From positions 23,668-87,667 of the forward strand of contig JAJPGV010000039.1 in assembly GCA_021325635.1 (NCBI GenBank): 64,000 nucleotides of DNA, read 5' to 3'. This document shows, piece by piece, positions 1 through 64,000 of the stretch. Source of the DNA: Chloroflexota bacterium. Its GTDB lineage: Bacteria > Chloroflexota > JAJPGV01. A model generated the notes under the pieces. It was given only the letters and a program-made list of their open reading frames with translations. It did no database searches and had not been told where the DNA came from. Made by a program: the position numbers and the translations under genes. Every line of letters starts with the position of its first letter. Position 1 is the first letter of the stretch.

Positions 1-1
1 T

Positions 2-2203
2 CAGCACAGGCTTCCCCTGTACACCGGCGCCCCGCTGACCATCGGTGCCCGGCAACCGCCGCTTCTGGCACTCATCCTGGCCATCCCATCAGGCGTTTCT
101 CACAACCCTGCTCTCTTTGCCGCCTTGCAGGCGTCGCTCGATGCGATAGGGGCTGGGTTCATCTTCCTCCTGGCGTTGGAATTCCGCGGCGCCATGGCTG
201 CTGCGGCATCGGCAGGTTTACTCTACGCGACTGCGCCAGCAGCTATTGTGTACAGCCGCAAACTGTGGAATCCGGATTTCGTGCCCTGCTTGTGCGCTGT
301 GGGACTCTGGGGCACAGCTCGGTTCCTGCGGCGTGGCGAGTCGAGAGCCTTGGCCGTCGCGGCCTTGGCCTTTGCCGTGGCCGCGGAGCTCCACCCAACC
401 TCAGCCGTGCTGTTACTTACAGTCGTCATCGCAGCGGTCCTTCGTTGGCGAGACGTACGCTGGCGCCCGCTGGCCAGCGCTGCGGTCATTGTCGGCCTCA
501 CGCTCGCGCCATACGTCTATCTTCAAACCCAATCTGGCTGGAGCGACGTCTTGGCGGTGCTGCACACTTCCGGAACGCCCCGGCAATTCAATATCGAAGC
601 CGTGCCGACAGCGCTCCTTCTGATCGGTGGACGATTCCAGGACATAGTCGAAGCGGAATTTCAGCTCTACAACCTGCAACCTCTGGGCTCGCTCATCGGC
701 CAGGGCTCATTTGGGACAAGCGGCGCAGCTATTAACGTCGCTCAGGAGCCGCTGCTGTGGCTCGTCCTAGCGTTGACGCTGCTTGGGATAGGCCTGGCAG
801 TGATGAAGGTGCGCAGCGGCTGGCTGCTTCCACTCGTTCTCGCGCTGCCCATTGCTGGCGTGATTGCCTCCGGACAGTTCGTGCAACCGCACTACCTGCT
901 CGCCTTGCTGCCCCCGGCGATGGCGCTGGCAGGCATAGGACTAGCTGCCGTTCGACCTCGTGCCCTAGGACTCAGCCTGCTGACCATAGTTATCGTCTGG
1001 CGCTTGGTGGACTACGCGGCCTTCCAGGCCAACGTTGCACAGGTCAAAGTACCGGGCACGTACGGCATCCCGATGCGCTACTCGATTCAGGCAGCTGACC
1101 TCGCCACACACATGGAGCCCACTGGGCCCCTGCTGATCGCCCGCACCGAGCCAAACAGCGCCATCTTCCGCTACCTCAGTGGCGGTCACATCCCTGTTCA
1201 AGCCTTCAACAGCCAGGCCGCGCTGGTGATTCCTCCTGGGGGAGGCGTGTACGTTGCGCAGGGCAGCGGCAGGGCCCAGGAGGCCCTTACCTCCCTGTAT
1301 GGCCCACCCACGGCGTCCGTCAGCGATCCTTCTGGCGCTGTGGTTTACGCGGTGTACCATCTTTCGTCCGACGATTCCCTGCGGCTAGCACGTTCTTCAG
1401 CTCTCCAGCCCCTACACGCTGACGTGGGCAACGCCGTGCAGTTCACGGGCTATAGAGCAGAGGGTTTCGTGGCGGGAAGGCCTTCCACAGCCATTTTGGC
1501 TTGGCGCGTCCTGGCAAATCCGTCTCCGGCTCAACCCGGTGTGCGCATGTTTGCACATCTGCTCGATCGATCGGGCAGCGTCGTTTCCACTGACCCGGAC
1601 GTGGAGGCTTTCCCACGACAAAGTTGGCAAGCTGGCGACACAGTTCTTTCGTGGTTCGATCTGAATCCGCCCATGCAGATTCCGACCGGAGGCTATTGGC
1701 TGGAGACGGGCTTTTACGAAGCATCGTCGGGTCAGCGGCTCACCTTGCGCGACGGCGATCGTGAGATGGGATCGGCCCTCCGCATGGGACCATTCCGCCT
1801 AACCGGTGGGACAACTCCGCCGCCACTCCCAACCGCGATATTCGGTAGCGACGAAATTGCCCTCGCGGGGATCCGTACCAACGGCCCGCAAGTAATCCTC
1901 ACCTGGACCGCGCTGGGCAATCCTCGCTCCGGCTACACCGTCTTCGTCCATGCGTTGGATGATCACGGTCAGGTAGTGGGACAGCATGACGGTCCACCGG
2001 TTGATGGCAGCTTTCCGACAGATCTTTGGCAAAAGGGAGACGTGGTCGAGGACACCCATATCCTTACCGGGACGATCAGTTCCGCCACCCAACTGGAGAT
2101 CGGTCTCTATACGCCCGGCGATCTGCGCCGGCTGCCCGCCAAGGATACGGCTGGCGCGTCCATGGGAGACCGGTGGTTGGTTCCTCTCCCCCTTAGCCAC
2201 TAG
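2..2203 (+). CDS. GT-C fold (PMT/ArnT-like, GT39/83) membrane glycosyltransferase with extracellular C-terminal domains; 5'-partial
   Basis: The frame is open from the window edge (QHRLPLYTGAPLTIGARQPP...). It has many TM segments, a 'YSRKLWNP' motif and two C-terminal repeats of the 'F(A/V)H(L/A)LD..G..V...D....P...WQ.GD.V' type. Confidence 0.75.
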   Translation, partial: QHRLPLYTGAPLTIGARQPPLLALILAIPSGVSHNPALFAALQASLDAIGAGFIFLLALEFRGAMAAAASAGLLYATAPAAIVYSRKLWNPDFVPCLCAVGLWGTARFLRRGESRALAVAALAFAVAAELHPTSAVLLLTVVIAAVLRWRDVRWRPLASAAVIVGLTLAPYVYLQTQSGWSDVLAVLHTSGTPRQFNIEAVPTALLLIGGRFQDIVEAEFQLYNLQPLGSLIGQGSFGTSGAAINVAQEPLLWLVLALTLLGIGLAVMKVRSGWLLPLVLALPIAGVIASGQFVQPHYLLALLPPAMALAGIGLAAVRPRALGLSLLTIVIVWRLVDYAAFQANVAQVKVPGTYGIPMRYSIQAADLATHMEPTGPLLIARTEPNSAIFRYLSGGHIPVQAFNSQAALVIPPGGGVYVAQGSGRAQEALTSLYGPPTASVSDPSGAVVYAVYHLSSDDSLRLARSSALQPLHADVGNAVQFTGYRAEGFVAGRPSTAILAWRVLANPSPAQPGVRMFAHLLDRSGSVVSTDPDVEAFPRQSWQAGDTVLSWFDLNPPMQIPTGGYWLETGFYEASSGQRLTLRDGDREMGSALRMGPFRLTGGTTPPPLPTAIFGSDEIALAGIRTNGPQVILTWTALGNPRSGYTVFVHALDDHGQVVGQHDGPPVDGSFPTDLWQKGDVVEDTHILTGTISSATQLEIGLYTPGDLRRLPAKDTAGASMGDRWLVPLPLSH

Positions 2204-2369
2204 CGCTCGGCCCGGGCTCCAGCCAACCCAGGGCCCGTTGGCTCAACTGTCACGTCGCATGCCTCGCCAGGGCCCAGCTCAACGTGACACACACCTGCAA
2301 GTTGGATCCCCCACATAAACGCCCGTCAACCGAATGCCCCCATGAAGCGCCAACGAATCGCGCTCGCGC

Positions 2370-2672
2370 CTAAAGAAGCTTCCCCGTTCCCCGGCTTTCT
2401 ACGGCTTGCAACCAGCGCTTGGCAGCTACCAGGCAGTCCTGGCAGATGTACGTGGTGCTGCTCTCGGGACCGGCGCAAACCTGGCGACCGGGGCGGGCGG
2501 CCCGCAGACAGAAGGAGCATTGCGCGCCGTCCACCGCCTGCGCCTCCTCCGATAGACGATCGACACAGGCGTCGCAGATGCGGGCCGCACCCGGATCGCG
2601 CCGGCCGTACTGCCGATCCAGGGGCTTGTCGTTACGGCAGAAGCCGCAGCGGGCGACATCCGATGGTGTCAT
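2370..2672 (-). CDS. Small protein (~100 aa) with two tandem ClpX-type C4 zinc-finger motifs
   Basis: ATG at 2672 (MTPSDVAR). Motifs CGFC...ICDAC and CSFC...ICQDC match the ClpX zinc-binding pattern. Confidence 0.65.
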   Translation of the reverse strand: MTPSDVARCGFCRNDKPLDRQYGRRDPGAARICDACVDRLSEEAQAVDGAQCSFCLRAARPGRQVCAGPESSTTYICQDCLVAAKRWLQAVESRGTGKLL

Positions 2673-2956
2673 GCTCGGCCGAGTCGCAACTTCGAGGCCC
2701 ACGAGAACGTACCGGCGTGCAGCGGGCATTTCCGAGCCATGGCCCGGCAGGCAACACTTCATCGCCCGCTCACATCGCAAAAGCATGCGCACTCCGTTGC
2801 ATCGGGCCCGTACGACGTGAGTACGAGTCGCCTGCCTCAGCCGCTCGCGGCCCACCCGCGGGCACGAAACCTGCTTCCGTGGAGGCCCATGCAGCGCGCG
2901 GCCCGCCACCACATCGACGTGCTGCTGCCGGCCGTGCTCCGAGAACTCGTCGTCGC

Positions 2957-4207
2957 ATGACCGCGGACCGGCCCAGGGTAGCCATTGTCGGCGCGGGCTT
3001 CGGGGGACTTCGCGTGGCTAAGGCGTTGGGCGGAAAGCCCATCGACGTCACGCTCGTCGACCAGCATAACTACCATCTCTTCCAGCCGCTGCTGTACCAG
3101 GTAGCCACCGCCGGGCTCGAGCCGGGCGAGATCGCTTACCCCGTGCGGCGTATCGTCCACGCTTACCCCAACGTCGAGTTCCGCCTGGCCCGAGTCGACC
3201 GCCTGGATCTGACCGCGAGCTGCCTGTACGCCTCAGGTCACCGGATTGGCTACGACTACCTGGTGCTGGCGGCCGGCAGTGACGCCAACTTCTTCGGCAT
3301 GGAGGATCTGGCCGCCCACAGCTGCCCCCTCAAGAGCCTGCGCGGCGCGGTCCGGCTGCGCAACCACGTCCTCAGCTGCTTCGAGCGCGCCGCGGCGGAG
3401 GAGGATCCGGGCGAACGCTCGGCGCTTCTGACCTTCGTGGTCGGGGGAGGCGGGCCCACGGGCGTGGAGTTCGCCGGCGCGCTGTCCGAGCTGGTCGCGA
3501 TCGTTCTTCGGCGGGACTATCGCACCATTTCTCGACATGAGGTCCGCATCTACATCGTGGAGGCTGAGTCGGAGCTGCTGAGCATGGTCCATCCTCATCT
3601 GCGCCGCGCCGCGATGCGTCAGCTGAACGCGCGCGGGATTCGAGTCCGGCTCAGCGCCCAGGTACGAGGTTATGACGGGCGGATGGTGGTGCTATCGAAC
3701 GCGAAGCAGATCCCGGCGGCGACCTTGGTCTGGGCGGCCGGCGTGCGCGCAGCCAACGTCGCGGCGGCGGCCGGCGTGGGCCAGTCCAAGAGCGGCGGCC
3801 GGATCTTGGTGGTGCCCTCGCTGCAGCTCCCCGAGCATCCGCAAGTGTTCGCGATCGGCGACATAGCCTACCTCGAAGACCGGCGCGGCAGGCCGCTCCC
3901 CCAGCTGGCGCCGGTCGCCATCCAGCAGGGGGAGCTGGTGGCTGAGAACATCCTGCGGCTCATCGCAGGTCAACCTCCGAAGGCGTTTCATTATGTCGAT
4001 AGGGGCACGCTGGCGACCATTGGGCGGCACGCTGCCGTGGCCGAGATCGGCCCCGTGCGGCTATCCGGACCCATTGCCTGGTTCCTGTGGCTGGTGGTGC
4101 ATCTGGTGCAGCTCATCGGCTTTCGCAACCGCGTGGCCGTGCTGCTCGACTGGACCTGGAGCTACTTCCGTTACGAGCGGGCGATCAGGCTGATCACGGA
4201 CGAGTAG
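2957..4207 (+). CDS. ndh: Type II NADH dehydrogenase (NDH-2) family FAD-dependent oxidoreductase
   Basis: VAIVGAGFGG, FQPLLYQVAT, GGGPTGVEFAG, FAIGD, AIQQG. The true start is MTADRP at 2957, inside the longer called ORF. Confidence 0.92.
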   Translation: MTADRPRVAIVGAGFGGLRVAKALGGKPIDVTLVDQHNYHLFQPLLYQVATAGLEPGEIAYPVRRIVHAYPNVEFRLARVDRLDLTASCLYASGHRIGYDYLVLAAGSDANFFGMEDLAAHSCPLKSLRGAVRLRNHVLSCFERAAAEEDPGERSALLTFVVGGGGPTGVEFAGALSELVAIVLRRDYRTISRHEVRIYIVEAESELLSMVHPHLRRAAMRQLNARGIRVRLSAQVRGYDGRMVVLSNAKQIPAATLVWAAGVRAANVAAAAGVGQSKSGGRILVVPSLQLPEHPQVFAIGDIAYLEDRRGRPLPQLAPVAIQQGELVAENILRLIAGQPPKAFHYVDRGTLATIGRHAAVAEIGPVRLSGPIAWFLWLVVHLVQLIGFRNRVAVLLDWTWSYFRYERAIRLITDE

Positions 4208-4258
4208 CCAGGAGCTCGTTCCGGGCCAAGCGGCCTCGATTGTGCTGGGCTCTCATGG

Positions 4259-5434
4259 GTGAAAGCCCGATTCGCCGCTCGGTCGGGCGTCGAATCGCGC
4301 GAGTCATCCTCGGTCCATCTGCACGAGATCGATGTCTTGCGTGCGCTGGCGCTGGCGGCAGTCGTGATCATCCATGCCGGAGCCTGGCTAACCGTTCCCG
4401 GCGCCCCACCCAATGCTGGAGCGATAGCCGCCCTGGTCGCCGTCGCGCGCTTCTCGGTACCCGCGTTCGTGTTCGTCAGCGGCTTCACCCTGATGCACCA
4501 GTACAGCGGACGCGACCTCTCCTGTAGTTTCTTCCTGGCCAAGCGTTTCCGCCGTATCGCCTTACCATGGCTGGCCGGCGTAGCAGTCTTCGGGATGGTG
4601 GCCAGGTGGCAAGGCGTGATCGCGACCTCTTCGTCCCTGATCGATTGGCTGGCCTCCGGCCCGGGGCACCTCTACTTCCTGGTGCTGCTGGCCCAGCTCT
4701 ACCTCATCTTCCCGCTGCTGCCGCGCCGTTCGGGCAGTCTGGCAATGGTCGCCTTGGCCGCACTGGCGCTCCAGCTCAGCTGCGGCTGGGCGCTGACGTA
4801 TCTGACTCCACCACCCGGCGCGCCGGCCTGGTTTGCCCAGTACATGGCGCCCGAAACCTTCGTGCTGTGGATAGGCTACTTCGTGCTCGGTGCGTTGGCC
4901 GGCCTCAGCTCCGTCCGCATCCTCAGACTGAGCCAGCTGTGGCCGCTCGCGCTTGCTGCCGCGCTGGGCATGAGCGCGCTGCTGCTGTGGGAAGGGACGA
5001 TGGTCCGGCCGGACGACACGCATCAAGGCATGTATGGGTTCTTCTGGCTCTCGCGCCTGCCCATGACCGTGACCTGGATCCTCCTCATCGCCTGGCTGGC
5101 CCACCAGCTTGTCCAGCGGATACCCGCCATCCTTGCCGTTACCCGGTCCCTCAGCCAGCACGGCCTTGGCATCTACGTCTTCCATCAGATCGTGCTCGTC
5201 TTCATTGGCCCGCCGACAAACTTCCTGCCAACCGCTCCCCGCTTTCTTCTCCTGTGGGGCGCCACCATCGTCACCACGACGTTAGGTGTCGAGCTCGCCA
5301 CCAAGACGCGCTTCGGCCGGCTTCTGGTCGGTGAGGAGGCCCAACCAACACGAGCCGCCGCTCAGCGCAGACCTGCCCGCCGGCACGTGCCCATCATCCG
5401 TCACGGGACACCCGCGTCCCACGCTCCCAGCTAA
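4259..5434 (+). CDS. Acyltransferase-3 family membrane O-acyltransferase
   Basis: IDVLRALA...VVIIH, RFSVPAFVFVSGF, HLYFL and GIYVFH motifs; about 10 TM segments. Confidence 0.85.
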   Translation: MKARFAARSGVESRESSSVHLHEIDVLRALALAAVVIIHAGAWLTVPGAPPNAGAIAALVAVARFSVPAFVFVSGFTLMHQYSGRDLSCSFFLAKRFRRIALPWLAGVAVFGMVARWQGVIATSSSLIDWLASGPGHLYFLVLLAQLYLIFPLLPRRSGSLAMVALAALALQLSCGWALTYLTPPPGAPAWFAQYMAPETFVLWIGYFVLGALAGLSSVRILRLSQLWPLALAAALGMSALLLWEGTMVRPDDTHQGMYGFFWLSRLPMTVTWILLIAWLAHQLVQRIPAILAVTRSLSQHGLGIYVFHQIVLVFIGPPTNFLPTAPRFLLLWGATIVTTTLGVELATKTRFGRLLVGEEAQPTRAAAQRRPARRHVPIIRHGTPASHAPS

Positions 5435-6843
5435 CGCGCTGCCGGATGGGAGGGGACCGCAACGTCGGCAGATCGCTGTTCGGGTTCGAGCATCATCGTC
5501 TTCAGTCTCGCCTCCGCCGAGCGCTGCCACACGGCGGCTTCGTTGGGCCGGAGCTGCTGAGCCCTCGCGGCGGGGAGCACGTGGCCGGCAATTCGCGCAA
5601 AGGCGGCGAGGCCGCCGACCGCGGCGTCACCCGCGGCCACCATCGTTGACGTGGCCTGGAGCACTTCGACCGAGACGTCGTCAACCCGTTCCGTCGCCAG
5701 CAGCACGCCGGCGAAATCGTCGAGCGCCACCAGGCTGTGCTCGGCAGGCACCAACCGTTCCGCTTCGTCCAGTGCCAACCAGTGCGGGCGGCCGGCCTTC
5801 CTACCCAGCCCCGAGAGGGCCAGCAGCAGCTCGCTGAACAGCGCCCGCTGCTCGTCCGCGTTGGCACCGCTGAGGTCCACCGTCGCGCTGCGACGCGGCT
5901 GCTCCAGAACGTGCAGCACCTCGTCCACTCCTGGCGAGTGCCCCACGTCACCCAGGTGCACGCAGCCCGCCAGGCTGCCGTGCTCACCCTCCGGGTCCAG
6001 CAGGCAGAACTGATATCCTTGCACGGCCAACCGCCCCATAAGGTCTCTCGACAGACGGGACCTGGCTTCACGGTGGCCCGCCACGAGCACCCTGCTGCCA
6101 TACGCAGGCACCCGAACGTCCTCACCGCTCGAGTCCCGTCCCAGCAGCAAGTCGTGCCGAGGAAGCTGCACGCCGGCCAGATCGTCGGCCAGCAGCCGTT
6201 CGACGAGCTCGACCACACCCGACCCGCGTGCCCCCTTGGTCACGAGGTCGGCTCGCTGCTTGAGCAGCGGCACGGCGTTGTCCACGACGGCAGCGCATTC
6301 GCAGCACGCCAGGAATGCATGGTCGTTCTCGGCGTCGCCAATGCCGGCAACCTCGTGCGTCGACAGGCCCAGCTCCTCCAATGCGTGGCACAGCCCCGTC
6401 CCCTTGTTCACGCCCGAGGGAAGCACCATCACCGCACCCTTGTTGAAGATGATCTGCATCTCCAACCCCAGGTCGTGAATCGCCTCCAAGACGAGCCCTT
6501 CGAATGGTTCCCAGGTCGCAAGGATTGCGTGGCCCTGCGACAACGGCGATACCCCACGCCGCTGCAACAGCTCAACCAGGCCCGGCGGCGGCGGATCGGC
6601 AAGCATGGTCACCGAACCATCGGCGGGCCGGTACAGCAGGGCCCCGTTTTCCAGCACCGCCCGGTCGAACAGGTCCATGCTGCCGAACGCCTTCTGCAGA
6701 TCTTCGAGCTCACGGCCGCTGACCAGGATGAGCCGCCGGCCGCTTTGGCGCAGCCGCCTCAGGGCATCGAGAGTGGCCGGCGCCACGCTTCCATCCTCGG
6801 CCAGCGTTCCGTCATAATCGCAGGCAAGCGCGCGATAGCGCAT
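5431..6843 (-). CDS. HAD-IIB (Cof-type) hydrolase with a C-terminal degenerate P-loop/HerA-like domain
   Basis: Start MRYRALACDYDGTL at 6843; NKG and GDAEND motifs; C-terminal LLDPEGE and LALDEAE. Confidence 0.85.
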   Translation of the reverse strand: MRYRALACDYDGTLAEDGSVAPATLDALRRLRQSGRRLILVSGRELEDLQKAFGSMDLFDRAVLENGALLYRPADGSVTMLADPPPPGLVELLQRRGVSPLSQGHAILATWEPFEGLVLEAIHDLGLEMQIIFNKGAVMVLPSGVNKGTGLCHALEELGLSTHEVAGIGDAENDHAFLACCECAAVVDNAVPLLKQRADLVTKGARGSGVVELVERLLADDLAGVQLPRHDLLLGRDSSGEDVRVPAYGSRVLVAGHREARSRLSRDLMGRLAVQGYQFCLLDPEGEHGSLAGCVHLGDVGHSPGVDEVLHVLEQPRRSATVDLSGANADEQRALFSELLLALSGLGRKAGRPHWLALDEAERLVPAEHSLVALDDFAGVLLATERVDDVSVEVLQATSTMVAAGDAAVGGLAAFARIAGHVLPAARAQQLRPNEAAVWQRSAEARLKTMMLEPEQRSADVAVPSHPAAR

Positions 6844-6933
6844 ACGGCGGGCGGTCGCCAGAACTGTGCCATTGGTCTGACTGGAAGACCCGGTTTCACC
6901 CGCTCCTTGCATGATTCCTGCGTCACGTGGGGC

Positions 6934-7713
6934 GTGGCAGAAGCGCGTGACTCCAAGCCGAGCGGCCAGGGCCGTCATCCGATCACACTGGCAATCGACG
7001 TCGGTGGAACGGGCGTCAAGGCCATGAGGCTCGATAACCGCGGCCGGCCAATCAGCCAGCGAAAACGGCTCAGCACCCCGCGCCCGGCGACGCCGGGGCG
7101 GATGATCGAGACCATACGCTGCCTCATTGGACGCCGCAAGGGCTTCGACCGTGTGGCCGTGGGCTTTCCCGGCTGGGTGGAGGACGGCATCGTGCGAACG
7201 GCGCCCAACCTGCACCCGAACTGGATGGGCTTCGACCTGCGCCGGAAGCTGGAGGACATCACCACCAAGCCGGTGCGGGTGATCAACGACGCCGAAGTCC
7301 AGGGGCTGGGCCACATTTCCGGAGACGGGTTGGAGATCATGATCACGCTGGGCACGGGCCTCGGCTCGGCCGTGTTCGTCGACGGCAAGCTCGTGCCGGG
7401 TCTTGAAATCGGCCAGCAGCGCGCCGCCAATGGCAAGACCTATGACGGATTGCTCAACAAGGCCGCGCTCGCCAGCATCGGGGTGCGGCGCTGGCGCAAA
7501 CGGGTGCTGCACCTGGTCCAGGAGATCGAGCCGGTGTGGAACTACCGCCGGCTGTATCTCGGCGGGGGCAACTCGCGCCACCTCAAGCAGAAAGCCCTCC
7601 CGGAGAACGTGACCGTCGTCTCCAACGACGGTGGCTTATGGGGCGGCCATGTGCTGTGGACCAAACCCGAGGCTGTCGAGTGGGACCCGCCTACGCGCGC
7701 TGGCGGCTCCTAG
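6934..7713 (+). CDS. ppgK: ROK-family polyphosphate glucokinase-like kinase
   Basis: LAIDVGGTGVKA, VGFPG, NDAEVQG, TLGTGLGSA, LYLGGGN; probable GTG start at 6934. Confidence 0.8.
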   Translation: MAEARDSKPSGQGRHPITLAIDVGGTGVKAMRLDNRGRPISQRKRLSTPRPATPGRMIETIRCLIGRRKGFDRVAVGFPGWVEDGIVRTAPNLHPNWMGFDLRRKLEDITTKPVRVINDAEVQGLGHISGDGLEIMITLGTGLGSAVFVDGKLVPGLEIGQQRAANGKTYDGLLNKAALASIGVRRWRKRVLHLVQEIEPVWNYRRLYLGGGNSRHLKQKALPENVTVVSNDGGLWGGHVLWTKPEAVEWDPPTRAGGS

Positions 7714-7838
7714 CCGTTCCGGATTCAACCGGCACGGCCGCCACGCCTGCCCGGTGGCGATCGTTCCCCATACCTCGACGCTCGGGCGCGGACGCATTCG
7801 AGCGGGCCAGGGGGGTCGGCGGCCGGGTATCGGTCCGG

Positions 7839-8771
7839 CTAGTTCCCCACGGACAAGCCGCGGCCAAGCTCGACTGCCCGCCGGAAGACGTAGGCCGCCA
7901 GAGCAACGTCGGTGAAGCCGCCCTGTGCTTCGCGGAAGACCATACGGCCGGCGCGCACCGGAGCCACCCGACCGGTCACCACTTCGCCGAGCTCCACGAC
8001 CTTGCCGGCAGGCAGCGCACCGCCAGCCATGAGCCGGCCCAACGTGCCCTGCGAATGCGCGCCCAGCTCAGACTCCTCCTGCTTCCGCGAGGTGGTGACC
8101 ACCAGGTCCGCCGCGTCGAACACCCCTTCGTCGACTTCCGAGCGGGCGCCCATGGCTACTACCAGGGCAGGACGAGCCAACCACGCAGACTGGAGGACTG
8201 GCGCCGGCGAGTTGGTGGCGGTCAAGATCAGGCCGGCGTCTTCGGCCGCGGCCTCGGGACTGCCGGTGGCCGTTACCGGCACACCAAGCGCGACCGCTGC
8301 CCGTTCGGCGAAGCTTCGCCGATGCTCTTCGTTGGGGCTGAACAGCCGCACTTCCTCAGGAGGACATACCGTGCAAACGCTCTGCAGGGCGATCATGCCC
8401 AGGCGCCCACTCCCGAACATGCCCAAGCGGCGGACGCGGCTCGGCCCAAGCTGGCGGACACCCAACCCGACCGACGCGGCCAGGCGCAGGGCCGAAAACG
8501 GATACTCCATCACGCTTGCCAGCCGGCCACTGGGAGATTCGAACAGGCAAGCCACACTGGTCGCCTCACAGGTCATGCGCAGGCCCAGGTAGCCCTGCCC
8601 CGTGAGGCCGCCGGAGCGCACGCGCAGCGTCGGCCCCGCGCCCTGGAGCGCCAGCGGCTGCCAGGCGGTCACCTCTCCCTGCGCCTGGTGTGCGAAGGTC
8701 TCTTGCAGGCACGACATAGCCTGCTCGAGGTCGAGCAGATCCTCGACCTCGGCTCGTGACAGGATCAGCAC
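7839..8771 (-). CDS. Ornithine cyclodeaminase/mu-crystallin family protein
   Basis: MLILSRAEVEDLL, FSALRLAA, GMFGSGRLG, ILTATNS..PVL. Confidence 0.8.
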   Translation of the reverse strand: MLILSRAEVEDLLDLEQAMSCLQETFAHQAQGEVTAWQPLALQGAGPTLRVRSGGLTGQGYLGLRMTCEATSVACLFESPSGRLASVMEYPFSALRLAASVGLGVRQLGPSRVRRLGMFGSGRLGMIALQSVCTVCPPEEVRLFSPNEEHRRSFAERAAVALGVPVTATGSPEAAAEDAGLILTATNSPAPVLQSAWLARPALVVAMGARSEVDEGVFDAADLVVTTSRKQEESELGAHSQGTLGRLMAGGALPAGKVVELGEVVTGRVAPVRAGRMVFREAQGGFTDVALAAYVFRRAVELGRGLSVGN

Positions 8772-8796
8772 TTAGGAGAGCGCCGGGATTCGGACG

Positions 8797-9198
8797 TCAA
8801 TCCGCCAGCTCGAGGTTGTTGCCGTCCGGGTCGTGGAAGTACAGCGTTCGATGGGTGGTGCCCGGCCAGGTGATCGGGCCGCGGCGAAAAATTCCCATCT
8901 CCTGGAACTTCTCCATGGCCAGGTCGAACTCTTCGGGCGTCACGACGAAGGCATGGTGGGTGTAGCCATCCTCGGCGACCGCGTCTCGCTCGATAGGCGC
9001 CGGCCGCTTGAACAGGACGACCTGCTGTCCCGGGGCAGCTTCCTGCCCGCAGTACAGACGCACCGGTGAGTTGGGGCCGTAGTCGTAGTCGTTCGACTCC
9101 TTGAGACCAAGCACGTTCATATAGAAATCTTTGGCGCGCTCCAGGTCATTCACCGGAATCCCAGTGTGCAGGAACGTATGGACGTTGACTAGCGACAT
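8797..9198 (-). CDS. VOC (glyoxalase/bleomycin resistance) family protein
   Basis: HTGIPVNDLERAKDFY, HHAF, YFHDPDGNNLEL. Confidence 0.9.
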   Translation of the reverse strand: MSLVNVHTFLHTGIPVNDLERAKDFYMNVLGLKESNDYDYGPNSPVRLYCGQEAAPGQQVVLFKRPAPIERDAVAEDGYTHHAFVVTPEEFDLAMEKFQEMGIFRRGPITWPGTTHRTLYFHDPDGNNLELAD

Positions 9199-9256
9199 GA
9201 CAATCTCCTCGCGCGTCCGCCGCCGGACGCCGGAATGGGCATCTGCACCGGGACTA

Positions 9257-10429
9257 TCACTTGGGCGAGGCCTGGCCCGCCTTCTCCAGGGCCCCGGTGA
9301 GAAGCGGCTCCAAGACGGACGACGTGATGCGCCCGTACTCCTCGGTCTGCGCGTTAACGTACTCCACCCCTGCCTTAGGCGAAAAATCGATCCCGTCCTT
9401 GGGAATGTCCATGCGCAGCGACGGTTCGCCGGTCTCCCGCTGCCAGGCCAGCTGCCCCTGCTTGGACAGCAGCCAGTTGATGTACAGCTTGGCAGCGTTG
9501 GGATGCGGCGGGCTGTCCAGAATAGCCACCGATCCCCAGCCGCTGGTCACCGGGGGCTTCTCCTTGAGCTGCTCGGCCGGGACCACGTCCACAGGCAGGC
9601 CCGTGGCTTTGGCCTTGACGATTTCCGTGCCGCTCACGAAGATGCTGACGGCGTACTGGCCCTGAGCCAGCCAGTCGATCATCTGGCGCTGGTCAGAGCT
9701 GAGCTTGAGGTTCGTCTCCCCATACAGTCGAGTCAAGAACGTGGGGCCCAGGTCAGAACTTTTGTAAATGTAGCGAGCTTGGGCCGCCCCGGTGCCGGGC
9801 CGGCGAATGTCCGTGGCGACGATCTTGCCCTTCCACTTCGGGTCCAGGATGTCCCACTGCGAGGTGAATTGCTTCGGATCCACGAGCTTGCTGTTGTAGG
9901 CGATAGGGGCACTGACCAGGCCCTCGAACTGCAGGTCGACGTATGGCTCGGCCGCGTCCGGGAACCAGAGCTTCTGCTGCAGCCAGGCCGACTCATCGAG
10001 CACTTCGGGCAGCATCAGCACCGGCCGAATAGGAGCCACCGCGCCGGATTGCTTGAGCGCGGTAATCGGGCTGGTCGTGCCGTCGACGAGCACGTCAGCC
10101 AGATACTTGTGTGCCGCTCGCTCGGTCGTGATGCGGCTGACCAGGCTCTGGTCGTCGCCAAAGTAGGCGTCGACCTTGATGCCCGGGTAGGCCTGCTCGA
10201 AGGGGCCGATCAGGGCATTCCGGTAGTTCCCTCCCGGTGGGCCATAGAGTGAGACCGTGCCCTCACGCTGGGCAGCCTGGACCAGCTGCTGCCAGCTGTC
10301 GGATTGGTTCGTGGCAGCCGCAGGCCGGCTGACCTGGGCAGGCAGGCTAACCTGGGCAGGTGCCGCCGCGCTTCCCCCGCAAGCGACCAGGAACAGGCAA
10401 GCAAAGACAGCCGTCGACAATCGCTTCAC
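9257..10429 (-). CDS. ABC-type extracellular solute-binding lipoprotein (Fe3+/thiamine/polyamine class)
   Basis: Lipobox LVAC, AAQREGTVSLY, DILDPKWKGKI, PHPNAAKLYINWLLS; GTG start at 10429 after GGAG. No cognate permease nearby. Confidence 0.85.
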   Translation of the reverse strand: MKRLSTAVFACLFLVACGGSAAAPAQVSLPAQVSRPAAATNQSDSWQQLVQAAQREGTVSLYGPPGGNYRNALIGPFEQAYPGIKVDAYFGDDQSLVSRITTERAAHKYLADVLVDGTTSPITALKQSGAVAPIRPVLMLPEVLDESAWLQQKLWFPDAAEPYVDLQFEGLVSAPIAYNSKLVDPKQFTSQWDILDPKWKGKIVATDIRRPGTGAAQARYIYKSSDLGPTFLTRLYGETNLKLSSDQRQMIDWLAQGQYAVSIFVSGTEIVKAKATGLPVDVVPAEQLKEKPPVTSGWGSVAILDSPPHPNAAKLYINWLLSKQGQLAWQRETGEPSLRMDIPKDGIDFSPKAGVEYVNAQTEEYGRITSSVLEPLLTGALEKAGQASPK

Positions 10430-10583
10430 AGATCTTCTCCCCCTGGGGGCCCAGCTCCCCCCGAGCACCCAGTCGAAATTTGCGGCATTCTAGCACTCCG
10501 CCACCAGCCAGCACCCGCCCGGATTTACGCGGCATCCGGAGCGGCGTGGCCGATTCGAGAGCGCCGAAGATCGCTGGTGCTAT

Positions 10584-11024
10584 CTACACGGGGAAAGGCG
10601 CGCACTCCGCGTGCGCCATATAGGGCGCGAGCAGCGCGGTGGCGTCGATATACCACGCGAACTCGCGATCCTTGGGCGTGTCCAGGGCCGGCGCGTCGGG
10701 ACCTGCCTCGATGGCCTGCCAGGTTTGTAAAGCCGAGGCATAGGCGCGATTTTCAGTAGCCTCACAACCCGCGCGGTTGGTAGTGAGCGTGGTGCCGATA
10801 TCCACGGCATGCTGGCCCTCGTGGGCCAGGATGGTGGCGAGAACGGCTGGATCGTTCGTCACCGGCGAAAGGCTGATCATCCGAGCGCGGGGATCGTACA
10901 GTCCCCAGGCGCCGTTCGGCACGGCTTTCTGGACGATGGCCACGTGGTGGTCGTTGATGTAGGCGACGGTGGTGGGTTGGGAAAGGGCAAGGATTGTGAG
11001 CGCAGACACGATGACCGGATCCAT
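10584..11024 (-). CDS. Small putative zincin metallopeptidase (HExxH)
   Basis: ILAHEGQH followed by a downstream E (TENRAY); hydrophobic N-terminus. Confidence 0.55.
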   Translation of the reverse strand: MDPVIVSALTILALSQPTTVAYINDHHVAIVQKAVPNGAWGLYDPRARMISLSPVTNDPAVLATILAHEGQHAVDIGTTLTTNRAGCEATENRAYASALQTWQAIEAGPDAPALDTPKDREFAWYIDATALLAPYMAHAECAPFPV

Positions 11025-11194
11025 GGATGCTGGGCATAGCTCCCCGTAGGTAATCCGGCAGATGATAACTGCTTGCCGTGCAGCTATCGGCCGGCGGGGT
11101 CTGCCCAGCACGAGAGCGCGCGCAGCGAAACGGGCCCGCCGCAATGCGGCGGGCCCGTTTCGAGGAAGTGAGCTGCACCCTCCCGAAAGGACGA

Positions 11195-13570
11195 TCAGCC
11201 AGACTTCTGCAGTCCTCGGACCACGGCGGACGAGGTCTTCGGCGGTGGCGATCCGGCCGGGCCAACGTCGACCGCGTTCACATAGCCGTAGTTACCGCTA
11301 TCCGGGTCGAGCACGAGGAGACGATCGCCAATCTGTGGCTCGACCACCTGCAGGAACGTGAACTGATCCTTGGTTCCAAAGGTCTGCGCATTCTGCACGT
11401 CGAAGCTGGACAGCACCGGAGCGTTGGGCGTGAGCGTCTGCACGTAGCCGACGGGGTTGGTAACCACCGCCATCACCGAGCCGATGGCCTGCGTGTTGTA
11501 GGTGATCGTGCCCAAAGTGGTGTCCAGCGTCACAGCGGAAGGCGGCGCCAGCACCATCGTGCCCAGCGGGAAGTGCAGCGGGTTGGCAATGTCCGGGGTA
11601 GTCGCGTCGACGAAGTAGGCGGCGGTGAGCTTGGTGGGGTCACCGTTTGCCTGGCCAACGTCGGCCGCGTTGTAGCGAAAGACGATCGGGACGGGCGCAG
11701 GGAAGGTCGTTACCGGATTACCGGCCTGGTCCTTGATGCTCACGTCCAGGACCGTGCCGTTGGGGCTGTACTGCGACGGGCCGCCCGGGATGGGCACGTT
11801 CGGCGGCTGAGCCTGCACGCTCATGGACAGCGGTCCCGTGAACCCGACCAGGGCCGCCGGCGGGAAGGTCACCACTACGTTGCCCGCGACGAACGTTCCG
11901 CCAGTCGCGGCATCCATGACTGCCGCCAGCGATATTGGCGCGGGGGCAAACAGGAAGTCCGGAGGTATGACGCCAGCGGGGAACAGTCCAGCGCCAGGCT
12001 GCAGGGACTGCATCGGTATTGGGGCCCCGGGCTGAAGAGTGAATCCTTGAGGGAGGGTCACGCCCGGCGGTAGGGTCACGCCAGGAGGAAGCTGGAACGT
12101 CCCCGTGGGTGGCCCGCTGTTCGGCGGAGGACCGCCTCCGCCCCCAGGCCCAGGCGTGGGTGAGGCATTGGCCTGCGTCACCGTGACAACGTTGGACCCG
12201 GCCGACGAGATCCCGAGCCCGGAGTCGCTGGCCGCGGAGACCATGAACTGATAGTCCCCAGGGGTTAAGCCGGTGACCGTGGCCGATCCAACGATGATGT
12301 CGGCCGTCCACTCCGACTCCGTGCCGGCCGTGAGGTTCGAGGCGAAGATCTGGTAGAAGGTGGGAACGGCGCTACCGGGATCAGTCGGAGCCGTCCAGCT
12401 CACCGTGGCTGCCCCTGCCCCGCCGCTCGCGGTCACGTTCGTCGGCGTGCCGGGAGGCGTGCCCGTTACCGTTGGCGCCGCGATAAACGATGACAGCATC
12501 GACCATGGGCCCGGCCCGCTGGCGTTAATCGCCCGCACCTGGAACTGATAGGAGTCGCTCCGCAGGCCAAATACGGCGGCCTGATTGCCAGTTACGTCGG
12601 GTATCACCCGGAAGGTAGCCGTCGCGGGCACGACCATGACCTCGTAGGCGGTGATCGGACCGGATCCCGTGTTGGCCGGAGGGATCCAGGTGACCACTGC
12701 TCGGCCGTAACCGGGTCTTGTCGCGCTTACTTCAATGGGCGCGCCGGCCGTGCCGATGATGATGGGGCCGCTCGACGTCATGGGGGCCCCGGCCCCGGCA
12801 GCGTTCAGGGCCTGCACCATGAAGCTGTAACCCTGGCCGTTGGTAAGACCAGTGACCGTGTAGCTGGTGGCGTCGGTGGTGTAGGTCTGCCCACCCGGTT
12901 GCACGGTGATCACGTACCCGGTGATGGCGCTGCTGCCGGAATCCGTCGGCGCCGACCAGCTGAGCATTGCCTGGCCGTCGCCTGCGGTCGCCACGAGTCC
13001 GGTCGGTGAGCCCGGAGGAATGTTCATGGGCGTTCCGGTCGGCGACGGGCTTCCCGGTGTGACCGTTGGCGGAGGCCCACCCGGCGTGCTCGTGGGCGTG
13101 GGGCTCATGCCAGGAGTGCCCGATGGAGTCGGGCCGGGCGGCGTGCCCGTGACAGTCGGACTCGGTGGAACGACCGTATCGGTCGGAGTCGGCGGAGGTG
13201 GTGTCGGCGTCGGTGGAACGACCGTGTCGGTCGGAGTCGGCGGAGGTGGTGTCGGCGTCGGTGGAACGACCGTATCGGTCGGAGTCGGTGGAGGTGGTGT
13301 CGGCGTCGGTGGAACGACCGTGTCGGTCGGAGTCGGCGGGGGTGGTGTCGGCGTCGGTGGAACGACCGTGTCGGTCGGAGTCGGCGGAGGTGGTGTCGGC
13401 GTGTCGGTAGGAGTCGGTGGGATGACCGTATCGGTCGGAGTGGGTGGCGGTGGCGTCGGCGTGGAGGTCTGTGCCAGGGCGACCGCCGGCACTCCGCACG
13501 TTGTCAGCCCTAGGACCACCAGCCAAACGAAGATGGCGCGCACGATGGTGCGCTTCGCGATTCGTCTCAT
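11195..13570 (-). CDS. Secreted surface protein: signal peptide, Pro/Thr tandem repeats, three fibronectin type III domains and C-terminal beta-rich domains
   Basis: Signal ending AVALA; three FnIII repeats (W.AP...G...ITGY...VTGL..G..Y.F.V.A.N..G.G). Confidence 0.85.
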   Translation of the reverse strand: MRRIAKRTIVRAIFVWLVVLGLTTCGVPAVALAQTSTPTPPPPTPTDTVIPPTPTDTPTPPPPTPTDTVVPPTPTPPPPTPTDTVVPPTPTPPPPTPTDTVVPPTPTPPPPTPTDTVVPPTPTPPPPTPTDTVVPPSPTVTGTPPGPTPSGTPGMSPTPTSTPGGPPPTVTPGSPSPTGTPMNIPPGSPTGLVATAGDGQAMLSWSAPTDSGSSAITGYVITVQPGGQTYTTDATSYTVTGLTNGQGYSFMVQALNAAGAGAPMTSSGPIIIGTAGAPIEVSATRPGYGRAVVTWIPPANTGSGPITAYEVMVVPATATFRVIPDVTGNQAAVFGLRSDSYQFQVRAINASGPGPWSMLSSFIAAPTVTGTPPGTPTNVTASGGAGAATVSWTAPTDPGSAVPTFYQIFASNLTAGTESEWTADIIVGSATVTGLTPGDYQFMVSAASDSGLGISSAGSNVVTVTQANASPTPGPGGGGGPPPNSGPPTGTFQLPPGVTLPPGVTLPQGFTLQPGAPIPMQSLQPGAGLFPAGVIPPDFLFAPAPISLAAVMDAATGGTFVAGNVVVTFPPAALVGFTGPLSMSVQAQPPNVPIPGGPSQYSPNGTVLDVSIKDQAGNPVTTFPAPVPIVFRYNAADVGQANGDPTKLTAAYFVDATTPDIANPLHFPLGTMVLAPPSAVTLDTTLGTITYNTQAIGSVMAVVTNPVGYVQTLTPNAPVLSSFDVQNAQTFGTKDQFTFLQVVEPQIGDRLLVLDPDSGNYGYVNAVDVGPAGSPPPKTSSAVVRGLQKSG
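13163..13462. repeat. 48-bp coding tandem repeat: five near-identical copies plus one diverged copy, encoding TPTPPPPTPTDTVVPP
   Basis: Unit cggtggaacgaccgtrtcggtcggagtcggyggrggtggtgtcggcgt starts at 13163, 13211, 13259, 13307 and 13355; the diverged copy starts at 13415. Confidence 0.95.
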
Positions 13571-13630
13571 GACCCTCGCTCCTCGAGATGGGTTGGAACA
13601 CCCTCTGCGGGCAAGGTAAGGCGACCCAGG

Positions 13631-13667
13631 TAAAGAACCGCTAAGAGCCGAAGAAATGTGCAGGAAA
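13631..13667 (-). promoter_or_regulatory. 11-bp-phased direct repeat array upstream of the FnIII gene
   Basis: + strand TAAA 13631, TAAG 13642, GAAA 13653, GAAA 13664. Confidence 0.5.
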
Positions 13668-13956
13668 TGTTTGGGTATAAATGCTCACTGGCGCAGTGCA
13701 GCCATTCCGGCAATGACAGCCAGCCGAACAGCAGAAGAGGCCCGGATTTGGGCTCCGAGCCTCGCGGAGCAGCCCGGCCTCCTGGCATTGGCTTGCTCCT
13801 CACGGTCCCAGGTGTTTCTCCCGAGCCCGCTCTGTACGTCAAGCATGTCTCAGCCGCCCGCAACGGCGCGCAAAGGACCAGCAAACGTTGAGTAACGGTT
13901 TTGTGCCACTTGGCCACTTGGACGATTGGCAGCGAGCATGCCCGTGGCCAGCCATT

Positions 13957-13982
13957 CTTAGGCGCCCTTTTCCAGCCGTTTA
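13957..13982 (+). promoter_or_regulatory. 11-bp-phased direct repeat array
   Basis: CTTA 13957, TTTT 13968, TTTA 13979. Confidence 0.45.
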
Positions 13983-14029
13983 CGGCTTTGTCGGCTGAAG
14001 CCGCCTATGCTGCAGATGGAGCCCAAGGC

Positions 14030-14491
14030 ATGGAGGCACTGAGCCGCGAAGCCGCGACGACCGTGTTGGCGCGAAACAGGCTAGGCCACCTCGGCTGTTT
14101 TTCCGTCAGCAGCGATCGCTCCTATGTCGTGCCCGTGTCGTACATCTACAGCCAGGGCTCGCTTTATGCCGCCTCAATCGCGGGACAGAAGCTGCGCTAC
14201 CTTCGCGAGCACCCTGCCGGCGTGTGCCTGGAAGTGGAAGAGGTTGACGATCAGCTCAACTGGACCAGCGTCATCGTCACGGGCCGCTTCGAAGAGGTGA
14301 CCGGCACGGAACGTTTTTCCCGAGCGGCGGATGCGCTGTACCGGGCGGTCCGTGGACCGCTTTGGCCTGCCCTAGCGAACACCGACATCCTGCAGGAGCC
14401 CGAGCAGGCCGTGCTGTGGGCTTTGCGCGTTGAGGAAATCAGCGGCCGGCGAGAAAAATGGGACCTGGCCGAAGCGTACAAGTACTGGTAA
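14030..14491 (+). CDS. Pyridoxamine 5'-phosphate oxidase-like flavin-binding protein (NimA/PNPOx_2)
   Basis: LGHLGC....YVVPVSY, GQKLRYLREHP.GVCLEVE, WTSVIVTGRFEE. Confidence 0.85.
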   Translation: MEALSREAATTVLARNRLGHLGCFSVSSDRSYVVPVSYIYSQGSLYAASIAGQKLRYLREHPAGVCLEVEEVDDQLNWTSVIVTGRFEEVTGTERFSRAADALYRAVRGPLWPALANTDILQEPEQAVLWALRVEEISGRREKWDLAEAYKYW

Positions 14492-14514
14492 ACGCACGTC
14501 ACCTGGGAGGAGGT

Positions 14515-15123
14515 ATGAGGCTGGCAATTGGCGTCATGGGCTCCTCCGGACCGCCGTACGAGGACGGCGCCTGGGACAAGCTGGTACAGCTCGGACGCCG
14601 CATCGCTGAGCGTGACTGCATCTTGCTCACCGGCGCCTGCCCAGGGTTGCCTTATGCGGCCGTGCAGGGAGTCAAGGAATGCGGCGGCCTCGCTGTCGGC
14701 ATTTCTCCGGCGCTCTCGCTTCAGGAGCACGTGCAGCGCTTCGACTCGCCGGCGGATGGTTTCGACGTGCTCATCTACACCGGTTCCGGCCTCATGGCCA
14801 GGGAGATCGAGAACATTCGCTCGTCGGACATCGTGGTCATAGCCGGAGGACGCTCAGGCACGCTGGGGGAATTCGCCATTGCTTACGACGAAGGCCGGTT
14901 GATTGGGGTGCTCACCGGGACTGGCGGCATCGCTGACGCCGTGGCGGACTTGGTACGGCTGTGCGCCAAGGACACGGGAGCTGCCGTGCTCTACGATGGC
15001 GATCCGGTGCAGCTCGTAGACCGGCTCATCGAGCACTATCAGACCGAGCACTTCAAGAAACCGAGCGTATTCGCACACAGAAACCGCCTGGAAGCGTTCC
15101 GTAAGATGAGCTCCGGCAGCTGA
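14515..15123 (+). CDS. SLOG/LOG superfamily protein (TIGR00725-like)
   Basis: IGVMGSS, LTGACPGLP, GLMAREIENIRSSD, GGRSGTLGEF; GGAGG RBS. Confidence 0.85.
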   Translation: MRLAIGVMGSSGPPYEDGAWDKLVQLGRRIAERDCILLTGACPGLPYAAVQGVKECGGLAVGISPALSLQEHVQRFDSPADGFDVLIYTGSGLMAREIENIRSSDIVVIAGGRSGTLGEFAIAYDEGRLIGVLTGTGGIADAVADLVRLCAKDTGAAVLYDGDPVQLVDRLIEHYQTEHFKKPSVFAHRNRLEAFRKMSSGS

Positions 15124-15138
15124 ATCGAGGCGGCAATC

Positions 15139-15771
15139 CTATTCGACGCCGGCAATATCGAGCTCTTCGACGACTTCGCGAACGCCAGGTAAACGGCCGG
15201 CAACCTCCTCCGCGTTCTCGACGTCCTCGATGCTCAGCACGCGACCACGCAGGTGCACGATCCCCTCTTCGACACAGACGCGAATCGGCAGATCGGTCGT
15301 GGCTGCGTCCTCGCGCAGCTCCCGGCGCACGGCTTCGGCCAGAGCATCGTCTCCGGGGCCCACGCCAGACACCGACGGCTCGACTTCAAGCGAATCCATC
15401 GACGTGGCATCGAATCCCCCAACCACCTCGCCGTTCTCCAGCACGGGATCCGTCGGCGGGAAGTACGTGCTCGCGCCATTGTCCTCGGGCGCTCCGAGGA
15501 CCACTGCCGGTTCCTGTCCGAATGGCTCTTCGAGATACTCGTATTCGCCGGCTTGGGGTTCAGCAGGCTCCAGCTCGACGACGTCGAGGTTGTTCTCAAT
15601 TCTTCTGTTTTCGGCCACATGCCCGGCGATCTCTTCGGCCAGCGAACGCTCGCTAAGGTCGTTTACCGTGCCGTCGAGCAGGACCCCCTCCTCCGTCAAG
15701 CCCACATGCACGTAGATGCCGGCCTCGGCCAGCTTGTCCTCAATTCGATCCGCCAGCGACTCCCGTTCCAT
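15139..15771 (-). CDS. Dual BON-domain protein with an acidic linker and no signal peptide
   Basis: VLLDGTV...IENNLDV and VHLRGRV...AGRLPGVREVVEEL. Confidence 0.8.
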   Translation of the reverse strand: MERESLADRIEDKLAEAGIYVHVGLTEEGVLLDGTVNDLSERSLAEEIAGHVAENRRIENNLDVVELEPAEPQAGEYEYLEEPFGQEPAVVLGAPEDNGASTYFPPTDPVLENGEVVGGFDATSMDSLEVEPSVSGVGPGDDALAEAVRRELREDAATTDLPIRVCVEEGIVHLRGRVLSIEDVENAEEVAGRLPGVREVVEELDIAGVE

Positions 15772-15780
15772 TGCACTCTC

Positions 15781-16734
15781 CTAATGCGACATTGCCACTA
15801 TTTCGGGTTCCCCGGCGACATGAGCCAGCACCTTGCGCGGAGCTGCCCGCTCGTCGGCAGCCGGATGAGCCGGCTCGTGTCCGAGCCGCCTCAGGGCTTC
15901 ACGGCCCAGAACCATCAGCGGCACATGGCTGCGCCGGAGAACCGCCTCGCCCACTGTGCTCATATGCTCACGATCCAAGGGCGTTCGTCCATGCGTCGCG
16001 AACGCGACCAGATCCACCTGCTCGCGCCCGCAAACCTCGACGATTTCGCGCGCCGGCTCGCCCAACGTGATTCTCTGGACCATGACCGGTCGCCGGGGCT
16101 CGTGGGCCTTCGTGGAATCGATCTCGCCGGGCGTCAATCCGTCAACCACCTGGCCGACAGCCGACAGCATCTTGTAGGTGGCGCGCTCCGGTTCCGGAAC
16201 AGGCTCGAAGACGTGGAACAGCAACACTTCAGCCCCAAACGCCTCGGTCAACCGGCGAAGGGGCGCCAGCACGGCCTCGGCGCGCGACGAGCCGTTCAGG
16301 GGCACCAGGATGCGTCTGAAACGAGGCAGCCCGGGGGCGTCCACGCTGGCCGGGATGAGAAACACCGGCACTGGTGAAAGGTCAATCACCTCTTCAGCCA
16401 CGCTGCCAAGGACGCTCCTCAGCAAGCCGGCGCGGCTGTGCGAGGCCATCACCACGGCCCACGCATCGCGCTCGCGAACTTCGTCGGCGATGGTTGGTCC
16501 CACGTAGCCGCAGCGACTTTGCGTCTCCGGGTCCAGGCCGTACTGCCGGCGCACGTGCCAGTACGCGGCGTGCAACGCTGCCTGCGCGTCACGCCCATTG
16601 TTGAAGCTGGGTTCGGGCTCATGCACGTGAAGCAGCACGAGCGTCAGGTCCATCTCGCGAGCCAACGTACAGGCCAACGGCAGCGCCCGCTCAGAAAGCG
16701 GCGACCCGTCAAGCGGCACGATGATGGCACTCAT
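15781..16734 (-). CDS. Universal stress protein (tandem USP domains)
   Basis: IIVPLDGSPLSERAL, MASHSRAG...LGSVAE; second domain ILVPLNGS. Confidence 0.9.
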   Translation of the reverse strand: MSAIIVPLDGSPLSERALPLACTLAREMDLTLVLLHVHEPEPSFNNGRDAQAALHAAYWHVRRQYGLDPETQSRCGYVGPTIADEVRERDAWAVVMASHSRAGLLRSVLGSVAEEVIDLSPVPVFLIPASVDAPGLPRFRRILVPLNGSSRAEAVLAPLRRLTEAFGAEVLLFHVFEPVPEPERATYKMLSAVGQVVDGLTPGEIDSTKAHEPRRPVMVQRITLGEPAREIVEVCGREQVDLVAFATHGRTPLDREHMSTVGEAVLRRSHVPLMVLGREALRRLGHEPAHPAADERAAPRKVLAHVAGEPEIVAMSH

Positions 16735-16887
16735 AGCTCGACCTCCCATGGGGTTCAGGACGTTCAGGACGAGCTGCGGAACTCAACCCGTATAGCGCTG
16801 GCGGTGGCCCTTCAGGAGAGCTGCCGCAAAGCCCGGATCTGTTTCGCCCTTCAGGCTTACCATAAGCAGTGGCTCACAACGAAGCCG

Positions 16888-16924
16888 TCAATCTGAGCTA
16901 AAGCTCCCGTTAAAGGGTCACGAA
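16888..16924 (-). promoter_or_regulatory. 11-bp-phased direct repeat array
   Basis: + strand TCAA 16888, TAAA 16899, TTAA 16910, CGAA 16921. Confidence 0.5.
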
Positions 16925-16939
16925 GCCGCGCCTGACAGA

Positions 16940-17827
16940 TCAGGCCGACAGCGCTGCCGGTCGCAGCACCAGGACCGGCATACTCGCCCGCTGCACGACA
17001 CCGAGGGCCACACTGCCCAGAACCACGCGGGCAACCCCCGAACGTCCATGCGTAGCCATGACAATGGCGGCGGCCTGCTCAGCCTCGGCCAGCTCAGCAA
17101 TCGTTGCCGCCGCATACCCCACCAGGGTGTCCGTATCGACAGCCCATCCATCCGAACCAAGCCGCTTTGCCCAGTCCGTGAGATACGGCTTGGCCTGTTC
17201 CACCCACTCCTCGACGTTCAAATAGCCATAGCCGGCTGGGACCTCGTAGGCCACGGCCGGCGGCGGCTCAATAACCTGCACCAGGCTCAGATTTGCGTCC
17301 AGAGCGCGCGCCAATTCTTTGGCCGGAACGAGCGCCTCCTCGGCCAGAGGAGAGCCATCCAGCGGTACGAGAACCGTGGACTTCCGGCCGTGCACCCATT
17401 CATGCTCGCAATGAGCAGGCACGAGCAGCAGAGGACGGCTCGCAAGCCTCAAGACCCGTTCGGCCACGCTGCCGTAGGCCCAGCGTGCCAGTCCGCCGCG
17501 CCCGTGCGTGGACATGACGATGAGGTCTAGGTCATGCGATTTCGCCACGCCATCGATAATCGACGCCGGCTCGCCAGGGAGGACTAGCGCCTCGGCCGAA
17601 ACCTGGTCTGCGGCCAGTCGTCGAACCTCGGCCTGCAGCTCCGCTTCGATCTCCGGCTTCTGGTCTAGCTCCCTCTCGATCGCTTCGTGGGGCGTGGAAG
17701 CCCAGGTTCGCACAGCTCGCAGGAGAACGAGGTGGCCACCAGCCACTTTCGCCAGAAAGGCTGCATGAGGCAGAGCCTTACGGGCCAGGTCCGAGCCGTC
17801 CAGCGGCACCAGTATCTTGGCGAACAT
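16940..17827 (-). CDS. Universal stress protein (tandem USP domains)
   Basis: ILVPLDGS, MSTHGRGGLARWAYGSVAE, MATHGRSG...LGSVA. Confidence 0.95.
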   Translation of the reverse strand: MFAKILVPLDGSDLARKALPHAAFLAKVAGGHLVLLRAVRTWASTPHEAIERELDQKPEIEAELQAEVRRLAADQVSAEALVLPGEPASIIDGVAKSHDLDLIVMSTHGRGGLARWAYGSVAERVLRLASRPLLLVPAHCEHEWVHGRKSTVLVPLDGSPLAEEALVPAKELARALDANLSLVQVIEPPPAVAYEVPAGYGYLNVEEWVEQAKPYLTDWAKRLGSDGWAVDTDTLVGYAAATIAELAEAEQAAAIVMATHGRSGVARVVLGSVALGVVQRASMPVLVLRPAALSA

Positions 17828-17852
17828 CGCTTGCTCCCGGCGAAGCCCCGGC

Positions 17853-18310
17853 CTAGAGCGGTGTCGCCACGGCGGGCAGGCCGTGGGCCACGATGTCGTT
17901 GGTGACGCCGCGCACCCCTTCGATGGCGCGCACCACTCGTTCCACGTCTCTGCGCTGGCGCTCGGAATCGACCGTACCGGTCAGCCTCACCCAGCCGGCC
18001 GAGACCGTCGCATGAATGCGTTCACCCGGCAATTGGCGATGGCCACCGAGCTCGCCCCGCACCAGCCGGGCGATGTCCGCATCGGCGTGTGCCAGGCTCA
18101 CCGGAAAGCGCACCACAATGTCATTGACAACGTCCTTTACACCCGGGACTCGGTGGGCAGCCTCCTGCGCCGCGGCACGCTGCGCCCAATGCTCCACGGT
18201 ACCCTGCAAGACGACTACACCATGGTCGACCTGGACCGTTATCGATGACGTGGGACCTGGCGGTCCCATTCCAGCTCTCGTACAACGCACTGTCGCAGAT
18301 CAGCGTCCAT
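17853..18310 (-). pseudogene. Dual BON-domain (OsmY-like) gene with a 1-bp frameshift near 18253
   Basis: RBS plus ATG at 18310 reads MDADLRQCVVRELEWDRQV, a BON N-terminus. The rest (TSSITVQVDHGVVVLQGTV) is in another frame; one extra base in GGG 18252-18254 restores the ORF. Confidence 0.75.
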
Positions 18311-18363
18311 AAGTCTCGTCCCCTTTCGGCCGGTCGCTCATCTCGATCATCCGCCGAGGGGCA

Positions 18364-18400
18364 TCAATTCGACGTTGACGCCGAGTGAAGCGCCCGTCAA
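18364..18400 (-). promoter_or_regulatory. 11-bp-phased direct repeat array
   Basis: + strand TCAA 18364, TTGA 18375, TGAA 18386, TCAA 18397. Confidence 0.5.
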
Positions 18401-18427
18401 ATCTGCGCCACGGTAGGAAGGCGGCTG

Positions 18428-18625
18428 TCAGGGGGCCCGGAGCATGAAAATCTGCCGCCGAAACTGGATGATCTTGCGCACGATCTCGTCGGCTGACTCG
18501 AGAACCACCATGCGCTTGGTGTGAGCGAAGGTGATCACCGTGTCAGGCGTCTCCTCCACGGTCTCAATGAGGTCGCTGCTGATGATCACCTTGGTGCCAT
18601 TGAGGCGAGTGACGGCAATCATCAC
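18428..18625 (-). CDS. flbD: Flagellar FlbD (SwrD) family protein
   Basis: MIAVTRLNGTKVIISSDLIETVEETPDTVITF...VVLES.DEIVRKIIQFRR is a close match to the FlbD consensus. Confidence 0.9.
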   Translation of the reverse strand: MMIAVTRLNGTKVIISSDLIETVEETPDTVITFAHTKRMVVLESADEIVRKIIQFRRQIFMLRAP

Positions 18626-18654
18626 AGTCGGCGTTGCATCGACCTACATGCGCC

Positions 18655-18915
18655 TCAGCGCTGCACCTCCGCGGCGGAGCGATCCACGAGGTAGCCTACA
18701 CAGCCGTCGAGGGTAGACATCCTGAGATAGTCGCGCTCCGGCACGTCGAGCCCAAACAGCTCATTGAGTCCAAGGGCGAAGTTGAGGAAGTCCATCGAAT
18801 CCAGGTCGAGATGCTCTCGCAAGTCCTGGCGCGGATCAATTGCCTCCAGGTCGGCCTCGGGCGCCATCCGGCCGAGCATCTCCAGCACCCTCTGACGTGT
18901 TTCTTCAGAGGTCAT
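18655..18915 (-). CDS. Acyl carrier protein
   Basis: LDLDSMD phosphopantetheine site; APEAD and PERDY motifs; start MTSEET at 18915. Confidence 0.85.
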   Translation of the reverse strand: MTSEETRQRVLEMLGRMAPEADLEAIDPRQDLREHLDLDSMDFLNFALGLNELFGLDVPERDYLRMSTLDGCVGYLVDRSAAEVQR

Positions 18916-19034
18916 AGCTTTTCGGGCTCCTGCAGTCAAGGAAAAACCCGCCACCGGCGACCGCCGTTCTACAGCCTGCACGTCCTTCTCCATACCGGCC
19001 ATGCTCAACACGCCGCCCGGCAGCCCGGCTGGAG

Positions 19035-19071
19035 TTGATCCGCTTTTTTCGTCCTGTTTACGCAGCAATCA
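19035..19071 (+). promoter_or_regulatory. 11-bp-phased direct repeat array
   Basis: TTGA 19035, TTTT 19046, TTTA 19057, ATCA 19068. Confidence 0.5.
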
Positions 19072-19116
19072 CGGCCTGGCGGCAACACTTGGAGCAAAAG
19101 GCTCGCGAGGCAGAAC

Positions 19117-20283
19117 ATGCAGCGTCTCACTACTTGCAGTCTAGGTCGTGCCTGGGCGCCTTTGCTCGTGGCGATCGCGCTTCTCGCGGCGGGTCCGCTG
19201 GCGGCAAGGGCCAACCAGACGTCGAATAACGCCGTCGTGGTGATGGCGGATACCGGATTCCAACCCATTGCCGTCAACATCCCCGTGGATGGAACGGTTA
19301 CCTGGATCAACCGAGGATCGAGCGTCCACACCGCCACGACAATCGGCGGCGCCCCTCTGCCCTTCACCACCGGCGGACTCGGCCCGGGAGAGACAACCAG
19401 CTTCACCTTCGGAACGTCCGGCCGCTACTATTACACCTCCTCTACGGACTGCCTCAACGGAGTCAACAACGCGGCCTTCCCATGCAGTATCAGCTACCTC
19501 GTCCAGGTTGGTCCGGCTCCTTCGATCGTGCCCTATGTGCCGGCCACACCCACCCCACAACCCGCAGCTGTGGCTCCGCTGCCAGCGGTCGAGCAGCCGT
19601 CAGCGAGTGGGCTGCCCCAGGCCGCCACTCTTAACATCACGGATACGGGCATTTCCCCACGTTCGGTCAGCATCGCTCTGAATGGCAGCGTGACCTGGAT
19701 CGACCAGGGCGGCGCCGTGCATACGGCAACAAGCCTGCCGGGCATCTTCCCCGGATTCGACACCGGCGGTCTGGGCTGGGCACAGAGCGCCAACGTCGTC
19801 TTCACCACCCCCGGCAGGTATGAATACACGTCCGCTCCCGACTGCCTGAACAACAGCTACACGCCCGGCTTCGACTGCGGGCCATACACAGTGGAAGTGA
19901 GCAGTAGCCCGGTCATCGTCCCGGCGGCTCCAACGCCAGTCCCTACGCAGGCGCCATACCTCGCGGCGCCCGCCCCGAACACGACTGTTGCTCTGGACGA
20001 AGTTGGCGGCTTCCAGCCGTATACCCTGCTCATCAAGGCAGGCCAGATTGTGACGTGGACTAATCGAGGGAGCCTGGTGCACAGTGTGGTCAGCGACCCA
20101 GGCTACATCCCCGCTTTTGACTCAGGCGGGCTTGCCCCAGGCGATAGCTTCTCGGTGACGTTCAGCCAACCGGGCTCTTTTGGCTACCATTCGTCGACCG
20201 AGCCCATCTACAGCCACGACACCAGCTGCGACTGCACCGTCACCACGTACACACTCAAGGGCGTCGTCCAGGTCTCCAGCTAA
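19117..20283 (+). CDS. Secreted protein with three cupredoxin-like domains and non-canonical Cu ligands
   Basis: Signal peptide; three repeats of VTW.(N/D).G..VH, GGL..., F...G.(Y/F).Y.S. Confidence 0.75.
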   Translation: MQRLTTCSLGRAWAPLLVAIALLAAGPLAARANQTSNNAVVVMADTGFQPIAVNIPVDGTVTWINRGSSVHTATTIGGAPLPFTTGGLGPGETTSFTFGTSGRYYYTSSTDCLNGVNNAAFPCSISYLVQVGPAPSIVPYVPATPTPQPAAVAPLPAVEQPSASGLPQAATLNITDTGISPRSVSIALNGSVTWIDQGGAVHTATSLPGIFPGFDTGGLGWAQSANVVFTTPGRYEYTSAPDCLNNSYTPGFDCGPYTVEVSSSPVIVPAAPTPVPTQAPYLAAPAPNTTVALDEVGGFQPYTLLIKAGQIVTWTNRGSLVHSVVSDPGYIPAFDSGGLAPGDSFSVTFSQPGSFGYHSSTEPIYSHDTSCDCTVTTYTLKGVVQVSS

Positions 20284-20303
20284 TTTAGCGCCACAGTCAC
20301 GCC

Positions 20304-20340
20304 TTATTCGCACGTTAACGGCGAATTCATCCGCTGTTTG
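20304..20340 (+). promoter_or_regulatory. 11-bp-phased direct repeat array
   Basis: TTAT 20304, TTAA 20315, TTCA 20326, TTTG 20337. Confidence 0.5.
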
Positions 20341-20406
20341 TCGTGGTGCGGACAAGATGAAGAGAGAAGCCACACGCCTCAGAGGCGCCTTCTTAGGAGC
20401 ATCGTC

Positions 20407-21537
20407 ATGCGAGCATACCCCCAGAACCTGGCGCAGACTGTCGAGCATCTGCAGCATCGTCCCCCCGACGGGCAGGTCCTGTCTGTCTACGCGGACGTCA
20501 GCCCGCGGGCACGCACCGAAGAGCGCGTGCTGGTCGCCTTCCGAGAAGAATGCCGGGAGCTGCGCAAAGCCCTTCCGGAAGGCCAGCGGACGGCTTTCAA
20601 TCGGGCGGCGCAGCGAGCTGAGCGGCTTCTGGTTGAAGACCGAGCGCCGGCGACGGCGGGCCTGGCCGTCTTCGTTACCGAGACCGGCAAGGTGTTGGAG
20701 CAGGTCGATCTTCCGGACCCCCCACTCCCCGGCATGAGCTGGTCGGTCACGCCACGCCTGGAGCCCCTCGAGGAGGTGCTCGACGACTACGAGCGTATAG
20801 CCGTGCTGCTGTTCGACAAGGAGCGTGCGCGAATATACACAGTGTTCCTGGGGCAGATCGAAGAACGCCATGAGCTGACGGACGAAGCGCCTGGGAAACA
20901 GGCCACCGGCGAGTGGTTCGGCCTGGCCCAGACCCGTTACGAACGGCATCACATGGACCATGTGCTGCGACACGCCAAGCGCGCCACTCGGACGCTAATG
21001 GACGTCCAGCGCGAGCATCCGTTCGACCGGCTGTTCCTGGCGGGAACCGACGAGGCGCTGGCGGCGCTGCGCTCCCAGCTTCCGTCCGCGCTGCGCGCGA
21101 GGTTGGCTGGTGAGCTCCAACTGGAGCTGTTCGCCCCGGAAGGCGAGGTGCTGGCGGCAGCCCTGCGCCAGGCCGAAGCCGCGGAGCGCGCTGACGAGCT
21201 GCAAGAAGTGGCAAGGCTGTTCGAGGCTGCTCGGCAGCGCTACCCGGCGATCGGCATCGACAGCACCCTTCAGGCGGCCAGCGATGATCGCATCCACCGG
21301 CTGGTCGTAGCCGACACCTTTGGACCGACCGGTCACGAGTGCCCGCAATGCGGCTTGCTGAGCCAGGCGGACGAGGTGTGCGGCCGCTGCGGCGCGAAGA
21401 CCGAGCCGGTGCCGGACCTCAAGGAGGCAGTCGTGCAGCGGAGCCTCAAGGCCGGCGCCAGCATCGAAGTCGTCTCCGGCGAGGCCGCCGCCCAGCTCAT
21501 GACCGCTGGCGGAATTGGTGCCTGGACAAGGTATTGA
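20407..21537 (+). CDS. Bacterial aeRF1-like protein (baeRF10/Balon-like) with a C-terminal Zn ribbon
   Basis: VLSVYADV, PRLEPL..VLDDYER, DKERARIY, FDRLFLAG, CPQC...CGRC, GGIGAWTRY. Confidence 0.8.
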   Translation: MRAYPQNLAQTVEHLQHRPPDGQVLSVYADVSPRARTEERVLVAFREECRELRKALPEGQRTAFNRAAQRAERLLVEDRAPATAGLAVFVTETGKVLEQVDLPDPPLPGMSWSVTPRLEPLEEVLDDYERIAVLLFDKERARIYTVFLGQIEERHELTDEAPGKQATGEWFGLAQTRYERHHMDHVLRHAKRATRTLMDVQREHPFDRLFLAGTDEALAALRSQLPSALRARLAGELQLELFAPEGEVLAAALRQAEAAERADELQEVARLFEAARQRYPAIGIDSTLQAASDDRIHRLVVADTFGPTGHECPQCGLLSQADEVCGRCGAKTEPVPDLKEAVVQRSLKAGASIEVVSGEAAAQLMTAGGIGAWTRY

Positions 21538-21692
21538 CCGCGGGCAAACAGCCGCAATCGGCACACCTGCTGCAGCGCGGGGGCTTGTCTCCCACGGGTT
21601 AGCCGGAGCTCCCATGAGAAGGCGAACGGAGACCGGCGGGCCGTAAGAGCTGCATGGGATCAGTCGGGACGCGAACGAGCGGGCGAATGGGC

Positions 21693-22847
21693 TCAGGCTG
21701 CGCGCTGACGTTCGGCCTGGGGCCTGGCCTCGGCCAGGGCTGTCCTCAGCTCCATGAAACGGGCGATGTCGAGGAGCGTAAGCAGACCAAGGACTTGCTC
21801 CTCATCCATGACCACGACGTAGTCCGCGTGCCTGGAGCCCATCTCCGTCAGAACGTCGGTAAGAAGTCGCTCAGACGGAGAGACGATTTCCTGCTCGAGC
21901 GGATGCATGATAGCTCGCGCAGGCGTCGAGCCCCACAGCTCCCGAGCAACGCGCCGGACCTGTTTCAGATCGGCGATGCCGACCAACTGCGATGCCTGCA
22001 TCACCAGCACAGCTCGCTCGCCGTACTGGAGCATGGCAGCGGCTAGATCGGCGACGGCCGCGTCGCCTTCCACCACACGCGGCGAACCCTTGAGCAACTC
22101 GCCGACCTTCACCCCCACGAACGCCGATTGGACGTCCATTGCATGAGTGGTTTGCTCGGTCGCCTGGATCAGAAACCAACCGATGAACGCTATCCACAGA
22201 CCGCCCGCCACGTTTCCGGCAAACAGCTGCAGCATGCCAAGGGCGATGAGCCCATAAGCAACGCCCTTGCCCGCCGAAGCCGCGATTCGGGTAGCGCGCG
22301 CCAAGTCCCGTGTGATACCCCACAGCACCGACCGCAGCACACGGCCACCATCAAGCGGAAAGCCGGGCAGCAGGTTGAAGGCCCCCAGGATGGCATTGAT
22401 CAACGCCAGGTATTCCGCCATGGCCGTCAAGGGCAGACTCACCTGGGACGTCAGCAGCGACGCGGCGTACGCTACCCCCGAAACAACAAAGCTGGCGATG
22501 GGCCCCGCGATGGCAACCAGGAACTCCGTCGAAGCTCGCGTGGGCTCGCCCTTCAGCTCAGAGATGCCTCCGAAGACGAACATCGTTATGGAGTGCACCT
22601 CCAGGCCGTGGGCCCGCGCCACGAGCGAATGGCTCAGCTCATGAACGACGACAGAAGCGAATAGCAAGAGCGCGGAAACGACGGCCAGGATCCAGGTCGT
22701 TGGCCGATCGAGCAGGGGATAGCTCTCCGGGAAGTAGCCTGCGCCGAGGGACCAGGTAACCAGGGCAAAGATCAACAGCCAGCTGGCGTGAACCCGAATC
22801 TCGATGCCCCACACCCGGGCGATACGCAACGAAGCGCGCATGTTCAC
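21693..22847 (-). CDS. Site-2 protease (M50) with CBS domains
   Basis: VHELSH, AIAGP, FNLLPGFPLDGGRVL; C-terminal CBS pair. Confidence 0.95.
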   Translation of the reverse strand: MNMRASLRIARVWGIEIRVHASWLLIFALVTWSLGAGYFPESYPLLDRPTTWILAVVSALLLFASVVVHELSHSLVARAHGLEVHSITMFVFGGISELKGEPTRASTEFLVAIAGPIASFVVSGVAYAASLLTSQVSLPLTAMAEYLALINAILGAFNLLPGFPLDGGRVLRSVLWGITRDLARATRIAASAGKGVAYGLIALGMLQLFAGNVAGGLWIAFIGWFLIQATEQTTHAMDVQSAFVGVKVGELLKGSPRVVEGDAAVADLAAAMLQYGERAVLVMQASQLVGIADLKQVRRVARELWGSTPARAIMHPLEQEIVSPSERLLTDVLTEMGSRHADYVVVMDEEQVLGLLTLLDIARFMELRTALAEARPQAERQRAA

Positions 22848-22992
22848 TTCCTTCCCACCGCCTGAGGGCTAGGAGCATGCCCGGAATGCGATTCCCGGTG
22901 CATTCCCTCCGCCCGAAAAACGGATCAGCATTCGCAACGTCCGCTCCGACGGTGCCCCTCCCCCGCCGCCTTCGATCGTTCCCGGCATGGTC

Positions 22993-23490
22993 TTAGTCCT
23001 TGATAGCAAGCTTCTTCTGCGGCGGCGTAGGGCCCGACGACAGGAGGGTGACGGTGAGCATCCCATCCTTGAGCTTCGCCTCGGCCCTGTCGGCGTCCAC
23101 GTCATTGGGCAGACGAAGCGTTCGGGTGAAAGAGCTGGAGTACTGCTCTCTCACAAAGTAGTCTCTCTCGGCGGGCTCCTGCGGCTCGGTGCGCAAGCGC
23201 CGTACGGTGAGGACGTCACCTTCGATCGTGGCTTCAATCTCCTCCGGCTTGGCGCCGGGCAGCCCAATCTTGACGACGATTCGGCCGTCTTCCTTGAACA
23301 TGTCGACCGCCGGCTGCAGCTTGCCGGACGGCGGCTCGCACGGCAGCCAATCCCATGGCCACGAGGCGAGTCGCTCCATGACCTCCGCCAACCTTCGGAT
23401 CTCTGTTCTCCACGGGTCCCGCATCAGACGATCGAGCTCCAGCAGCGTCAAACGTTCTCGCTTGGTGCTTGTGTCAGCCATGTGTGCCAA
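22993..23490 (-). CDS. Hsp20/alpha-crystallin small heat shock protein
   Basis: PAVDM.....LPG.KPEEI, FTRTLRLP, AEAKLKDGMLTVTL. Confidence 0.9.
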   Translation of the reverse strand: MAHMADTSTKRERLTLLELDRLMRDPWRTEIRRLAEVMERLASWPWDWLPCEPPSGKLQPAVDMFKEDGRIVVKIGLPGAKPEEIEATIEGDVLTVRRLRTEPQEPAERDYFVREQYSSSFTRTLRLPNDVDADRAEAKLKDGMLTVTLLSSGPTPPQKKLAIKD

Positions 23491-23509
23491 TCAACCTCCT
23501 TAGCCGGCC

Positions 23510-26110
23510 TCACGCGGCCGGATTGGCGCTGGGCTCACCGCGACCTCGCCCGGGAGCCGGCTGCCGCCGCCTCAGACGTGGCGTGCGTGGCCCGACCTCC
23601 GCCGGAGTGCGCTCGCGCAACTCGGGCTGCTCTACCGGCCGGTTGTAGCTTTTCAAGCGCTCGGCGTATTCCCGCAGCCGGTGATCGACCGAGCCGTTGA
23701 CGGTGCCGTCCGGCCACGTTTCATCGAGGTCACGCCGGCCGGCAGGAACGCCAGCAAGAATCTCGATAGCTTGGTCCACCGTATCCACCGCCCAGACGTG
23801 GAAACGCCCCTCACGAGCGCTGTCGACGATGTCCTCCCTGAGCATCAGGTGGTTGACGTTCCGCCGCGGGATGATCACCCCCTGATCGCCGCTGAGACCC
23901 TTCGACTTACAGGTGTCGTAAAAGCCTTCGATCTTGCGGGTTACTCCCCCAACCGGCTGGACCTCGCCCAACTGATTCACCGAGCCGGTGATGGCAATGT
24001 CCTGCCGCAACGGCACGGTACCCAGCGCCGACAGGAGCGCGCACAGCTCGGCGCAGGAAGCGCTATCGCCCTCGATCTCGTCGTAGGTCTGCTCGAACGT
24101 GATACGCGCAGCCAGCGCCAGCGGCTTGTCTTGGGCATATCGGGCCATGAAGAACGTAGTCAGGATGAGGAAGCCCTTGTTGTGAATGCGGCCACTGAGC
24201 CTGGTCTCCCGCTCCAGGTTCATGACCCCCTCGCTGCCGAGGGATGTTTGAGCCGTAATGCGCACCGGCCGGCCGAAAGAGTAGTCGCCAACGTCCAGGA
24301 CCGACAGCGCGTTGACCTGCCCAACGCGGGACCCGGACGTATCGATGAGCAGGGTCCCTTCCTCCATGAGGTCGCTCAGCTTCTCTTCGAACAGGTTGGA
24401 GCGGAAGGTCCGGGCCTCGATAGCCTGCCGGACGTGTTCGGCAGTTACTATCTGGCCGCCCGCCTGGCCCGCCGCGTGACTGGCTTCCACAACCACGTCA
24501 CCGATGTCCTTGAAGCGGGCGCTGAGCCGGCCCTGATGCTCGGTCAAGCGAGCGCCGTATTCGGCAATCTTGGCGACGGCGCTTCGGTCGAAATGCCTGA
24601 GCTTGAGCTCCCGAACCTGGCTGCTCACAAACCCGGCGTAGCTTGCCAGCTGCTCGGCATTGGTCTTGAGCTCATTGTCGAAGTCGGCCCGAACTCGGAA
24701 GAGCTTCGGAAAGTCCTCGTCGTAGAAATACAGGAGGTAGTAGATGCGCGGCAGGCCGATCAGGACGACCTTCACGTCCAGTGGAATGGGCTGCGGGCGC
24801 AGGGTCGCGGCCGGAAAGGCCATGTACTGCTCGCCCAGGTTCTCGATTCGCAGCTCGCCGGTCTGCAGAGCCCTCTTGAGTGTATTCCAGGCAAATGGGC
24901 TGCCCAGAACATCCAGCGCGTTGAGCACCAGGTAGCCGCCATTCGCCCGATGCAGAGCGCCGGCCTTGATCATCGCGAAATCCGTGACCATGGCCCCGAG
25001 CTGGCCGCGGTACTCGATCCGGCCCAGCAGGTTGTAGTACGTGGGGTTGGACTCGAACACCACGGGGGCGCCGGCCAGACCCTGGTTGTTGACCAGGACG
25101 TTCACCTGGTAGCGCCTGAAGACGGCGTCCTCAGCCTCACCACGCATCTGCTGGAGAAGCTGGGGCAGGGAACCCTGCTCCGACTCGCCGGCCTCACCCT
25201 GGCGCCAGATCTCCTCGTCATGAGTCACCAGGTCTTCCTGGGCCTGCAGCAGGTAATCGACAATCGCCGGTTGATCCTGGTACTTCTCCTGCAGGACCTT
25301 GATGAGCGGGGCAATCGTCGATCGCGCCACCTGCTGATGCAGCTCGGCCATGCGCTCATGGGCGTCCTTTTCGAACTGCCGGATCTGCTCCCACACGTCC
25401 ATGAAGGCTCGACTGATCTCCTCGCCATGCTGGAGGAGGCCGGCACGCTTGTCCTCCGGCAGACTATCCAGCTCTTCAGGCTTCATCGGCCGGCCGTGCA
25501 CGATGGGGATGACAGCCGGACCGCCGGGAGTGATGGTGATGCCCAGGCCTTCCTTTTCCGCCTGCTCACTGAGGCCGTGCAGCAGCCGGTCGCGGGGCTC
25601 GGTAACCGCTCTGTGCACCTCTTCTTGCGCCCGCCGGTACTCACGGCTTTCGAACACGCGCCGAAGGTCTCGCCGCACGTTAGCAATCAGTTGCCGCACG
25701 TCCTCCTGGAACACCACCGCTCGGCCCGGTGGCAGGCTGATGGCGGCAGGTTGAGCCGGGTCCTTGAAGTTGAAGACGTAGCACCAGTCGTCAGGGGCCG
25801 GGCGGCGAGCTGCCAGCTGGCGAAGATACAGCGCCGCGGTGGTCCTGCGGCCGGTTCCGGAGGGCCCGGCGACGAAAAGATTGAAGCCCGGCGCCTCGGT
25901 GGCGAGGCCAAAGGACAGCGCGCTGAGTGCACGCGGCTGACCCACCGTCCCATCCAGGGGCGGTACCTGCTCGGTGGTGTCGAAGGGAAAGGCCGTCGGA
26001 TCGCACGTCCAGCGCAGCTGCGCCGGCGAAACTTCGAGCGGACGGGTATCCACTGCGTCTGGGGTCGGTTGCTGGCCGTTTGGCGACGGCGGGCGGGCGG
26101 ACCTGTCCAT
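23510..26110 (-). CDS. Lon-like protease of the LonC/AAA_32 type
   Basis: GQPRA, GALHRANGGYL, Ser-Lys dyad EGDSAS...KIEGF; degenerate Walker A GPSGTGRRT. Confidence 0.9.
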   Translation of the reverse strand: MDRSARPPSPNGQQPTPDAVDTRPLEVSPAQLRWTCDPTAFPFDTTEQVPPLDGTVGQPRALSALSFGLATEAPGFNLFVAGPSGTGRRTTAALYLRQLAARRPAPDDWCYVFNFKDPAQPAAISLPPGRAVVFQEDVRQLIANVRRDLRRVFESREYRRAQEEVHRAVTEPRDRLLHGLSEQAEKEGLGITITPGGPAVIPIVHGRPMKPEELDSLPEDKRAGLLQHGEEISRAFMDVWEQIRQFEKDAHERMAELHQQVARSTIAPLIKVLQEKYQDQPAIVDYLLQAQEDLVTHDEEIWRQGEAGESEQGSLPQLLQQMRGEAEDAVFRRYQVNVLVNNQGLAGAPVVFESNPTYYNLLGRIEYRGQLGAMVTDFAMIKAGALHRANGGYLVLNALDVLGSPFAWNTLKRALQTGELRIENLGEQYMAFPAATLRPQPIPLDVKVVLIGLPRIYYLLYFYDEDFPKLFRVRADFDNELKTNAEQLASYAGFVSSQVRELKLRHFDRSAVAKIAEYGARLTEHQGRLSARFKDIGDVVVEASHAAGQAGGQIVTAEHVRQAIEARTFRSNLFEEKLSDLMEEGTLLIDTSGSRVGQVNALSVLDVGDYSFGRPVRITAQTSLGSEGVMNLERETRLSGRIHNKGFLILTTFFMARYAQDKPLALAARITFEQTYDEIEGDSASCAELCALLSALGTVPLRQDIAITGSVNQLGEVQPVGGVTRKIEGFYDTCKSKGLSGDQGVIIPRRNVNHLMLREDIVDSAREGRFHVWAVDTVDQAIEILAGVPAGRRDLDETWPDGTVNGSVDHRLREYAERLKSYNRPVEQPELRERTPAEVGPRTPRLRRRQPAPGRGRGEPSANPAA

Positions 26111-26134
26111 GCACTCATGCTCCCCTCCGGGCGC

Positions 26135-26171
26135 TAAACGCCCACTAAAGCCGCTGGCAACCGCCGATAAA
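26135..26171 (-). promoter_or_regulatory. 11-bp-phased direct repeat array
   Basis: + strand TAAA 26135, TAAA 26146, GCAA 26157, TAAA 26168. Confidence 0.55.
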
Positions 26172-26215
26172 TTCCGCCCCTGGCTCGGGCGGGGGCGCTT
26201 GTGGCCGAAAGCCGC

Positions 26216-26404
26216 TCAGTCTTGGATGGGAGCGAGCTCCGGAAGGCGCGCCAAGAAGGACACGATGATTTGCTCGTCCTGCTTCAGTCCCTGCCGAAAC
26301 TCATAGTTCTCCGTGTCCCGGATCTCCATCCGCAGGTCGCCCAGGTAGTTCCGCAAGACACCCCCGATCACGGCTACTTCTTGGTCGCTGAAATCGAGTT
26401 GCAT
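26216..26404 (-). CDS. Small hypothetical protein (62 aa)
   Basis: RBS AGGAG; helical sequence LRNYLGDLRMEIRDTENYEFRQGLK; has its own phased-repeat promoter. Confidence 0.7.
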   Translation of the reverse strand: MQLDFSDQEVAVIGGVLRNYLGDLRMEIRDTENYEFRQGLKQDEQIIVSFLARLPELAPIQD

Positions 26405-26446
26405 AAGCCACCTTCTCCTGTTGCTTCGAGCCTAGGAACGAGGAAG

Positions 26447-26483
26447 CCAACACCCGGCAAATGACACGAAAACGTTGCATAAA
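26447..26483 (-). promoter_or_regulatory. 11-bp-phased direct repeat array
   Basis: + strand CCAA 26447, CAAA 26458, AAAA 26469, TAAA 26480. Confidence 0.45.
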
Positions 26484-26613
26484 CGGCGAACGCACTGGGG
26501 CTTCACGGTCGCCGCTGTCCCTCCCTGCTCGCGCCGGACGTGCCCGCACAAATCGGGCCCTGCTCGTTGGCCCGTGCATGGTCATCCCCCTCTCTGCCGG
26601 CAGCAGGACCGGC

Positions 26614-26650
26614 TTTAGCACCCGTTTGCACGTCCTTGACGGGAAGTTCG
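26614..26650 (+). promoter_or_regulatory. 11-bp-phased direct repeat array upstream of the coo-pnt operon
   Basis: TTTA 26614, TTTG 26625, TTGA 26636, TTCG 26647. Confidence 0.55.
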
Positions 26651-26713
26651 CGCGGCGCTGCCTACCGTACTCCTGTAGGCCTTGCCTCACATCAACCAGC
26701 AGGTGCAGACGTC

Positions 26714-27454
26714 ATGACCATGGGGCTTCGATCCGAGCGCCAAAGGCGGGCGCCACGCAGCGTGTTCGTGAACCCCGAGCACTGCATTGGCTGCCGCCAG
26801 TGCGAGTTCGCCTGCGCTGTCGAGCACTCGCGGAGCAACGACCAGTTCGCCGCCTTCCTCGAGGATCCTGTGCCTCGCACGAGGGTGCACGTCGAGGCGG
26901 GGGACGTGCCCTCGACCTCGTTCCCGAACCGCTGCCGCCATTGCGATCCGGCTCCCTGCCAGCAAGTCTGCCCGACCGGAGCCGTCAGCCGCGACGACGA
27001 GATGGGCGTTGTCCTCATCGAGGCTACGCGCTGCATCGGCTGCGCCATGTGCGCCGTCGTCTGCCCGTTCGACGTCATCAGCTTCTATCCGCTGGCCGAA
27101 GGGCCCGATCCACAGACCGCCGTCGCCGTCAAGTGCGACGGTTGTATCGACCGACAGCGCCGCCACGAGGTTCCGGCTTGCGCCGAAGCCTGCAAAGTGG
27201 AAGCGCTGGTGTACGGCGAGCTGAACGAGCTGATCCGGTCCGGCCGGGTGCGCGAAACCCGCGCGGTGCTAGGGGCGGCGGACCTCACTCACCAGCCAGC
27301 CGCCGACCCGCTCGCCGGCTGGCACGCCTGGGGTGATGAAATCCTCACGGTCGCGGCCGCGGCGCACATGCCGGGGCACAACCACCATAACGGGCACGGC
27401 AATGGGCACGGCCCGGCCAAGAGCACTAACAAGAGCGATGGAGGTTCCCGATGA
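26714..27454 (+). CDS. cooF: CooF-type 4x[4Fe-4S] electron-transfer subunit with a His-rich C-terminal tail
   Basis: CIGCRQCEFAC, CRHCDPAPCQQVCP, CIGCAMCAVVCP, KCDGC...PACAEAC; overlaps cooS by ATGA. Confidence 0.9.
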   Translation: MTMGLRSERQRRAPRSVFVNPEHCIGCRQCEFACAVEHSRSNDQFAAFLEDPVPRTRVHVEAGDVPSTSFPNRCRHCDPAPCQQVCPTGAVSRDDEMGVVLIEATRCIGCAMCAVVCPFDVISFYPLAEGPDPQTAVAVKCDGCIDRQRRHEVPACAEACKVEALVYGELNELIRSGRVRETRAVLGAADLTHQPAADPLAGWHAWGDEILTVAAAAHMPGHNHHNGHGNGHGPAKSTNKSDGGSR

Positions 27455-29397
27455 GCACCGTCAGCCGCGACGGCCACCACAGCGGCCGGCTCACAATCAA
27501 CGAAGACGCCCGACGCATGATCGACGTCGCCCGCGAGGAAGGCATCGAGACCGTGTGGGATCGTCTTCAGGCCCAGCAGCCCCAGTGCGGCTACTGTTCC
27601 CTGGGGGTCTCATGCCGCAACTGCTCTATGGGCCCATGTCGCATCGACCCCTTCGGGGCCGGACCGCAAAAGGGCGTTTGCGGCGCCGACGCCGACGTTA
27701 TCGTCGCCCGCAACCTGGGCCGAACCATCGCTGCCGGCTCGTCGTCCCATTCCGACCACGGCCGCGACATTCTGGAAGTCTTCCTGGCCACGGCCAAAGG
27801 TGAGACGACCGGCTATCGCATTGCCGATGAAGCGAAGCTGCTGCGCCTCGCCGCCGAATTCGGCATCCCCAGCGACGGTCGCTCGGTCAGCGACGTAGCC
27901 AGCGACCTCGCGGACCGCCTCTTCGAGGACTTCGGCAGCCGCAAAGAGCACCTGTCGTTCGTGGAGCGCGCGCCGGCCAAACGGCGCGAAGTGTGGGAGA
28001 AGCTCGGCATCGTCCCTCGCGGCATCGATCGTGAGAACGTCGAGATGCTGCACCGCACGCACATGGGCGTTGACAATGATTATGTCAACATCTTGCTCCA
28101 TGGCCTGCGCACTGGTCTGTCGGATGGCTGGGGCGGCTCGATGATCGCTACGGAGCTGTCCGACATCATGTTCGGCACGCCAAGCCCACGCATGTCCGAA
28201 GTGAACCTGGGCGTGCTTCGGTCCGACCAGGTCAACGTGGCCATGCACGGGCACAATCCCCTCCTGTCCGACGTGATCGTCAGCGCCGCCCAGGACCCCG
28301 AGCTGCTCGAGCTGGCCCGTTCCTATGGCGCTACCGGTATCAACGTCGTCGGCCTGTGCTGCACGGGCAATGAACTCCAGATGCGGCGTGGCGTGCCGAT
28401 AGCCGGCAACCACCTGATGCAGGAGCTGGTGATGATGACCGGCGCCCTGGAAGCCATGGTCGTGGACTACCAGTGCATCATGCCTTCGGTCACCGACGTG
28501 GCCAAGTGCTACCACACCCAGATCATCTCCACCGCCGACAAGGCCAAGTTCCCCGGGGCGACGCACGTGTCCTTCGATCCCCACCGCGGCGCAGAGATCG
28601 GGAAGCAGATCGTGCGCATGGCTGTTGAGGCCTATCCCAATCGCAACCCGGATCGCGTGCGCATTCCAGTCAAGCCGGTGCAGATGATGGCCGGGTTCTC
28701 GGTGGAAGCCATCCTCGGAGCCCTGGGCGGAACCCCCAAGCCCCTGGTGGATGCCATCGCCGGCGGAGCCATCCGGGGAGCGGTCGCCGTGGTTGGCTGC
28801 AGCAACCCCAAGGTTCCCCAGGACTATGGCCACGTGGAGCTCACCCGCCAGCTCATCGAGCACGACGTGCTGGTGATCGTGACGGGCTGCGCCGCTGTGG
28901 CCAACGGGAAGGCCGGCCAGATGCTGCCGGAGTCGGCCCGCATGGCCGGGCCGGGCCTGCGTGGAGTGTGTGAGGCGCTCGGCATCCCGCCGGTGCTGCA
29001 CATGGGCTCGTGTGTCGACAACAGCCGCGTGCTGGTACTGGCCGGGGCGCTGGCCAGCTACCTGGGAGTCGACATCGATCAGCTGCCCCTGGCCGGAGCC
29101 GCGCCGGAGTGGTATTCGGAGAAGGCCGTGGCCATCGGCGCCTACGTCGTCGCCAGCGGGGTCAAGACCGTGCTGGGCGTGCAGCCGCCGATCTTCGGCA
29201 GTCCGCATGTCGTCGACCTGCTGGCCAACGGGCTCGAGGGCGTCACTGGCGCGACCTTCGCCATCGAGCCCGACCCGGCCAAGGCGTCGCTGCTGATTCG
29301 TCGACACATCGAGGCCAAGCGCAAAGCGCTCGGCCTGCCATACGAGGAAGTGGAGGAGATGGCCCCGGCGGTCGAGGCCGTGGGGACCGGAGCGTAA
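27451..29397 (+). CDS. cooS: Anaerobic Ni,Fe carbon-monoxide dehydrogenase catalytic subunit
   Basis: B/D cluster motif CGYC..GVSCRNCSMGPC...GVCG; SHSDH proton relay; C-cluster ligands HGHNP, LCCTGNE, DYQC, GCSNPK, TGCA, GSCVD; catalytic Lys in SEKA. Confidence 0.97.
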   Translation: MSTVSRDGHHSGRLTINEDARRMIDVAREEGIETVWDRLQAQQPQCGYCSLGVSCRNCSMGPCRIDPFGAGPQKGVCGADADVIVARNLGRTIAAGSSSHSDHGRDILEVFLATAKGETTGYRIADEAKLLRLAAEFGIPSDGRSVSDVASDLADRLFEDFGSRKEHLSFVERAPAKRREVWEKLGIVPRGIDRENVEMLHRTHMGVDNDYVNILLHGLRTGLSDGWGGSMIATELSDIMFGTPSPRMSEVNLGVLRSDQVNVAMHGHNPLLSDVIVSAAQDPELLELARSYGATGINVVGLCCTGNELQMRRGVPIAGNHLMQELVMMTGALEAMVVDYQCIMPSVTDVAKCYHTQIISTADKAKFPGATHVSFDPHRGAEIGKQIVRMAVEAYPNRNPDRVRIPVKPVQMMAGFSVEAILGALGGTPKPLVDAIAGGAIRGAVAVVGCSNPKVPQDYGHVELTRQLIEHDVLVIVTGCAAVANGKAGQMLPESARMAGPGLRGVCEALGIPPVLHMGSCVDNSRVLVLAGALASYLGVDIDQLPLAGAAPEWYSEKAVAIGAYVVASGVKTVLGVQPPIFGSPHVVDLLANGLEGVTGATFAIEPDPAKASLLIRRHIEAKRKALGLPYEEVEEMAPAVEAVGTGA

Positions 29398-29402
29398 GCC
29401 AG

Positions 29403-30281
29403 ATGTGCGACGTCGACGAGCGGCATCAGCACGCGGTTGATGCCGCCATAGCAGGCGGCGAAGGGCTGCGCACGGTGGTCGTGGGCAAGGGGGGAGTGGG
29501 GAAATCGACGATCACCGCGCTGCTGGCCCGCATTCTCGCGCGGCGAGGAGCCCAGGTGCTGGCTGTCGACGCTGATGAGCAGCGTAACCTCGCAGCTACC
29601 CTGGGCCTCGCCGCCGCCGCCGCCGCAATCGTTCCCCTGGCCGAACAGGCCGACTACGTCGAAGAGAAGACGGGCGCTCGGCCGGGTGAAGGGTCGGGCG
29701 GCATACTGCGGCTCAATCCCGACGTCTCGGACGTCGTCGAGCGCCTGGGCGTTCCGGCGCCAGATGGCGTCCGCTTGCTGGTCATGGGCACGGTGCGCCG
29801 CGCCGGAAGCGGCTGCCTCTGTCCGGAGCACTCACTGTTAGCGGCAACCGTGGGCGGCATGAGCCTGCGCCGAGGTGAAGTGGTGCTGATGGATACCCAC
29901 GCCGGCGTAGAACATTTCGGCCGCGCGCTGGCCCGCGGCTTCGATCGGGCGCTCGTGGTAGTCGATCCCACCTTCAACGCCATGCACGTTGGCGTCGAAG
30001 CGGCGCGTCTCTCGATCGACCTCGGAATCCATGACGTCCGACTGCTGGTCAACCGCGTGCGTGGGCCCGACGACCTGTGCCGCGCTCTGGACAACATCAG
30101 CCGAGCGGGTGACTTTGCCTTCCACTCGCTGCACGCGCTGCCCTACGACGAGCTAGCCATGGCGAGTGAGCCGGCAGTCGACGAGCTGCTGCGCGGGTCG
30201 GATCTGGCCGGCGCCGTTGGCGCGCTGGCGGCCGAGCTGGTTCCGGCAGCCACCACTCCCATCCTCCAGGCGGTGCGCTGA
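29403..30281 (+). CDS. cooC: CODH nickel-insertion ATPase
   Basis: GKGGVGKST deviant Walker A, DAD..NL, GSGCLCPE Ni-binding motif, DTHAGVEHFGR. Confidence 0.93.
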   Translation: MCDVDERHQHAVDAAIAGGEGLRTVVVGKGGVGKSTITALLARILARRGAQVLAVDADEQRNLAATLGLAAAAAAIVPLAEQADYVEEKTGARPGEGSGGILRLNPDVSDVVERLGVPAPDGVRLLVMGTVRRAGSGCLCPEHSLLAATVGGMSLRRGEVVLMDTHAGVEHFGRALARGFDRALVVVDPTFNAMHVGVEAARLSIDLGIHDVRLLVNRVRGPDDLCRALDNISRAGDFAFHSLHALPYDELAMASEPAVDELLRGSDLAGAVGALAAELVPAATTPILQAVR

Positions 30282-31534
30282 TGCGCGCGGTGATTATTGG
30301 CACGGGTCCGGCGGGCATCACCGCCGCCCTCACCCTGCGGCAGCTCGATCCTTCCGGCGCGGTAACCGCGCTGTCGGCCGAGCCGTACCCGCCCTACTCG
30401 CCGCCGGCGATAGCCGACCATTTCCTGACCGGCCGCGATCAGACGCTGTACTGGCAGGGCAGGGACGTTGCTCAGCGCCTAGGCATCGAGGAGCGGCGCG
30501 AAGCTTGCGTCGCGGCGGTGGACAGCTGCAACCGCGAGGTCGTCCTGGCGGACGGCGACCGTATCCGGTACGAAAGATTGATCGTCGCTTCGGGCAGCCG
30601 GCTGCACGCGCCCTTAACAGGCGCGGAGCTGCCGGGCGTGTACGACTTCAAGTCGCTGCGAGTGGCCACCGAGATGATTGGTCGGGTGCGCTCCGGCGAG
30701 GTCAAGAGCGCGCTGATCGTGGGCAACGGCTTTATCGGCATCGAGCTAGCCCTGCTGCTGGCCGATCTCGGCGTCGACGTGACCATCATCGGCCGCAGGT
30801 CGTGGGTCATGCCTCGCGTATTGGATCCTGAGACCTCCGCCGTGGCCGAAGCAGCCCTGGAGGCGCGAGGCGTGACCCTCCGCCTGGGCCTGGAAGCTGA
30901 GGCATTCATAGGCGATGGCGGCGTCACCGGGGTGCGCCTAGCCGGAGGAGAAGTCGTCACCGCCGGGATGTACATCGCCGCCACCGGCGTGAAGCCGCAC
31001 GTCGAGTTCCTTGGCGGCTCGGACGTGACGGCCAGGTGGGGCGTGGAGGTCGACGACCGGCTGCGCACAACCGATCCCAACATCTTCGCCGCCGGCGACG
31101 TGACCGAAGCCGCCGACCGCCTCACCGGCGAGCCATACGTGCACGCCATCTTCCCCAATGCCGTGGCCCAGGGCCGTGTCGCCGCCCTGAACGCCCTGGG
31201 GCGAGACATACGTTACGAGGGAGCTGAGGCGATGAACAGCCTCAAGCACCTCGGAGTGCCCATCGTCGCCATGGGCAGCACCGACCACCCGGATGAGATC
31301 CTGCGCCGTCATGACGGCGCGGGGCTGCGCTCGATTTACCTGCGCGACGGCCAGATCGTGGGCGCGCAGCTCGCCGGGGACATCAGCGCCGCGGGCATCT
31401 ATCGCTCGCTCATGCTCCGCCGGGCGAAGGTGCGCCCGTTCGGCAAGCGCATCATCGAGCCCGGCTTCGGCATGAGCCAGATTGTTTGGGACGCAATGCA
31501 GCCAGGCCGGATCCATGCCTGTGCCGCAGCCTGA
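30281..31534 (+). CDS. FAD-dependent NAD(P)H oxidoreductase (FNOR, NirB/rubredoxin reductase-like)
   Basis: IIGTGPAG, PYSPP, IVGNGFIGIE, ATGVKP, IFAAGD; start overlaps the cooC stop. Confidence 0.9.
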   Translation: MRAVIIGTGPAGITAALTLRQLDPSGAVTALSAEPYPPYSPPAIADHFLTGRDQTLYWQGRDVAQRLGIEERREACVAAVDSCNREVVLADGDRIRYERLIVASGSRLHAPLTGAELPGVYDFKSLRVATEMIGRVRSGEVKSALIVGNGFIGIELALLLADLGVDVTIIGRRSWVMPRVLDPETSAVAEAALEARGVTLRLGLEAEAFIGDGGVTGVRLAGGEVVTAGMYIAATGVKPHVEFLGGSDVTARWGVEVDDRLRTTDPNIFAAGDVTEAADRLTGEPYVHAIFPNAVAQGRVAALNALGRDIRYEGAEAMNSLKHLGVPIVAMGSTDHPDEILRRHDGAGLRSIYLRDGQIVGAQLAGDISAAGIYRSLMLRRAKVRPFGKRIIEPGFGMSQIVWDAMQPGRIHACAAA

Positions 31535-32744
31535 AGCCGACCCGGTGGGACAGCCGGGAGCAAGTCCGGTGCGAATCGCCGTCCTGAAGGAGACCCGCCC
31601 GGGCGAACGGCGAGTCGCCCTGGTGCCCGGCACGGTCGACAAGCTGCGCCAGCTCGGAGCCGACGTCCGGATGCAGGCCGGAGCCGCCGAGGGCATCAGT
31701 CTGCCCGACGCGGCGTTCCACAACGTGGCCTTCGGCCAGGACCCGCGCAGCCTCGTAGGCGACGCGGACATCGTCCTGGCCGTTCAGCCACCGGCGGTTG
31801 AAGTGGTCAACGCTATGAAGCCAGGCGCGATCCTGATCTCCTTCGTCTACGCTGAAAGAGAGCCCGCGCTGGTCCAGGCTCTGTGCGCGCGGCGCGTCAC
31901 CTGCTTCGCCATGGAGCTGGTTCCGCGCTCCAGCCGGGCGCAAGCGGTCGACGCGCTTTCCAGTCAGGCCGCCCTGGCCGGCTACTACGCGGTGCTGCTG
32001 GGAGCTACCAAGCTCACCCGCATTCTGCCGATGATGACCACGGCTGTTGGCGCCCTGCGTCCGGCAACCGTGCTGGTCATGGGCCTCGGGGTGTGCGGGC
32101 TGCAAGCCGTCGCCACGGCTCACCGCCTGGGCGCCATCGTCGAGGGCTACGACGTTCGCCCCGAAACGCGGGGGGAGGTGCAGTCGCTTGGAGCGAGATT
32201 CGTCGACACCGGCATCGATGCCCGAGGTGAAGGCGGTTACGCCCGCGAGCTGACGAGCGACGAGCGCCAGCACGTTGCCGACGTACTGACCAGGCACATC
32301 CAGCAGGCCGACCTCGTCATCACCACGGCCGCCGTGCCTGGCCGGCCGGCCCCGCGGCTCGTCAGCCGGCCCCAGGTGGAAGGCATGAAGCCAGGCTCGG
32401 TCATCGTGGACCTGGCCGCCGAGGGTGGCGGGAACTGCGAGTGCTCGCGTCCCGACGAGGTTGTCCGGGTAGGCCAAGTCACCGTCCTGGCTCCCTCGAA
32501 CGTTCCCTCACTGCTGGGCGAGCACGCCAGTGAGCTCTATGCCAAGAACCAGGTCAACCTGCTCCAGCTGATGCTCCGCAATGGCCGCATCGACATCGAC
32601 TGGTCCGATGACATCCTGGCCGGCAGCGTGCTCACCCACGATGGGGAGATCAAGAACCGCACTGCGCGGCAGGCGCTGGAGCCGCGCCGGAGTGAGCCGG
32701 TGCAGGCACCCGACCACGTGCAGCCAGGGCTTGCTCGATCGTGA
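31515..32744 (+). CDS. pntAA: NAD(P) transhydrogenase subunit alpha, part 1 (domain I)
   Basis: KETRPGERRVALVP, DALSSQAALAGY, MMTTAVG, YDVRPE, GEGGYA, VDLAAEGGGNCE. Confidence 0.95.
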   Translation: MPVPQPEADPVGQPGASPVRIAVLKETRPGERRVALVPGTVDKLRQLGADVRMQAGAAEGISLPDAAFHNVAFGQDPRSLVGDADIVLAVQPPAVEVVNAMKPGAILISFVYAEREPALVQALCARRVTCFAMELVPRSSRAQAVDALSSQAALAGYYAVLLGATKLTRILPMMTTAVGALRPATVLVMGLGVCGLQAVATAHRLGAIVEGYDVRPETRGEVQSLGARFVDTGIDARGEGGYARELTSDERQHVADVLTRHIQQADLVITTAAVPGRPAPRLVSRPQVEGMKPGSVIVDLAAEGGGNCECSRPDEVVRVGQVTVLAPSNVPSLLGEHASELYAKNQVNLLQLMLRNGRIDIDWSDDILAGSVLTHDGEIKNRTARQALEPRRSEPVQAPDHVQPGLARS

Positions 32745-32754
32745 GGAGGCATTG

Positions 32755-33075
32755 ATGACGCTGCAATTGACAATCACTGGCTTCGTGGCCATCTACATCT
32801 TCATGCTGGCGGCCTTCACCGGGTATGAGGTCATCAGCCGGGTTCCGGCCATCCTGCACACGCCGCTGATGTCCGGATCCAACTTCGTCCATGGCATCGT
32901 GGTCGTGGGTGCACTGTATGCCCTTCTCAATGCCACGTCCCTCACCGAACAGATCATCGGCTTCGTGGGCGTCGTTCTCGGAGCGGCCAACGCCGCCGGT
33001 GGCTACGTCGTGACCATCCGCATGCTGGAGATGTTCAAGGTCAGCCATTCCCGGACCGGCGAGAAGGTAACGTGA
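32755..33075 (+). CDS. pntAB: NAD(P) transhydrogenase subunit alpha, part 2
   Basis: VPAILHTPLMSGSNFVHG, GGYVVT.RMLEMF; GGAGG RBS. Confidence 0.95.
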   Translation: MTLQLTITGFVAIYIFMLAAFTGYEVISRVPAILHTPLMSGSNFVHGIVVVGALYALLNATSLTEQIIGFVGVVLGAANAAGGYVVTIRMLEMFKVSHSRTGEKVT

Positions 33076-34496
33076 ACCTCGGCTGGCTGGTCGCCCTGGT
33101 CGACGTCGTGGTCGCCTTCCTTCTCATCTTCGGCCTCAAGCAGATGGCCTCCCCGGTCACTGCGCGATCCGGCATCGGCTTAGCCGGCGCGGGCATGCTC
33201 GCCGCCGTGCTGGCCGCTCTGCTGTATGTCCTCGATGTGGCGCCGGACGCCCAGCCACACGTGACCGCGAACGCGATTCTCGCCGCGCTCGCCCTGGCTC
33301 TAGGGCTGGGCTGGGCGTGGTGGGCCGGCTCCCGGGTTCCCATGACCGCCATGCCGCAGATGGTCGCCATCTACAACGGCATGGGCGGCGGGGCCGCGGC
33401 GGCGATTGCCGCCACCGAGCTGCTCGGTGCCGGCCAGGGGGCCAGCACTCGGCTGGCCATAGCGGTTGTTGGCGGTTTGATCGGCTCCGTGTCGCTGTCC
33501 GGATCAGTCGTGGCCTGGGCCAAGCTGGACGAGCGGCTGAAGCGACCGTGCCGAATCAAGGGCCAGCAGATGCTCAATGCGCTGGTGATGCTGGCTGCGA
33601 TCGTCCTTGGCTTCAGCACGATCCTCGTCATGCCGCGCAGCCCTGGCCTGGCGGCGCTGTTCTTCTTCGCAGCGCTGCTCTTTGGGGTGCTCATGACGCT
33701 GCCCATCGGCGGGGCCGATATGCCCGTGGTGATTTCGCTGTACAACGCCTGCACCGGTGTGGCGGTGGGGCTCGATGGCTACGTCCTCCAGAACCCTGCG
33801 CTGATGGTTGCCGGCACGATTGTGGGCTCAGCCGGCACGCTGCTCACCGTGCTCATGGCACGAGCCATGAACCGCTCCGTTCGCAACGTCCTGTTCGCGA
33901 ACTTCGGCGCGACCGGCAGCGCAGCACAAGCCGGTGCCGTGGGCGCTCTCAAACCGGCCGAGGCCAGCGACGCGGCCATTTTCATGCGCTATGCCCGCAA
34001 AGTCATCGTCGCGCCCGGCTACGGGCTAGCCGTCGCGCAGGCTCAGCACAAGCTCTACGAGCTGGTCAAGCTGTTGCAAGCCGCCGGCGTGGAAGTCAAG
34101 TTCGCCGTGCACCCGGTGGCGGGACGCATGCCCGGACACATGGACGTGCTCCTCGCCGAGGCGGGCGTACCCTACGACCTCATTTTCGAGCTCGATGACA
34201 TCAACGACGAGTTCGACGATGCCGACGTCGCTCTCGTGATCGGCGCCAACGACGTCGTCAATCCGGCGGCCCGCGTGGACCGATCGTCACCGATTTACGG
34301 CATGCCGATCTTGAACGTGGACCATGCGCACCAGGTCTACGTGATCAAACGCGGGCAGGGGAGAGGCTACTCGGGCATCGAGAATGCCCTGTTCTACGCG
34401 CCCAATTGCGCCATGGTCTACGGCGACGCCCAGGCCGTCCTGGTCAAGATGATTCAAGCCATCAAAGATCTCACCGCGGAGCCGCAGGCGGCGTGA
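33072..34496 (+). CDS. pntB: NAD(P) transhydrogenase subunit beta
   Basis: MTAMPQMVAIYNG, IGGADMPVVISLYN, PGYGLAVAQAQ, HPVAGRMPGHM, GANDVVNP. Confidence 0.97.
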   Translation: MNLGWLVALVDVVVAFLLIFGLKQMASPVTARSGIGLAGAGMLAAVLAALLYVLDVAPDAQPHVTANAILAALALALGLGWAWWAGSRVPMTAMPQMVAIYNGMGGGAAAAIAATELLGAGQGASTRLAIAVVGGLIGSVSLSGSVVAWAKLDERLKRPCRIKGQQMLNALVMLAAIVLGFSTILVMPRSPGLAALFFFAALLFGVLMTLPIGGADMPVVISLYNACTGVAVGLDGYVLQNPALMVAGTIVGSAGTLLTVLMARAMNRSVRNVLFANFGATGSAAQAGAVGALKPAEASDAAIFMRYARKVIVAPGYGLAVAQAQHKLYELVKLLQAAGVEVKFAVHPVAGRMPGHMDVLLAEAGVPYDLIFELDDINDEFDDADVALVIGANDVVNPAARVDRSSPIYGMPILNVDHAHQVYVIKRGQGRGYSGIENALFYAPNCAMVYGDAQAVLVKMIQAIKDLTAEPQAA

Positions 34497-34562
34497 AATC
34501 CCACCGCTTTCTCGCCACTTGCTCTCAATCGACCTTGCGCTGCCTATGAGGGGGAAGGTGCC

Positions 34563-34937
34563 ATGAATCTGTACCCGCTTCCACCGCTCGCTTCCGGCAG
34601 GGAAGCGCTCCTGAACATCTTCAAACGGCCACCCTTCGCGGAAGCCGCGGCGCGCGCGGCCGACCAGGCGGGGTTGAGCCCGCGCACACCCGAGATCGGG
34701 CCCAACAAGCTGGTCTCGCTAGGTATCGGCGCCCAAACCGTGGGCGTGGTCCAGACGGTAGACGCGAGCCAGGCACAGATGGTGGCCAGCAACATGAACG
34801 CCGACTACCGGCTGCTGGTCAACAGCAGCGGCGGCACAACCGAGGTGCAGCCGGTCATCGGGAACATCAACGGCCTGGCCAATTTGCACAACGGGATAGC
34901 CGACCTCTCCGGCTTCCATCCCCTGGGGTCTGTGTAG
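34563..34937 (+). CDS. Hypothetical protein
   Basis: Purine-rich RBS and coding-like GC3 bias; no family recognised. Confidence 0.55.
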   Translation: MNLYPLPPLASGREALLNIFKRPPFAEAAARAADQAGLSPRTPEIGPNKLVSLGIGAQTVGVVQTVDASQAQMVASNMNADYRLLVNSSGGTTEVQPVIGNINGLANLHNGIADLSGFHPLGSV

Positions 34938-35094
34938 CGCCGCTTCGACGAACGGGCGCGGCCTTTTCGATACGCCAACGGCCACGCAAAGTGGGGTGGT
35001 TGCCTCCGGCAACAAGTGTGCCGCTTTCGACCTTGCCGGTGCGCTGCCCGGAACCTATCCTGGTGTTGATTACGGAGCGAGGAGCAAGCTACCC

Positions 35095-35409
35095 ATGCGC
35101 ATGATGATGAAAGTCAGTTTCCCGGTAGAAAAGGCGAACCAGACCATCGCCGACGGCAGTCTGCCCAGGAACATGCAGGCAATCCTGGGCGAGCTGAAAC
35201 CCGAGGCAGCCTACTTCACAACCTTCCAAGGCAAGCGGACCGCCTTCGTCTTCTTCGACCTGCAGGACCCCTCACAGATGCCGTCCGTGGGCGAGCCGTT
35301 CTTTCTCGCATTCAATGCCGAAGTTGATCTCTACCCGGTCATGAGTCCCGCCGACCTCGAAAAGGGCCTCAGCGGAATCGAACAAGCAGTCCGCACCTAT
35401 TTCAAATAG
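35095..35409 (+). CDS. Conserved hypothetical protein (DUF3303/GYD-like small alpha/beta protein)
   Basis: LKPEAAYF...GKRTAFVFFDLQDPSQMP..GEPFF pattern; AGGAG RBS. Confidence 0.7.
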   Translation: MRMMMKVSFPVEKANQTIADGSLPRNMQAILGELKPEAAYFTTFQGKRTAFVFFDLQDPSQMPSVGEPFFLAFNAEVDLYPVMSPADLEKGLSGIEQAVRTYFK

Positions 35410-35439
35410 CTCGGCAGCCGCGGCTGCGATGGGCCGCGC

Positions 35440-36546
35440 TCAGCGGCCCATGAAGCTCGGAGGCGTAGGCCGTAGGCGATCGGGCGTCTGCGGCGGGCTG
35501 AGTTCATAGACGCGCAGGGTCTTGTCGTCCGCACCCATCGCCAGATACCGGCCATCCGGTGACCAGGCTGTCCCGTTCGTGTCATAGCCCACGTCGTCGC
35601 GAGCGATAAGGGCTCCCCCGGCGTCGAGGATCTTCAGGTCGAAGGACACCGAGGTGAGCGCCAGCAGCTTGCCATTGGGCGACCATGAGACCGTGCCCGA
35701 TTGGCGCCCCTTGGGAAGCTCGCGAATGAGCTTGGCGGTGGCGGGATTCACCAGCAGCAGCGCTCCGTCGTCGTAGGCGATGGCCAGCGTTTGCCCATCA
35801 GGGGACAGGCTCATGCTGTTCACCGCCTTGTGCGCGACATCCGGCTGGAATATGCGCACCGGCTTGGCCTGCCCTGCAGCGAAAAAGGCGACCCGGCCCG
35901 TCTCGTCACTGGCGGCGACCTCCCCGCCGGGCAGCCACAGCAGCGCCCGCGTCCTAACGTCCCCAACCTGGAAGCTGTCGACGAGGGTGCCGTCCTTGGC
36001 CTCGAACAGCTGCACCGTGTTTCGGCCTTGTGCGAGGGCGAAGCGTTGACCGTCGGGCGACCACGCCACGGATGGGTACGTCGTCGGATACGCGGTAACG
36101 CTGTATGCCACCTGGAGCGATTCGGGATCGGAGACACGCACGCTGCCGTCGCCCGCGGCCGTCAGCAGCCGCTTGCCGTCGGGGGACCAAGCCAGGCCCG
36201 TGGTCTGGCCCACGTGCAGCTTCCGGATCACCGCGTCCTCACCCGGCTGGAGCTGAAGCTTGAGCACGGCCACCGTGCCGTCCTCGGCGCCGATGGCCAG
36301 CCTGAGTCCGTCCGGTGAAAAGGCGACGGTCTCCACGTGATCCTCACCCACCGGCTGGCGGAGGATCTCCTTGAGCGATACGCCCGAAGCGCTTGGCAGG
36401 GCGGACCCGGCTGACGGCGCCTGACTGGCTGGAGAGGCCGGTGCGATCTGCCCTGGACTGGCCGAGCAGGCTGCCACGGTAAAGGCCGCGAGCACGCCCA
36501 CGGTCCAACGAACCCGCTTGAGCAAGCTAGCGCCGCGGAGGCTCAT
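35440..36546 (-). CDS. WD40-repeat beta-propeller lipoprotein
   Basis: Lipobox VAAC; repeated (W/F)SPDG..LA motifs, about seven blades. Confidence 0.9.
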   Translation of the reverse strand: MSLRGASLLKRVRWTVGVLAAFTVAACSASPGQIAPASPASQAPSAGSALPSASGVSLKEILRQPVGEDHVETVAFSPDGLRLAIGAEDGTVAVLKLQLQPGEDAVIRKLHVGQTTGLAWSPDGKRLLTAAGDGSVRVSDPESLQVAYSVTAYPTTYPSVAWSPDGQRFALAQGRNTVQLFEAKDGTLVDSFQVGDVRTRALLWLPGGEVAASDETGRVAFFAAGQAKPVRIFQPDVAHKAVNSMSLSPDGQTLAIAYDDGALLLVNPATAKLIRELPKGRQSGTVSWSPNGKLLALTSVSFDLKILDAGGALIARDDVGYDTNGTAWSPDGRYLAMGADDKTLRVYELSPPQTPDRLRPTPPSFMGR

Positions 36547-36664
36547 ACTCTACCTACAACCTAGGATAGGTCCATTTCGGTCCGGTGACCAGGCTGTCCG
36601 AAGCGCCGTCCAGGGCGACACGCGGCTCGCTCCTTCCCACAACCATGGTCGAGCGCACCGGAAA

Positions 36665-36680
36665 AGGAACCTAGGTCCCT
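36665..36680. promoter_or_regulatory. Near-perfect palindrome resembling a DosR/NarL-family operator
   Basis: AGGAACCTAGGTCCCT (one mismatched pair), about 60 bp upstream of the DUF2249 gene. Confidence 0.4.
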
Positions 36681-36741
36681 GACGGTCAGCGGTGTCCACG
36701 CTAGCGTGTGAAACGAAGACATGATTTCGTGGAGGGCGCAG

Positions 36742-36993
36742 ATGGAGCAACCACACAACACCGTCGTGCTGGACGTACGTGACGACCTACGAGAGGGCCG
36801 CGAGCCGTTCCAGCGGATCATGATGACCGCCAACAGCCTCGCGCCCGACCAGGCGATGGAGCTGTGGGCCCTGTTCGAGCCTAAGCCGCTGTTTGCCGTC
36901 ATGACGGGGATGGGCTTTGAATACGAGGCAGAAGCGCAGCCCAACGGCGATTGGCGCGTGCGTTTCTTCCGGTCGGGTCACGTGCAGGCGTAG
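36742..36993 (+). CDS. DUF2249 domain protein
   Basis: LDVRDDLREGREPFQRIM, FEPKPLFAVM, GDWRVRF. Confidence 0.85.
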   Translation: MEQPHNTVVLDVRDDLREGREPFQRIMMTANSLAPDQAMELWALFEPKPLFAVMTGMGFEYEAEAQPNGDWRVRFFRSGHVQA

Positions 36994-37000
36994 GATCCCG

Positions 37001-38341
37001 ATGAGCCAGCCTGTCACGACGCCCACCATGCCGGATCCGGCCCAGCCACTGCCGAGCATGCCCGCGGGACCGCTGCTGTCCGGGCTCAGCACCTCCCGCG
37101 CTGCGTCGCTCAGCCTGCCGCTGCGCTACATGGTGGCGGGCCTGGCGTTCGCCGTGCTGGCATTCGGCTTCGCGCTGGCCTACTCGCCGTCATTCCTAGG
37201 CACGGTGTTTCTCACGCCCCGCCTTCTGGCCGTTACCCACCTCACGGCCCTGGGCTGGCTGACCATGGTCGCGATGGGCGCCTTGTACCAGTTCATTCCC
37301 GTCGTGCTCGACGTACCGATTTTCAGCGAGCGCCTCGGCAAGGTGCAGTTCTACCTGTACCTGGCAGGAGTGCTGGGATTGACGGTGGAGATGGGCACGG
37401 GCCGGACGCAGGTCATGGCCTGGCCGGCGGGCTTGTTGGTGCTGGCCGTTGGCGTGTTCCTCTACAACGCCGCTCGCACGCTGGCGCGTGTGGAGCGCTG
37501 GCCGCTCACAGGCTGGTACATCCTTGCGGCTCTGACGTCGCTGGCCCTGGTAGTGACGGTCGGGTTCGCCCTGGCCCTGAACCTCACCCTGGGGTTCCTG
37601 CCGTTGAGCCAGCTGGCGTTCGTCGAAGCCCATGCGCACCTGGCAGCGCTGGGATGGCTAGGCCTGCTGGTCATGGGCGTTTCCTACAAGCTGACGCCGA
37701 TGTTCGCGCTGTCCCACCCCTTCAATGAGTGGCGCCTTGGAAGGCCCATCTTCATCCTGCTGACCGCCGCGGTCGTTGGGCTGTTCGTCAGCTTACTGCT
37801 GCGGCTCGGACAAGCGCCGCTGCTGGGATGCTGGTCGGTGGCCGCGATCGGGATTGGCTTGTACGCCTGGGACTACGCCACGATGCTGCGGGTACGCCGC
37901 CGGCGGCCCATTGACCTAACGCAGCAGCACAACATCGCCGGCCTGGGCGGACTGCTGCTCACGACCCTGCTCGGCCTAGCCTTGATCCTGGTGCCGGCCG
38001 AGACCGACCTACATCCGCGGCTGCAGCTGGCCTACGCGGCCGCAAGCCTGGGCGGGTGGATCGGGCTCACCACGCTGGGGCAGCTGTACAAGATTGTGCC
38101 CTTCCTGGTCTGGACTCACCGCTTTGCCCCGAGGATGGGCAAGGCGCCGGTTCCCCTCCTCAAGGACCTCTATCCTCAGGTGCTGGCACGGGCCGGCTTC
38201 GGCGCTCTGCTGGCCAGCCTGACCATAGCTCTTGCCGGCATCCTCGCCGGCTACCTTCCAGCTATCCAGGCCGGTTTTGGCCTGTGCACGCTGGGCGCCG
38301 CCCTTACGGCGGTCAATCTCATTCGGGTGGTGTTGCGATGA
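37001..38341 (+). CDS. Polytopic His-containing membrane protein (NnrS/heme-copper-oxidase-fold related)
   Basis: THLTALGW..MVAMGALYQFIPV, HAHLAALGW, GQLYKIVPFLVW; about 12 TM segments. Confidence 0.75.
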   Translation: MSQPVTTPTMPDPAQPLPSMPAGPLLSGLSTSRAASLSLPLRYMVAGLAFAVLAFGFALAYSPSFLGTVFLTPRLLAVTHLTALGWLTMVAMGALYQFIPVVLDVPIFSERLGKVQFYLYLAGVLGLTVEMGTGRTQVMAWPAGLLVLAVGVFLYNAARTLARVERWPLTGWYILAALTSLALVVTVGFALALNLTLGFLPLSQLAFVEAHAHLAALGWLGLLVMGVSYKLTPMFALSHPFNEWRLGRPIFILLTAAVVGLFVSLLLRLGQAPLLGCWSVAAIGIGLYAWDYATMLRVRRRRPIDLTQQHNIAGLGGLLLTTLLGLALILVPAETDLHPRLQLAYAAASLGGWIGLTTLGQLYKIVPFLVWTHRFAPRMGKAPVPLLKDLYPQVLARAGFGALLASLTIALAGILAGYLPAIQAGFGLCTLGAALTAVNLIRVVLR

Positions 38342-38640
38342 TCGACCAAGATGCCTTGATGGCAGCGCTCAAGAACGTCTATGACCCTGAGCTGGGAGTG
38401 AACGTCGTCGACCTCGGGCTGATTTATGACGTCGAGCAGCATGGCGGCAAGATCACGGTAGCCATGACCATGACCACCCCCGGCTGCCCGCTGCACGAGA
38501 GCATGCTGCGCGGCGTCGGCGATGCGCTGAACGGCGTTCCCGGCGTCGAGCGCGTGGAAGTGCGGTTGGTGTGGGATCCGGTGTGGACCCCGGAGCGCAT
38601 CACGCTGGCAGGTCGCAAGGCGCTCGGCTGGGCGGCCTGA
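38338..38640 (+). CDS. DUF59 (SufT/PaaD-like) metal-sulfur cluster assembly factor
   Basis: VYDPELGVNVVDLGLIY, MTMTTPGCPL, VWDPVWTPERI. Confidence 0.92.
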   Translation: MIDQDALMAALKNVYDPELGVNVVDLGLIYDVEQHGGKITVAMTMTTPGCPLHESMLRGVGDALNGVPGVERVEVRLVWDPVWTPERITLAGRKALGWAA

Positions 38641-40067
38641 TGCCGGCGGGCATGGTGCCGCGACGGCGCCATGAGCCGTATCAGTACTTCCTGAAGGCCA
38701 GCCTGCTCCTGGCGATGACCATCGGCTGGCTGCTGGGCGCCATCGAGCTGAGCGCCATCGCGTTCCATGACGCCTCGCCTTCGCTGGCTGCCCGGCTGAT
38801 CTCGCCAGCCCTGTTCCAGGTCCATGGCCAGAGCCAGATCCTTGGCTGGGTGGGCCTGTTCATCATGGGCATTTCCTACCAGGTCGTTCCGCGCCAGCGG
38901 CGAGTAGCCATCCACGCCTCGACGATGGCATACGTAGTCCTCGCGCTGATGGTCGCAGGGATCGTGCTGAGGGCCATCTCCCAGCCCCTGGCTGCAGCCT
39001 CCGTGCTGTTTCGCGGCCTTACCGTCCTCTCGGCGCTGCTCGAGCTGGCCGGCCTTGGCCTGTTCATGGGGGGCTTGATCAAGGGTCGCGTCATGGCAGA
39101 CAGCATCCAGGGGCCGGAGCGCTTCAGCCGGGCAGCGCTGCAGTGGTTTGCCGTGGCACTGCTAATCAACCTGGGCACGACCGTTTACCTGGCGCTGCAA
39201 GCGGGCTCGGTCGTGCCCGACTGGCTGGACAGGCCCCTGATCGTGGTTGAGCTATTCGGCTTCGTCACGTCCATGATCTTCGGTGTCAACGCCCGGAATT
39301 TGCCGCTGTTCATGCGTGTGAGACCCGCGTCCTCCGACGATCTGCTGGCCGTGCTGAGGCTGCTGCCGCCGAGTGTCGCGCTGTGCGCCGCAGGACAGGC
39401 CGTGTCGGCGATTTCACTGGGTGGCGGCCGAATGATGGCGGCCGCGGGCTGGGCTGGGCTGCTGGTCATCGCCGGGCTGTACGTCCGGGCCGTCGGCCTC
39501 CTTGGACCCCGAACGCGCCAGATCGTGACCGCCGGCGAATCAGGCTGGTACGAAGCCTACGTGGTGGGCGCGTACGCCTGGCTCGGGCTTGGGCTCCTCC
39601 TGGAGCTGCTCACCTCGCTGGCGCAGCTCGGGCGGCTGGGACTGCCGGCGGAAGACCTGTTCCTCGCGGGTCTGCACGCCGTCACCATCGGCTTCATCTC
39701 CATGATGATCATGGGCATGGCCGCACGGATCGTCCCGGCGTTTGCCGCTACCCGGCTGCACAGTCGATCGCTGTTCGTCTTGACCTGGTGGTGCCTCATG
39801 CTGGGCACGCTGCTGCGCGTGCCAGCGCAGGCGCTGTACAGCTCGACGGGTGGCGCGATCGGCCCGCTGCTTGGCTTATCGGGCATCGTCCAGCTGGCTG
39901 GCATGATGCTGTTTACCTGGAACCTGTGGCGGACGCTGGCTGGCAGCGTCACGGATCGGGCCGCACTGCTAGCCCCCCGAAGCAATGCGCTCCAACCGCC
40001 CCACGTCCAGCAGCGCGGTCGTGCCTCGACCGATGCGGACGACACCCTGCCGCTCCATCTCTCGTAA
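38640..40067 (+). CDS. NnrS family membrane protein
   Basis: HGQSQILGWVGLFIMG, LHAVTIGFISMMIMGMAARIVP; about 12 TM segments. Confidence 0.75.
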   Translation: MPAGMVPRRRHEPYQYFLKASLLLAMTIGWLLGAIELSAIAFHDASPSLAARLISPALFQVHGQSQILGWVGLFIMGISYQVVPRQRRVAIHASTMAYVVLALMVAGIVLRAISQPLAAASVLFRGLTVLSALLELAGLGLFMGGLIKGRVMADSIQGPERFSRAALQWFAVALLINLGTTVYLALQAGSVVPDWLDRPLIVVELFGFVTSMIFGVNARNLPLFMRVRPASSDDLLAVLRLLPPSVALCAAGQAVSAISLGGGRMMAAAGWAGLLVIAGLYVRAVGLLGPRTRQIVTAGESGWYEAYVVGAYAWLGLGLLLELLTSLAQLGRLGLPAEDLFLAGLHAVTIGFISMMIMGMAARIVPAFAATRLHSRSLFVLTWWCLMLGTLLRVPAQALYSSTGGAIGPLLGLSGIVQLAGMMLFTWNLWRTLAGSVTDRAALLAPRSNALQPPHVQQRGRASTDADDTLPLHLS

Positions 40068-40649
40068 CTCCCGTCCGGCTACCTCTCGGGCCGTACCTGC
40101 CAGCTCGGCCAGGTCACGCTGGGTCAAATGGCTCGCCCCGCCATCCGCCGTCTCGATCAGCGCCCGGGCCAGGCGAGCCCGAACGCTGTGGAAGGCGAAG
40201 TCCTCGATCACCGTCGTGAGCTGGCGAAGCCGCCGCGCGAAGACGCGCAGCATGGCCGCGCTGAAGCCAGGGCGTGTGCGCAGCAGGCGATCCGCGTCCG
40301 CCTTGGTGAGGATCCCGAGGTGGCAATCGTCGAGACAGTCGGCGCTGGCGGGATTGGGGCCGCCGTCGAATACCGCCACGTCGTTGAATGACTCGCACGC
40401 GGGAATGATGCGCAGGACCTGCTCCTTGCCCATAGGCGACATCTTGTAGACCCGCACACGGCCTTCGCGCACCACGTACAGCCCTTCGCACGTATCGCCT
40501 TCGATCATGATCACCTGGCCGGCCATGTAGCGGCGGACACGAATGCTCCGCGCAACCTCATGAAAGTCATCCTCGGGCAGGGTTGCAAAGTAGTCGATCT
40601 GCCGCAGCCAGGCAGCAGCGTCCGTATCTAACAACCTATCGTCTGACAA
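39969..40649 (-). CDS. Crp/Fnr family transcriptional regulator (Dnr/NnrR-like, no FNR cysteine cluster)
   Basis: GRVRVYKMSPMGKEQVL, HTH LTQRDLAELAGTAREVAGREL. Confidence 0.93.
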   Translation of the reverse strand: MSDDRLLDTDAAAWLRQIDYFATLPEDDFHEVARSIRVRRYMAGQVIMIEGDTCEGLYVVREGRVRVYKMSPMGKEQVLRIIPACESFNDVAVFDGGPNPASADCLDDCHLGILTKADADRLLRTRPGFSAAMLRVFARRLRQLTTVIEDFAFHSVRARLARALIETADGGASHLTQRDLAELAGTAREVAGRELREMERQGVVRIGRGTTALLDVGRLERIASGG

Positions 40650-40709
40650 ACCTTCACTGCGTCACCCAAGAGCTGACGCGAACGTCGACAAACGGCGAGA
40701 CGACCTCCG

Positions 40710-41825
40710 CTAATTGGAGCCAGCGTCATTGGGATTCGCACCGATGAGCTGCCCAGCCAGCGTCTGGTATTGCGCGACCTTGTCGTAGAAGGTGAACTGA
40801 TCGAGGCCCACCGATTGGGGATCCAGGTATTTGATGCCGCGGTCGCATACGAACTTGGCGATGTCGGATGCCGAGCACGGCGTATCCTTCGAGACGCCCG
40901 CTTTCTCCTGGAGCGCCAGGCCCTCGGGCGACACCAGCCATGCCGCCAAGAGGCGCGCGGCGTTTGGGTGTTGAACAGCCTTAGGGATATACCAGCCGCG
41001 CACATCGTGCAGCATGGGCCCAAGTGGCACGAGCTCCACCGGTATTCCCGCAGCCTTTCCGCGGACGAGCTCGTCCGCGGTGCTTGCGGCAATATCGGCT
41101 TGCCCTGCCTGCACCATCTCACGAGCCGGACCCTTGGACTTGGTAATCACCAACTGCTGATCCTTCAGCGAAGTCAAATAGCTCTTTGCGGGACCCTCGC
41201 CCATGGCGAAGAAGAGCTGCGCCAGTGTGTCGGGCCCTGCGTTCTCGGCGATCTTGTGGCCCTTCCAGCGCGGCTTCAAAAGGTCACTCCATTCGTGCGG
41301 GACGTCCGCGGGCTGGACGTTGTTGGTGTTGTAGCTCAGGACCGGGATACCGTCCTCATTGAACAACCACCGTCCGTCGAGCTGCGATTGGCTGGCATCG
41401 ACACCCAGCTTGGTCCAGTCAGTGGCCAGCAGCAGGTCGCGGTCCACGAGCGGTTTGAACAACGATGGCCCACCATGGGCCAGATCGATGGAACGAACCT
41501 CATGGTTTCCGGCAGATACTTCGGTGATGATCTGCGCCGGCAACTGCGGATCGCTGGTAGAGCTGTAGGTCACCTTTATGCCGGGATATTTCTTGGAAAA
41601 GGCGGCGGCAAGATCGGTGGCTGCCTGTTTAATCGGAGCCGCTTCCCAGGTGACTGCGCCTTCTGCCTTGGCCGCCTGATACAGCGCGTCCAGCGAGCCC
41701 GGTGTGGCAAGCGACGCGCTCGCGCCAGGCGGGGGCGCCGAGATACTCGGCGGCGCAGCTTGCGAGCCGCAAGCAGCGAGGAAGACCACGACAGCTGCGA
41801 AAGCAGTTGAAAGCCTTATCATCAC
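40710..41825 (-). CDS. ABC-type extracellular solute-binding lipoprotein
   Basis: Lipobox LAAC, AAKAEGAVT, WSDLLKPRWKG, HPNAARLLAAWL. Confidence 0.85.
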   Translation of the reverse strand: MMIRLSTAFAAVVVFLAACGSQAAPPSISAPPPGASASLATPGSLDALYQAAKAEGAVTWEAAPIKQAATDLAAAFSKKYPGIKVTYSSTSDPQLPAQIITEVSAGNHEVRSIDLAHGGPSLFKPLVDRDLLLATDWTKLGVDASQSQLDGRWLFNEDGIPVLSYNTNNVQPADVPHEWSDLLKPRWKGHKIAENAGPDTLAQLFFAMGEGPAKSYLTSLKDQQLVITKSKGPAREMVQAGQADIAASTADELVRGKAAGIPVELVPLGPMLHDVRGWYIPKAVQHPNAARLLAAWLVSPEGLALQEKAGVSKDTPCSASDIAKFVCDRGIKYLDPQSVGLDQFTFYDKVAQYQTLAGQLIGANPNDAGSN

Positions 41826-41914
41826 GATTCTGCTCCTCGTTGCACGACAGATTTCACGGCGCTCTGTACGAAGAACGTGCTGAGCTCGCCGCTGACCGTG
41901 GGTTGGGTTGGCAT
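41822..41914 (-). CDS. Possible 30-aa leader peptide or gene remnant
   Basis: AGGAGG RBS plus ATG at 41914 (MPTQPTVSGELSTFFVQSAVKSVVQRGAES); its stop overlaps the SBP start. Confidence 0.35.
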   Translation of the reverse strand: MPTQPTVSGELSTFFVQSAVKSVVQRGAES

Positions 41915-42280
41915 CGTAACCTCCTGTTGAGAACGCGTTTGACTCCGGATTGGCTCAAAGAGCTCACGATCATGTCGTTGGCATCCCAAGGAGACCGAGG
42001 TGCATTGTAGGTCAGGCAATCGCGCAGCGTCTGTGCCAGCGGTCATGGCGCCAGCGATCGAAAAATGGGGAGTGTATCGCCACCTGGTCGACAGCTCGAC
42101 GTTCATAAGCTGCCGACTAGCGCCGCACCCGAACGTCAATATTTCCCTGTTACCGACGAGCCATCGAGCTCGTCCCAGAAACGGGCTATGGGGCATCGCG
42201 GGCAATGATCAAGCAATGAGCGGGTCCCACCCGTCGTCATTCTCCGTCCTCTCCGCCTGCGAAGCCCGACGAGACGGCGG

Positions 42281-42754
42281 TTACTGAGGGGGTTCGGACT
42301 CGCCGCGACCCCTGAGCAGCTCCAGAATCTCTGTGTGCCTATCCTGGGCATCCTTCAGGAGGGTCAGCACCTCCATTTGCTCATGCTGGAGCTTGTAGAT
42401 GACGCCGAGCTCTTCGTCATCGCGCCGAGCCATGGCCCTATCCTTCGCCGACTGCCGATTGCTTGCCAGCAGCAGGATCGGTCCCGTATACGCAGCCTGG
42501 ACGCTGAACATCAGGTTCAACAGGATGAAGGGATAGGGATCCCACTTGAGATCCCAGGCCGTAAGGTTCAGCGCCACCCAAAGCATTACGAGAGCGGTCT
42601 GAATGATGATGAATCGCCAGCTGCCAATGCCCGCGGCCGCTGAATCAGCCACGCGCTCACCCAGCGTCACCGGCTCGTGCAACTCGGATCGTGTCAGCGT
42701 GCTTTGGCCGTTTTCAACGACCTCACCCGCCTGGGCAGCGACTGCAATTGCCAT
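42281..42754 (-). CDS. DUF1003 domain membrane protein
   Basis: TLGERVAD....IGSWRFII, WDPYPFILLNL.FS.QAAY.GPILL. Confidence 0.92.
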   Translation of the reverse strand: MAIAVAAQAGEVVENGQSTLTRSELHEPVTLGERVADSAAAGIGSWRFIIIQTALVMLWVALNLTAWDLKWDPYPFILLNLMFSVQAAYTGPILLLASNRQSAKDRAMARRDDEELGVIYKLQHEQMEVLTLLKDAQDRHTEILELLRGRGESEPPQ

Positions 42755-42824
42755 GGCTCCCTCCCTTTGCTTATCGCATGGAGCCTACCTCAGCCCGACC
42801 AAATACTCCATCGCTGTTTTGCCG

Positions 42825-44105
42825 TCAGCTTGAACCAGCTTGGCTAAGGCTTTGCCACAGAAACGCCATGCAGGCAGCGCTGACGATGGCGGTGACTGCC
42901 CAGCCGCAGGTGGCCAGTCCCCGCCCAATGCGGTGACTGCCCATGACGCGGCTGTCACGGGCGGCCCGCATCATCAACGCCAGCGTGATCGGCGTGCCGA
43001 GACCGCCCGCGATGGAGCTCAGGAACAGCAGATGGATGGGATTGACTCCGGCGAAGGCGACGGCCACGGCAACCAGGAGGCTCACCAGCAGCGTGATGTA
43101 GAACGGCCGAGCGTGGCCGAAACGGCGATTGAGCCCGGCACGCCAGCCGAGCACGTCGGCCAGGACATACGCGCTGGTGCCCGCGAGAACAGGCACGGCG
43201 AGCACCGCCGAAGCCAGCAAACCCACGCCGAAGATCACGGCCGCGAAGTGTCCGGCCAGAGGAGCAAGGGCCTGCGCTGCGTCCTCGGCCGTCTGCACCG
43301 CCTGATGATGAGCTCCGAGCGTCGCCCCGGTGCCAATCAAGATGAACCAGAAGATGACGCCCGCCAGCACCATGCCAACGCCCGCGTCCAGCTGGACCAG
43401 GCCGAGACGGTGCAGAGGCGGCTGCTCCTCAGCCTCCTCGATGGTTTCCCAGATGTAGGCGTAGCTGGTGAGCGTGGTGCCAAGCAGTGCCAGCGCGCCC
43501 GCGACGTAATCCGACGAAAAGCTGAAGCGCGGAATGAAGGTAGCACGAGCGACCTCCAGCCAGTCGGGATGGGCCAGAACGGCCGCTGCCACGTACGCGA
43601 GGAACACAAAGAGCACGTAGCGCAGCACATGCTCCAGATGCTCGTAGCTACCCCACACCAGCAGCGCCGCGACGGCGCCCGCGAATGGGACGAGGAACCA
43701 CCGATACGGCCAGCCGGTAAGCAGCTCCAGCGCTGCCGAACCACCTTCCAGGTCCGCGCTCAGCGTGAAAACGTTCACCCCCAGGACGGCCAGCAGCGTA
43801 GCCCAACCCCATCCCCGGCCGTAGTGCAGCCGAATGATCTTCTGCAGGCCCGCGCGGGACACCGCCCCCACCGCCGCGCTGATAAGCTGCACGACCACCA
43901 GCATGGGGATAGTCAGGACGACGAGCCATGACAGCGCGTAGCCGGTCGTGGACCCGATGACCGCTAGCGTGGCAACGGTGGTCGGATCGTTGTCCGAAGC
44001 TCCGGCCACGAGGCCAGGACCGAACTGGCGGGCCAGGGCAAGAGTCTGAGCCAGCCGCGATCGCTTGGCTGGGCGCGCCGCTCTCGGTCGGCGAACTGAA
44101 GCCAT
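42825..44105 (-). CDS. NRAMP-related divalent metal transporter
   Basis: GPGLVAGASDNDPT, LGTT, GLLASA; about 11 TM segments. The start may extend to 44198. Confidence 0.85.
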   Translation of the reverse strand: MASVRRPRAARPAKRSRLAQTLALARQFGPGLVAGASDNDPTTVATLAVIGSTTGYALSWLVVLTIPMLVVVQLISAAVGAVSRAGLQKIIRLHYGRGWGWATLLAVLGVNVFTLSADLEGGSAALELLTGWPYRWFLVPFAGAVAALLVWGSYEHLEHVLRYVLFVFLAYVAAAVLAHPDWLEVARATFIPRFSFSSDYVAGALALLGTTLTSYAYIWETIEEAEEQPPLHRLGLVQLDAGVGMVLAGVIFWFILIGTGATLGAHHQAVQTAEDAAQALAPLAGHFAAVIFGVGLLASAVLAVPVLAGTSAYVLADVLGWRAGLNRRFGHARPFYITLLVSLLVAVAVAFAGVNPIHLLFLSSIAGGLGTPITLALMMRAARDSRVMGSHRIGRGLATCGWAVTAIVSAACMAFLWQSLSQAGSS

Positions 44106-44210
44106 TCGGGCGGGTCCATTCGCAAGCATGGGGCCGCATCCGGCTGCGCGCCGGCCGGCAGCGCGAGCCGCGGGTCCGACATCGGCGCCGTCTGACATAG
44201 TTGTGTTGCC

Positions 44211-45131
44211 ATGGCGCTCCGATTTCGCAACCGATCGGCCGCCAGCATCCTGGCGTTGCTGCTGGCCGGCTGCAGCCGTGGAGCTCCCGCACAGAGCGCC
44301 GGGCTATTAGCACGAGGCACCGAAAGCCCCTCTGCCGGTACGGCGGCAGCGACGTCCCCGGCGCCATCAACGGTTCGGCAGGCAGGCGCGACCCTACCCG
44401 AGGAAGCGCTCGGGCTCTTTCCCGCCGGCGCGCAGGTCATCGACAGCCGCTCGGTGGGAAGCGGACCTAACGGCACACTGGTCGTGCTGCTGGCGCTTAC
44501 CGGCCAGCCGGCCGCCTCTGCCGGCTCGATGCCGCCCATGGCCGAGCTGGCGATCGTCAGTAAGACGCCTTCAGGATGGCGGCTGGCCAAGGCTGTCATC
44601 CAAAGCTTCGCGCAGGCCCCGAAGCTCGATGCAACCGTGCAGATAGACCACGTCCCGGCCGTCGGATTGGAGTACCACACCGGCGCCAACAGCCAGGGGC
44701 TGATTGTCGTGCGCAACAACGCTGTCGTATTCGATGCCGTTGCCGATTCGTTTGAGATGCGAGACCTCAACGACGACGGCTCAGCCGAGGTGATCAAGTC
44801 GTGGTCGCCCTTCTGCCAAAGCCACGTTGCCAGTCCGCGCCTCAATACGGTCTACGTCTGGGAGAGCGGCTCCTACGCCCCAGCCACGGATAGGTTCCCA
44901 AGCGTGATCGCGCAGGACACGACGAGCTTCCAGGGAGCCGTCGCCCGAGCCAACGCGGCCCAAACAACCCCGGCCTGGAGCGCCAAGGACAAAGCCTGTC
45001 TCCACGATGCCCTGGCCTACCTGGCGGAGCTTGCCGGTAACCGCACTGAAGCGGACGCCCAGTACGCGCAAGTCAAACGGCTCGCCCCCGACTACGACCT
45101 CCAGACAATCAGGACGGAGGCGAGCCGTTAA
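44211..45131 (+). CDS. Hypothetical lipoprotein
   Basis: Lipobox LAGC; DLNDDGSAEVI Ca-binding-like loop; TPR-like C-terminal helices. Confidence 0.65.
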   Translation: MALRFRNRSAASILALLLAGCSRGAPAQSAGLLARGTESPSAGTAAATSPAPSTVRQAGATLPEEALGLFPAGAQVIDSRSVGSGPNGTLVVLLALTGQPAASAGSMPPMAELAIVSKTPSGWRLAKAVIQSFAQAPKLDATVQIDHVPAVGLEYHTGANSQGLIVVRNNAVVFDAVADSFEMRDLNDDGSAEVIKSWSPFCQSHVASPRLNTVYVWESGSYAPATDRFPSVIAQDTTSFQGAVARANAAQTTPAWSAKDKACLHDALAYLAELAGNRTEADAQYAQVKRLAPDYDLQTIRTEASR

Positions 45132-45146
45132 CGGCTTCGGCTCCTG

Positions 45147-45590
45147 TCAGAGGTACAGACGAAAGCCTTCGGCCGTCGTCTCGAACCCAAGCGAGCGATA
45201 GAAAACATGCGCCTCCGTTCGTCGACGGTTCGACAAGAGCTGGACCTTGTAGCAGCCATTGTCGTGGGCCCGCCGGATGATATCCGCCAGGAGCGCACGG
45301 CCGACGCCCCGACGGCGCTGACGCCGATCGACTACGACGTTCTCCACAATGGCCCATGGGCGGCAGCCGTGGGTGAAATTCGGAACGATGGTGACATCCG
45401 CCGTTCCGGCTGGGGTCCCGTCGACTGTCGCCACCAGCAGCGTGCGCCCATGCTGTCGCCGGATCTTCTGCCACGTCCGCCTGACGTCCACAGGCGAGCA
45501 GGCTTCGGCCGGACTATCGCTCAGCTGGCCAAGCAGCATGAGCACCACCTCGACGTCGGCCTCCTCGACTTCACGAACCTCAACGGCCAT
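45147..45590 (-). CDS. GNAT family N-acetyltransferase
   Basis: VENVVVD...RRRGVG, CYKVQLLS, AHVFYRSLGF. Confidence 0.9.
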   Translation of the reverse strand: MAVEVREVEEADVEVVLMLLGQLSDSPAEACSPVDVRRTWQKIRRQHGRTLLVATVDGTPAGTADVTIVPNFTHGCRPWAIVENVVVDRRQRRRGVGRALLADIIRRAHDNGCYKVQLLSNRRRTEAHVFYRSLGFETTAEGFRLYL

Positions 45591-45679
45591 TGGCAGAATC
45601 GTAGTGCGAGGCAGAGCGACCGGAGCAAATCGCACAGGAGAACCGGCGGTGGAAGCAGGCAACTCAGAGCATCAAGCCC

Positions 45680-46273
45680 ATGAGTGATCGCCTGGGCCCG
45701 GTGACGCTGGAAGGCAATCAGGTGCGGCTGGAGCCGGTCCAGCCCGGTCACGTTCCTGCCCTGGTCGCGGCGGGCCAAGCGGATGAGATTTGGACCTATC
45801 TCCCGCTGCGGCTGACCACGATCGAGGCGATGGAAGCCCGGATGCGCGAAGCGCTGAATCGACAGCGGGACGGGTCTGAGCACCCCTTCGCCGTGGTTCT
45901 CCGCGGCAGCGGACGTATCGTCGGCAGTACGAGCTACCTCGAGGTCTCCAGCCCGCATCGGTCAGTAGAGATCGGCTGGACCTGGTACAGCCCGGACGTA
46001 TGGGGCACCACCGTCAACCCCGAAGCCAAGTACCTCATGTTCAAGCATGCATTCGAGAGCTGGGGCGCCTTCCGGGTGTTCCTCAAGACCGATGCCCGCA
46101 ATCTCCACTCTCAGGCAGCGATCGAGAAGCTGGGCGCTCGCTATGAGGGCACGCTCCGAAGCCACCTCATCCTGCCCGACGGCTTTCGCCGCGACAGCAA
46201 GTACTATTCAGTGCTCGATAGCGAGTGGCCCGCTGTGCGCTCTCGCCTTGAGCAACGGCTGGCGAGTGGCTGA
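45680..46273 (+). CDS. GNAT family N-acetyltransferase (RimJ/RimL-like)
   Basis: VEIGWTWY...[33 protein letters not shown]. Confidence 0.9.
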
Positions 46274-46383
46274 CCACTAGCCAGGGCTTCAATCGGGCTA
46301 GCCGCACCCTCGGGCCCTAGGCAAAGTGACTCCTGGAGCATCCGGTTCGCAGAGGCTGCATGCGTGGCGGCCGCTTGGAAAGG

Positions 46384-48000
46384 TCAATATTCGGACATCG
46401 GTGAGGCCGTGGGCTGAGCGGGTCTCTTTTCCGGCTTTTCCGCGATCAGCGTCTCGGTGGTGAGCAGCATGGAGACTACGGAGGCGGCGTTCTGAAGAGC
46501 GGAGCGCGTGACCTTGGCCGGGTCCAGGATGCCCGCCTGGAACATGTCCACGAAACGGTCGTTCAGCGCGTCGTAGCCCTGGTTACTTGAGGCATGCTTC
46601 ACCTGCTCCACGATGACTGAGCCTTCCCGCCCGGCGTTGTAGGCAATCTGTCGCAGCGGCTCCTCCAGGGCACGCTTCACCAGCTGCACGCCCACACGCT
46701 CGTCACCTTCGAGTGTGACGTTGTTGAGGGCTCCGGCAGATTGGGCCAGGACCACTCCTCCGCCAGGCACGATGCCCTCCTCAACCGCGGCTCGGGTGGC
46801 CGACAGGGCGTCCTCGACGCGGTGCTTCTTCTCCTTCAGCTCCACCTCGGTGGCCGCGCCAACCTTGATCACGGCTACTCCACCCGACAGCTTGGCCAGC
46901 CGCTCCTGCAGCTTCTCCCGGTCGTAGTCCGAGGTCGTCTCCTCGATCTGCGCCTTGATCTGCTTCATCCGCGCCTGGATGGCTTCGGGGTTGCCAGCGC
47001 CCTGGACGATGACCGTCTTGTCCTTGTTGGCCGTCACGCGCCGAGCGTGGCCGAGCTGGTTCAGCTGAACGCTCTCCAGCCGCAGGCCCACCTCTTCGGT
47101 GATCACCTGGCCACCCGTCAGGATAGCGATGTCTTCCAGCATGGCCTTGCGCCGGTCGCCGAAGCCCGGTGCCTTCACGCCCAGCACGTTCAGCGTGCCG
47201 CGCAGCTTGTTCACTACCAGCGTGGCCAGCGCCTCGCCCTCGATGTCCTCGGCGATGATCAGCAGGCTGCGGCCACCCTGCACCACCTTCTCCAGCACCG
47301 GCAGCAGGTCGGCGATGGCCGAGATCTTCTTGTCGGTGATCAGGATGTAGGGGTCCTCGAGGACCGACTCCATACGATCGGGGTTGGTGATCATGTAGGG
47401 CGAGATGTAGCCCCGGTCGAACTCCATGCCCTCGACGTACTCGGTCTCAAAGCGCAAGCCACGGCCCTCTTCGACGGTGATCACGCCGTCCTTACCCACC
47501 TTCTCCATCACGTCGGCAATCAGCTGACCGATCTCCGGGTCGGCCGCGGAGATGCTGGCCACCTGGGCCGTCTCTTCCTTGGTGGTGATCTGCTTGCTGC
47601 GTGCGCGAACTTCCTCGACAATCGCGTCCACGGCCTTCTGGATGCCGTTCTTGAGGATCATCGGGTTGGCCCGGGCCGCCACGTTGCGCAGGCCTTCGTT
47701 GATCATCGCTTCCGCTAGGACCGTCGCGGTGGTGGTGCCGTCGCCGGCGACGTCGTTGGTCTTGGTGGCGACCTCCTTGAGGAGCTGCGCGCCCATGTTC
47801 TCGAACGGGTTCTCCAGCTCGATCTCCTTGGCGATGGTTACGCCATCGTTGGTAATCAGGGGAGCGCCAAACTTCTTGTCGAGCACCACGTTACGGCCCT
47901 TCGGTCCAAGCGTCGCCCGAACCGCCTCGGCCATGGTGTCGACCCCGCGCTTGAGATCGCGGCGCGCTTCCTCGTCGAACACAAGCTCTTTAGCAGCCAT
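46384..48000 (-). CDS. groL: Chaperonin GroEL
   Basis: [29 protein letters not shown]; lacks the GGM tail. Confidence 0.99.
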
Positions 48001-48029
48001 CGCAGACTTCCTCTTTCAACTGTTGAGCC

Positions 48030-48338
48030 TCAGTCCTCGACGACGGCGAGGACGTCACGTTCGCTCACGATCAGGTGGTCCTCACCGTCGAGCGTGACCT
48101 CTGTTCCCACGTATTTGCCGAACAGCACCTGCGAGCCCTCCTTGACGTCAACCGGCAGGCGTTTGCCTTCTTCGGTCAGACGGCCGGGGCCAACAGCGAT
48201 CACCAGGCCCTGCTGCGGCTTTTCCTTGGCGGTATCGGGCAGGACGATTCCACCCTTGGATACCTCCTCGCGTTCCGAGGGCTTGAGCAGCAGGCGATCC
48301 GCCAGCGGCTTGACCTTGGTTGCCAATGCGACTGCCAT
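48030..48338 (-). CDS. groS: Co-chaperonin GroES
   Basis: KPLADR, GGIVLPDTAKEKPQQG.VIAVGPG. Confidence 0.98.
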   Translation of the reverse strand: MAVALATKVKPLADRLLLKPSEREEVSKGGIVLPDTAKEKPQQGLVIAVGPGRLTEEGKRLPVDVKEGSQVLFGKYVGTEVTLDGEDHLIVSERDVLAVVED

Positions 48339-48354
48339 TGTCGTCTCCTCAGCC

Positions 48355-49038
48355 TTAGACGTACGAGATCGTGATGCGGTTATCGACAGAGGTCACGCCC
48401 GGCGCAGACCAGGCCGCGCGCTCCGCCTCCTCCTTCTCGGCCCACGATCGGACAGTTCCTTTCAGGATGACCTTGGTACCCTGCACCTCCACGTTGATAC
48501 GCTGCACGTCGGTTTCGATGGTGCGCAGCAGCGCCTGCTCGATTTTCGCCTTGAGCTCCGACGGCGAGGGTGGTCCCGTCCGGGGCCGAACGACTATCAG
48601 GTTGGTCACACCAGTGACTCCGGTCAGGCGGCGCACCACCCGCTCCGCGTCTTCCTTCTGGAATTGCCACTCGACTTCCCCCTTGAGGGTCACCCAGCCT
48701 TTGGACACCGTGACGTCCAGTCGCTCGACCGGGACCAGAGCGTCCCATTCCAATGCCCGTATCGCTGCCGCGGCGATGTCGGCGTCGCTGCGCTCCGACG
48801 AGCTGGGCAGGCGGACCTCGATGTCGTTGGCCACGGCCTTGACGCCGCGCACGCGGTGGGCCGCGTCTTCGGCAGCCCACTTCTTGATGTAGGAATCCAC
48901 ATAGCCGGTGAGGGTGACAATGCCGTCCTTCACCGCGACGCCGATCTCATTGGGTTGGACGCGCGCATCCCAGCGCAGCTCAGAGAGGATGTCCTCCTGG
49001 ATCTGCGTATCGCTCCTGGTCTCCGTTGCGATTGCCAT
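48355..49038 (-). CDS. Triple BON-domain (OsmY-like) protein with no signal peptide
   Basis: Three BON repeats; GGAGG RBS before ATG at 49038. Confidence 0.92.
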
Positions 49039-49222
49039 GGCTGCCTCCTCGTGAATCACGTTTTGCCTGGGCGAACGCCGGCTCACGCCTAATGAGTCAG
49101 GGTTAGGCCAGCGCTGCCCTCCTCGAAACCAACGCTAGCCAGGGCCGCGCAAGAGCCACGCTAGCGCCAAATAATGCGCTCGTTAGAAATGCGGCGACGT
49201 GGTGCGGACAATAGGCACGGGC

Positions 49223-50719
49223 TCAGGCGCCGGTGTCGGGATCGAGGACCTGGCGCTCGGGAACGACGTCCTCCACCCCGAGCCGTTCGTCCACTGCCGG
49301 AGAGAGGCTCAGCGGCGGGAGATAGGCGCCGACTCGCGTGCGCAGCCACCAGGCGCCGGTCTCTTTCCGTTCCCTCCAGGTCGTGAAGCGGTAGTGGTAG
49401 AGCAGCGCGCGAACGAACGCCGGAGGCCGATCGGGGAAGGGATTGCGGCGGAGCAGCCTCAGCGTCGGTCCATCGTTTTCCAGCAGCTTCTCTATCAGCG
49501 CCAGAATCCAGGGATGCGCCAGTGGGGTGGACATGGCCGCGAACCACATCAGCCAGTCCAGCCGCAAGTGATAGGGAGCGATCTGCGGAGGCCGGCGCCG
49601 GACGTCTCCGGGCTTACCCTTGAATTCGTACTCACGCCACACCGTGCCGGGCCCGACCTCGCGGTCAGTGCTTCCCTCGATGACGATCTCGTAGCGGGCC
49701 CTGGTGATGCTGCCGAAGGCGCCATACGTGTTCACCAGGTGGAAGGGATCGAAGCTCGCATTCATCAGCTGCCGGCGTGACAGCAGGTTGCGCACGGGCC
49801 AGTAGCTCAACACCACCACCAGCAGTGTGAACGCCAGGGTCAACCCTGCGCTCCACGGAGCAAGCGGCTGCAGAGCGCCGTGGCCAAACGGCAGCACCAG
49901 CTGCCACCAGCCGTCTCCCACCACGGCAAAGGCGAGGGTCATCGTGAGCGCGTTGAGCCAGGAGAAGTTCCCGGACAGGATCAACCACAGCTGGTGAACG
50001 ATCATCACCAGCGCGGCCGCGCTGGCCACCGGCTGCGGCGCAAACAGGGCAAAGGGCGCGACCAGCTGGCCGACGTGATTGCCCAGCACCTCGACCCTGT
50101 GGACAAGCTGGGGCAGATGGTGGAAGTACCAGCTCAGCGGATTCGGCATGGGCTGGGTCTCGTGATGGTAGAAGAGGCAGGTGAGATCGCGCCAGCACGG
50201 GTCGCCGCGAATCTTGATCAGGCCGGCCCCGAATTCCACCCGGAACAGCAGCCAGCGGACGAGCCACATCACCGTGACCGGCGGCGCCACCCGATCCGGG
50301 CCCAGGAAGATGGCAATCGCGCCGGCTTCGAGCAGCAGCGTCTCCCAGCCGAAGGCGTAAAAGGTCTGGCCGACATTCACTATCGAGAGGTACATCGACC
50401 ACAGCGCAAGCCACACCAGCATGAGCAGCCAGGCAGGTCCCTGCTGGGGCAGGCCAACCACCAGAGAGGCGGCCAGGACTATCCCAACCCACGAAACCAC
50501 GCGGAGCAGCCGATCTGAGTAGGCGAAATGGAACAGGCTGGGGGCGTGGCGCAACGGCACTATCCGCACGAAGCGCGACACCGGGAGGAGTCCGCGCTCT
50601 CCGAGCAGGGCCGGGAATTGGTTAACGGTGACCAGGAGAGCGATGAAGTAGACGGCCGCCAAGGCTCGCCCGAAGATGAACCGGCTGAGCCAGTAGTCGG
50701 ATGCCTGGAACCAATCCAA
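49223..50719 (-). CDS. Lipase maturation factor family membrane protein
   Basis: FGWETLLLEAG, GAGLIKIRGDPCWRDLTCL.YHHETQP.PNP, YHLRLDWLMWF. Confidence 0.93.
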   Translation of the reverse strand: MDWFQASDYWLSRFIFGRALAAVYFIALLVTVNQFPALLGERGLLPVSRFVRIVPLRHAPSLFHFAYSDRLLRVVSWVGIVLAASLVVGLPQQGPAWLLMLVWLALWSMYLSIVNVGQTFYAFGWETLLLEAGAIAIFLGPDRVAPPVTVMWLVRWLLFRVEFGAGLIKIRGDPCWRDLTCLFYHHETQPMPNPLSWYFHHLPQLVHRVEVLGNHVGQLVAPFALFAPQPVASAAALVMIVHQLWLILSGNFSWLNALTMTLAFAVVGDGWWQLVLPFGHGALQPLAPWSAGLTLAFTLLVVVLSYWPVRNLLSRRQLMNASFDPFHLVNTYGAFGSITRARYEIVIEGSTDREVGPGTVWREYEFKGKPGDVRRRPPQIAPYHLRLDWLMWFAAMSTPLAHPWILALIEKLLENDGPTLRLLRRNPFPDRPPAFVRALLYHYRFTTWRERKETGAWWLRTRVGAYLPPLSLSPAVDERLGVEDVVPERQVLDPDTGA

Positions 50720-50722
50720 CGT

Positions 50723-51571
50723 CTATCCTGCCGGCCGGCGAGCGGCCTCGCGCTGTGCGCCATGGCCGTGAGACGGGATGCACTCGCGCCGCTCGGGCTT
50801 CGGCTGGCAGGCCGGACACCAGTAGCTGCTGCGACCGTGGAAGCGGCTGCGCCTCAATGCCGTCCCGCAGCGCGGGCAGGTGGGCACGGGCTGGTCTCGC
50901 TGCCCTGTCAGCCAGCCAGGTCCGTTGGGTACATGTCCGAGCTCCACCGAGCGATCGAGCACATAGCGCAGCGCCTGGTGCAGCTCATCCCACTCTCGCT
51001 CTCGCAGGCTCGCACCGGCACGTTCCGGATGTAGTCTCGCCTGCCACAGGATCTCGTCGGACAGAATGTTGCCCAAGCCAGCGATCCGCTCCTGGTCCAT
51101 GAGCCCGGCCTTGAGGCCTCGACAGCGGCTCAGGATCGCCTCCAGCTCGCTCCTGCCAACGGTCAGCGCGTCAGGGCCGAGCGGCCCCATGACCGAAAGC
51201 CCCTGCTCGCGATCCGACGCCAGCCAAACGCCCTGCAGCTTGCGCTGGTCGTGGTAGATCAACCAGCCATTTTCCAAGACGAACGTGACGCGGTCGTGAG
51301 CATGGGGACCGCTGACGGATTCCATCCATTCGAGACAGCCGCTCATACCGAAATGAAAGAGGACCACTGGCCCTTCCAGCGGCGCGAGGAGCCATTTGCC
51401 CCAGCGCTCAGGATCCTCGAACCGACGCCCCATCACGGCCTGATTCAGCTCCTCGGGCGTGAGGTTGCGCAGCACCGCTGCGTCCGCCACGGTCACCTGC
51501 CGCACACGATAGCCCTGCGCATGCCGCGCCAGGCAACGTCGGTAGGATTCGACTTCAGGCAGCTCGGGCAT
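50723..51571 (-). CDS. Fpg/Nei family DNA glycosylase/AP lyase
   Basis: MPELPEVE N-terminus, HFGMSG, H2TH GLGNILSDEILW, zinc finger CPRC...CPACQ. Confidence 0.95.
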   Translation of the reverse strand: MPELPEVESYRRCLARHAQGYRVRQVTVADAAVLRNLTPEELNQAVMGRRFEDPERWGKWLLAPLEGPVVLFHFGMSGCLEWMESVSGPHAHDRVTFVLENGWLIYHDQRKLQGVWLASDREQGLSVMGPLGPDALTVGRSELEAILSRCRGLKAGLMDQERIAGLGNILSDEILWQARLHPERAGASLREREWDELHQALRYVLDRSVELGHVPNGPGWLTGQRDQPVPTCPRCGTALRRSRFHGRSSYWCPACQPKPERRECIPSHGHGAQREAARRPAG

Positions 51572-51631
51572 CCCGCACCCAAGAGGAACTCGCCGCATGG
51601 CACATGCCGCGCCCCAGCGCTCTTGGTCGCT

Positions 51632-52525
51632 TCAGGCCATGGCCGGGATGCCCGCGCCGGACAGGGAATAGCCGCGCCGCGGCCAGTCGGCCCATGCGTC
51701 GCCGTGCTCGTCCAGGTAGTCGCACGCGTTTCGCAGGGTGAAGCTCCTGGGGCCAGTGCCGTCGCGCTCGAATGCCGGCCAGCTCAGCGGCATGGCCACC
51801 GGGGCGCCGCGGATTGGACGGGCGGCATAGGGCGCGACGGCGGGCTGCCCGTAGGCGTTGCGCATGACGTCAACCAGCAGGCGACCATTCCGCTTGTCCT
51901 TGCGCGCCTCGGTCGTCCGGCGTCCCGGATCGCGACTCACCAGCGCTTGGGCCAGGGTACGAGCGAACGATCGCACCTCGTCGAAGCCGGCGCTTCTATC
52001 CAGCGGCACCACGACGTGGGCACCCCTGGAACCGGTGGTCTTCACGAACGTTCCCAAACCCTGAGAGGCACAGAGTTGTCGTAGGTCCACCGCGGCGCTG
52101 CGCACGACGGAGAAGTCATCGTCGCCAGGGTCGAGATCGAAGATCATCTGGTCCGGGCGATCCAGCCGGTCCACGCGGCTCAGCCAGACGTGGATCGTGA
52201 TGCAAGCCTGGGCTGCGAGATAGACGATGGCCGCCAGGTTGTTGCACACCGCATGCGTCACTTCGCCGCCCTGCTTGTTGACGGTTGCCCGGGGAATCCA
52301 TTCCGGAAAGTACCGCGGTACGTCCTTCTGGATGAAGCCCTCTGCCTCGATGCCGTCGGGGAAGCGCTCCATCATCACCGGCCGATCCCGCACGTGGTTG
52401 AGCATCAGCGGGCCTACCCGCCGGTAGTAGTCCACCAGCTCGGCCTTGGTGATGCCGTCGTCCGGGAAGAGCACCTTGGCCGGACGCGACAGCTCGAAGG
52501 CATACGGTCCGATCCGCAGCTTCAT
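51632..52525 (-). CDS. LigD primase-polymerase domain (stand-alone)
   Basis: KVLFPDDGITK.EL.DYY, RFPDGI, FDLDP, KTTGSRG.H, PVAMPLSW. Confidence 0.93.
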   Translation of the reverse strand: MKLRIGPYAFELSRPAKVLFPDDGITKAELVDYYRRVGPLMLNHVRDRPVMMERFPDGIEAEGFIQKDVPRYFPEWIPRATVNKQGGEVTHAVCNNLAAIVYLAAQACITIHVWLSRVDRLDRPDQMIFDLDPGDDDFSVVRSAAVDLRQLCASQGLGTFVKTTGSRGAHVVVPLDRSAGFDEVRSFARTLAQALVSRDPGRRTTEARKDKRNGRLLVDVMRNAYGQPAVAPYAARPIRGAPVAMPLSWPAFERDGTGPRSFTLRNACDYLDEHGDAWADWPRRGYSLSGAGIPAMA

Positions 52526-53523
52526 TGCGCCACCTCCCGGACCACTGCCTCAGCCGGCTTGTCGAAGCGCAATCCCAAGAAGCGCGGGTGGCGCAGCTTG
52601 CCATCGTCCGTCCATTCGGTGAAGCCAACCTCGGCCACCAGCTCAGGACGAACCCAGTGCGCAGCCCGCTCTTTCACCGGCTCGGCAAAGGGTGAGGACG
52701 GCATCTCCATCTCACGCAGGCGCTGGCCCAGCTCCAGAAGGGTGCGCGTGTCGTAGCCGGTGCCGACCTTGCCGGCGTAGCGCAGCCGGCCATCTTCGTA
52801 GTAGCCGATCAGCAGCGCGCCGAAACCCACGCGACTTCTTCTCGGATCCGTGAAACCGCCGATGACGAATTCCTGCTGGTTCACACACTTGAACTTCAGC
52901 CAGGCGGTCGACCGGCGCTGCACGTAGGAGCTGTCCGCGCGCTTGGCGATCACGCCCTCCCAGCCCCTGGCGCACGCATCCCGAAAAGCCGCCTCGCCCT
53001 CGGCGTCCCAATGCGTGGTGAAACGCAGCGGGTCGGCATACGAAAGAGCGCGCTCCAGCAGGAGCTTGCGACAGCGCAGTCCCAGCGCGGTGGTGTCGTA
53101 CCCACCCACGTACGGCACGTCGAAGACGTAGTAGGAAACCGCGACGCCGCTGCGGCGCGCGGCGTTGGCGTCGCTCAGCTGCATGCGCCGCTGCAGCAGC
53201 GAGAAGCTGGCGACGGTGCCTTCGAGCGCCACGATTTCGCCGTCGACGATGAAGTCCGTGCGGCGCTGGGCGGCGAGGGCCGCGGCGATCTCGGGATAGG
53301 TCTGATTCAGCAGCCTCTGGTTCCTGGAATAGAGACGGACACCATCCTTCTTGCGGAAAGCCAGACAGCGCTCGCCGTCGAACTTCAGCTCGAACAGCCA
53401 GTTGGGATCGGAGAAGCGGCGATGCGTGAGTGTTGCCAGCATGGGGTTGATCCATTCCGGCTGCGGGCACCTCTTCAGCTTGGCGCGCTCCTCGGACGGC
53501 AGGCTGGACAGCAGCTCGTTCAT
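52522..53523 (-). CDS. LigD-type ATP-dependent DNA ligase domain (stand-alone)
   Basis: ELKFDGER, DGEIV, EGVIAKR, WLKFKC, LRHPRFLGLR.DK. Confidence 0.93.
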   Translation of the reverse strand: MNELLSSLPSEERAKLKRCPQPEWINPMLATLTHRRFSDPNWLFELKFDGERCLAFRKKDGVRLYSRNQRLLNQTYPEIAAALAAQRRTDFIVDGEIVALEGTVASFSLLQRRMQLSDANAARRSGVAVSYYVFDVPYVGGYDTTALGLRCRKLLLERALSYADPLRFTTHWDAEGEAAFRDACARGWEGVIAKRADSSYVQRRSTAWLKFKCVNQQEFVIGGFTDPRRSRVGFGALLIGYYEDGRLRYAGKVGTGYDTRTLLELGQRLREMEMPSSPFAEPVKERAAHWVRPELVAEVGFTEWTDDGKLRHPRFLGLRFDKPAEAVVREVAQ

Positions 53524-54140
53524 GCCCTGGCAGCCTTTCCGCCAGCTGCCATCTGCTTGCCCTCGATCTGCTCGATCGTTCGGCCGGTAAGCACCGACTC
53601 AGGCCGGCGCGAAACCACGTCGAAGCTGGGATCAGCGTGCTCGTCATTCATCTTGACCAGCAGCCAGATCGGCTTCCTGCCGTCGCGGATTCGCGTCAGT
53701 GCGAAGCCACCCTTGAGCTTCTGCCCCTCCAGCCACACGGCAACGTGGCCGCTCGCAATGGCTTCATCCATGGGCACGAGCTTGCCGTCCCGCTCAGTCA
53801 GGTTGCGATAGCGGCCGGCGTCCCACACAATCACGCGGCCTGCGCCGTACTCGCCCGCCGGGATGATCCCTTCGAACTTCCGGTACTCGAGCGGATGATC
53901 TTCGGTCGGGACAGCGAGCCGCTTATCGCGTGGGTTCAGCGACGGCCCCTTGGGCACCGACCACGACTTCAATACCCCATCTACCGCCAAGCGGAAGTCG
54001 TAATGCAGCCGGCTGGCCTGATGCTTCTGGACCACGAACAGCGGCTCATTCGACTTACTCGTCTCTCCTCCCGGCGGTTCGGGCGTGCGGTCGAAGTGCC
54101 GCTTACCCCGATATTCGACCAAAGAGCTGTGGGGAGACAT
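53520..54140 (-). CDS. LigD 3'-phosphoesterase domain (stand-alone)
   Basis: FVVQKHQASRLHYDFRL, SWSVPKGPS, TEDHPLEY, YGAG.VIVWD. Confidence 0.95.
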   Translation of the reverse strand: MSPHSSLVEYRGKRHFDRTPEPPGGETSKSNEPLFVVQKHQASRLHYDFRLAVDGVLKSWSVPKGPSLNPRDKRLAVPTEDHPLEYRKFEGIIPAGEYGAGRVIVWDAGRYRNLTERDGKLVPMDEAIASGHVAVWLEGQKLKGGFALTRIRDGRKPIWLLVKMNDEHADPSFDVVSRRPESVLTGRTIEQIEGKQMAAGGKAARA

Positions 54141-54215
54141 GGCTCACGGAACGAGGCCGCACGCGCTGTGCCACATGCGACAGGCGCGGGGCATGACAAC
54201 TGCGGCGCCGAAAGT

Positions 54216-54557
54216 ATGAGTCGACCCAAGAAAGATCTTCGCCAGTTTCCATCCGCCTACGAGGCGCGACAGTATCTGCCCGATCTCGCACGTCTTCTGA
54301 CCCCGGAGGAGCTCAAGCTCATACCGATATGGAAGGGCAGGCGCTTCCGCCGCGGCATCATGTACCTGGACCTGGACAATTTGAAGCGCGGGCCCTTCGT
54401 CGCCAGCGGCGATGAAGGGATTCCGGAAGACTACACCTACACCTGCCGGACGCGCGTTCCCGAAGAAATCTGGGCGAAGCTCGCGTCGTTCGCACAAGCT
54501 GCTGCCGCTGGAGCCAAGTCAGCCGGCCAGGATCGTTCGGTCAGCGTCGCAAGCTGA
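54216..54557 (+). CDS. Hypothetical protein
   Basis: ATG at 54216 (MSRPKKDL); globular-looking 113-aa sequence (IPIWKG...YLDL....GPFVASGDE). Confidence 0.6.
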   Translation: MSRPKKDLRQFPSAYEARQYLPDLARLLTPEELKLIPIWKGRRFRRGIMYLDLDNLKRGPFVASGDEGIPEDYTYTCRTRVPEEIWAKLASFAQAAAAGAKSAGQDRSVSVAS

Positions 54558-54810
54558 TCTGCCCGTCGATCTCTTCGAGCTCGATTCCCTGCTTGGCCAG
54601 GTACCGGCGCAGCCCTTCCAGGTCGGCGAAGTAGCCCGTCTGCGGTGGCTCCTCTTCCGGCTGGAGGCGCTTCACCCGGCCTGTTGCCAGGTTCACCAAC
54701 CTGCAGCCGCGCTCGATATTCGGAGCAAAGAACACGTTGACACCTTTGCCTTGCAGCTCATGCGGATCGCGCACGTCCAGATTGTTTTCAGCCCACTCAA
54801 ATCCGGTCAC
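54541..54810 (-). CDS. Hypothetical protein
   Basis: GAGGAGG RBS before GTG; 89 aa. Confidence 0.55.
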   Translation of the reverse strand: MTGFEWAENNLDVRDPHELQGKGVNVFFAPNIERGCRLVNLATGRVKRLQPEEEPPQTGYFADLEGLRRYLAKQGIELEEIDGQISLRR

Positions 54811-55092
54811 AGTCCCTCCTCGCGGAGGCCGGTCAACATGTCCGGCTCAGCCAGCAACAACCGATCCTCCGAACAGGGGAGCCGCACTCTGCATGCCCCC
54901 TGGCCGCCGCCGCGCGCCGCTCATCCGCTATCCAACCCCGCGACAGCCCGGATAGGACCCACTTCCATCGCTCCTCCAACTCAAGATTTGTGTGCCTCCC
55001 ACATCCACAAGCCACAGTCACAGCACGAAACGGGACCAGCTCTATCACCCAAGGGACGATGATGCCCGCAATTGGGCAGGAAGGAGCGCCGA

Positions 55093-55812
55093 ATGAGCCT
55101 AGGACGTCCTCGCTATCGTGATCGCCGCCAGGCCGGAGAAGTGCTCGCTGAGCGGCTGACAGCCTACGCCAACCGGCCCGACGTGGTCGTGCTGGCGCTG
55201 CCACGGGGAGGCGTGCCGGTGGGTTATGAAATCGCCCGGCGGCTGCACGCGCCGCTGGACGTCTTCCTGGTCCGCAAGATCGGCGTCCCCGGCCACGAGG
55301 AGCTGGGCATGGGAGCAGTGGCCAGCGGCGGTCTCCTCGTTCTCAACAGAGGGCTGGTGCAGTCGCTGGGGATCACGGAGCCGGTGCTCAGGGAGGTCGT
55401 GACCAAGGAGCTTCGCGAGCTGGATCGCCGCGAGCAGCGCTACCGGCAGGGGCGGCCACCCCCGTCACTCACAGGCAAGACGCTCATCCTGGTGGACGAC
55501 GGGTTAGCCACGGGATCGTCGATGCGCGCAGCGACCGAAGCGCTGCGACAGCTGGGACCTGCCAAGATCGTCGTCGCTGTGCCCATCGCGGAGCCCGAAA
55601 CATGTGAAGAGTTCCGCGCCGAGGTCGACGAGGTAGTGTGCGCGGCAACACCCGAACCCTTCTTATCCGTAGGCCTGTGGTACGAGGATTTCACCCAGAC
55701 GAGCGACGCGGAGGTGGAGGAGCTGCTGCACCGCGCTCGGGAAGAGCTCGCCGGTCGGACCATTCGCGATCCAGTACAGCCGGCTGACAGCCGCGAGGAG
55801 TCGACGCCGTGA
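55093..55812 (+). CDS. Phosphoribosyltransferase-domain protein
   Basis: LALPRGGVPV, RKIGVPGHEEL, LVDDGLATG. Confidence 0.92.
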   Translation: MSLGRPRYRDRRQAGEVLAERLTAYANRPDVVVLALPRGGVPVGYEIARRLHAPLDVFLVRKIGVPGHEELGMGAVASGGLLVLNRGLVQSLGITEPVLREVVTKELRELDRREQRYRQGRPPPSLTGKTLILVDDGLATGSSMRAATEALRQLGPAKIVVAVPIAEPETCEEFRAEVDEVVCAATPEPFLSVGLWYEDFTQTSDAEVEELLHRAREELAGRTIRDPVQPADSREESTP

Positions 55813-56495
55813 CCAAGGAGAGCGAGATGAATCGAATAGCGGGGCCGGCAGAGCGCCAGCAGGTCACGATCCCGCTGGCAGCCGGTGAAATCGAAGGACA
55901 TCTGACACTGCCCTCCAGCGCTCATGCGCTGGTCCTGTTCGCACACGGCAGCGGCAGCAGCCGCCTGAGCCCACGCAATCGCTTCGTCGCACACGTCCTC
56001 AATGAAGCGCGGCTGGGAACGCTCCTGCTCGACCTGCTGACGCCGAGCGAAGAGCTGATCGACGAACAAACGGCCGAGCTGCGATTCAACATCGACCTAC
56101 TGGCGGCTCGGCTCATCGCCGCGAGCCGCTGGCTGAGACAGAACGACCAGCCGGCTGGCTTGAAGCTTGGCTACTTCGGCGCCAGCACCGGCGCTGCCGC
56201 GGCGCTGGAGGCAGCGGCGGAGCTGCAGGATGACGTGGGAGCCATCGTGTCGCGTGGCGGCCGGCCGGATCTGGCAGCGTCGTATCTCGCCCGCGTTCGC
56301 GCGCCAACGCTGCTGATCGTGGGCGGCAAGGACGCGCTGGTACTGGATCTGAACCGCCGTGCGCTCGACGCACTCAAGGTGGAGAAACGGATGGAGATTG
56401 TGCCTGGGGCCACGCACCTGTTCGAGGAGCCGGGCGCGCTGGAGCGCGTGGCGCTGCTCGCACGCGATTGGTTCCAGCACTATCTCGGCGCCTGA
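55809..56495 (+). CDS. Dienelactone hydrolase-like alpha/beta hydrolase
   Basis: FAHGSGSSRLSPRN, GYFGASTG, SRGGRPDLA, GATHLFEE. Confidence 0.92.
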   Translation: MTKESEMNRIAGPAERQQVTIPLAAGEIEGHLTLPSSAHALVLFAHGSGSSRLSPRNRFVAHVLNEARLGTLLLDLLTPSEELIDEQTAELRFNIDLLAARLIAASRWLRQNDQPAGLKLGYFGASTGAAAALEAAAELQDDVGAIVSRGGRPDLAASYLARVRAPTLLIVGGKDALVLDLNRRALDALKVEKRMEIVPGATHLFEEPGALERVALLARDWFQHYLGA

Positions 56496-56497
56496 CG

Positions 56498-56956
56498 CTA
56501 GTCGACCGACGCGATCGTCACCTCCTGCCGGCCGGATGGTGTGACCATCTCTACGCGATCCCCCGGCCGCTTACCGAGCAAGCTGGCTCCGAGTGGCGAT
56601 TCGGTGGTGATCCAACCACGCTCCGGATCCGCCCCAACCGATCCAACGATGACGTAGGTCGACCGGGCCTGACCGTCGTCCACCGTAACCGTGGAGCCCA
56701 CGTCTGCCACGCCTCCGGACGAGCCTTTGGGAACGATCTCGGCCTCGGCAAGCCAGCCGCGAAGGGCAGCTTCACGGCGCTCCAGCGCCTCTAGCTGGTC
56801 GGTGACCCCATCGTCCGTGCGATCGTCGAAGCCGATCTCGTCTCGAAGCTCAGCCAGCAGCCGCAGCAGCTCCGGTTTCTTCACTGTCTCCAGCTCGTTC
56901 AGCTCCCGTTCCAGCTCGTCGTGGACTTCCGGAATGACGCACACCCGGCTAGCCAT
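56498..56956 (-). CDS. GreA/GreB-family RNA polymerase secondary-channel factor with an atypical tip (Gfh1-like)
   Basis: N-terminal coiled coil; C-terminal VGSTV.V...YVIVG, ITTESPLGASLLGK..GD.V...PSG. Confidence 0.85.
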   Translation of the reverse strand: MASRVCVIPEVHDELERELNELETVKKPELLRLLAELRDEIGFDDRTDDGVTDQLEALERREAALRGWLAEAEIVPKGSSGGVADVGSTVTVDDGQARSTYVIVGSVGADPERGWITTESPLGASLLGKRPGDRVEMVTPSGRQEVTIASVD

Positions 56957-57227
56957 TGGCTTCATCGCCGGGCGGCGGCCGGTCCGGATCCTCGGTGTCG
57001 AGCCACTCCACGTCCATCTCGGAGCGCTCGTCCAACGCCTGGCCCAGCACCTGCAGCAGGTGCTCGCTTGCCCCGTGCTGCTCGAGCACTTCAAAGGTCA
57101 CGTGATCGATGAAGTAGTCCCGATCGTCTGGCGACTCCTCTTCGAATTCATCCACCAGGAAGCGCAGCTCGTCCTCGCTGATCTCGGCCAGCTCGGCGCC
57201 CGTCGCCTTGTCGAGCAGCAGGATCAT
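56949..57227 (-). CDS. Small acidic conserved hypothetical protein
   Basis: ISEDELRFLVDEFEEES..DRDYFID; overlaps both neighbours. Confidence 0.75.
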   Translation of the reverse strand: MILLLDKATGAELAEISEDELRFLVDEFEEESPDDRDYFIDHVTFEVLEQHGASEHLLQVLGQALDERSEMDVEWLDTEDPDRPPPGDEANG

Positions 57228-57679
57228 CCGGCGTCCTGCGGCTTGGCCACGGCGCCGCGCGCGATCCTCACCTGCGCCGGGCGGAGGACGCGGTCACCTC
57301 TGCGGTAGCCCTTCCTGCTGAGCGCCAGGATATGGCCTTCCGGCAAATCCGCTCGAGGATCCGAACCGACGACTTCGTGGCTTCCGGGATCGAACTGACT
57401 GCCCTCGGATGGCCTGATCTCCTCGACTCCCCAGCGCTCCAGAAATGACCGGAAGCTGCGATACAGATGCTCGAGACGAGCCCGGCGCACCTCTTCCACG
57501 TAGTCGGGAGCGCTCTTGAGCGCCGCCTCAAGGTCGTCGACAATCGGCAGGAGGTCCCGCAGCAGTGCGACCGCGGTCTCCTCCGCCGCTTCTCGCCGAG
57601 GGTCGTCAGCGCAGCCGCGAAGCGCCCCCGAATCAGGCCCGCGCTCGGACAGCATGCGGTCCCCTTGCGCTTCCTGCAC
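57224..57679 (-). CDS. grpE: GrpE-like nucleotide exchange factor (N-terminally short)
   Basis: LLPIVDDLEAAL, FDPGSHEVV, KGYRRGDRVLRPAQV. Alternative start ATG at 57655. Confidence 0.85.
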   Translation of the reverse strand: MQEAQGDRMLSERGPDSGALRGCADDPRREAAEETAVALLRDLLPIVDDLEAALKSAPDYVEEVRRARLEHLYRSFRSFLERWGVEEIRPSEGSQFDPGSHEVVGSDPRADLPEGHILALSRKGYRRGDRVLRPAQVRIARGAVAKPQDAG

Positions 57680-57696
57680 CAGCCATCCCCAGATCG

Positions 57697-58188
57697 CTAG
57701 CGGGACTGGACGTGGATCTGCTTGGGCTTGGAGGACTCGGCCTTCGGCAGGATCAATCGCAGAACACCGTTCTCGAAGCGGGCCTCAGCTTTGTCGGCTT
57801 CGACCGGCGATGGCAGGCTGAACGAGCGCGTGAACGAGCCATAGCGGTGTTCCCGATAGATGGTCCGCTCTCCTTCCTTGCGCTCGCGCTCTTCCTTTCG
57901 TTCGCCCTCGATAGTCAGGACGTTGTTCTGGAGGCTGATCTTGACCTCATCCGGTTTGATACCCGGCAGCGAGGCCTCGATGATGTACTCATTCTCTGTC
58001 TCCGACATATCCACGGGCGGGAAGGTCATGGCGCCGCCGTCGCCGAAGATGCTCCAGGGCACCATGCTGGTATCGACCAAACGGTTCATCGCATCACGCA
58101 GCGACGTCATCTCTCGAAAGGGATTCCAGCGCGTCAACGCTCCCGGTTCACGCGTCAACGCGCCCGATTCAGTGGATGCTGAGGCCAT
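57697..58188 (-). CDS. Hsp20 small heat shock protein
   Basis: SLRDAMNRL, PVDMSET, YGSFTRSFSLP, FENGVLRL.LPK. Confidence 0.95.
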   Translation of the reverse strand: MASASTESGALTREPGALTRWNPFREMTSLRDAMNRLVDTSMVPWSIFGDGGAMTFPPVDMSETENEYIIEASLPGIKPDEVKISLQNNVLTIEGERKEERERKEGERTIYREHRYGSFTRSFSLPSPVEADKAEARFENGVLRLILPKAESSKPKQIHVQSR

Positions 58189-58480
58189 ATAGTGTCTCCT
58201 TGCCTTAGTTGTCGTGTCGATATGGGTCGAAGACTAGGACCCGCATGCTGGAGGCCAGCAAGACCTGTGCAAGACGTTCGTTGGCATTGGCCTCCGCCAC
58301 CTACCTCAGGACAGGCGGCGGACACTCGGCCAAGCCGGGCGTACGTCTTGCAGGCCTCCCGCGGGCAGGCCGGCTGCAACATCGCCGCACTTTTCTAACG
58401 AAGGATTTGCCGGCTGCTGATGGTTCTCTAGCAGGTCCCCACCTACGTTTTCAGTGAGATACCGCTCGAAGGGAGACGAC

Positions 58481-59167
58481 ATGGCTACAGCAACGGCCCC
58501 CCGTTCTGAAACGAGAAGCGACGAGGAGATCCAGCGAGACGTCCTAGCCGAGATGAAGTGGGACGCACGAGTTCAACCCAACGAGATCGGCGTGGCGGTC
58601 AAAGACGGGGTGGTCACGCTTACCGGGTTCGTCGACAGCTACACCAAGCGCTGGGCTGCTGAAGAGGCGGCCCACCGGGTTCGAGGTGTCAAGGCGGTTG
58701 CCAATGACGTCGAGGTTCGACTGTCGAGCTCGACAGAACGAAGCGATCCCGACATCGCCGCCGCTGCCACCCGAGCCCTGGAATGGGATGCCTTCGTCCC
58801 CATCGACAAGCTCGACGTCACGGTCTCCAAAGGCTGGGTGACGCTCAAGGGCGAAGTCGAATGGCAATTTCAGAAGGAAGACGCGGAGCGGGTGGTGCGC
58901 CGCCTCTCCGGCGTCCGCGGTGTGACCAACCTCATCATGGTCAAGCCACGACTGACGGCGGCCGACCTCAAGCAGAAGATCGAGCAGGCGCTGGTGCGCA
59001 GCGTCGAGACCGATGCTGAGCGAATCACGGTCGAAGTCCAGGGCACCAAGGTCATCCTGAAGGGCACCGTCAAGTCGTACGCCGAGAAACAGGAAGCCGA
59101 GCGAGCCGCCTGGTCCGCGCCCGGGGTCACGTCGGTGGACAACCGCATCACCATCTCGTACTCCTGA
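58481..59167 (+). CDS. Triple BON-domain (OsmY-like) protein, close paralogue of 48355-49038
   Basis: Long identical stretches, e.g. [17 protein letters not shown] and [18 protein letters not shown]. Confidence 0.92.
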   Translation: MATATAPRSETRSDEEIQRDVLAEMKWDARVQPNEIGVAVKDGVVTLTGFVDSYTKRWAAEEAAHRVRGVKAVANDVEVRLSSSTERSDPDIAAAATRALEWDAFVPIDKLDVTVSKGWVTLKGEVEWQFQKEDAERVVRRLSGVRGVTNLIMVKPRLTAADLKQKIEQALVRSVETDAERITVEVQGTKVILKGTVKSYAEKQEAERAAWSAPGVTSVDNRITISYS

Positions 59168-59394
59168 GCGGCCAGACCGAGCCGCCATCCGGCCAGTGGC
59201 CGCTCATCGACAAGGTGGCGGACAGCCCGGACGAGCAGCCGCCGCCAGACTTCCCCAACTGCGCCGCCGGCACCTGGGGCCTGCCGCCGCCGCGATGCTC
59301 GTCCTCGACGGCGGATCCTAGCGTACCGACTGGGGTGCGGCGGGAAATGGTCAGCGTTGCGAGGGCTCGCGCCGGGCCTGCGTCAGCCGGCGGC

Positions 59395-60670
59395 TCAGCA
59401 CTCGGAAAGGTAGGCGTGGACGAGGCGCAGGGCGATGGCGCCGTCGCCGACGGCTGAGGCTACGCGCTCGACCGACCCATGGCGCACGTCACCAGCAGCG
59501 AAAATGCCTGGCACGCTGGTTTCCAACAGGTACGGCTCCCGATCGGCGGGCCAACCTTCCTGTCCGCCGTCGGTGAGCAGATCGCGGCCAGTTAACAGAT
59601 AGCCGCCGCCATCGCGCCGCAAGATCCCGGCGACCGGAGCCGTTTGCGGGACGCCTCCAATGAGAATGAACAGGGCGGCGGCTCGGAGGCGCTCCTTTTC
59701 GCCCGCGGCGTTCCTCACGATGATGGCCTCGAGGCAGTCCTTGCCTTCCACGGCGACGAGCTCGGCGTTGAGGCGAACCGTGATGTTGTCGTTCGTCTCG
59801 AGCCGGCGGATGAGGTAGTGGGACATCGATTTCGCGAGGCTGCCTCCACGGACGAGCATCGTTACGCTGTGCGCAAAGCGGGACAGATTCAGCGCCGTTT
59901 GCCCGGCAGAGTTGCCGCCACCGACCACGTAGACGTCCGCGTCGCGATAGAGATGACACTCGCTCGGTGCAGCGCCGTAGTAGACGCCGGCATCGGCTAG
60001 CCGCGAAACGCCCTCGACTTCCAGCTGGCGGTACTCCACCCCGGTCGCCACGACGGCGCAGCGGCAATGAACCTGGGGGCCATGATCAAGCTCGAAGCAG
60101 AACGGCGAGGTCAGCGAGCTGGCCGATACCAGCGGCGTTCCAATGACGATCTCCGCACCGAATTTGCGTGCCTGCCGCAGGGAACGCTCGGCCAGCTCGG
60201 TACCGCCGATACCGTCCGGGAAGCCCAGGTAATTTTTCGATGCGCGCGCTCGTGCCCGCCTGCCCACCCGGAGCATTGGCTTCAACGAGCAGAGTCGCCA
60301 GGCCTTCGGACGCGGCGTAGACCGCCGCCGTGAGCCCCGCGGGCCCCGCCCCAAAGATGGCCACGTCGTACAGCTGCTGCCGAGGCTTGGACAGCAAGCC
60401 CAGACGTGCTGCCAGCTCCATCTTGGACGGTCGCTCCAGGTGCGTCCCGTCCTCGAACAGGCAGACCGGGAGGTCAGTCGATTGCAGCGTTTCGGTGCTG
60501 CGAAGGAATCGTGCCACGGGGTGGCGCTCGACGTCGACCCACTCGAAGTCGACTCGATTGCGGGTGAGGAAATCGCGCAGCCGGTGAGTCTCGGGCGAAG
60601 TGAGTGTGCCGACCAGCACGATCCTGCCGGGCTGTGGCCGAGAATCCTCAACCGTCTCCGAGCTTCCCAT
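59395..60670 (-). pseudogene. Thioredoxin-reductase-like FAD oxidoreductase with an N-terminal glutaredoxin-like domain; +1 frameshift at 60233-60237
   Basis: GAGPAGLTAAVYAASEG...GGQAGTSARIE continues as NYLGFPDG in another frame. The minus strand reads atc gaa aaa tta c where atc gaa aat tac is expected. Later motifs VGGGNSAG and GIFAAGDV are intact. Confidence 0.85.
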
Positions 60671-60827
60671 CGAAGCCGAGCCAGCACAGCGCGCGCCAGG
60701 CTGAGCGGTTGGCAGCGCCAAATCGCCACCGCAGACCAAACTCTATGGCTTTTCTTGCGTTGCTCCTACATCGCTCTGGCCTGGCCGGCGATACGCTCCG
60801 AACCATCCACAGACACAGGAGCTTTCT

Positions 60828-61271
60828 ATGGCTATCGAGACGCTGTACGGACCGCCCAGCATGATGAGTCTTCGCGATGCTATGAACCGCCTGGTTGAGG
60901 GCAGTGTGGTCCAGCCCACGGAAGGGGGCGAGGAGCAGCGCGTGGGCATGCTGCCCGTCGACGTCTATGAGACGGACGACGAGTACATCGTCAGGGCGTC
61001 CGTGCCCGGAGTGCTGCCCGAGCAGGTGCAGATCTCGGTCGTCGAGGGCACGGTCAGCATCCAAGCCGAGCGGAAGGAGCCAGAGGTCCCCGGACAGTGC
61101 CTGCTGCAAGAACGGTCTCAAGGGACCTTCACCCGCCGGCTTACGTTCCCTACGCCCCTGAATCCGGACGCCGCCAAGGCCGAGTACGAGCACGGCGTCC
61201 TTACCCTCCGGCTGCCAAAAGCAGAGTTCGCTAAGCCCAAGCAGATCTCGGTAACGGCCAAGACGCAGTAG
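60828..61271 (+). CDS. Hsp20 small heat shock protein
   Basis: SLRDAMNRL, PVDVYET, AEYEHGVLTLRLPK. Confidence 0.93.
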   Translation: MAIETLYGPPSMMSLRDAMNRLVEGSVVQPTEGGEEQRVGMLPVDVYETDDEYIVRASVPGVLPEQVQISVVEGTVSIQAERKEPEVPGQCLLQERSQGTFTRRLTFPTPLNPDAAKAEYEHGVLTLRLPKAEFAKPKQISVTAKTQ

Positions 61272-61289
61272 GCCGGGAGTCTCTGTCCC

Positions 61290-62051
61290 ATGGGCTCGGC
61301 GGTCCCCAACCGCGGCCAGGCTGGCAAGGTAACGGACGCCGCCCAGCGATCGCAATCACCATCGAGTCCCGGCAGCGACCAGTCCCAGGCGTTCCAGGCC
61401 GACGTCGAGACGGCGCTGCCGGGACTCCGCGCCTTCCTTCGTCGCGAGCGGCTCTACCACGTGAGCGCGGGCGACCTGCAAGCTGCTGAAGTCTCGACCA
61501 CAGAATTGGTCGACGACGTGCTTGCCGAAGCATGGCGGCGCCGCAGCCAGCGCCCACCTAGTCTTTCGTTCCATGCCTGGCTGGTGAGTCTGGCGGTGGA
61601 CGTCATCCGCCGCCGAGTCGAGCGCGCGCGACGCCGGCGGGCGGCGCGGCAGCTCGTTGTCCCACTGGAGCGAGCCAAGCCCCAGTGGGACGAGGGCGAC
61701 GACCCCTATCTTCGGCCGCTTTCCGATGACCTGGTGACCCTGGCCGATTTGGTCCCTAACCCTGAGTCGCCTGTCCCCGACGACGTCCTGGAAAGCGCGG
61801 AGGTCCAGCGGCGGCTGATGCGACTGCTCGACCTGCTGCCCCGGCGCTGGCGGCAAACGTTTGTGCTGTTCGCCCTGGAGTGCCTATCGATCCGTGAAAT
61901 AGCCTCGATCCAGAGCCGCGCCGAGGAGGGCGTCGAGCGTGACATCGATCGCGCGCGAGACTTCCTGGCCGCGCACATCGAGGACGAGTACGAGGAGCTG
62001 CTTGCCGGGCGAGTAACCCGTGACAGTCGGCCAGGAGCGGGTGAGGCATGA
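61290..62051 (+). CDS. Divergent sigma-70 (ECF-like) RNA polymerase sigma factor
   Basis: Region 2-like ELVDDVLAEAW...FHAWL; region 4 LDLLPRRWRQTFVLFALECLSIREIA...ARDFL. Confidence 0.7.
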   Translation: MGSAVPNRGQAGKVTDAAQRSQSPSSPGSDQSQAFQADVETALPGLRAFLRRERLYHVSAGDLQAAEVSTTELVDDVLAEAWRRRSQRPPSLSFHAWLVSLAVDVIRRRVERARRRRAARQLVVPLERAKPQWDEGDDPYLRPLSDDLVTLADLVPNPESPVPDDVLESAEVQRRLMRLLDLLPRRWRQTFVLFALECLSIREIASIQSRAEEGVERDIDRARDFLAAHIEDEYEELLAGRVTRDSRPGAGEA

Positions 62052-63289
62052 TCCGGCCGCCGGTCCGGCTGCGCAGCAATGAGGTGGTCACCCATCTCTT
62101 CAAGCCCTCGAGGAAGCACGAGCTGCCGCGAGAGTACCGCGAGGCGGTGCTGCGCAGCGTTATCGAAAGAGCGCAGCGGCCGCAAGCGCCTCCCATCACG
62201 CAGAGTTATCTCGAACAGCTGCAGCATCTGGATTCCCGTGGCCACCGCGTATTGAGCGTGTATCTCGAGATTCCCGAAGACCCGCGCATGAGGATGGAGC
62301 TGGGCGCGCTGGTGGAGGATCTGGCACGCGAGCATGGCGGGCAGTCGGAGGAGCTGGAGCGCGAAGTGGGCTTGGTCCAGGAATTCTTGCGAGAGCGTCA
62401 AGAGTGGCCGGGCCGGGGCCTTGCGCTGTACTCCTGCCAGCCTGTCTCTTTTTGGCAGGAGTACTGGCTGCCGGTGCGTATGCCCAACATCCTGCGTTTC
62501 GACGCGAAGCCGGCAATTCGCCCGCTCGTGGCGGTGCTCGACGACTACGAGCGTTATGCCGTCCTGCTGGTCGATACACGGCAGGCCAGGCTGTTCAGCG
62601 TGTTCATGGGGAGCATCGAGGAGCACCTCGAATTCCTCGACGAGGACGTCATCCCCAAGAGCAAGAAGGGCCCGCCCGGCCGATCCGAAACCCACTACCT
62701 CATGCATCAGCGCTGGCACCTCAAGCGGGTCGTGGACAAGCTGGACGACTTCTACGAGCGCCATCCGTTCGACCGTCTCGTGGTCGCCGGCCCGGAGGAG
62801 ACGACCAGCACGCTGCGCGAGCTCCTGCCCGATCCGCTCGCGCGGCGCTTCGCGGGCTCGTTCGAAGCTTCAATGGACGACACCGCGGCCTCAATCCTGG
62901 AAGAGACCCTGGCGATCGAGGAGCGGCTGGAGCGCGAGCAGGAGCTGGAGCTGATCGACGAGCTGATCGTCGTGGCCAGCCGCGGCGGACGCGCCGTAGT
63001 CGGCGTGGACGACACGCTTGAAGCGCTGCTGCTCACCCGAGTGCACAAGCTCGTCGTGGCCCACGGTCTGCAGCTGTCGGGCTGGGCCTGCCCGCGCGAC
63101 CAGTACCTATCGGCCAAACCAATCGATCGCTGCCCATGGTGCGGCACTCAAATGATGGCGGTCGACGATCTGGCCGACCGGGCGATTCAGAAGGCGATCG
63201 ACCTCGAAGGGCTGGTGGATGTCGTGGGCGGGGAGGCGGCCGACCGGCTGCGCAAGCATGGCGGCATGGGCGCGGTGCTGAGGTTCTGA
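62048..63289 (+). CDS. Bacterial aeRF1-like protein (baeRF10/Balon-like), second paralogue
   Basis: VLSVYL, IRPLVAVLDDYERY, FDRLVVAGP, CPRD...CPWC, GGMGAVLRF. Confidence 0.8.
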   Translation: MIRPPVRLRSNEVVTHLFKPSRKHELPREYREAVLRSVIERAQRPQAPPITQSYLEQLQHLDSRGHRVLSVYLEIPEDPRMRMELGALVEDLAREHGGQSEELEREVGLVQEFLRERQEWPGRGLALYSCQPVSFWQEYWLPVRMPNILRFDAKPAIRPLVAVLDDYERYAVLLVDTRQARLFSVFMGSIEEHLEFLDEDVIPKSKKGPPGRSETHYLMHQRWHLKRVVDKLDDFYERHPFDRLVVAGPEETTSTLRELLPDPLARRFAGSFEASMDDTAASILEETLAIEERLEREQELELIDELIVVASRGGRAVVGVDDTLEALLLTRVHKLVVAHGLQLSGWACPRDQYLSAKPIDRCPWCGTQMMAVDDLADRAIQKAIDLEGLVDVVGGEAADRLRKHGGMGAVLRF

Positions 63290-63798
63290 TGGCCAGCGCC
63301 AACTCTCCGGAAGTGGTCGTCTACACCACGCCCACCTGCCCCTGGTGCGGCCGCACCAAGGCCTGGCTCTCGCAGCACGGCCTGTCCTTCATTGAAAAGG
63401 ACGTGTCTCGTGACCGCGCGGCAGCCGAAGAGATGGTACGCCGCTCGGGGCAAATGGGTGTGCCGGTAACTGCGTTCGACGGACAGATCGTGGTCGGCTT
63501 CGATCAACCTCGGCTGGAGCGGCTGCTGTCGGCCGCCACCGCACAGGTTCGATTGGGCGCGACGGTGGCCAGCGATCCGGGCGGAGGAGTGCGGGTCGGC
63601 CAGGTTCACCCCGGCTCTCGTGCAGCGGCCGCGGGACTGCAGCCCGGTGACGTCATCGTGGCGATCAACGGGCAGCCTATCGGCACGGTGGACGAGTTCC
63701 AGCGGCGCTGGCGCACGCTGGCATCGCTGGCCGGCCGGCTGCGTTTGAGCGTACGGCGAGACGGCGCCGAGCGGAGCGTTGAAATTCCGCTGACCTAG
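63289..63798 (+). CDS. Glutaredoxin (NrdH/YruB-like) fused to a PDZ domain
   Basis: YTTPTCPWC, SGQMGVPV, VGFD; PDZ VHPGSRAAAAGLQPGDVIVAING. Confidence 0.9.
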   Translation: MASANSPEVVVYTTPTCPWCGRTKAWLSQHGLSFIEKDVSRDRAAAEEMVRRSGQMGVPVTAFDGQIVVGFDQPRLERLLSAATAQVRLGATVASDPGGGVRVGQVHPGSRAAAAGLQPGDVIVAINGQPIGTVDEFQRRWRTLASLAGRLRLSVRRDGAERSVEIPLT

Positions 63799-63804
63799 GC
63801 TGAC

Positions 63805-63999
63805 TTAGGTTCGAGGCTGTCGATCTGCCGGGCCCGCACCGGTGCTTTGACGCTCATCCGGATTGCGTCGAGCCACCTTGACCGTGGACGGCCGAAGGAC
63901 CTCCTCGTACAAGCGGTAACCCGGCTGCAGCTCCTCGACAACGACGTCTTCGCCAAGCTCGTCCTCCGGCTCCTGCCGGCCTGCTGCCTGGTGCAGGCC
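63805..63999 (-). CDS. grpE: C-terminal part of a second GrpE-like protein (5' end outside the window)
   Basis: Manual translation: ...LHQAAGRQEPEDELGEDVVVEELQPGYRLYEEVLRPSTVKVARR...*; absent from the ORF track. Confidence 0.75.
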   Translation of the reverse strand, partial: GLHQAAGRQEPEDELGEDVVVEELQPGYRLYEEVLRPSTVKVARRNPDERQSTGAGPADRQPRT

Positions 64000-64000
64000 G

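Follow-up and report, generated by a model that had tools for sequence, protein, structure and literature searches.

Oriented Arrays of TT Dinucleotides at 11-bp Spacing Upstream of CO-Oxidation and Stress Genes in a Chloroflexota Bacterium

Introduction

The boxes of Bacillus subtilis PhoP are positioned at -60 to -20. DosR, which is of the NarL type, recognises a palindrome of 20 bp, and its targets include universal stress proteins, Hsp20 and a PNPOx-like protein. The sites of the CooA type are dyad-symmetric.

The B. subtilis PhoP boxes are described as four units resembling TT(A/T/C)ACA at an 11-bp periodicity (PMC11870197), and tandem PhoP dimers are reported to displace the contact between sigma region 4 and the -35 element (PMC11825685). 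At its promoters GlnR is described as four protomers arranged head to tail, on sites six bases apart around a poor -35 element (PMC10235972). The account of SARP regulators gives repeats spaced by 11 or 22 bp, of which the 3' one is 8 bp away from the -10 element, as well as an afs box that runs from -40 to -19, overlapping the -35 element and the spacer (PMC10936776). RcoM/CoxC sites are given as three 8-bp direct repeats that start with TT, TTNNNGCN, with spacers of 12-13 bp (PMC11347149), and the hibernation factor of the Balon/Rv2629 type is described as hypoxia-induced (PMC10901736).

Here we analyse a 64,000-nucleotide stretch of DNA (the window) from a Chloroflexota bacterium (GCA_021325635.1 JAJPGV010000039.1:23668-87667), in which a CO dehydrogenase operon and a set of stress genes are preceded by arrays of direct repeats. 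To our knowledge, the way in which uncultured Chloroflexota control transcription is very poorly understood.

Results

In the region from 13.6 to 26.7 kb, on the sense strand and 5' of nine transcription units, the dinucleotide TT recurs at steps of exactly 11 bp in three or four consecutive units. When TT triples (p, p+d, p+2d) were counted on both strands of the whole window, there were 23 at d = 11 and 0-12 at the other spacings from 6 to 18, the larger of the latter values lying at multiples of 3 because of coding periodicity. Quads behaved in the same way (7 at d = 11 versus 0-2 at the remaining spacings, both strands of the whole window), as did TT in four of five positions, with 16 cases in the window at d = 11 and 0-4 at the remaining spacings. 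The null model for the d = 11 counts was a set of 300 dinucleotide-preserving shuffles inside 100-bp blocks, which yielded 3.84 ± 2.13 triples, never more than 13, and 0.16 quads, never more than 2. The TT phasing is genuine, and far above chance.

The noncoding DNA of the cluster (1,934 bases, 13,571-26,713) held 18 of the d = 11 triples, as against 0-1 for each of the remaining spacings between 7 and 16. In the 3,011 bases of noncoding DNA elsewhere in the window there were none at d = 11, and the 19 noncoding segments beyond the cluster were all without an array; the coding DNA of the window held five, inside the range of other spacings. The first-pass annotation, which had proposed comparison with shuffled and other intergenic DNA, is borne out by these counts, the excess at d = 11 being found in cluster noncoding DNA only. 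Autocorrelation of TT with TT in cluster noncoding DNA gave peaks at lag 11 (37), lag 22 (25) and lags 32-33 (14 and 14) over a baseline of 2-15, and was flat (1-9) in noncoding DNA outside the cluster. Pairs of TT followed by AA at lag 11 were depleted in cluster noncoding DNA (2, versus 37 for TT followed by TT). Within the window, the phased element is confined to the cluster at 13.6-26.7 kb.

AT-rich sequence was present at all 35 coordinates at which the first-pass annotation had placed tetramers of the form TT[N][A/G]. TT began the unit on the sense strand at 31 of these 35 sites, whereas the full pattern fitted just 24, and the real signal is therefore TT. Its claim that the arrays point to the downstream gene held for nine of nine on a corrected gene map; TT was on the sense strand in all nine, among them all four that lie in gaps between tandem genes. 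The last unit and the likely start codon are 28-77 bp apart, or 146 bp for the USP gene.

Taken over 36 units, the sequence approximates TTtAC and then six bases, mostly G+C, and holds about 6 bits of information (6.07). On the sense strand TT kept its register in 30 of the 36, A occupied position 4 in 22, C position 5 in 20, and G or C position 6 in 29 (A in two), while TT[TGA]A[CG] fitted 12. Runs of at least four T or A were seen in 3/36 units, and most contained a TpA or TpG step. Strong conservation within the unit is limited to TT; the usual boxes of the OmpR family have a better core, of 6-7 bp. In leave-one-out scoring with a position weight matrix, the FnIII (-12.7), PNPOx (-5.8) and baeRF (-2.1) arrays lay near or below the 99.9th percentile of the window (-3.2). 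A scan of the window for more members gave nothing convincing beyond the cluster; the top non-member, at 49,153 on the minus strand, lies 5' of BON-groES-groEL and scored 12.4 bits, and the second (22,645, minus strand; 11.7) is a coding site.

The array of the fibronectin type III (FnIII) repeat protein (791 aa; 11195..13570, minus strand) lies on the minus strand at 13613..13667, with units that begin TTTCC, TTTCT, CTTAG and TTTAC and a -10-like TACCTT at 13618-13613. On the plus strand at 13957..14011, units beginning CTTAG, TTTTC, TTTAC and GTCGG and a -10-like TATGCT (14006-14011) precede genes for a PNPOx-like protein (Pyridox_ox_2) and an SLOG cluster-4 protein (14030..15123, plus). A tandem-USP protein and then a BON protein (15139..16734, minus) are preceded by an array of five units, at 16859..16924 on the minus strand (TTCGT, TTAAC, TTTAG, TTGAC and GTTGT, then TATGGT at 16864-16859), which is sited in the gap separating the two USP genes, 146 bp before the ATG at 16,734. 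Shadow open reading frames at 15,253-16,896 on the plus strand, which would put this array in a convergent gap, were overruled by Pfam. The second such pair, in the order BON protein and then tandem-USP protein (16940..18290, minus), has its array at 18346..18400 on the minus strand (TTGAC, TTCAC, TCAAC and TTGAT, then GATGAT at 18351-18346).

Next along the window, a cupredoxin/amicyanin-like protein (19117..20283, plus) is preceded by an array at 19035..19089 on the plus strand (TTGAT, TTTTC, TTTAC and ATCAC, then AACACT at 19084-19089). A protein of baeRF family 10 (20407..21537, plus), which among NCBIfam models comes closest to the MSMEG_1130-family ribosome hibernation factor (Balon kind), has one at 20304..20358, also plus (TTATT, TTAAC, TTCAT and TTTGT, then CAAGAT at 20353-20358). 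Genes for a LonC-type protease and then, after a 19-bp gap, Hsp20 (22993..26110, minus) lie downstream of a minus-strand array at 26117..26171 (TTTAT, TTGCC, TTTAG and TTTAG, then GAGCAT at 26122-26117). The array at 26429..26483 on the minus strand (TTTAT, TTTTC, TTTGC and TTGGC, then TAGGCT at 26434-26429) precedes a gene for a 62-aa protein without a family match (26216..26404, minus), whose GC3 of 0.78 and GC2 of 0.29 mark it as real coding sequence. Finally, an array at 26614..26668 on the plus strand (TTTAG, TTTGC, TTGAC and TTCGC, then TACCGT at 26663-26668) precedes cooF, cooS, a cooC-like ATPase gene, an FAD/NAD oxidoreductase gene and the transhydrogenase genes pntA/pntB (26714..34496, plus). 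The cooS product is the catalytic subunit of an anaerobic (Ni-) CO dehydrogenase (711 bits), and gene spacing suggests that the operon would reach to 34496.

A mobile-element or duplicated-promoter origin of the arrays was considered and rejected, there being no repeat family common to them. Dyads of the FNR/CRP type were not seen by eye in the arrays, and other stress promoters in the window (those of two Hsp20 genes, BON3, groES, Crp and DUF2249) did not carry in-phase chains of three TT.

A feature new in this analysis is a fixed distance, common to all nine arrays, between the array and a -10-like hexamer, nAnnnT. The hexamer begins 48-49 bp past the first unit (60 in the USP array) in 9/9 arrays, with a binomial P of about 8e-9 for offsets picked after viewing the alignment; the subset TAnnnT accounts for five of the nine (P about 8e-8, the offsets again picked after viewing the alignment). 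From the start of unit 4 to the hexamer there are 16 bp in every array. Given this fixed distance, the units would lie near -61, -50, -39 and -28 with respect to the predicted starts. No usable -35 hexamer was found at spacers of 16-19 bp in any of the nine, the best match being at most 3/6, and a consensus scan of 13,400-27,000 returned no canonical sigma-70 promoter. In eight of the nine cases the predicted transcription start lies 5' of both start codon and ribosome-binding site. In the exception, LonC, the predicted start coincides with the ATG at 26110, yet GGAGGGGAG is present upstream.

Relatives were sought by using LonC as a query against genome contigs; 80 loci were fetched, with a best LonC identity of 58%. 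When 17 cluster proteins were looked for, just 5/80 of these loci had a homologue of any of them, with gene order kept in none. The upstream regions of the LonC loci were not alignable by eye, these relatives being too distant for footprinting. In the 38 of the 80 loci with a G+C content of at least 0.58 there was no excess at d = 11, and quads occurred in two loci, one each; around LonC in these high-G+C Chloroflexota loci, TT arrays did not exceed chance.

Discussion

A local regulon sharing one promoter design is well supported. As the first-pass annotation had claimed, a shared, oriented, 11-bp-phased cis-element connects the cooF-cooS operon with stress and dormancy genes, and the spacing, shuffle and noncoding counts make it cluster-specific. 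Its proposal of a tandem-site geometry of the OmpR/PhoB type likewise finds support in the four head-to-tail units, the last beginning 16 bp before a -10-like hexamer, in promoters that lack a -35 element, when set beside the cited descriptions (PMC10235972, PMC10936776, PMC11870197). We hold, with a little better than even confidence, that the arrays are the upstream halves of activator-dependent promoters, read by a winged-helix protein of the OmpR/PhoB type that co-switches the nine units. The four 11-bp units would cover about -61 to -18 and stand in for the -35 hexamer, with the array ending 5 bp before a -10 hexamer of the sigma-A type. Such a reader, the most likely one, might belong to the response regulators or else be an orphan or a SARP-like relative, with its gene outside the window; it may bind as two tandem dimers on a single helix face and recruit RNA polymerase, an assignment of family that we make by analogy. 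The annotation had placed the regulator elsewhere too, and Response_reg and Trans_reg_C domains were indeed absent among the 71 translations of the window. Because no gene for a winged-helix regulator is found among these 71, nothing links the site to a protein, and because the unit holds little information beyond TT (about 6 bits), other head-to-tail DNA binders could also be accommodated.

The arrangement suggests that one regulator turns on CO oxidation and dormancy-type stress genes jointly. The effect would be activation rather than repression, with the nine units switched on together: the genes for Ni-CO dehydrogenase and for its electron-transfer and transhydrogenase partners, along with a persistence set of USP, BON, Hsp20, LonC, the Balon-like hibernation factor, the PNPOx-like protein and the cupredoxin. 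To judge from the genes involved, a shortage of energy or oxygen is the probable signal. The annotation had called the regulon undescribed, and a literature search gave nothing relevant. What the locus offers is a delimited and testable regulon, in which one promoter design serves an anaerobic-type CO dehydrogenase operon (with NAD(P) transhydrogenase) and persistence proteins, a Balon-type ribosome hibernation factor among them. Should co-induction prove true, trace-gas oxidation would be tied mechanistically to dormancy in Chloroflexota, and the programme would resemble functionally that of mycobacterial DosR, with another class of cis-element. Given the genome sequence, the motif is a handle on the regulator and on the remaining regulon.

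Likeness to B. subtilis PhoP sites extends to four direct repeats on the coding strand, the 11-bp period, a unit that starts TT-N-A-C and boxes that replace the -35 element (PMC11870197). Unlike those boxes, the arrays have G or C rather than A at position 6 and more degenerate units; their targets are stress and CO-oxidation genes rather than phosphate genes, PhoP/PhoR genes are not in view, and the host is a member of the Chloroflexota. The GlnR site shares with the arrays four 5-bp sites (gTnAc/GaAAC), a non-optimal -35 element with the -10 element downstream, an extent of about -64 to -20, and the sequence TnAC, in the description given (PMC10235972). The arrays differ in having no alternation of a-type and b-type boxes, and GlnR is an actinobacterial orphan regulator of nitrogen genes. 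With respect to SARP sites, the last array unit begins 16 bp before the hexamer, so that 9 bp would separate the hexamer from a heptamer core; SARP repeats, unlike the arrays, are G+C-rich heptamers, usually two or three, and their targets are antibiotic clusters.

Likeness to the DosR regulon lies in the universal stress proteins, Hsp20, the Balon/Rv2629-type hibernation factor and the PNPOx-like protein. Since the cis-element here is a direct-repeat array, this likeness is functional and not mechanistic; matches to the DosR core, GGGAC-N4-GTCCC, with at most one mismatch numbered 3 versus 4.18 expected, and none lay in 13.5-27 kb. CooA (CRP/FNR) and RcoM/CoxC (LytTR) likewise control CO dehydrogenase operons. 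The only CRP-family gene of the window (39,969-40,649) is closer to cAMP-CRPs than to CooA and is 13 kb away, and the RcoM/CoxC repeats are described with a period of 20-21 bp (PMC11347149), as against 11 bp and four units in the arrays.

A different head-to-tail oligomerising protein, activator or repressor, might read mainly the narrow minor groove of the AT-rich tetramers, whether a small BldC-like winged HTH protein or a member of an undescribed family; we regard this as unlikely, although the information in the unit is indeed packed in a 4-bp AT-rich patch with the remainder degenerate, and BldC is described as reading, by directional shape readout, two to four degenerate direct repeats in which an AT-rich tetramer is joined to G+C-rich bases (PMC5859096). 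The BldC unit is given as 9 bp, AATTXXXX(C), with four repeats per 36-mer (PMC5859096), whereas the period here is exactly 11 bp and cluster noncoding DNA has 1 TT triple at d = 9 versus 18 at d = 11. Among the proteins of the window we detected no small MerR-like HTH protein, and the fixed distance to the -10 element and the absent -35 element suit class II activation of the OmpR type at least equally. A reading of the arrays as true PHO boxes, with the cluster belonging to the phosphate-starvation regulon of the host's PhoP/PhoB, is quite improbable: B. subtilis PHO boxes do have four TTnAC-like units on the coding strand with 11-bp periodicity, and a lactobacillus pstS site is given as four (T/A)T(T/G)ACA units (PMC11870197), but a phosphate-related function is absent from all nine target units, the window yielded no pst or pho genes, and the PHO box has A at the position where these units favour G or C. 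We also think it unlikely, to about the same degree as a BldC-like reader, that these promoters form a separate, lineage-specific Chloroflexota class of four minimal TT steps, shape-read by an undescribed oligomerising factor or by a holoenzyme with a lineage-specific subunit rather than by a classical phosphorylated OmpR-type protein; they would then be a dormancy master switch that includes the Ni-CO dehydrogenase, a non-orthologous counterpart of DosR.

Other readings do without a dedicated regulator. Phased T-rich patches might bend DNA or dock RNA polymerase alpha in the manner of UP elements, giving strong constitutive promoters, and one AT-rich patch per turn on one face 5' of a promoter, with little sequence specificity in the unit, would fit. 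This reading, of which the first-pass annotation had raised the A-tract form, is improbable and the A-tract form disfavoured, given the scarcity of T or A runs of at least four, the TpA or TpG step in most units, the strand rule obeyed by nine of nine arrays, and the depletion of TT followed by AA at lag 11, AA not being interchangeable with TT in phase. Furthermore, the fourth unit sits downstream of the -35 position and upstream of the -10 position, in a stretch that alpha subunits do not bind, and the 19 noncoding segments without an array must contain promoters too. Promoters of an alternative sigma factor are very improbable, even though the window does encode an ECF-type sigma at 61,290-62,051, beside Hsp20 and adjoining a second Balon-like gene, a paralogue of one target, and Balon genes are described as often close to alternative sigma factors (PMC10901736). 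A sigma factor reads two elements whereas the arrays have four phased ones, and the surroundings of this sigma gene (60,740-60,827) lack an array. The downstream element, TAnnnT or nAnnnT, is of the housekeeping type, unlike the CGT-type -10 element of ECF promoters. As for chance, or an effect of the local base composition, TT is somewhat more frequent in the noncoding DNA of the cluster than in other noncoding DNA (100 versus 72 per kb), but for this 64-kb window that reading is already refuted: composition-keeping shuffles reached neither the 23 triples nor the 7 quads observed, d = 11 is the sole enriched spacing in the same noncoding DNA, and the offset to the -10-like hexamer is constant in 9/9 arrays.

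The divergent region between the FnIII and PNPOx genes deserves a further remark. Small open reading frames in this gap (13,571-14,029) have no coding GC-frame bias. At 13863..13920 it contains two extra, back-to-back TT arrays of three units each, running from 13,895 to 13,863 on the minus strand and from 13,888 to 13,920 on the plus strand, partial arrays that are additional to those listed in the first-pass annotation.

Results

Nine promoters in a cluster at ~13.6-26.7 kb of the window (those of FnIII, PNPOx, USP, BON2, cupredoxin, baeRF, LonC, a 62-aa gene and cooF) had been described in the first-pass annotation as carrying TT[T/G/A/C][A/G] tetramers with an 11-bp period. AT-rich tetramers were present at all 35 of the positions concerned, and 31 of these started with TT on the sense strand, but the full pattern fitted just 24. 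We therefore tested bare TT at positions p, p+d and p+2d. In the whole window, on either strand, there were 23 such triples at d = 11, compared with 0-12 at other spacings from 6 to 18, where the higher counts fell at multiples of three, in line with codon periodicity. Rows of four TT (quads) numbered 7 at d = 11 and 0-2 at other spacings, while TT in four of five successive positions was found 16 times versus 0-4. When dinucleotides were shuffled within 100-bp blocks (n = 300), preserving the local AT-richness of gene gaps, we obtained 3.84 ± 2.13 triples (maximum 13) and 0.16 quads (maximum 2).

The window was then split into coding and noncoding DNA using a curated gene map. The noncoding DNA of the cluster (1,934 bases, 13,571-26,713) held 18 triples at d = 11, with 0-1 at each other spacing from 7 to 16. 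Noncoding DNA outside the cluster (3,011 bases) had none at d = 11, and coding DNA of the window had an unremarkable 5. Autocorrelation of TT with TT in the cluster noncoding DNA gave peaks at lags of 11 (37 pairs), 22 (25) and 32-33 (14 and 14), and was flat outside. Among 80 loci fetched as an outside control, 38 had a G+C content of at least 0.58, and the excess at d = 11 was absent in all 38; ten high-G+C loci had few triples, resembling ordinary coding sequence. According to the first-pass annotation, an equal frequency of such arrays in random intergenic or convergent regions would speak against the proposed regulon. Because there was no excess at d = 11 in noncoding DNA elsewhere or in the control loci, the arrays appear specific to the cluster, the analysis as a whole covering one 64-kb window.

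Merging gave 16 arrays with at least three TT units in the window, 13 of them in 13.6-26.7 kb. Eight were sites already described; the ninth, BON, has the units TT, TT, TC and TT, and was found when three of four were allowed. Two were additional, at 13863-13895 (-) and 13888-13920 (+). These two, of three units each, point away from each other in the 459-bp gap between FnIII and PNPOx, with some overlap around an AACGTT-rich core; the array on the minus strand has CATGCT at the expected offset, and a downstream coding ORF is absent. Those remaining are within coding sequence (22678, 15104, 10404) or where a phosphoribosyltransferase gene begins (55093). Three isolated arrays, i.e., 42818-42861 (+, antisense to an Nramp gene, at its 3' end), 22642-22678 (-, within the M50 coding sequence) and 55060-55093 (-, at the phosphoribosyltransferase start), had low promoter-model scores (≤11.7 bits) and are probably due to chance. 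No longer stretch of similarity is common to the arrays, so copying of a single element does not account for them.

Four of the nine promoter arrays (USP, BON2, baeRF, LonC) occupy tandem gaps, and in each the TT strand is the one that is sense for the gene downstream. The other five (FnIII, PNPOx, cupredoxin, 62-aa and cooF) are spread over three divergent gaps, each array closer to, and aimed at, its own gene. No convergent gap contained an array. Arrays were also lacking from two transcription units within the cluster (M50-CBS and ACP-FlbD), and from stress genes elsewhere in the window, i.e., three Hsp20 genes, BON-groES-groEL and an Hsp20-sigma-Balon unit.

Pfam and NCBIfam scans, from which the gene map of the region was drawn, showed that the existing gene labels were essentially correct. 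G+C content was 62-69% all along the window, whose source, judged by its LonC, is probably an uncultured Chloroflexota-like bacterium. From the left, the genes encode an FnIII protein (11195-13570, -), PNPOx-like (14030-14491, +) and SLOG (14458-15123, +) proteins, BON (15139-15771, -), USP (15781-16734, -), a second USP (16940-17827, -), a second BON (17853-18290, -), a cupredoxin (19117-20283, +), a baeRF family 10 protein (20407-21537, +), an M50 protease with CBS (21693-22847, -), Hsp20 (22993-23481, -), LonC (23510-26110, -; closest proteins from Chloroflexota MAGs, 52-58% identity) and the 62-aa protein (26216-26404, -). There follow cooF (26714-27454, +), cooS (27451-29397, +; 711 bits against the anaerobic CO dehydrogenase model) and, up to 34496 (+), a cooC-like ATPase, an FAD oxidoreductase and pntAB. 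Plus-strand ORFs at 15253-16896, long and with convincing GC-frame statistics, proved to be shadow ORFs, a trap for composition-based gene calling in G+C-rich DNA; according to Pfam the true genes are the minus-strand USP and BON (15139-16749). This puts the USP array in a tandem gap, with the likely USP ATG 146 bp further on, as first placed. A 65-aa FlbD-like gene (18428-18625, -; FlbD family, 87 bits) adjoins an ACP-like gene, the pair spanning 18428-18917 (-) without a TT array, which places a small protein of a flagellar family inside the cluster.

Alignment of all nine promoters added a feature to the original observation: a -10-like hexamer at a fixed offset, 48-49 bp past the first unit (60 bp for the five-unit USP array). 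The hexamers were TACCTT, TATGCT, TATGGT, GATGAT, AACACT, CAAGAT, GAGCAT, TAGGCT and TACCGT, with their 3' ends, in that order, at 13613, 14011, 16859, 18346, 19089, 20358, 26117, 26429 and 26668. Given a background frequency of nAnnnT of 0.033 in the noncoding DNA of the window, its occurrence in 9/9 with four allowed offsets has a binomial P ~8e-9, and that of TAnnnT in 5/9 a P ~8e-8; the offsets were picked after the alignment had been seen, so these values are generous. Offset 49, found in six arrays, was the only one in the range 0-94 at which the pattern was common to at least three.

Anchored on the hexamer, all nine promoters share one register of four 11-bp units, five bases and the hexamer, with predicted unit starts at about -61, -50, -39 and -28 if the hexamer occupies -12 to -7. 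Read in this register, the 36 units have an initial TT in 30 cases, T at position 3 in 20, A at position 4 in 22 and C at position 5 in 20; A is never found at position 5, and G or C predominates at positions 6-8. Information per unit was ~6.07 bits, and unit 3 was best conserved (TTGACGG, TTTACGG, TTTACGC and similar). The best match to a TTGACA -35 element was ≤3/6 in every promoter (spacers of 16-19 bp), and a consensus scan of 13,400-27,000 found no canonical promoter; use of the TTGAC of unit 3 as a -35 would require a 21-bp spacer. Predicted 5' leaders were 12-118 nt and contained ribosome-binding sites, with the exception of LonC (26108-26138, -), where GAGCAT puts the predicted start on the A of the ATG. 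This would mean a leaderless mRNA, with which a good GGAGGGGAG directly upstream conflicts.

Discussion

With four head-to-tail, one-turn units just before a housekeeping-type -10 and no -35, the arrays match the design of promoters at which OmpR/PhoB-type winged-helix proteins act as activators, the family initially proposed to link the CO operon with the stress genes. Part of PMC10235972 describes GlnR bound as four head-to-tail protomers on gTnAc/GaAAC sites with a six-base separation, which surround a non-optimal -35 on a promoter fragment from -64. Part of PMC11825685 describes PhoP as tandem dimers (two, four or six molecules) displacing the contact between sigma region 4 and the -35. 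The unit here, TT-t-A-C, has TnAC in common with the PhoP and GlnR cores. Given this and the match in design, we lean slightly towards an OmpR/PhoB-kind protein that would bind each array as two tandem dimers and recruit polymerase, the four units standing in for the missing -35 and ending a few bases before the -10. Activation as the direction of control is, like the signal, an inference. Control of this type is well known; what would be new is the regulon, together with its content and host. Titles and abstracts found held no relevant description of such a regulon in Chloroflexi, which is not proof of absence.

Each unit is low in information, which is the weakness of this reading; a head-to-tail binder of another family that reads DNA shape is a possible, less likely alternative. 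A known example is BldC, described in part of PMC5859096 with a 9-bp unit, but there was no enrichment at d = 9 here. T-rich phasing also resembles phased A-tract bending, the alternative offered by the first-pass annotation, or a UP-like docking site. Both are disfavored: runs of at least four T or A occur in just 3 of 36 units, AA never replaces TT in phase (2 pairs versus 37 at lag 11), and the pattern is missing from promoters elsewhere in the window. True PHO boxes are unlikely, because none of the nine target transcription units is phosphate-related and position 6 of the repeat unit differs.

Known CO regulators do not fit either. CooA-type sites are dyads, and the sole CRP-family gene of the window is nearer to cAMP-type CRP (4ev0, 1.4e-25) than to CooA (2hkx, 1.1e-8); RcoM/CoxC sites, in the part of PMC11347149 concerned, have a period of 20-21 bp versus 11 bp here. 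An alternative sigma factor would explain neither the four phased units nor a TAnnnT -10, and an ECF-type sigma gene at 61,290-62,051 has no array nearby. A DosR-like palindrome was searched for and was absent.

In content, the Balon-like gene, the two USP-BON units, LonC-Hsp20 and the PNPOx-like gene resemble the mycobacterial DosR regulon as its targets are generally listed, and thus the earlier reading of these genes as dormancy functions is reasonable. By sequence, the baeRF family 10 gene (formerly "aeRF1-like") is of the Balon kind: among NCBIfam models it comes closest to that of the MSMEG_1130-family ribosome hibernation factor (E 8.5e-23), although its 81 bits are far under the 480-bit cut-off. 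Mycobacterial proteins of this kind, Rv2629 and Msmeg1130, are described in part of PMC10901736 as hypoxia-induced translation blockers, and genes of the Balon kind as frequent members of stress operons that also encode Hsp20 and alternative sigma factors. Co-control with cooFS-pntAB, if real, would supply resting cells with reductant. Downstream of cooF-cooS-cooC on the same strand (all within 26714-34496, +) come an FAD/NAD oxidoreductase and the three parts of an NAD(P) transhydrogenase (pntAA, pntAB, pntB), a gene order that points to CO oxidation supplying NAD(P)H and not a hydrogenase.

A second baeRF family 10 (Balon-like) gene, besides that at 20407-21537 (+), lies within 60828-63289 (+), behind Hsp20 and ECF-type sigma genes with 4-bp overlaps. 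It has no TT array, so control seems to differ between the two paralogues. The motif ACGCTAGC occurs 5 times versus 1.47 expected (a count of 5 was reached in 2 of 100 shuffles), with sites at 36697-36708, 49132-49139, 49158-49165 and 43963-43970; in the divergent gap between DUF2249 and WD40 it makes up a perfect palindrome, CACGCTAGCGTG, and two copies 26 bp apart stand upstream of BON-groES-groEL. Some other regulator may bind this motif. The CRP/FNR-family gene (39969-40649, -) adjoins genes at 36712-40067 (+) for DUF2249, two COX1/NnrS-like membrane proteins and a small protein. Finally, LigD is present as three separate genes (phosphoesterase, ligase and primase-polymerase) in 49223-54140 (-), followed by Fpg and a lipase-maturation-factor-like membrane protein, a repair module amid stress genes.

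Follow-up and report, generated by a model that had tools for sequence, protein, structure and literature searches.

Seven intact, co-oriented genes lie on the + strand of the window, by which we mean the whole stretch of 64,000 nucleotides analysed, in the order cooF, cooS, cooC, FNOR, pntAA, pntAB and pntB (Table 1). Profile searches place the seven ORFs in the families after which they had been named from the sequence alone (hereafter the sequence-only reading). The operon-like packing described then is also correct. All the ORFs are open and, the FNOR/pntAA junction apart, the spacings within the unit range from -4 to +10 bp.

Table 1. Features of the seven-gene unit and of its surroundings, with the evidence for each assignment.
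Feature	Position	Strand	Evidence
Non-coding stretch, ~310 bp, 5′ of cooF	26405..26713		Sequence read
cooF, ferredoxin-like electron-transfer subunit	26714..27454	+	Fer4_11, 5.4e-18
cooS, Ni,Fe CO dehydrogenase catalytic subunit	27451..29397	+	TIGR01702, 711.4 bits vs cut-off 478
cooC, P-loop ATPase for nickel insertion into CooS	29403..30281	+	CbiA, 9.2e-15
FNOR	30281..31534	+	Pyr_redox_2, 4.2e-50, plus Rubredoxin_C
pntAA, alpha-1 subunit, NAD(H)-binding domain I	31515 or 31569..32744	+	AlaDh_PNT_N + AlaDh_PNT_C
pntAB, alpha-2 subunit, four transmembrane helices	32755..33075	+	PNTB_4TM, 6.2e-30, profile positions 2-84 of 85
pntB, beta subunit, membrane domain II + NADP(H)-binding domain III	33072..34496	+	PNTB, 7.5e-161
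ORF, 124 aa, 66 bp 3′ of pntB	34563..34937	+	G-rich ribosome-binding-like site 5′; family not recognised
ORF, 104 aa, DUF3303-like, well folded	35095..35409	+	Atlas feature score 0.96, TM 0.95-0.96 to DUF3303 clusters
Crp/Fnr-family regulator	39969..40661	-	cNMP_binding + HTH_Crp_2

Junctions, signals and surroundings of the unit

The cooF/cooS junction is a 4-nt overlap (ATGA), cooS and cooC are 5 nt apart, cooC and FNOR share 1 nt (TGATG), a 10-nt gap separates pntAA from pntAB, and pntAB and pntB overlap by 4 nt (GTGA). The remaining junction depends on the start of pntAA. The 20-bp overlap between FNOR and pntAA put forward by the sequence-only reading holds if translation starts at ATG 31515, but becomes a 34-bp gap if it starts at GTG 31569, where the profiles begin. 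Indeed, the pntA profiles open at the Val of this GTG, 8 nt downstream of a GGGAG. An ATG stands two codons before the conserved Val in 16 of 18 relatives checked; L104 has a GTG at that site, and in L172 the aligned position is the ATG itself. The window reads ATG-CCT-GTG at 31515, followed by 16 extra codons.

The non-coding stretch 5′ of cooF, the only space able to accommodate a promoter or operator for the seven genes, has no sigma-70-like site and no Rfam match. The scan of 26000-35500, FNOR/pntAA junction included, returned 0 sigma-70-like promoters, the only type that it covers, so that a promoter of another type inside the 3′ end of FNOR would escape it. Terminator-like sites in the same interval occur at chance level only, and the FNOR/pntAA junction has no terminator-like hairpin (fold z = +0.69). 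As far as sequence can tell, the seven genes most likely form one transcription unit and would be co-transcribed.

Membership of the two ORFs that follow is uncertain. The 124-aa ORF, of which even the status as a gene is uncertain, has no Pfam or NCBIfam match and no relative in 160 loci, and its Atlas model is poor (pLDDT 0.39). The predicted 104-aa protein has no Pfam match at E <= 0.01; with its ORF the series of + strand genes ends, and a convergent WD40 gene follows.

The absence of CooA and RcoM genes from the window, claimed earlier, needs a caveat, namely the Crp/Fnr-family gene on the - strand. It adjoins two genes for NnrS/COX1-like membrane proteins, and its product reached the cut-off of no equivalog; it is 26-28% identical to the products of Crp-like genes directly 5′ of cooS in two other loci (L072, L087). 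It is only a candidate regulator of the seven-gene unit. Two other absences stand as described: the window genes scanned include no hydrogenase gene, and a search of the whole genome (96% complete) found no acetyl-CoA synthase (PF03598). A gene for a NiFe hydrogenase large subunit lies on another contig.

The CO dehydrogenase cassette and the transhydrogenase

CooS, encoded by a single-copy gene, is a Desulfovibrio vulgaris-type enzyme (structural group E-2-like) whose D-cluster motif reads C-x2-C-x5-C. Its best PDB match, which we take to be the D. vulgaris CooS, is 6b6v (806 bits, residues 15-629), with all Cys/His cluster motifs aligned. The C-, B- and D-cluster motifs are shared with this enzyme of group E-2 (as delimited in PMC6344411), among them the D-cluster motif, which is of type III by the definition of that paper. 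Unlike a sulfate reducer, the host encodes aerobic respiration and a form-I Mo-CODH. CooF carries four Cys motifs for [4Fe-4S] clusters and a His-rich C-terminal tail absent from the 18 relatives compared; its PDB relatives, including 8c0z_C, are four-cluster subunits, and a CooF relative lies directly 5′ of cooS in most of 80 loci. The CooC sequence has a GKGGVGKS P-loop and a C-L-C (C-x-C) motif but no match to the CooC-specific NCBIfam profile, and cooC stands between cooS and FNOR in the 18 loci that hold all four genes.

The second Rossmann fold of FNOR ends in the NADP-like Gly-Arg-Arg-Ser, with Gly-Arg-Arg in place of the acidic residue typical of NAD-specific relatives. In a comparison over 41 relatives, Gly-Arg-Arg is found in FNOR and its 7 closest relatives, and Glu in 15 others and in 8c0z_E, the best PDB match (1.3e-48, full length). 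By this motif rule, FNOR would prefer NADP+ over NAD+. Chain E of 8c0z, with a Glu at the end of its second Rossmann strand, belongs to the AorABC tungsten aldehyde oxidoreductase complex, whose chain C matches CooF (1.7e-13); a catalytic subunit feeding a poly-ferredoxin and then a nicotinamide-reducing FAD subunit is therefore a solved architecture, although the catalytic subunit of AorABC is a different enzyme. The Aor complex uses NAD+.

The first four genes belong to a recognised genomic context of Ni-CODH, the FNOR-type cluster, known from Geobacter sulfurreducens (GSU2098-2095), Clostridium ljungdahlii, C. autoethanogenum and Carboxydothermus hydrogenoformans (CODH-IV), according to PMC4703632 and PMC6344411. 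In these clusters too, a single directon encodes a Ni-CODH catalytic subunit, a CooF-type ferredoxin, the CooC maturase and an FAD-NAD(P) oxidoreductase, with the same proposed route from CO through CooS, CooF and FNOR to NAD(P)+. The electron path drawn by the sequence-only reading agrees with published work, including the observation that CO-dependent reduction of NADP+ exceeds that of NAD+ in G. sulfurreducens extracts (PMC4703632). The present locus differs in its order (cooF-cooS-cooC-FNOR), in the three pnt genes directly after FNOR, and in that no RcoM/Rrf2 regulator or rubrerythrin was seen adjoining it.

The pnt genes encode a full-length dI, the 4TM part of dII, and dII+dIII, as in known PntAB; the pntB match spans positions 3-455 of the 456 of the PNTB profile. 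Transhydrogenases made of three polypeptides are of the Rhodospirillum rubrum / Thermus thermophilus type, and the E. coli form has two. The alpha-1/alpha-2/beta split found here is that of the three-polypeptide form, and the products fall below the cut-offs of the E. coli-type NCBIfam equivalogs (alpha 349.5 vs 383, beta 335.1 vs 689). PntB has a single match, itself, in its own genome, and no PntB in 300 genomes of the phylum exceeds 54-55% identity to it.

Distribution of the cassette and of pnt

The cooF-cooS-cooC-FNOR cassette is widespread and horizontally mobile; clusters of this kind recur across phyla at 74-85% CooS identity. Its join to pnt was found nowhere else: pnt follows FNOR in 0 of 22 informative CooS-side loci (at least 1.5 kb of sequence beyond FNOR), and CODH genes lie near pnt in 0 of 80 pnt-side loci, 51 of which offer at least 1.3 kb of upstream sequence. 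The join therefore appears specific to this lineage, and there is no comparative sign of selection for it. In relatives, pnt forms a separate operon preceded by an upstream region of its own; here it abuts FNOR. FNOR is followed by a gene on the other strand in 9 of the 13 relatives examined, and in the remaining four (L016, L018, L023, L037) the co-oriented genes belong to unrelated families, so that FNOR is usually the last gene of the cassette. Since the C-terminus of FNOR has a normal length, pnt starts exactly where the cassette normally ends.

Is the join real? A chimeric contig, or one placed in the wrong genome bin, could be suspected from the 63-contig assembly, its 3.95% estimated contamination and the fact that CooS is closest to versions in MAGs labelled Acidimicrobiales. 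Against this, run X1, which may be the source run, yielded an independently built Logan contig that spans 25500-33372 and shows 0 differences there, and up to 93% of the sampled words occur in runs of a second study. Contig pieces listed from that study match both halves with 0 differences, none of those listed bridging the FNOR/pntAA junction. Moreover, contig GC is 0.656 versus 0.653 for the genome, by tetranucleotide distance the contig is among those closest to the genome mean (rank index 7 of 54, counting from 0), and the Cpn60 encoded at a distance of 12 kb shares 81-83% identity with its counterparts in the four same-family genomes (61-69% for other named MAGs). Neither misassembly nor misbinning accounts for the join; to that explanation we leave only a very small residual probability.

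The two modules could also be neighbours only, pnt being a general transhydrogenase that is transcribed from a separate promoter within the end of FNOR and has no special tie to CO. We consider this less probable than a functional join, at around one chance in three. That the adjacency was found in this genome alone speaks for it, as do the cluster composition, which does not stand out from the genome, and the single copy of pnt, which must also serve general metabolism. However, the junction leaves at most 34 bp and no hairpin, and both modules are accessory in the class: neither cooS nor pntB was found in its 4 other genomes (79-92% complete). Hence the possibility, raised by the sequence-only reading, that the adjacency is unique to this genome and pnt its ordinary housekeeping copy is only half borne out; pnt is the sole copy and the adjacency was found in no other genome or contig, yet pnt is not an ordinary housekeeping gene of the lineage. 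Among 300 other genomes of the phylum, 29 have cooS, 96 have pntB and none has both (naive Fisher p = 1e-5), so that the host is the only one of 301 sampled to carry the two, and carries them side by side; these class and phylum counts take in unpublished genomes (G003 in the class, G321 and G420 in the phylum). Two independent arrivals, head-to-tail and in one orientation, are unlikely by chance in a 4.6-Mb genome.

Close cassettes (CooS at least 74% identical) coexist with a pntB elsewhere in the genome in 19 of 21 carriers; that pnt lies elsewhere in these 19 also speaks for mere neighbours. The background frequency of pntB in the class of one such carrier is 57/121. Taken with the single copies, the absence from the class, the sole co-carriage in the phylum and the NADP-type motif, the 19 carriers argue against a chance neighbour. 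Carriers of a Glu-type (NAD-like) FNOR have pnt too (10/10), so this genome-level co-occurrence is not tied to the NADP-type FNOR, and no pnt was found in any of the 6 carriers labelled Anaerolineae/Chloroflexia whose version lacks cooC. The co-occurrence of cassette and pnt is confounded by lifestyle and shared ancestry.

A possible route from CO to the NADH pool

The surroundings were called a dormancy/stress island, a fair label: they encode two tandem-domain universal stress proteins, Hsp20, a Lon-like protease, a BON-domain protein, LigD end-joining genes, Fpg and Cpn60. These genes would suit an NADPH-supply operon, in which Pnt works in its usual forward direction (NADH to NADPH, driven by the proton gradient) and CODH/FNOR is a second, CO-fed source, both being induced together under hypoxia or oxidative stress so that NADPH reaches the repair and antioxidant enzymes that depend on it. 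The NADP-like motif of FNOR fits such a role, as does the link between CODH/FNOR clusters and oxidative-stress responses made in PMC6344411 and PMC13240472. However, two NADPH producers do not need each other, so that this reading explains the tight join no better than chance, and the direction of Pnt is not readable from sequence. We consider this reading improbable.

The claim that no CODH-Pnt operon has been characterised is borne out, as a full-text literature search found none; nor was a CODH-Pnt coupling described in the literature searched. None of the papers considered names a transhydrogenase in this context, and the word has 0 occurrences in the main text of either PMC6344411 or PMC13240472. 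Non-acetogenic energy conservation from CO is known from the CODH/energy-converting hydrogenase couples of the Rhodospirillum rubrum and Carboxydothermus coo regulons. There, as here, a monofunctional CooS with CooF and CooC adjoins a membrane ion-translocating complex. In contrast, the present cluster has no Ech-type hydrogenase genes, and its membrane partner would be Pnt, reached via free NADPH and not by direct electron transfer. Hydrogenase-free energy conservation from CO through proton pumping by Pnt is speculation.

Our preferred reading, with a probability of roughly 0.45, is that the mobile cassette landed, in this lineage, directly 5′ of the only pntAA-pntAB-pntB of the genome, giving one operon that would tie the NADPH made from CO both to the NADH pool and to the proton gradient. 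CooS, matured by CooC, would oxidise CO; electrons would pass from its B and D clusters to the four-cluster CooF and on to the FAD of FNOR, which would reduce NADP+ in preference to NAD+. We infer the coupling between the CODH half and the Pnt half, and because the join was found in no other genome searched, the CO link to the NADPH and NADH pools is plausible but unproven. No SthA above cut-off was found in the host genome, which makes Pnt the only recognised NADPH-to-NADH route among those searched. In this soil bacterium, whose genome has two NuoD and two COX1 genes, membrane Pnt would connect CO-derived NADPH with the NAD(H) pool and the proton gradient, and CO-derived reducing power could in this way reach the NADH-specific Complex I and the oxidases.

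Gene content, junctions and authenticity of the unit

The unit consists of seven intact genes in one orientation, cooF-cooS-cooC-FNOR-pntAA-pntAB-pntB, and the identities first claimed for them are upheld, with Pfam and NCBIfam profiles in agreement. The whole CooS protein scores 711.4 bits against TIGR01702, above the equivalog cut-off of 478, and 611.4 bits against Pfam Prismane. It can be aligned end to end with the CooS-type CODH of PDB 6b6v and retains all the motifs bearing cysteine or histidine (CxxC...C, CRNC..GPC, HGHNP, GLCCTGNE, DYQC, VGC, TGC and MGSCVDNSR), whose residues we assume to be distributed among the C-, B- and D-clusters. CooS is accordingly named here as a predicted Ni,Fe CO dehydrogenase catalytic subunit. 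Its D-cluster motif reads C-G-Y-C-S-L-G-V-S-C, that is C-x2-C-x5-C. According to a 2019 survey, the type III D-cluster motif Cys-X-X-Cys-(X)5-Cys defines structural group E-2 of the Ni-CODHs, of which the D. vulgaris CooS is a member (PMC6344411). Placed by this motif, its complete active-site motifs and its best PDB match, the predicted CooS probably belongs to group E-2.

CooC, the nickel-insertion ATPase, is recognised as a P-loop ATPase of the MinD/ParA type that carries a C-x-C metal motif and is encoded next to cooS. The cooC product, a candidate for this role, is a MinD/CbiA-type P-loop ATPase by Pfam, with the P-loop and a C-L-C visible in its sequence; it matches no CooC-specific NCBIfam model, and its position between cooS and FNOR is kept in 18 loci. 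CooF is a four-cluster ferredoxin (Fer4_11) that matches chain C of PDB 8c0z, the AorABC tungsten aldehyde oxidoreductase complex. FNOR is a two-Rossmann FAD oxidoreductase (Pyr_redox_2, Pyr_redox, Rubredoxin_C) with a C-terminal end of normal length, and its best solved relative is chain E of the same complex, which thus offers a structural precedent for a catalytic subunit connected to an FAD subunit by way of a poly-ferredoxin. With two dinucleotide-binding domains and a directon common to cooS and cooF, it qualifies as a CODH-associated oxidoreductase of the COG1251 type. CooF ends in a Gly/Asn-rich tail holding about nine histidines in 16 residues. This tail is absent in the 18 relatives compared, short His/Gly runs standing at the end of CooF in loci L023 and L028, and it could be a candidate nickel binder.

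The three genes behind FNOR form a split transhydrogenase (AlaDh_PNT_N/C, PNTB_4TM, and PNTB over profile positions 3-455 of 456). Domains dI, dII and dIII are all present above the Pfam cut-offs (PF05222, 111.9 against 30.4; PF01262, 201.4 against 23; PF12769, 103.9 against 26.2; PF02233, 536.6 against 31.7). The E. coli-type NCBIfam equivalog cut-offs are not reached (alpha-1, 349.5 against 383; beta, 335.1 against 689), the lower alpha-1 score being expected of a split subunit, and we therefore assign the proteins to their Pfam families only and not to the E. coli equivalog. At that family level, Pnt is a predicted proton-translocating NAD(P) transhydrogenase.

Positions of the features discussed (window coordinates unless a locus or contig is named)
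Feature	Position	Remark
cooF-cooS-cooC-FNOR-pntAA-pntAB-pntB	26714-34496	+ strand
CooF His-rich tail	~27359-27406	
FNOR, second Rossmann fold	30700-30830	
pntAA, upstream start	31515	ATG
pntAA, downstream start	31569	GTG
Possible 16-codon insertion in pntAA	31515-31568	
Small ORFs behind pntB	34563-34937; 35095-35409	co-oriented
NnrS/COX1-like genes and Crp/Fnr-family regulator	36917-40661	
Stress- or dormancy-type genes	15781-26110; 46384-54143	
Region scanned for promoter-like sites	26000-35500	
Logan contig of run X1	25500-33372	
Form-I Mo-CODH large subunit	C49:87764-90034	outside the window
Tandem cooS-cooC-FNOR copies	L013:5053-13581	Actinomycetes-labelled MAG
pntAA-pntAB-pntB in the flank of a cooS	L081:10001-20048	Methanoregulaceae MAG

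The sequence-only reading had the genes overlapping or nearly so, and for most junctions (ATGA, a 5-nt gap, TGATG, GTGA, and 10 nt between pntAA and pntAB) this was borne out. The 20-bp overlap of FNOR and pntAA, on the other hand, holds only if pntAA begins at the upstream ATG. From the downstream GTG, which encodes the Val where the profile starts and has GGGAG 8 nt upstream, a gap of 34 bp follows FNOR; either start leaves no room for a normal intergenic region. An ATG stands two codons before the conserved PntAA Val in 16 of 18 relatives, the exceptions being two pnt-side loci, L104 with GTG there and L172 in which the aligned position is itself ATG. In the window, ATG-CCT-GTG is followed by 16 extra codons, and there may thus be a 16-codon insertion behind a Met-Pro-Val start that resembles those of the relatives. 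Such an insertion could be a scar left when pnt and FNOR were joined. The FNOR/pntAA junction has no unusual hairpin or RNA structure (z = +0.69), a sigma-70 consensus scan gave 0 promoter-like sites across the unit and its margins, terminator-like sites were at chance level, and Rfam has no match in the window. Two small ORFs lie behind pntB, the first with a poor structural model, the second DUF3303-like and well folded; neither has a relative in the 160 loci compared, and either could be on the same transcript as the unit.

Assembled reads and composition agree with this layout. Run X1, perhaps the source run, has a Logan contig without a single difference over its span. Up to 93% of the words sampled recur in runs from a second study, and the listed pieces of these runs match both halves of the cluster exactly, none of those listed bridging the FNOR/pntAA junction. 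The 96-kb contig has a GC content of 0.656 (genome, 0.653) and the tetranucleotide pattern of the genome, its distance to the genome mean being among the closest of 54 contigs (zero-based rank index 7); the composition of neither half of the cluster is odd or signals a recent transfer. Cpn60, encoded 12 kb downstream, is 81-83% identical to that of four same-family genomes, 69% to that of a Limnocylindrales-titled MAG and 61-66% to those of MAGs labelled Acidimicrobiales, Chloroflexia, Acidobacteriota and Gammaproteobacteria. The ranking is repeated with a fragment of RpoB, which is 74-75% identical to that of the Limnocylindrales MAG and 70% to that of a MAG from Acidimicrobiaceae. The host is probably a member of Chloroflexota.

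A CODH cassette found across phyla and the predicted preference of its oxidoreductase

Scanned at one genome per species, CooS has at least 597 relatives, of which the best 80 were examined. By tblastn, 27 of these 80 loci have an FNOR in the same orientation downstream of cooS, and all four cassette genes are present in 18. CooS is 74-85% identical (L013-L031, L041, L067) in MAGs labelled Acidimicrobiales or Actinomycetes, Limnocylindrales, Acidobacteriota, Thermoanaerobaculia, Dehalococcoidia, 'delta proteobacterium' and Gammaproteobacteria, the last including Woeseiaceae and the cultured Lentisalinibacter sediminis C23. These values are far higher than the 61-69% of Cpn60 between the same groups, which argues for transfer of the cassette between phyla. 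CooS/CooF/FNOR clusters are already described as putative units of CO oxidation that had not been characterised biochemically (PMC6344411, PMC13240472). The cooF-cooS-cooC-FNOR cassette is thus of a known kind, and the sequence comparisons indicate that it is mobile and has moved between phyla into mostly oxygen-respiring lineages. No gene flanking the unit is syntenic with the 80 CooS-side loci, and no synteny was found with same-family genomes, in which the Lon-like neighbour gene is matched only weakly or in fragments.

The cassette normally ends with FNOR. Indeed, the gene after FNOR is on the opposite strand in 9 of the 13 relatives examined, and in the remaining four (L016, L018, L023, L037) the next genes, though co-oriented, are unrelated. 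One Actinomycetes-labelled MAG has two tandem cooS-cooC-FNOR copies, with CooS 83% and 81% identical to that of the window.

In Rossmann folds, the loss of the acidic residue together with a gain of arginines usually indicates a preference for NADP(H). Aligning the window FNOR with 41 relatives, we compared the strand that follows the second GxGxxG motif. It ends in Gly-Arg-Arg in the window and its seven closest relatives (L013-L016, L018, L041, L067), in Glu in 15 others, in Val-Arg-Ser-Arg in three, and in a non-acidic Ile/Gly-x-Ser in 16 distant ones. Where the window reads Gly-Arg-Arg-Ser, chain E of 8c0z, which we take to be an NAD-linked relative, has Glu. By the Rossmann-fold rule this points to a preference of the window FNOR for NADP(H), and Glu against Gly-Arg-Arg is, on the same grounds, a predicted natural NADP/NAD switch inside one cassette family. 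The predicted preference agrees with extracts of Geobacter sulfurreducens, in which more NADP+ than NAD+ was reduced in a CO-dependent manner (PMC4703632).

The join to pnt

Among the best 80 CooS-side loci, pnt follows FNOR in none of the 22 that have at least 1.5 kb beyond it, and pnt genes occur anywhere in the flanks of only one. In that locus, from a Methanoregulaceae MAG, pntAA-pntAB-pntB is about 5.4 kb away from cooS, lies on the other strand and forms no operon with it. Starting from pnt instead, we obtained 204 relatives by scanning metagenomes with PntAA, and none of the best 80, which are 61-71% identical, has cooF, cooS, cooC or FNOR nearby; their upstream reach was at least 1.3 kb in 51 and at least 6 kb in 25. 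The records scanned on both sides may lack the window's own genome or its close kin. A conserved CODH-Pnt system, recurring as adjacent cooS/FNOR and pnt genes, is thus not what these surveys found: the join is unique within the searched loci and known from one species. Full-text literature searches, with PMC6344411 and PMC13240472 covered in their main texts, likewise gave no description of a CODH-Pnt cluster, and the sequence-only reading had known of no characterised CODH-Pnt operon.

We read the join as a lineage-specific operon fusion of a CO-fed, NADP-preferring CODH/CooF/FNOR module with the cell's only membrane transhydrogenase, to which we give a probability of roughly 0.45. Two plain neighbours with a hidden promoter make a serious alternative, nearly as likely. 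Several observations speak against chance adjacency. The first is that pntB and cooS are each single-copy in a 96%-complete genome; the window pnt is the sole copy, and the second, housekeeping pntAB that had been considered is not there. The second is that neither gene turned up in the class's four other genomes (79-92% complete), a class of only five species genomes whose counts include the unpublished G003. The third comes from a phylum sample of 300 other genomes, where a comparison of the two lists places pntB in 96, cooS in 29 and both in none (naive Fisher p = 1e-5, with kin that are not independent and the unpublished G321 and G420 in the sample). The host genome alone therefore combines them, head to tail, and the two genes appear to mark different lifestyles in the phylum.

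The fourth is the relatedness of the transhydrogenase itself. Identity of the window PntB to its counterparts in the phylum sample does not exceed 54% (55% on two fragments), and to the matches from four cassette carriers labelled Acidimicrobiales it is 40-50%. It reaches 58-71% in soil-type metagenome contigs, where PntAA is at 61-71%. From this pattern the pnt half looks acquired, and from a source different from that of the CODH half.

Carriers of the cassette often have pnt elsewhere in the genome. Those with CooS at least 74% identical have pntB in 19 of 21 cases; for the Actinomycetes- or Acidimicrobiales-titled ones it is 9 of 10, against a background of 57/121 in one carrier's class (naive Fisher p = 0.017, with the class membership of the ten resting on titles). 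All these carrier counts leave out L033, L035 and L043-L092. Two of them count against a specific link between CODH and Pnt: pnt is present in 10/10 carriers of a Glu-type FNOR, and in 0/6 of the Anaerolineae- or Chloroflexia-labelled carriers of a version that lacks cooC.

Possible use of CO-derived NADPH in a respiring host

The genome has two NuoD genes, two haem-copper oxidase subunit I genes and the large subunit of a form-I Mo-CODH (TIGR02416; score 1267.8 bits, cut-off 991), which together make the host a respiring organism. Aerobic and anaerobic types of CO dehydrogenase are both present in it. A NiFe hydrogenase large subunit is encoded on another contig. The sequence-only reading had stated that acetyl-CoA synthase and CooA/RcoM were missing from the window; the former was not found anywhere in the genome, and the latter statement must be amended for a Crp/Fnr-family regulator in the window. 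This regulator shares 26-28% identity with the Crp-like genes found immediately before cooS in L072 and L087, and it could be assigned neither to CooA nor to any equivalog. Two NnrS/COX1-like membrane protein genes adjoin it. With this regulator and the start of pntAA as its two qualifications, the original observation stands as a whole.

No soluble transhydrogenase scores above cut-off in the genome (best, 355 bits against 465). CO-derived NADPH could thus reach Complex I only via a transhydrogenase, and Pnt is the sole one recognised, NfnAB being outside the search. Under the fusion reading, CO would yield NADPH, and Pnt would pass it on to NADH-dependent respiration and a proton gradient, the coupling of CODH to Pnt going through free NADPH; no binding of FNOR to PntAA is proposed.

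Genes of the stress or dormancy type are dense around the unit, as the description of a 'stress island' had it: two tandem-domain universal stress proteins, a baeRF-family protein, an M50 protease with a CBS domain, Hsp20, a Lon-like protease, Cpn60, a triple-BON protein, Fpg and a three-gene LigD end-joining set. These surroundings fit a joint role of CODH and Pnt in NADPH supply under stress, which we nevertheless regard as unlikely. Reverse operation of Pnt as a hydrogenase-free coupling to CO is thermodynamically conceivable, by reasoning. In hypoxic, non-growing cells of an aerobic-capable soil bacterium, the oxygen-sensitive Ni-CODH/CooF/FNOR would use trace CO to fill the NADPH pool, and Pnt, running NADPH + NAD+ to NADP+ + NADH, would export a proton, keep the membrane potential and hand NADH to Complex I. 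That Pnt is such an energy-coupling site is unlikely in our estimate, and none of the present observations speaks for it; if true, it would be a new minimal form of energy conservation from CO, without a hydrogenase, brought about by operon fusion.

As a single species is all that the join is known from, the finding carries limited weight. CooS/CooF/FNOR clusters are, for their part, widespread, and what the cell does with their NAD(P)H is the question that this putative operon addresses: a sole proton-translocating transhydrogenase behind FNOR gives a concrete, testable hypothesis. The Glu and Gly-Arg-Arg FNORs of one clade are natural material on nucleotide preference. Finally, a Ni-CODH cassette in oxygen-respiring hosts that carry Mo-CODH bears on the use of trace CO across oxic-anoxic shifts in soil.
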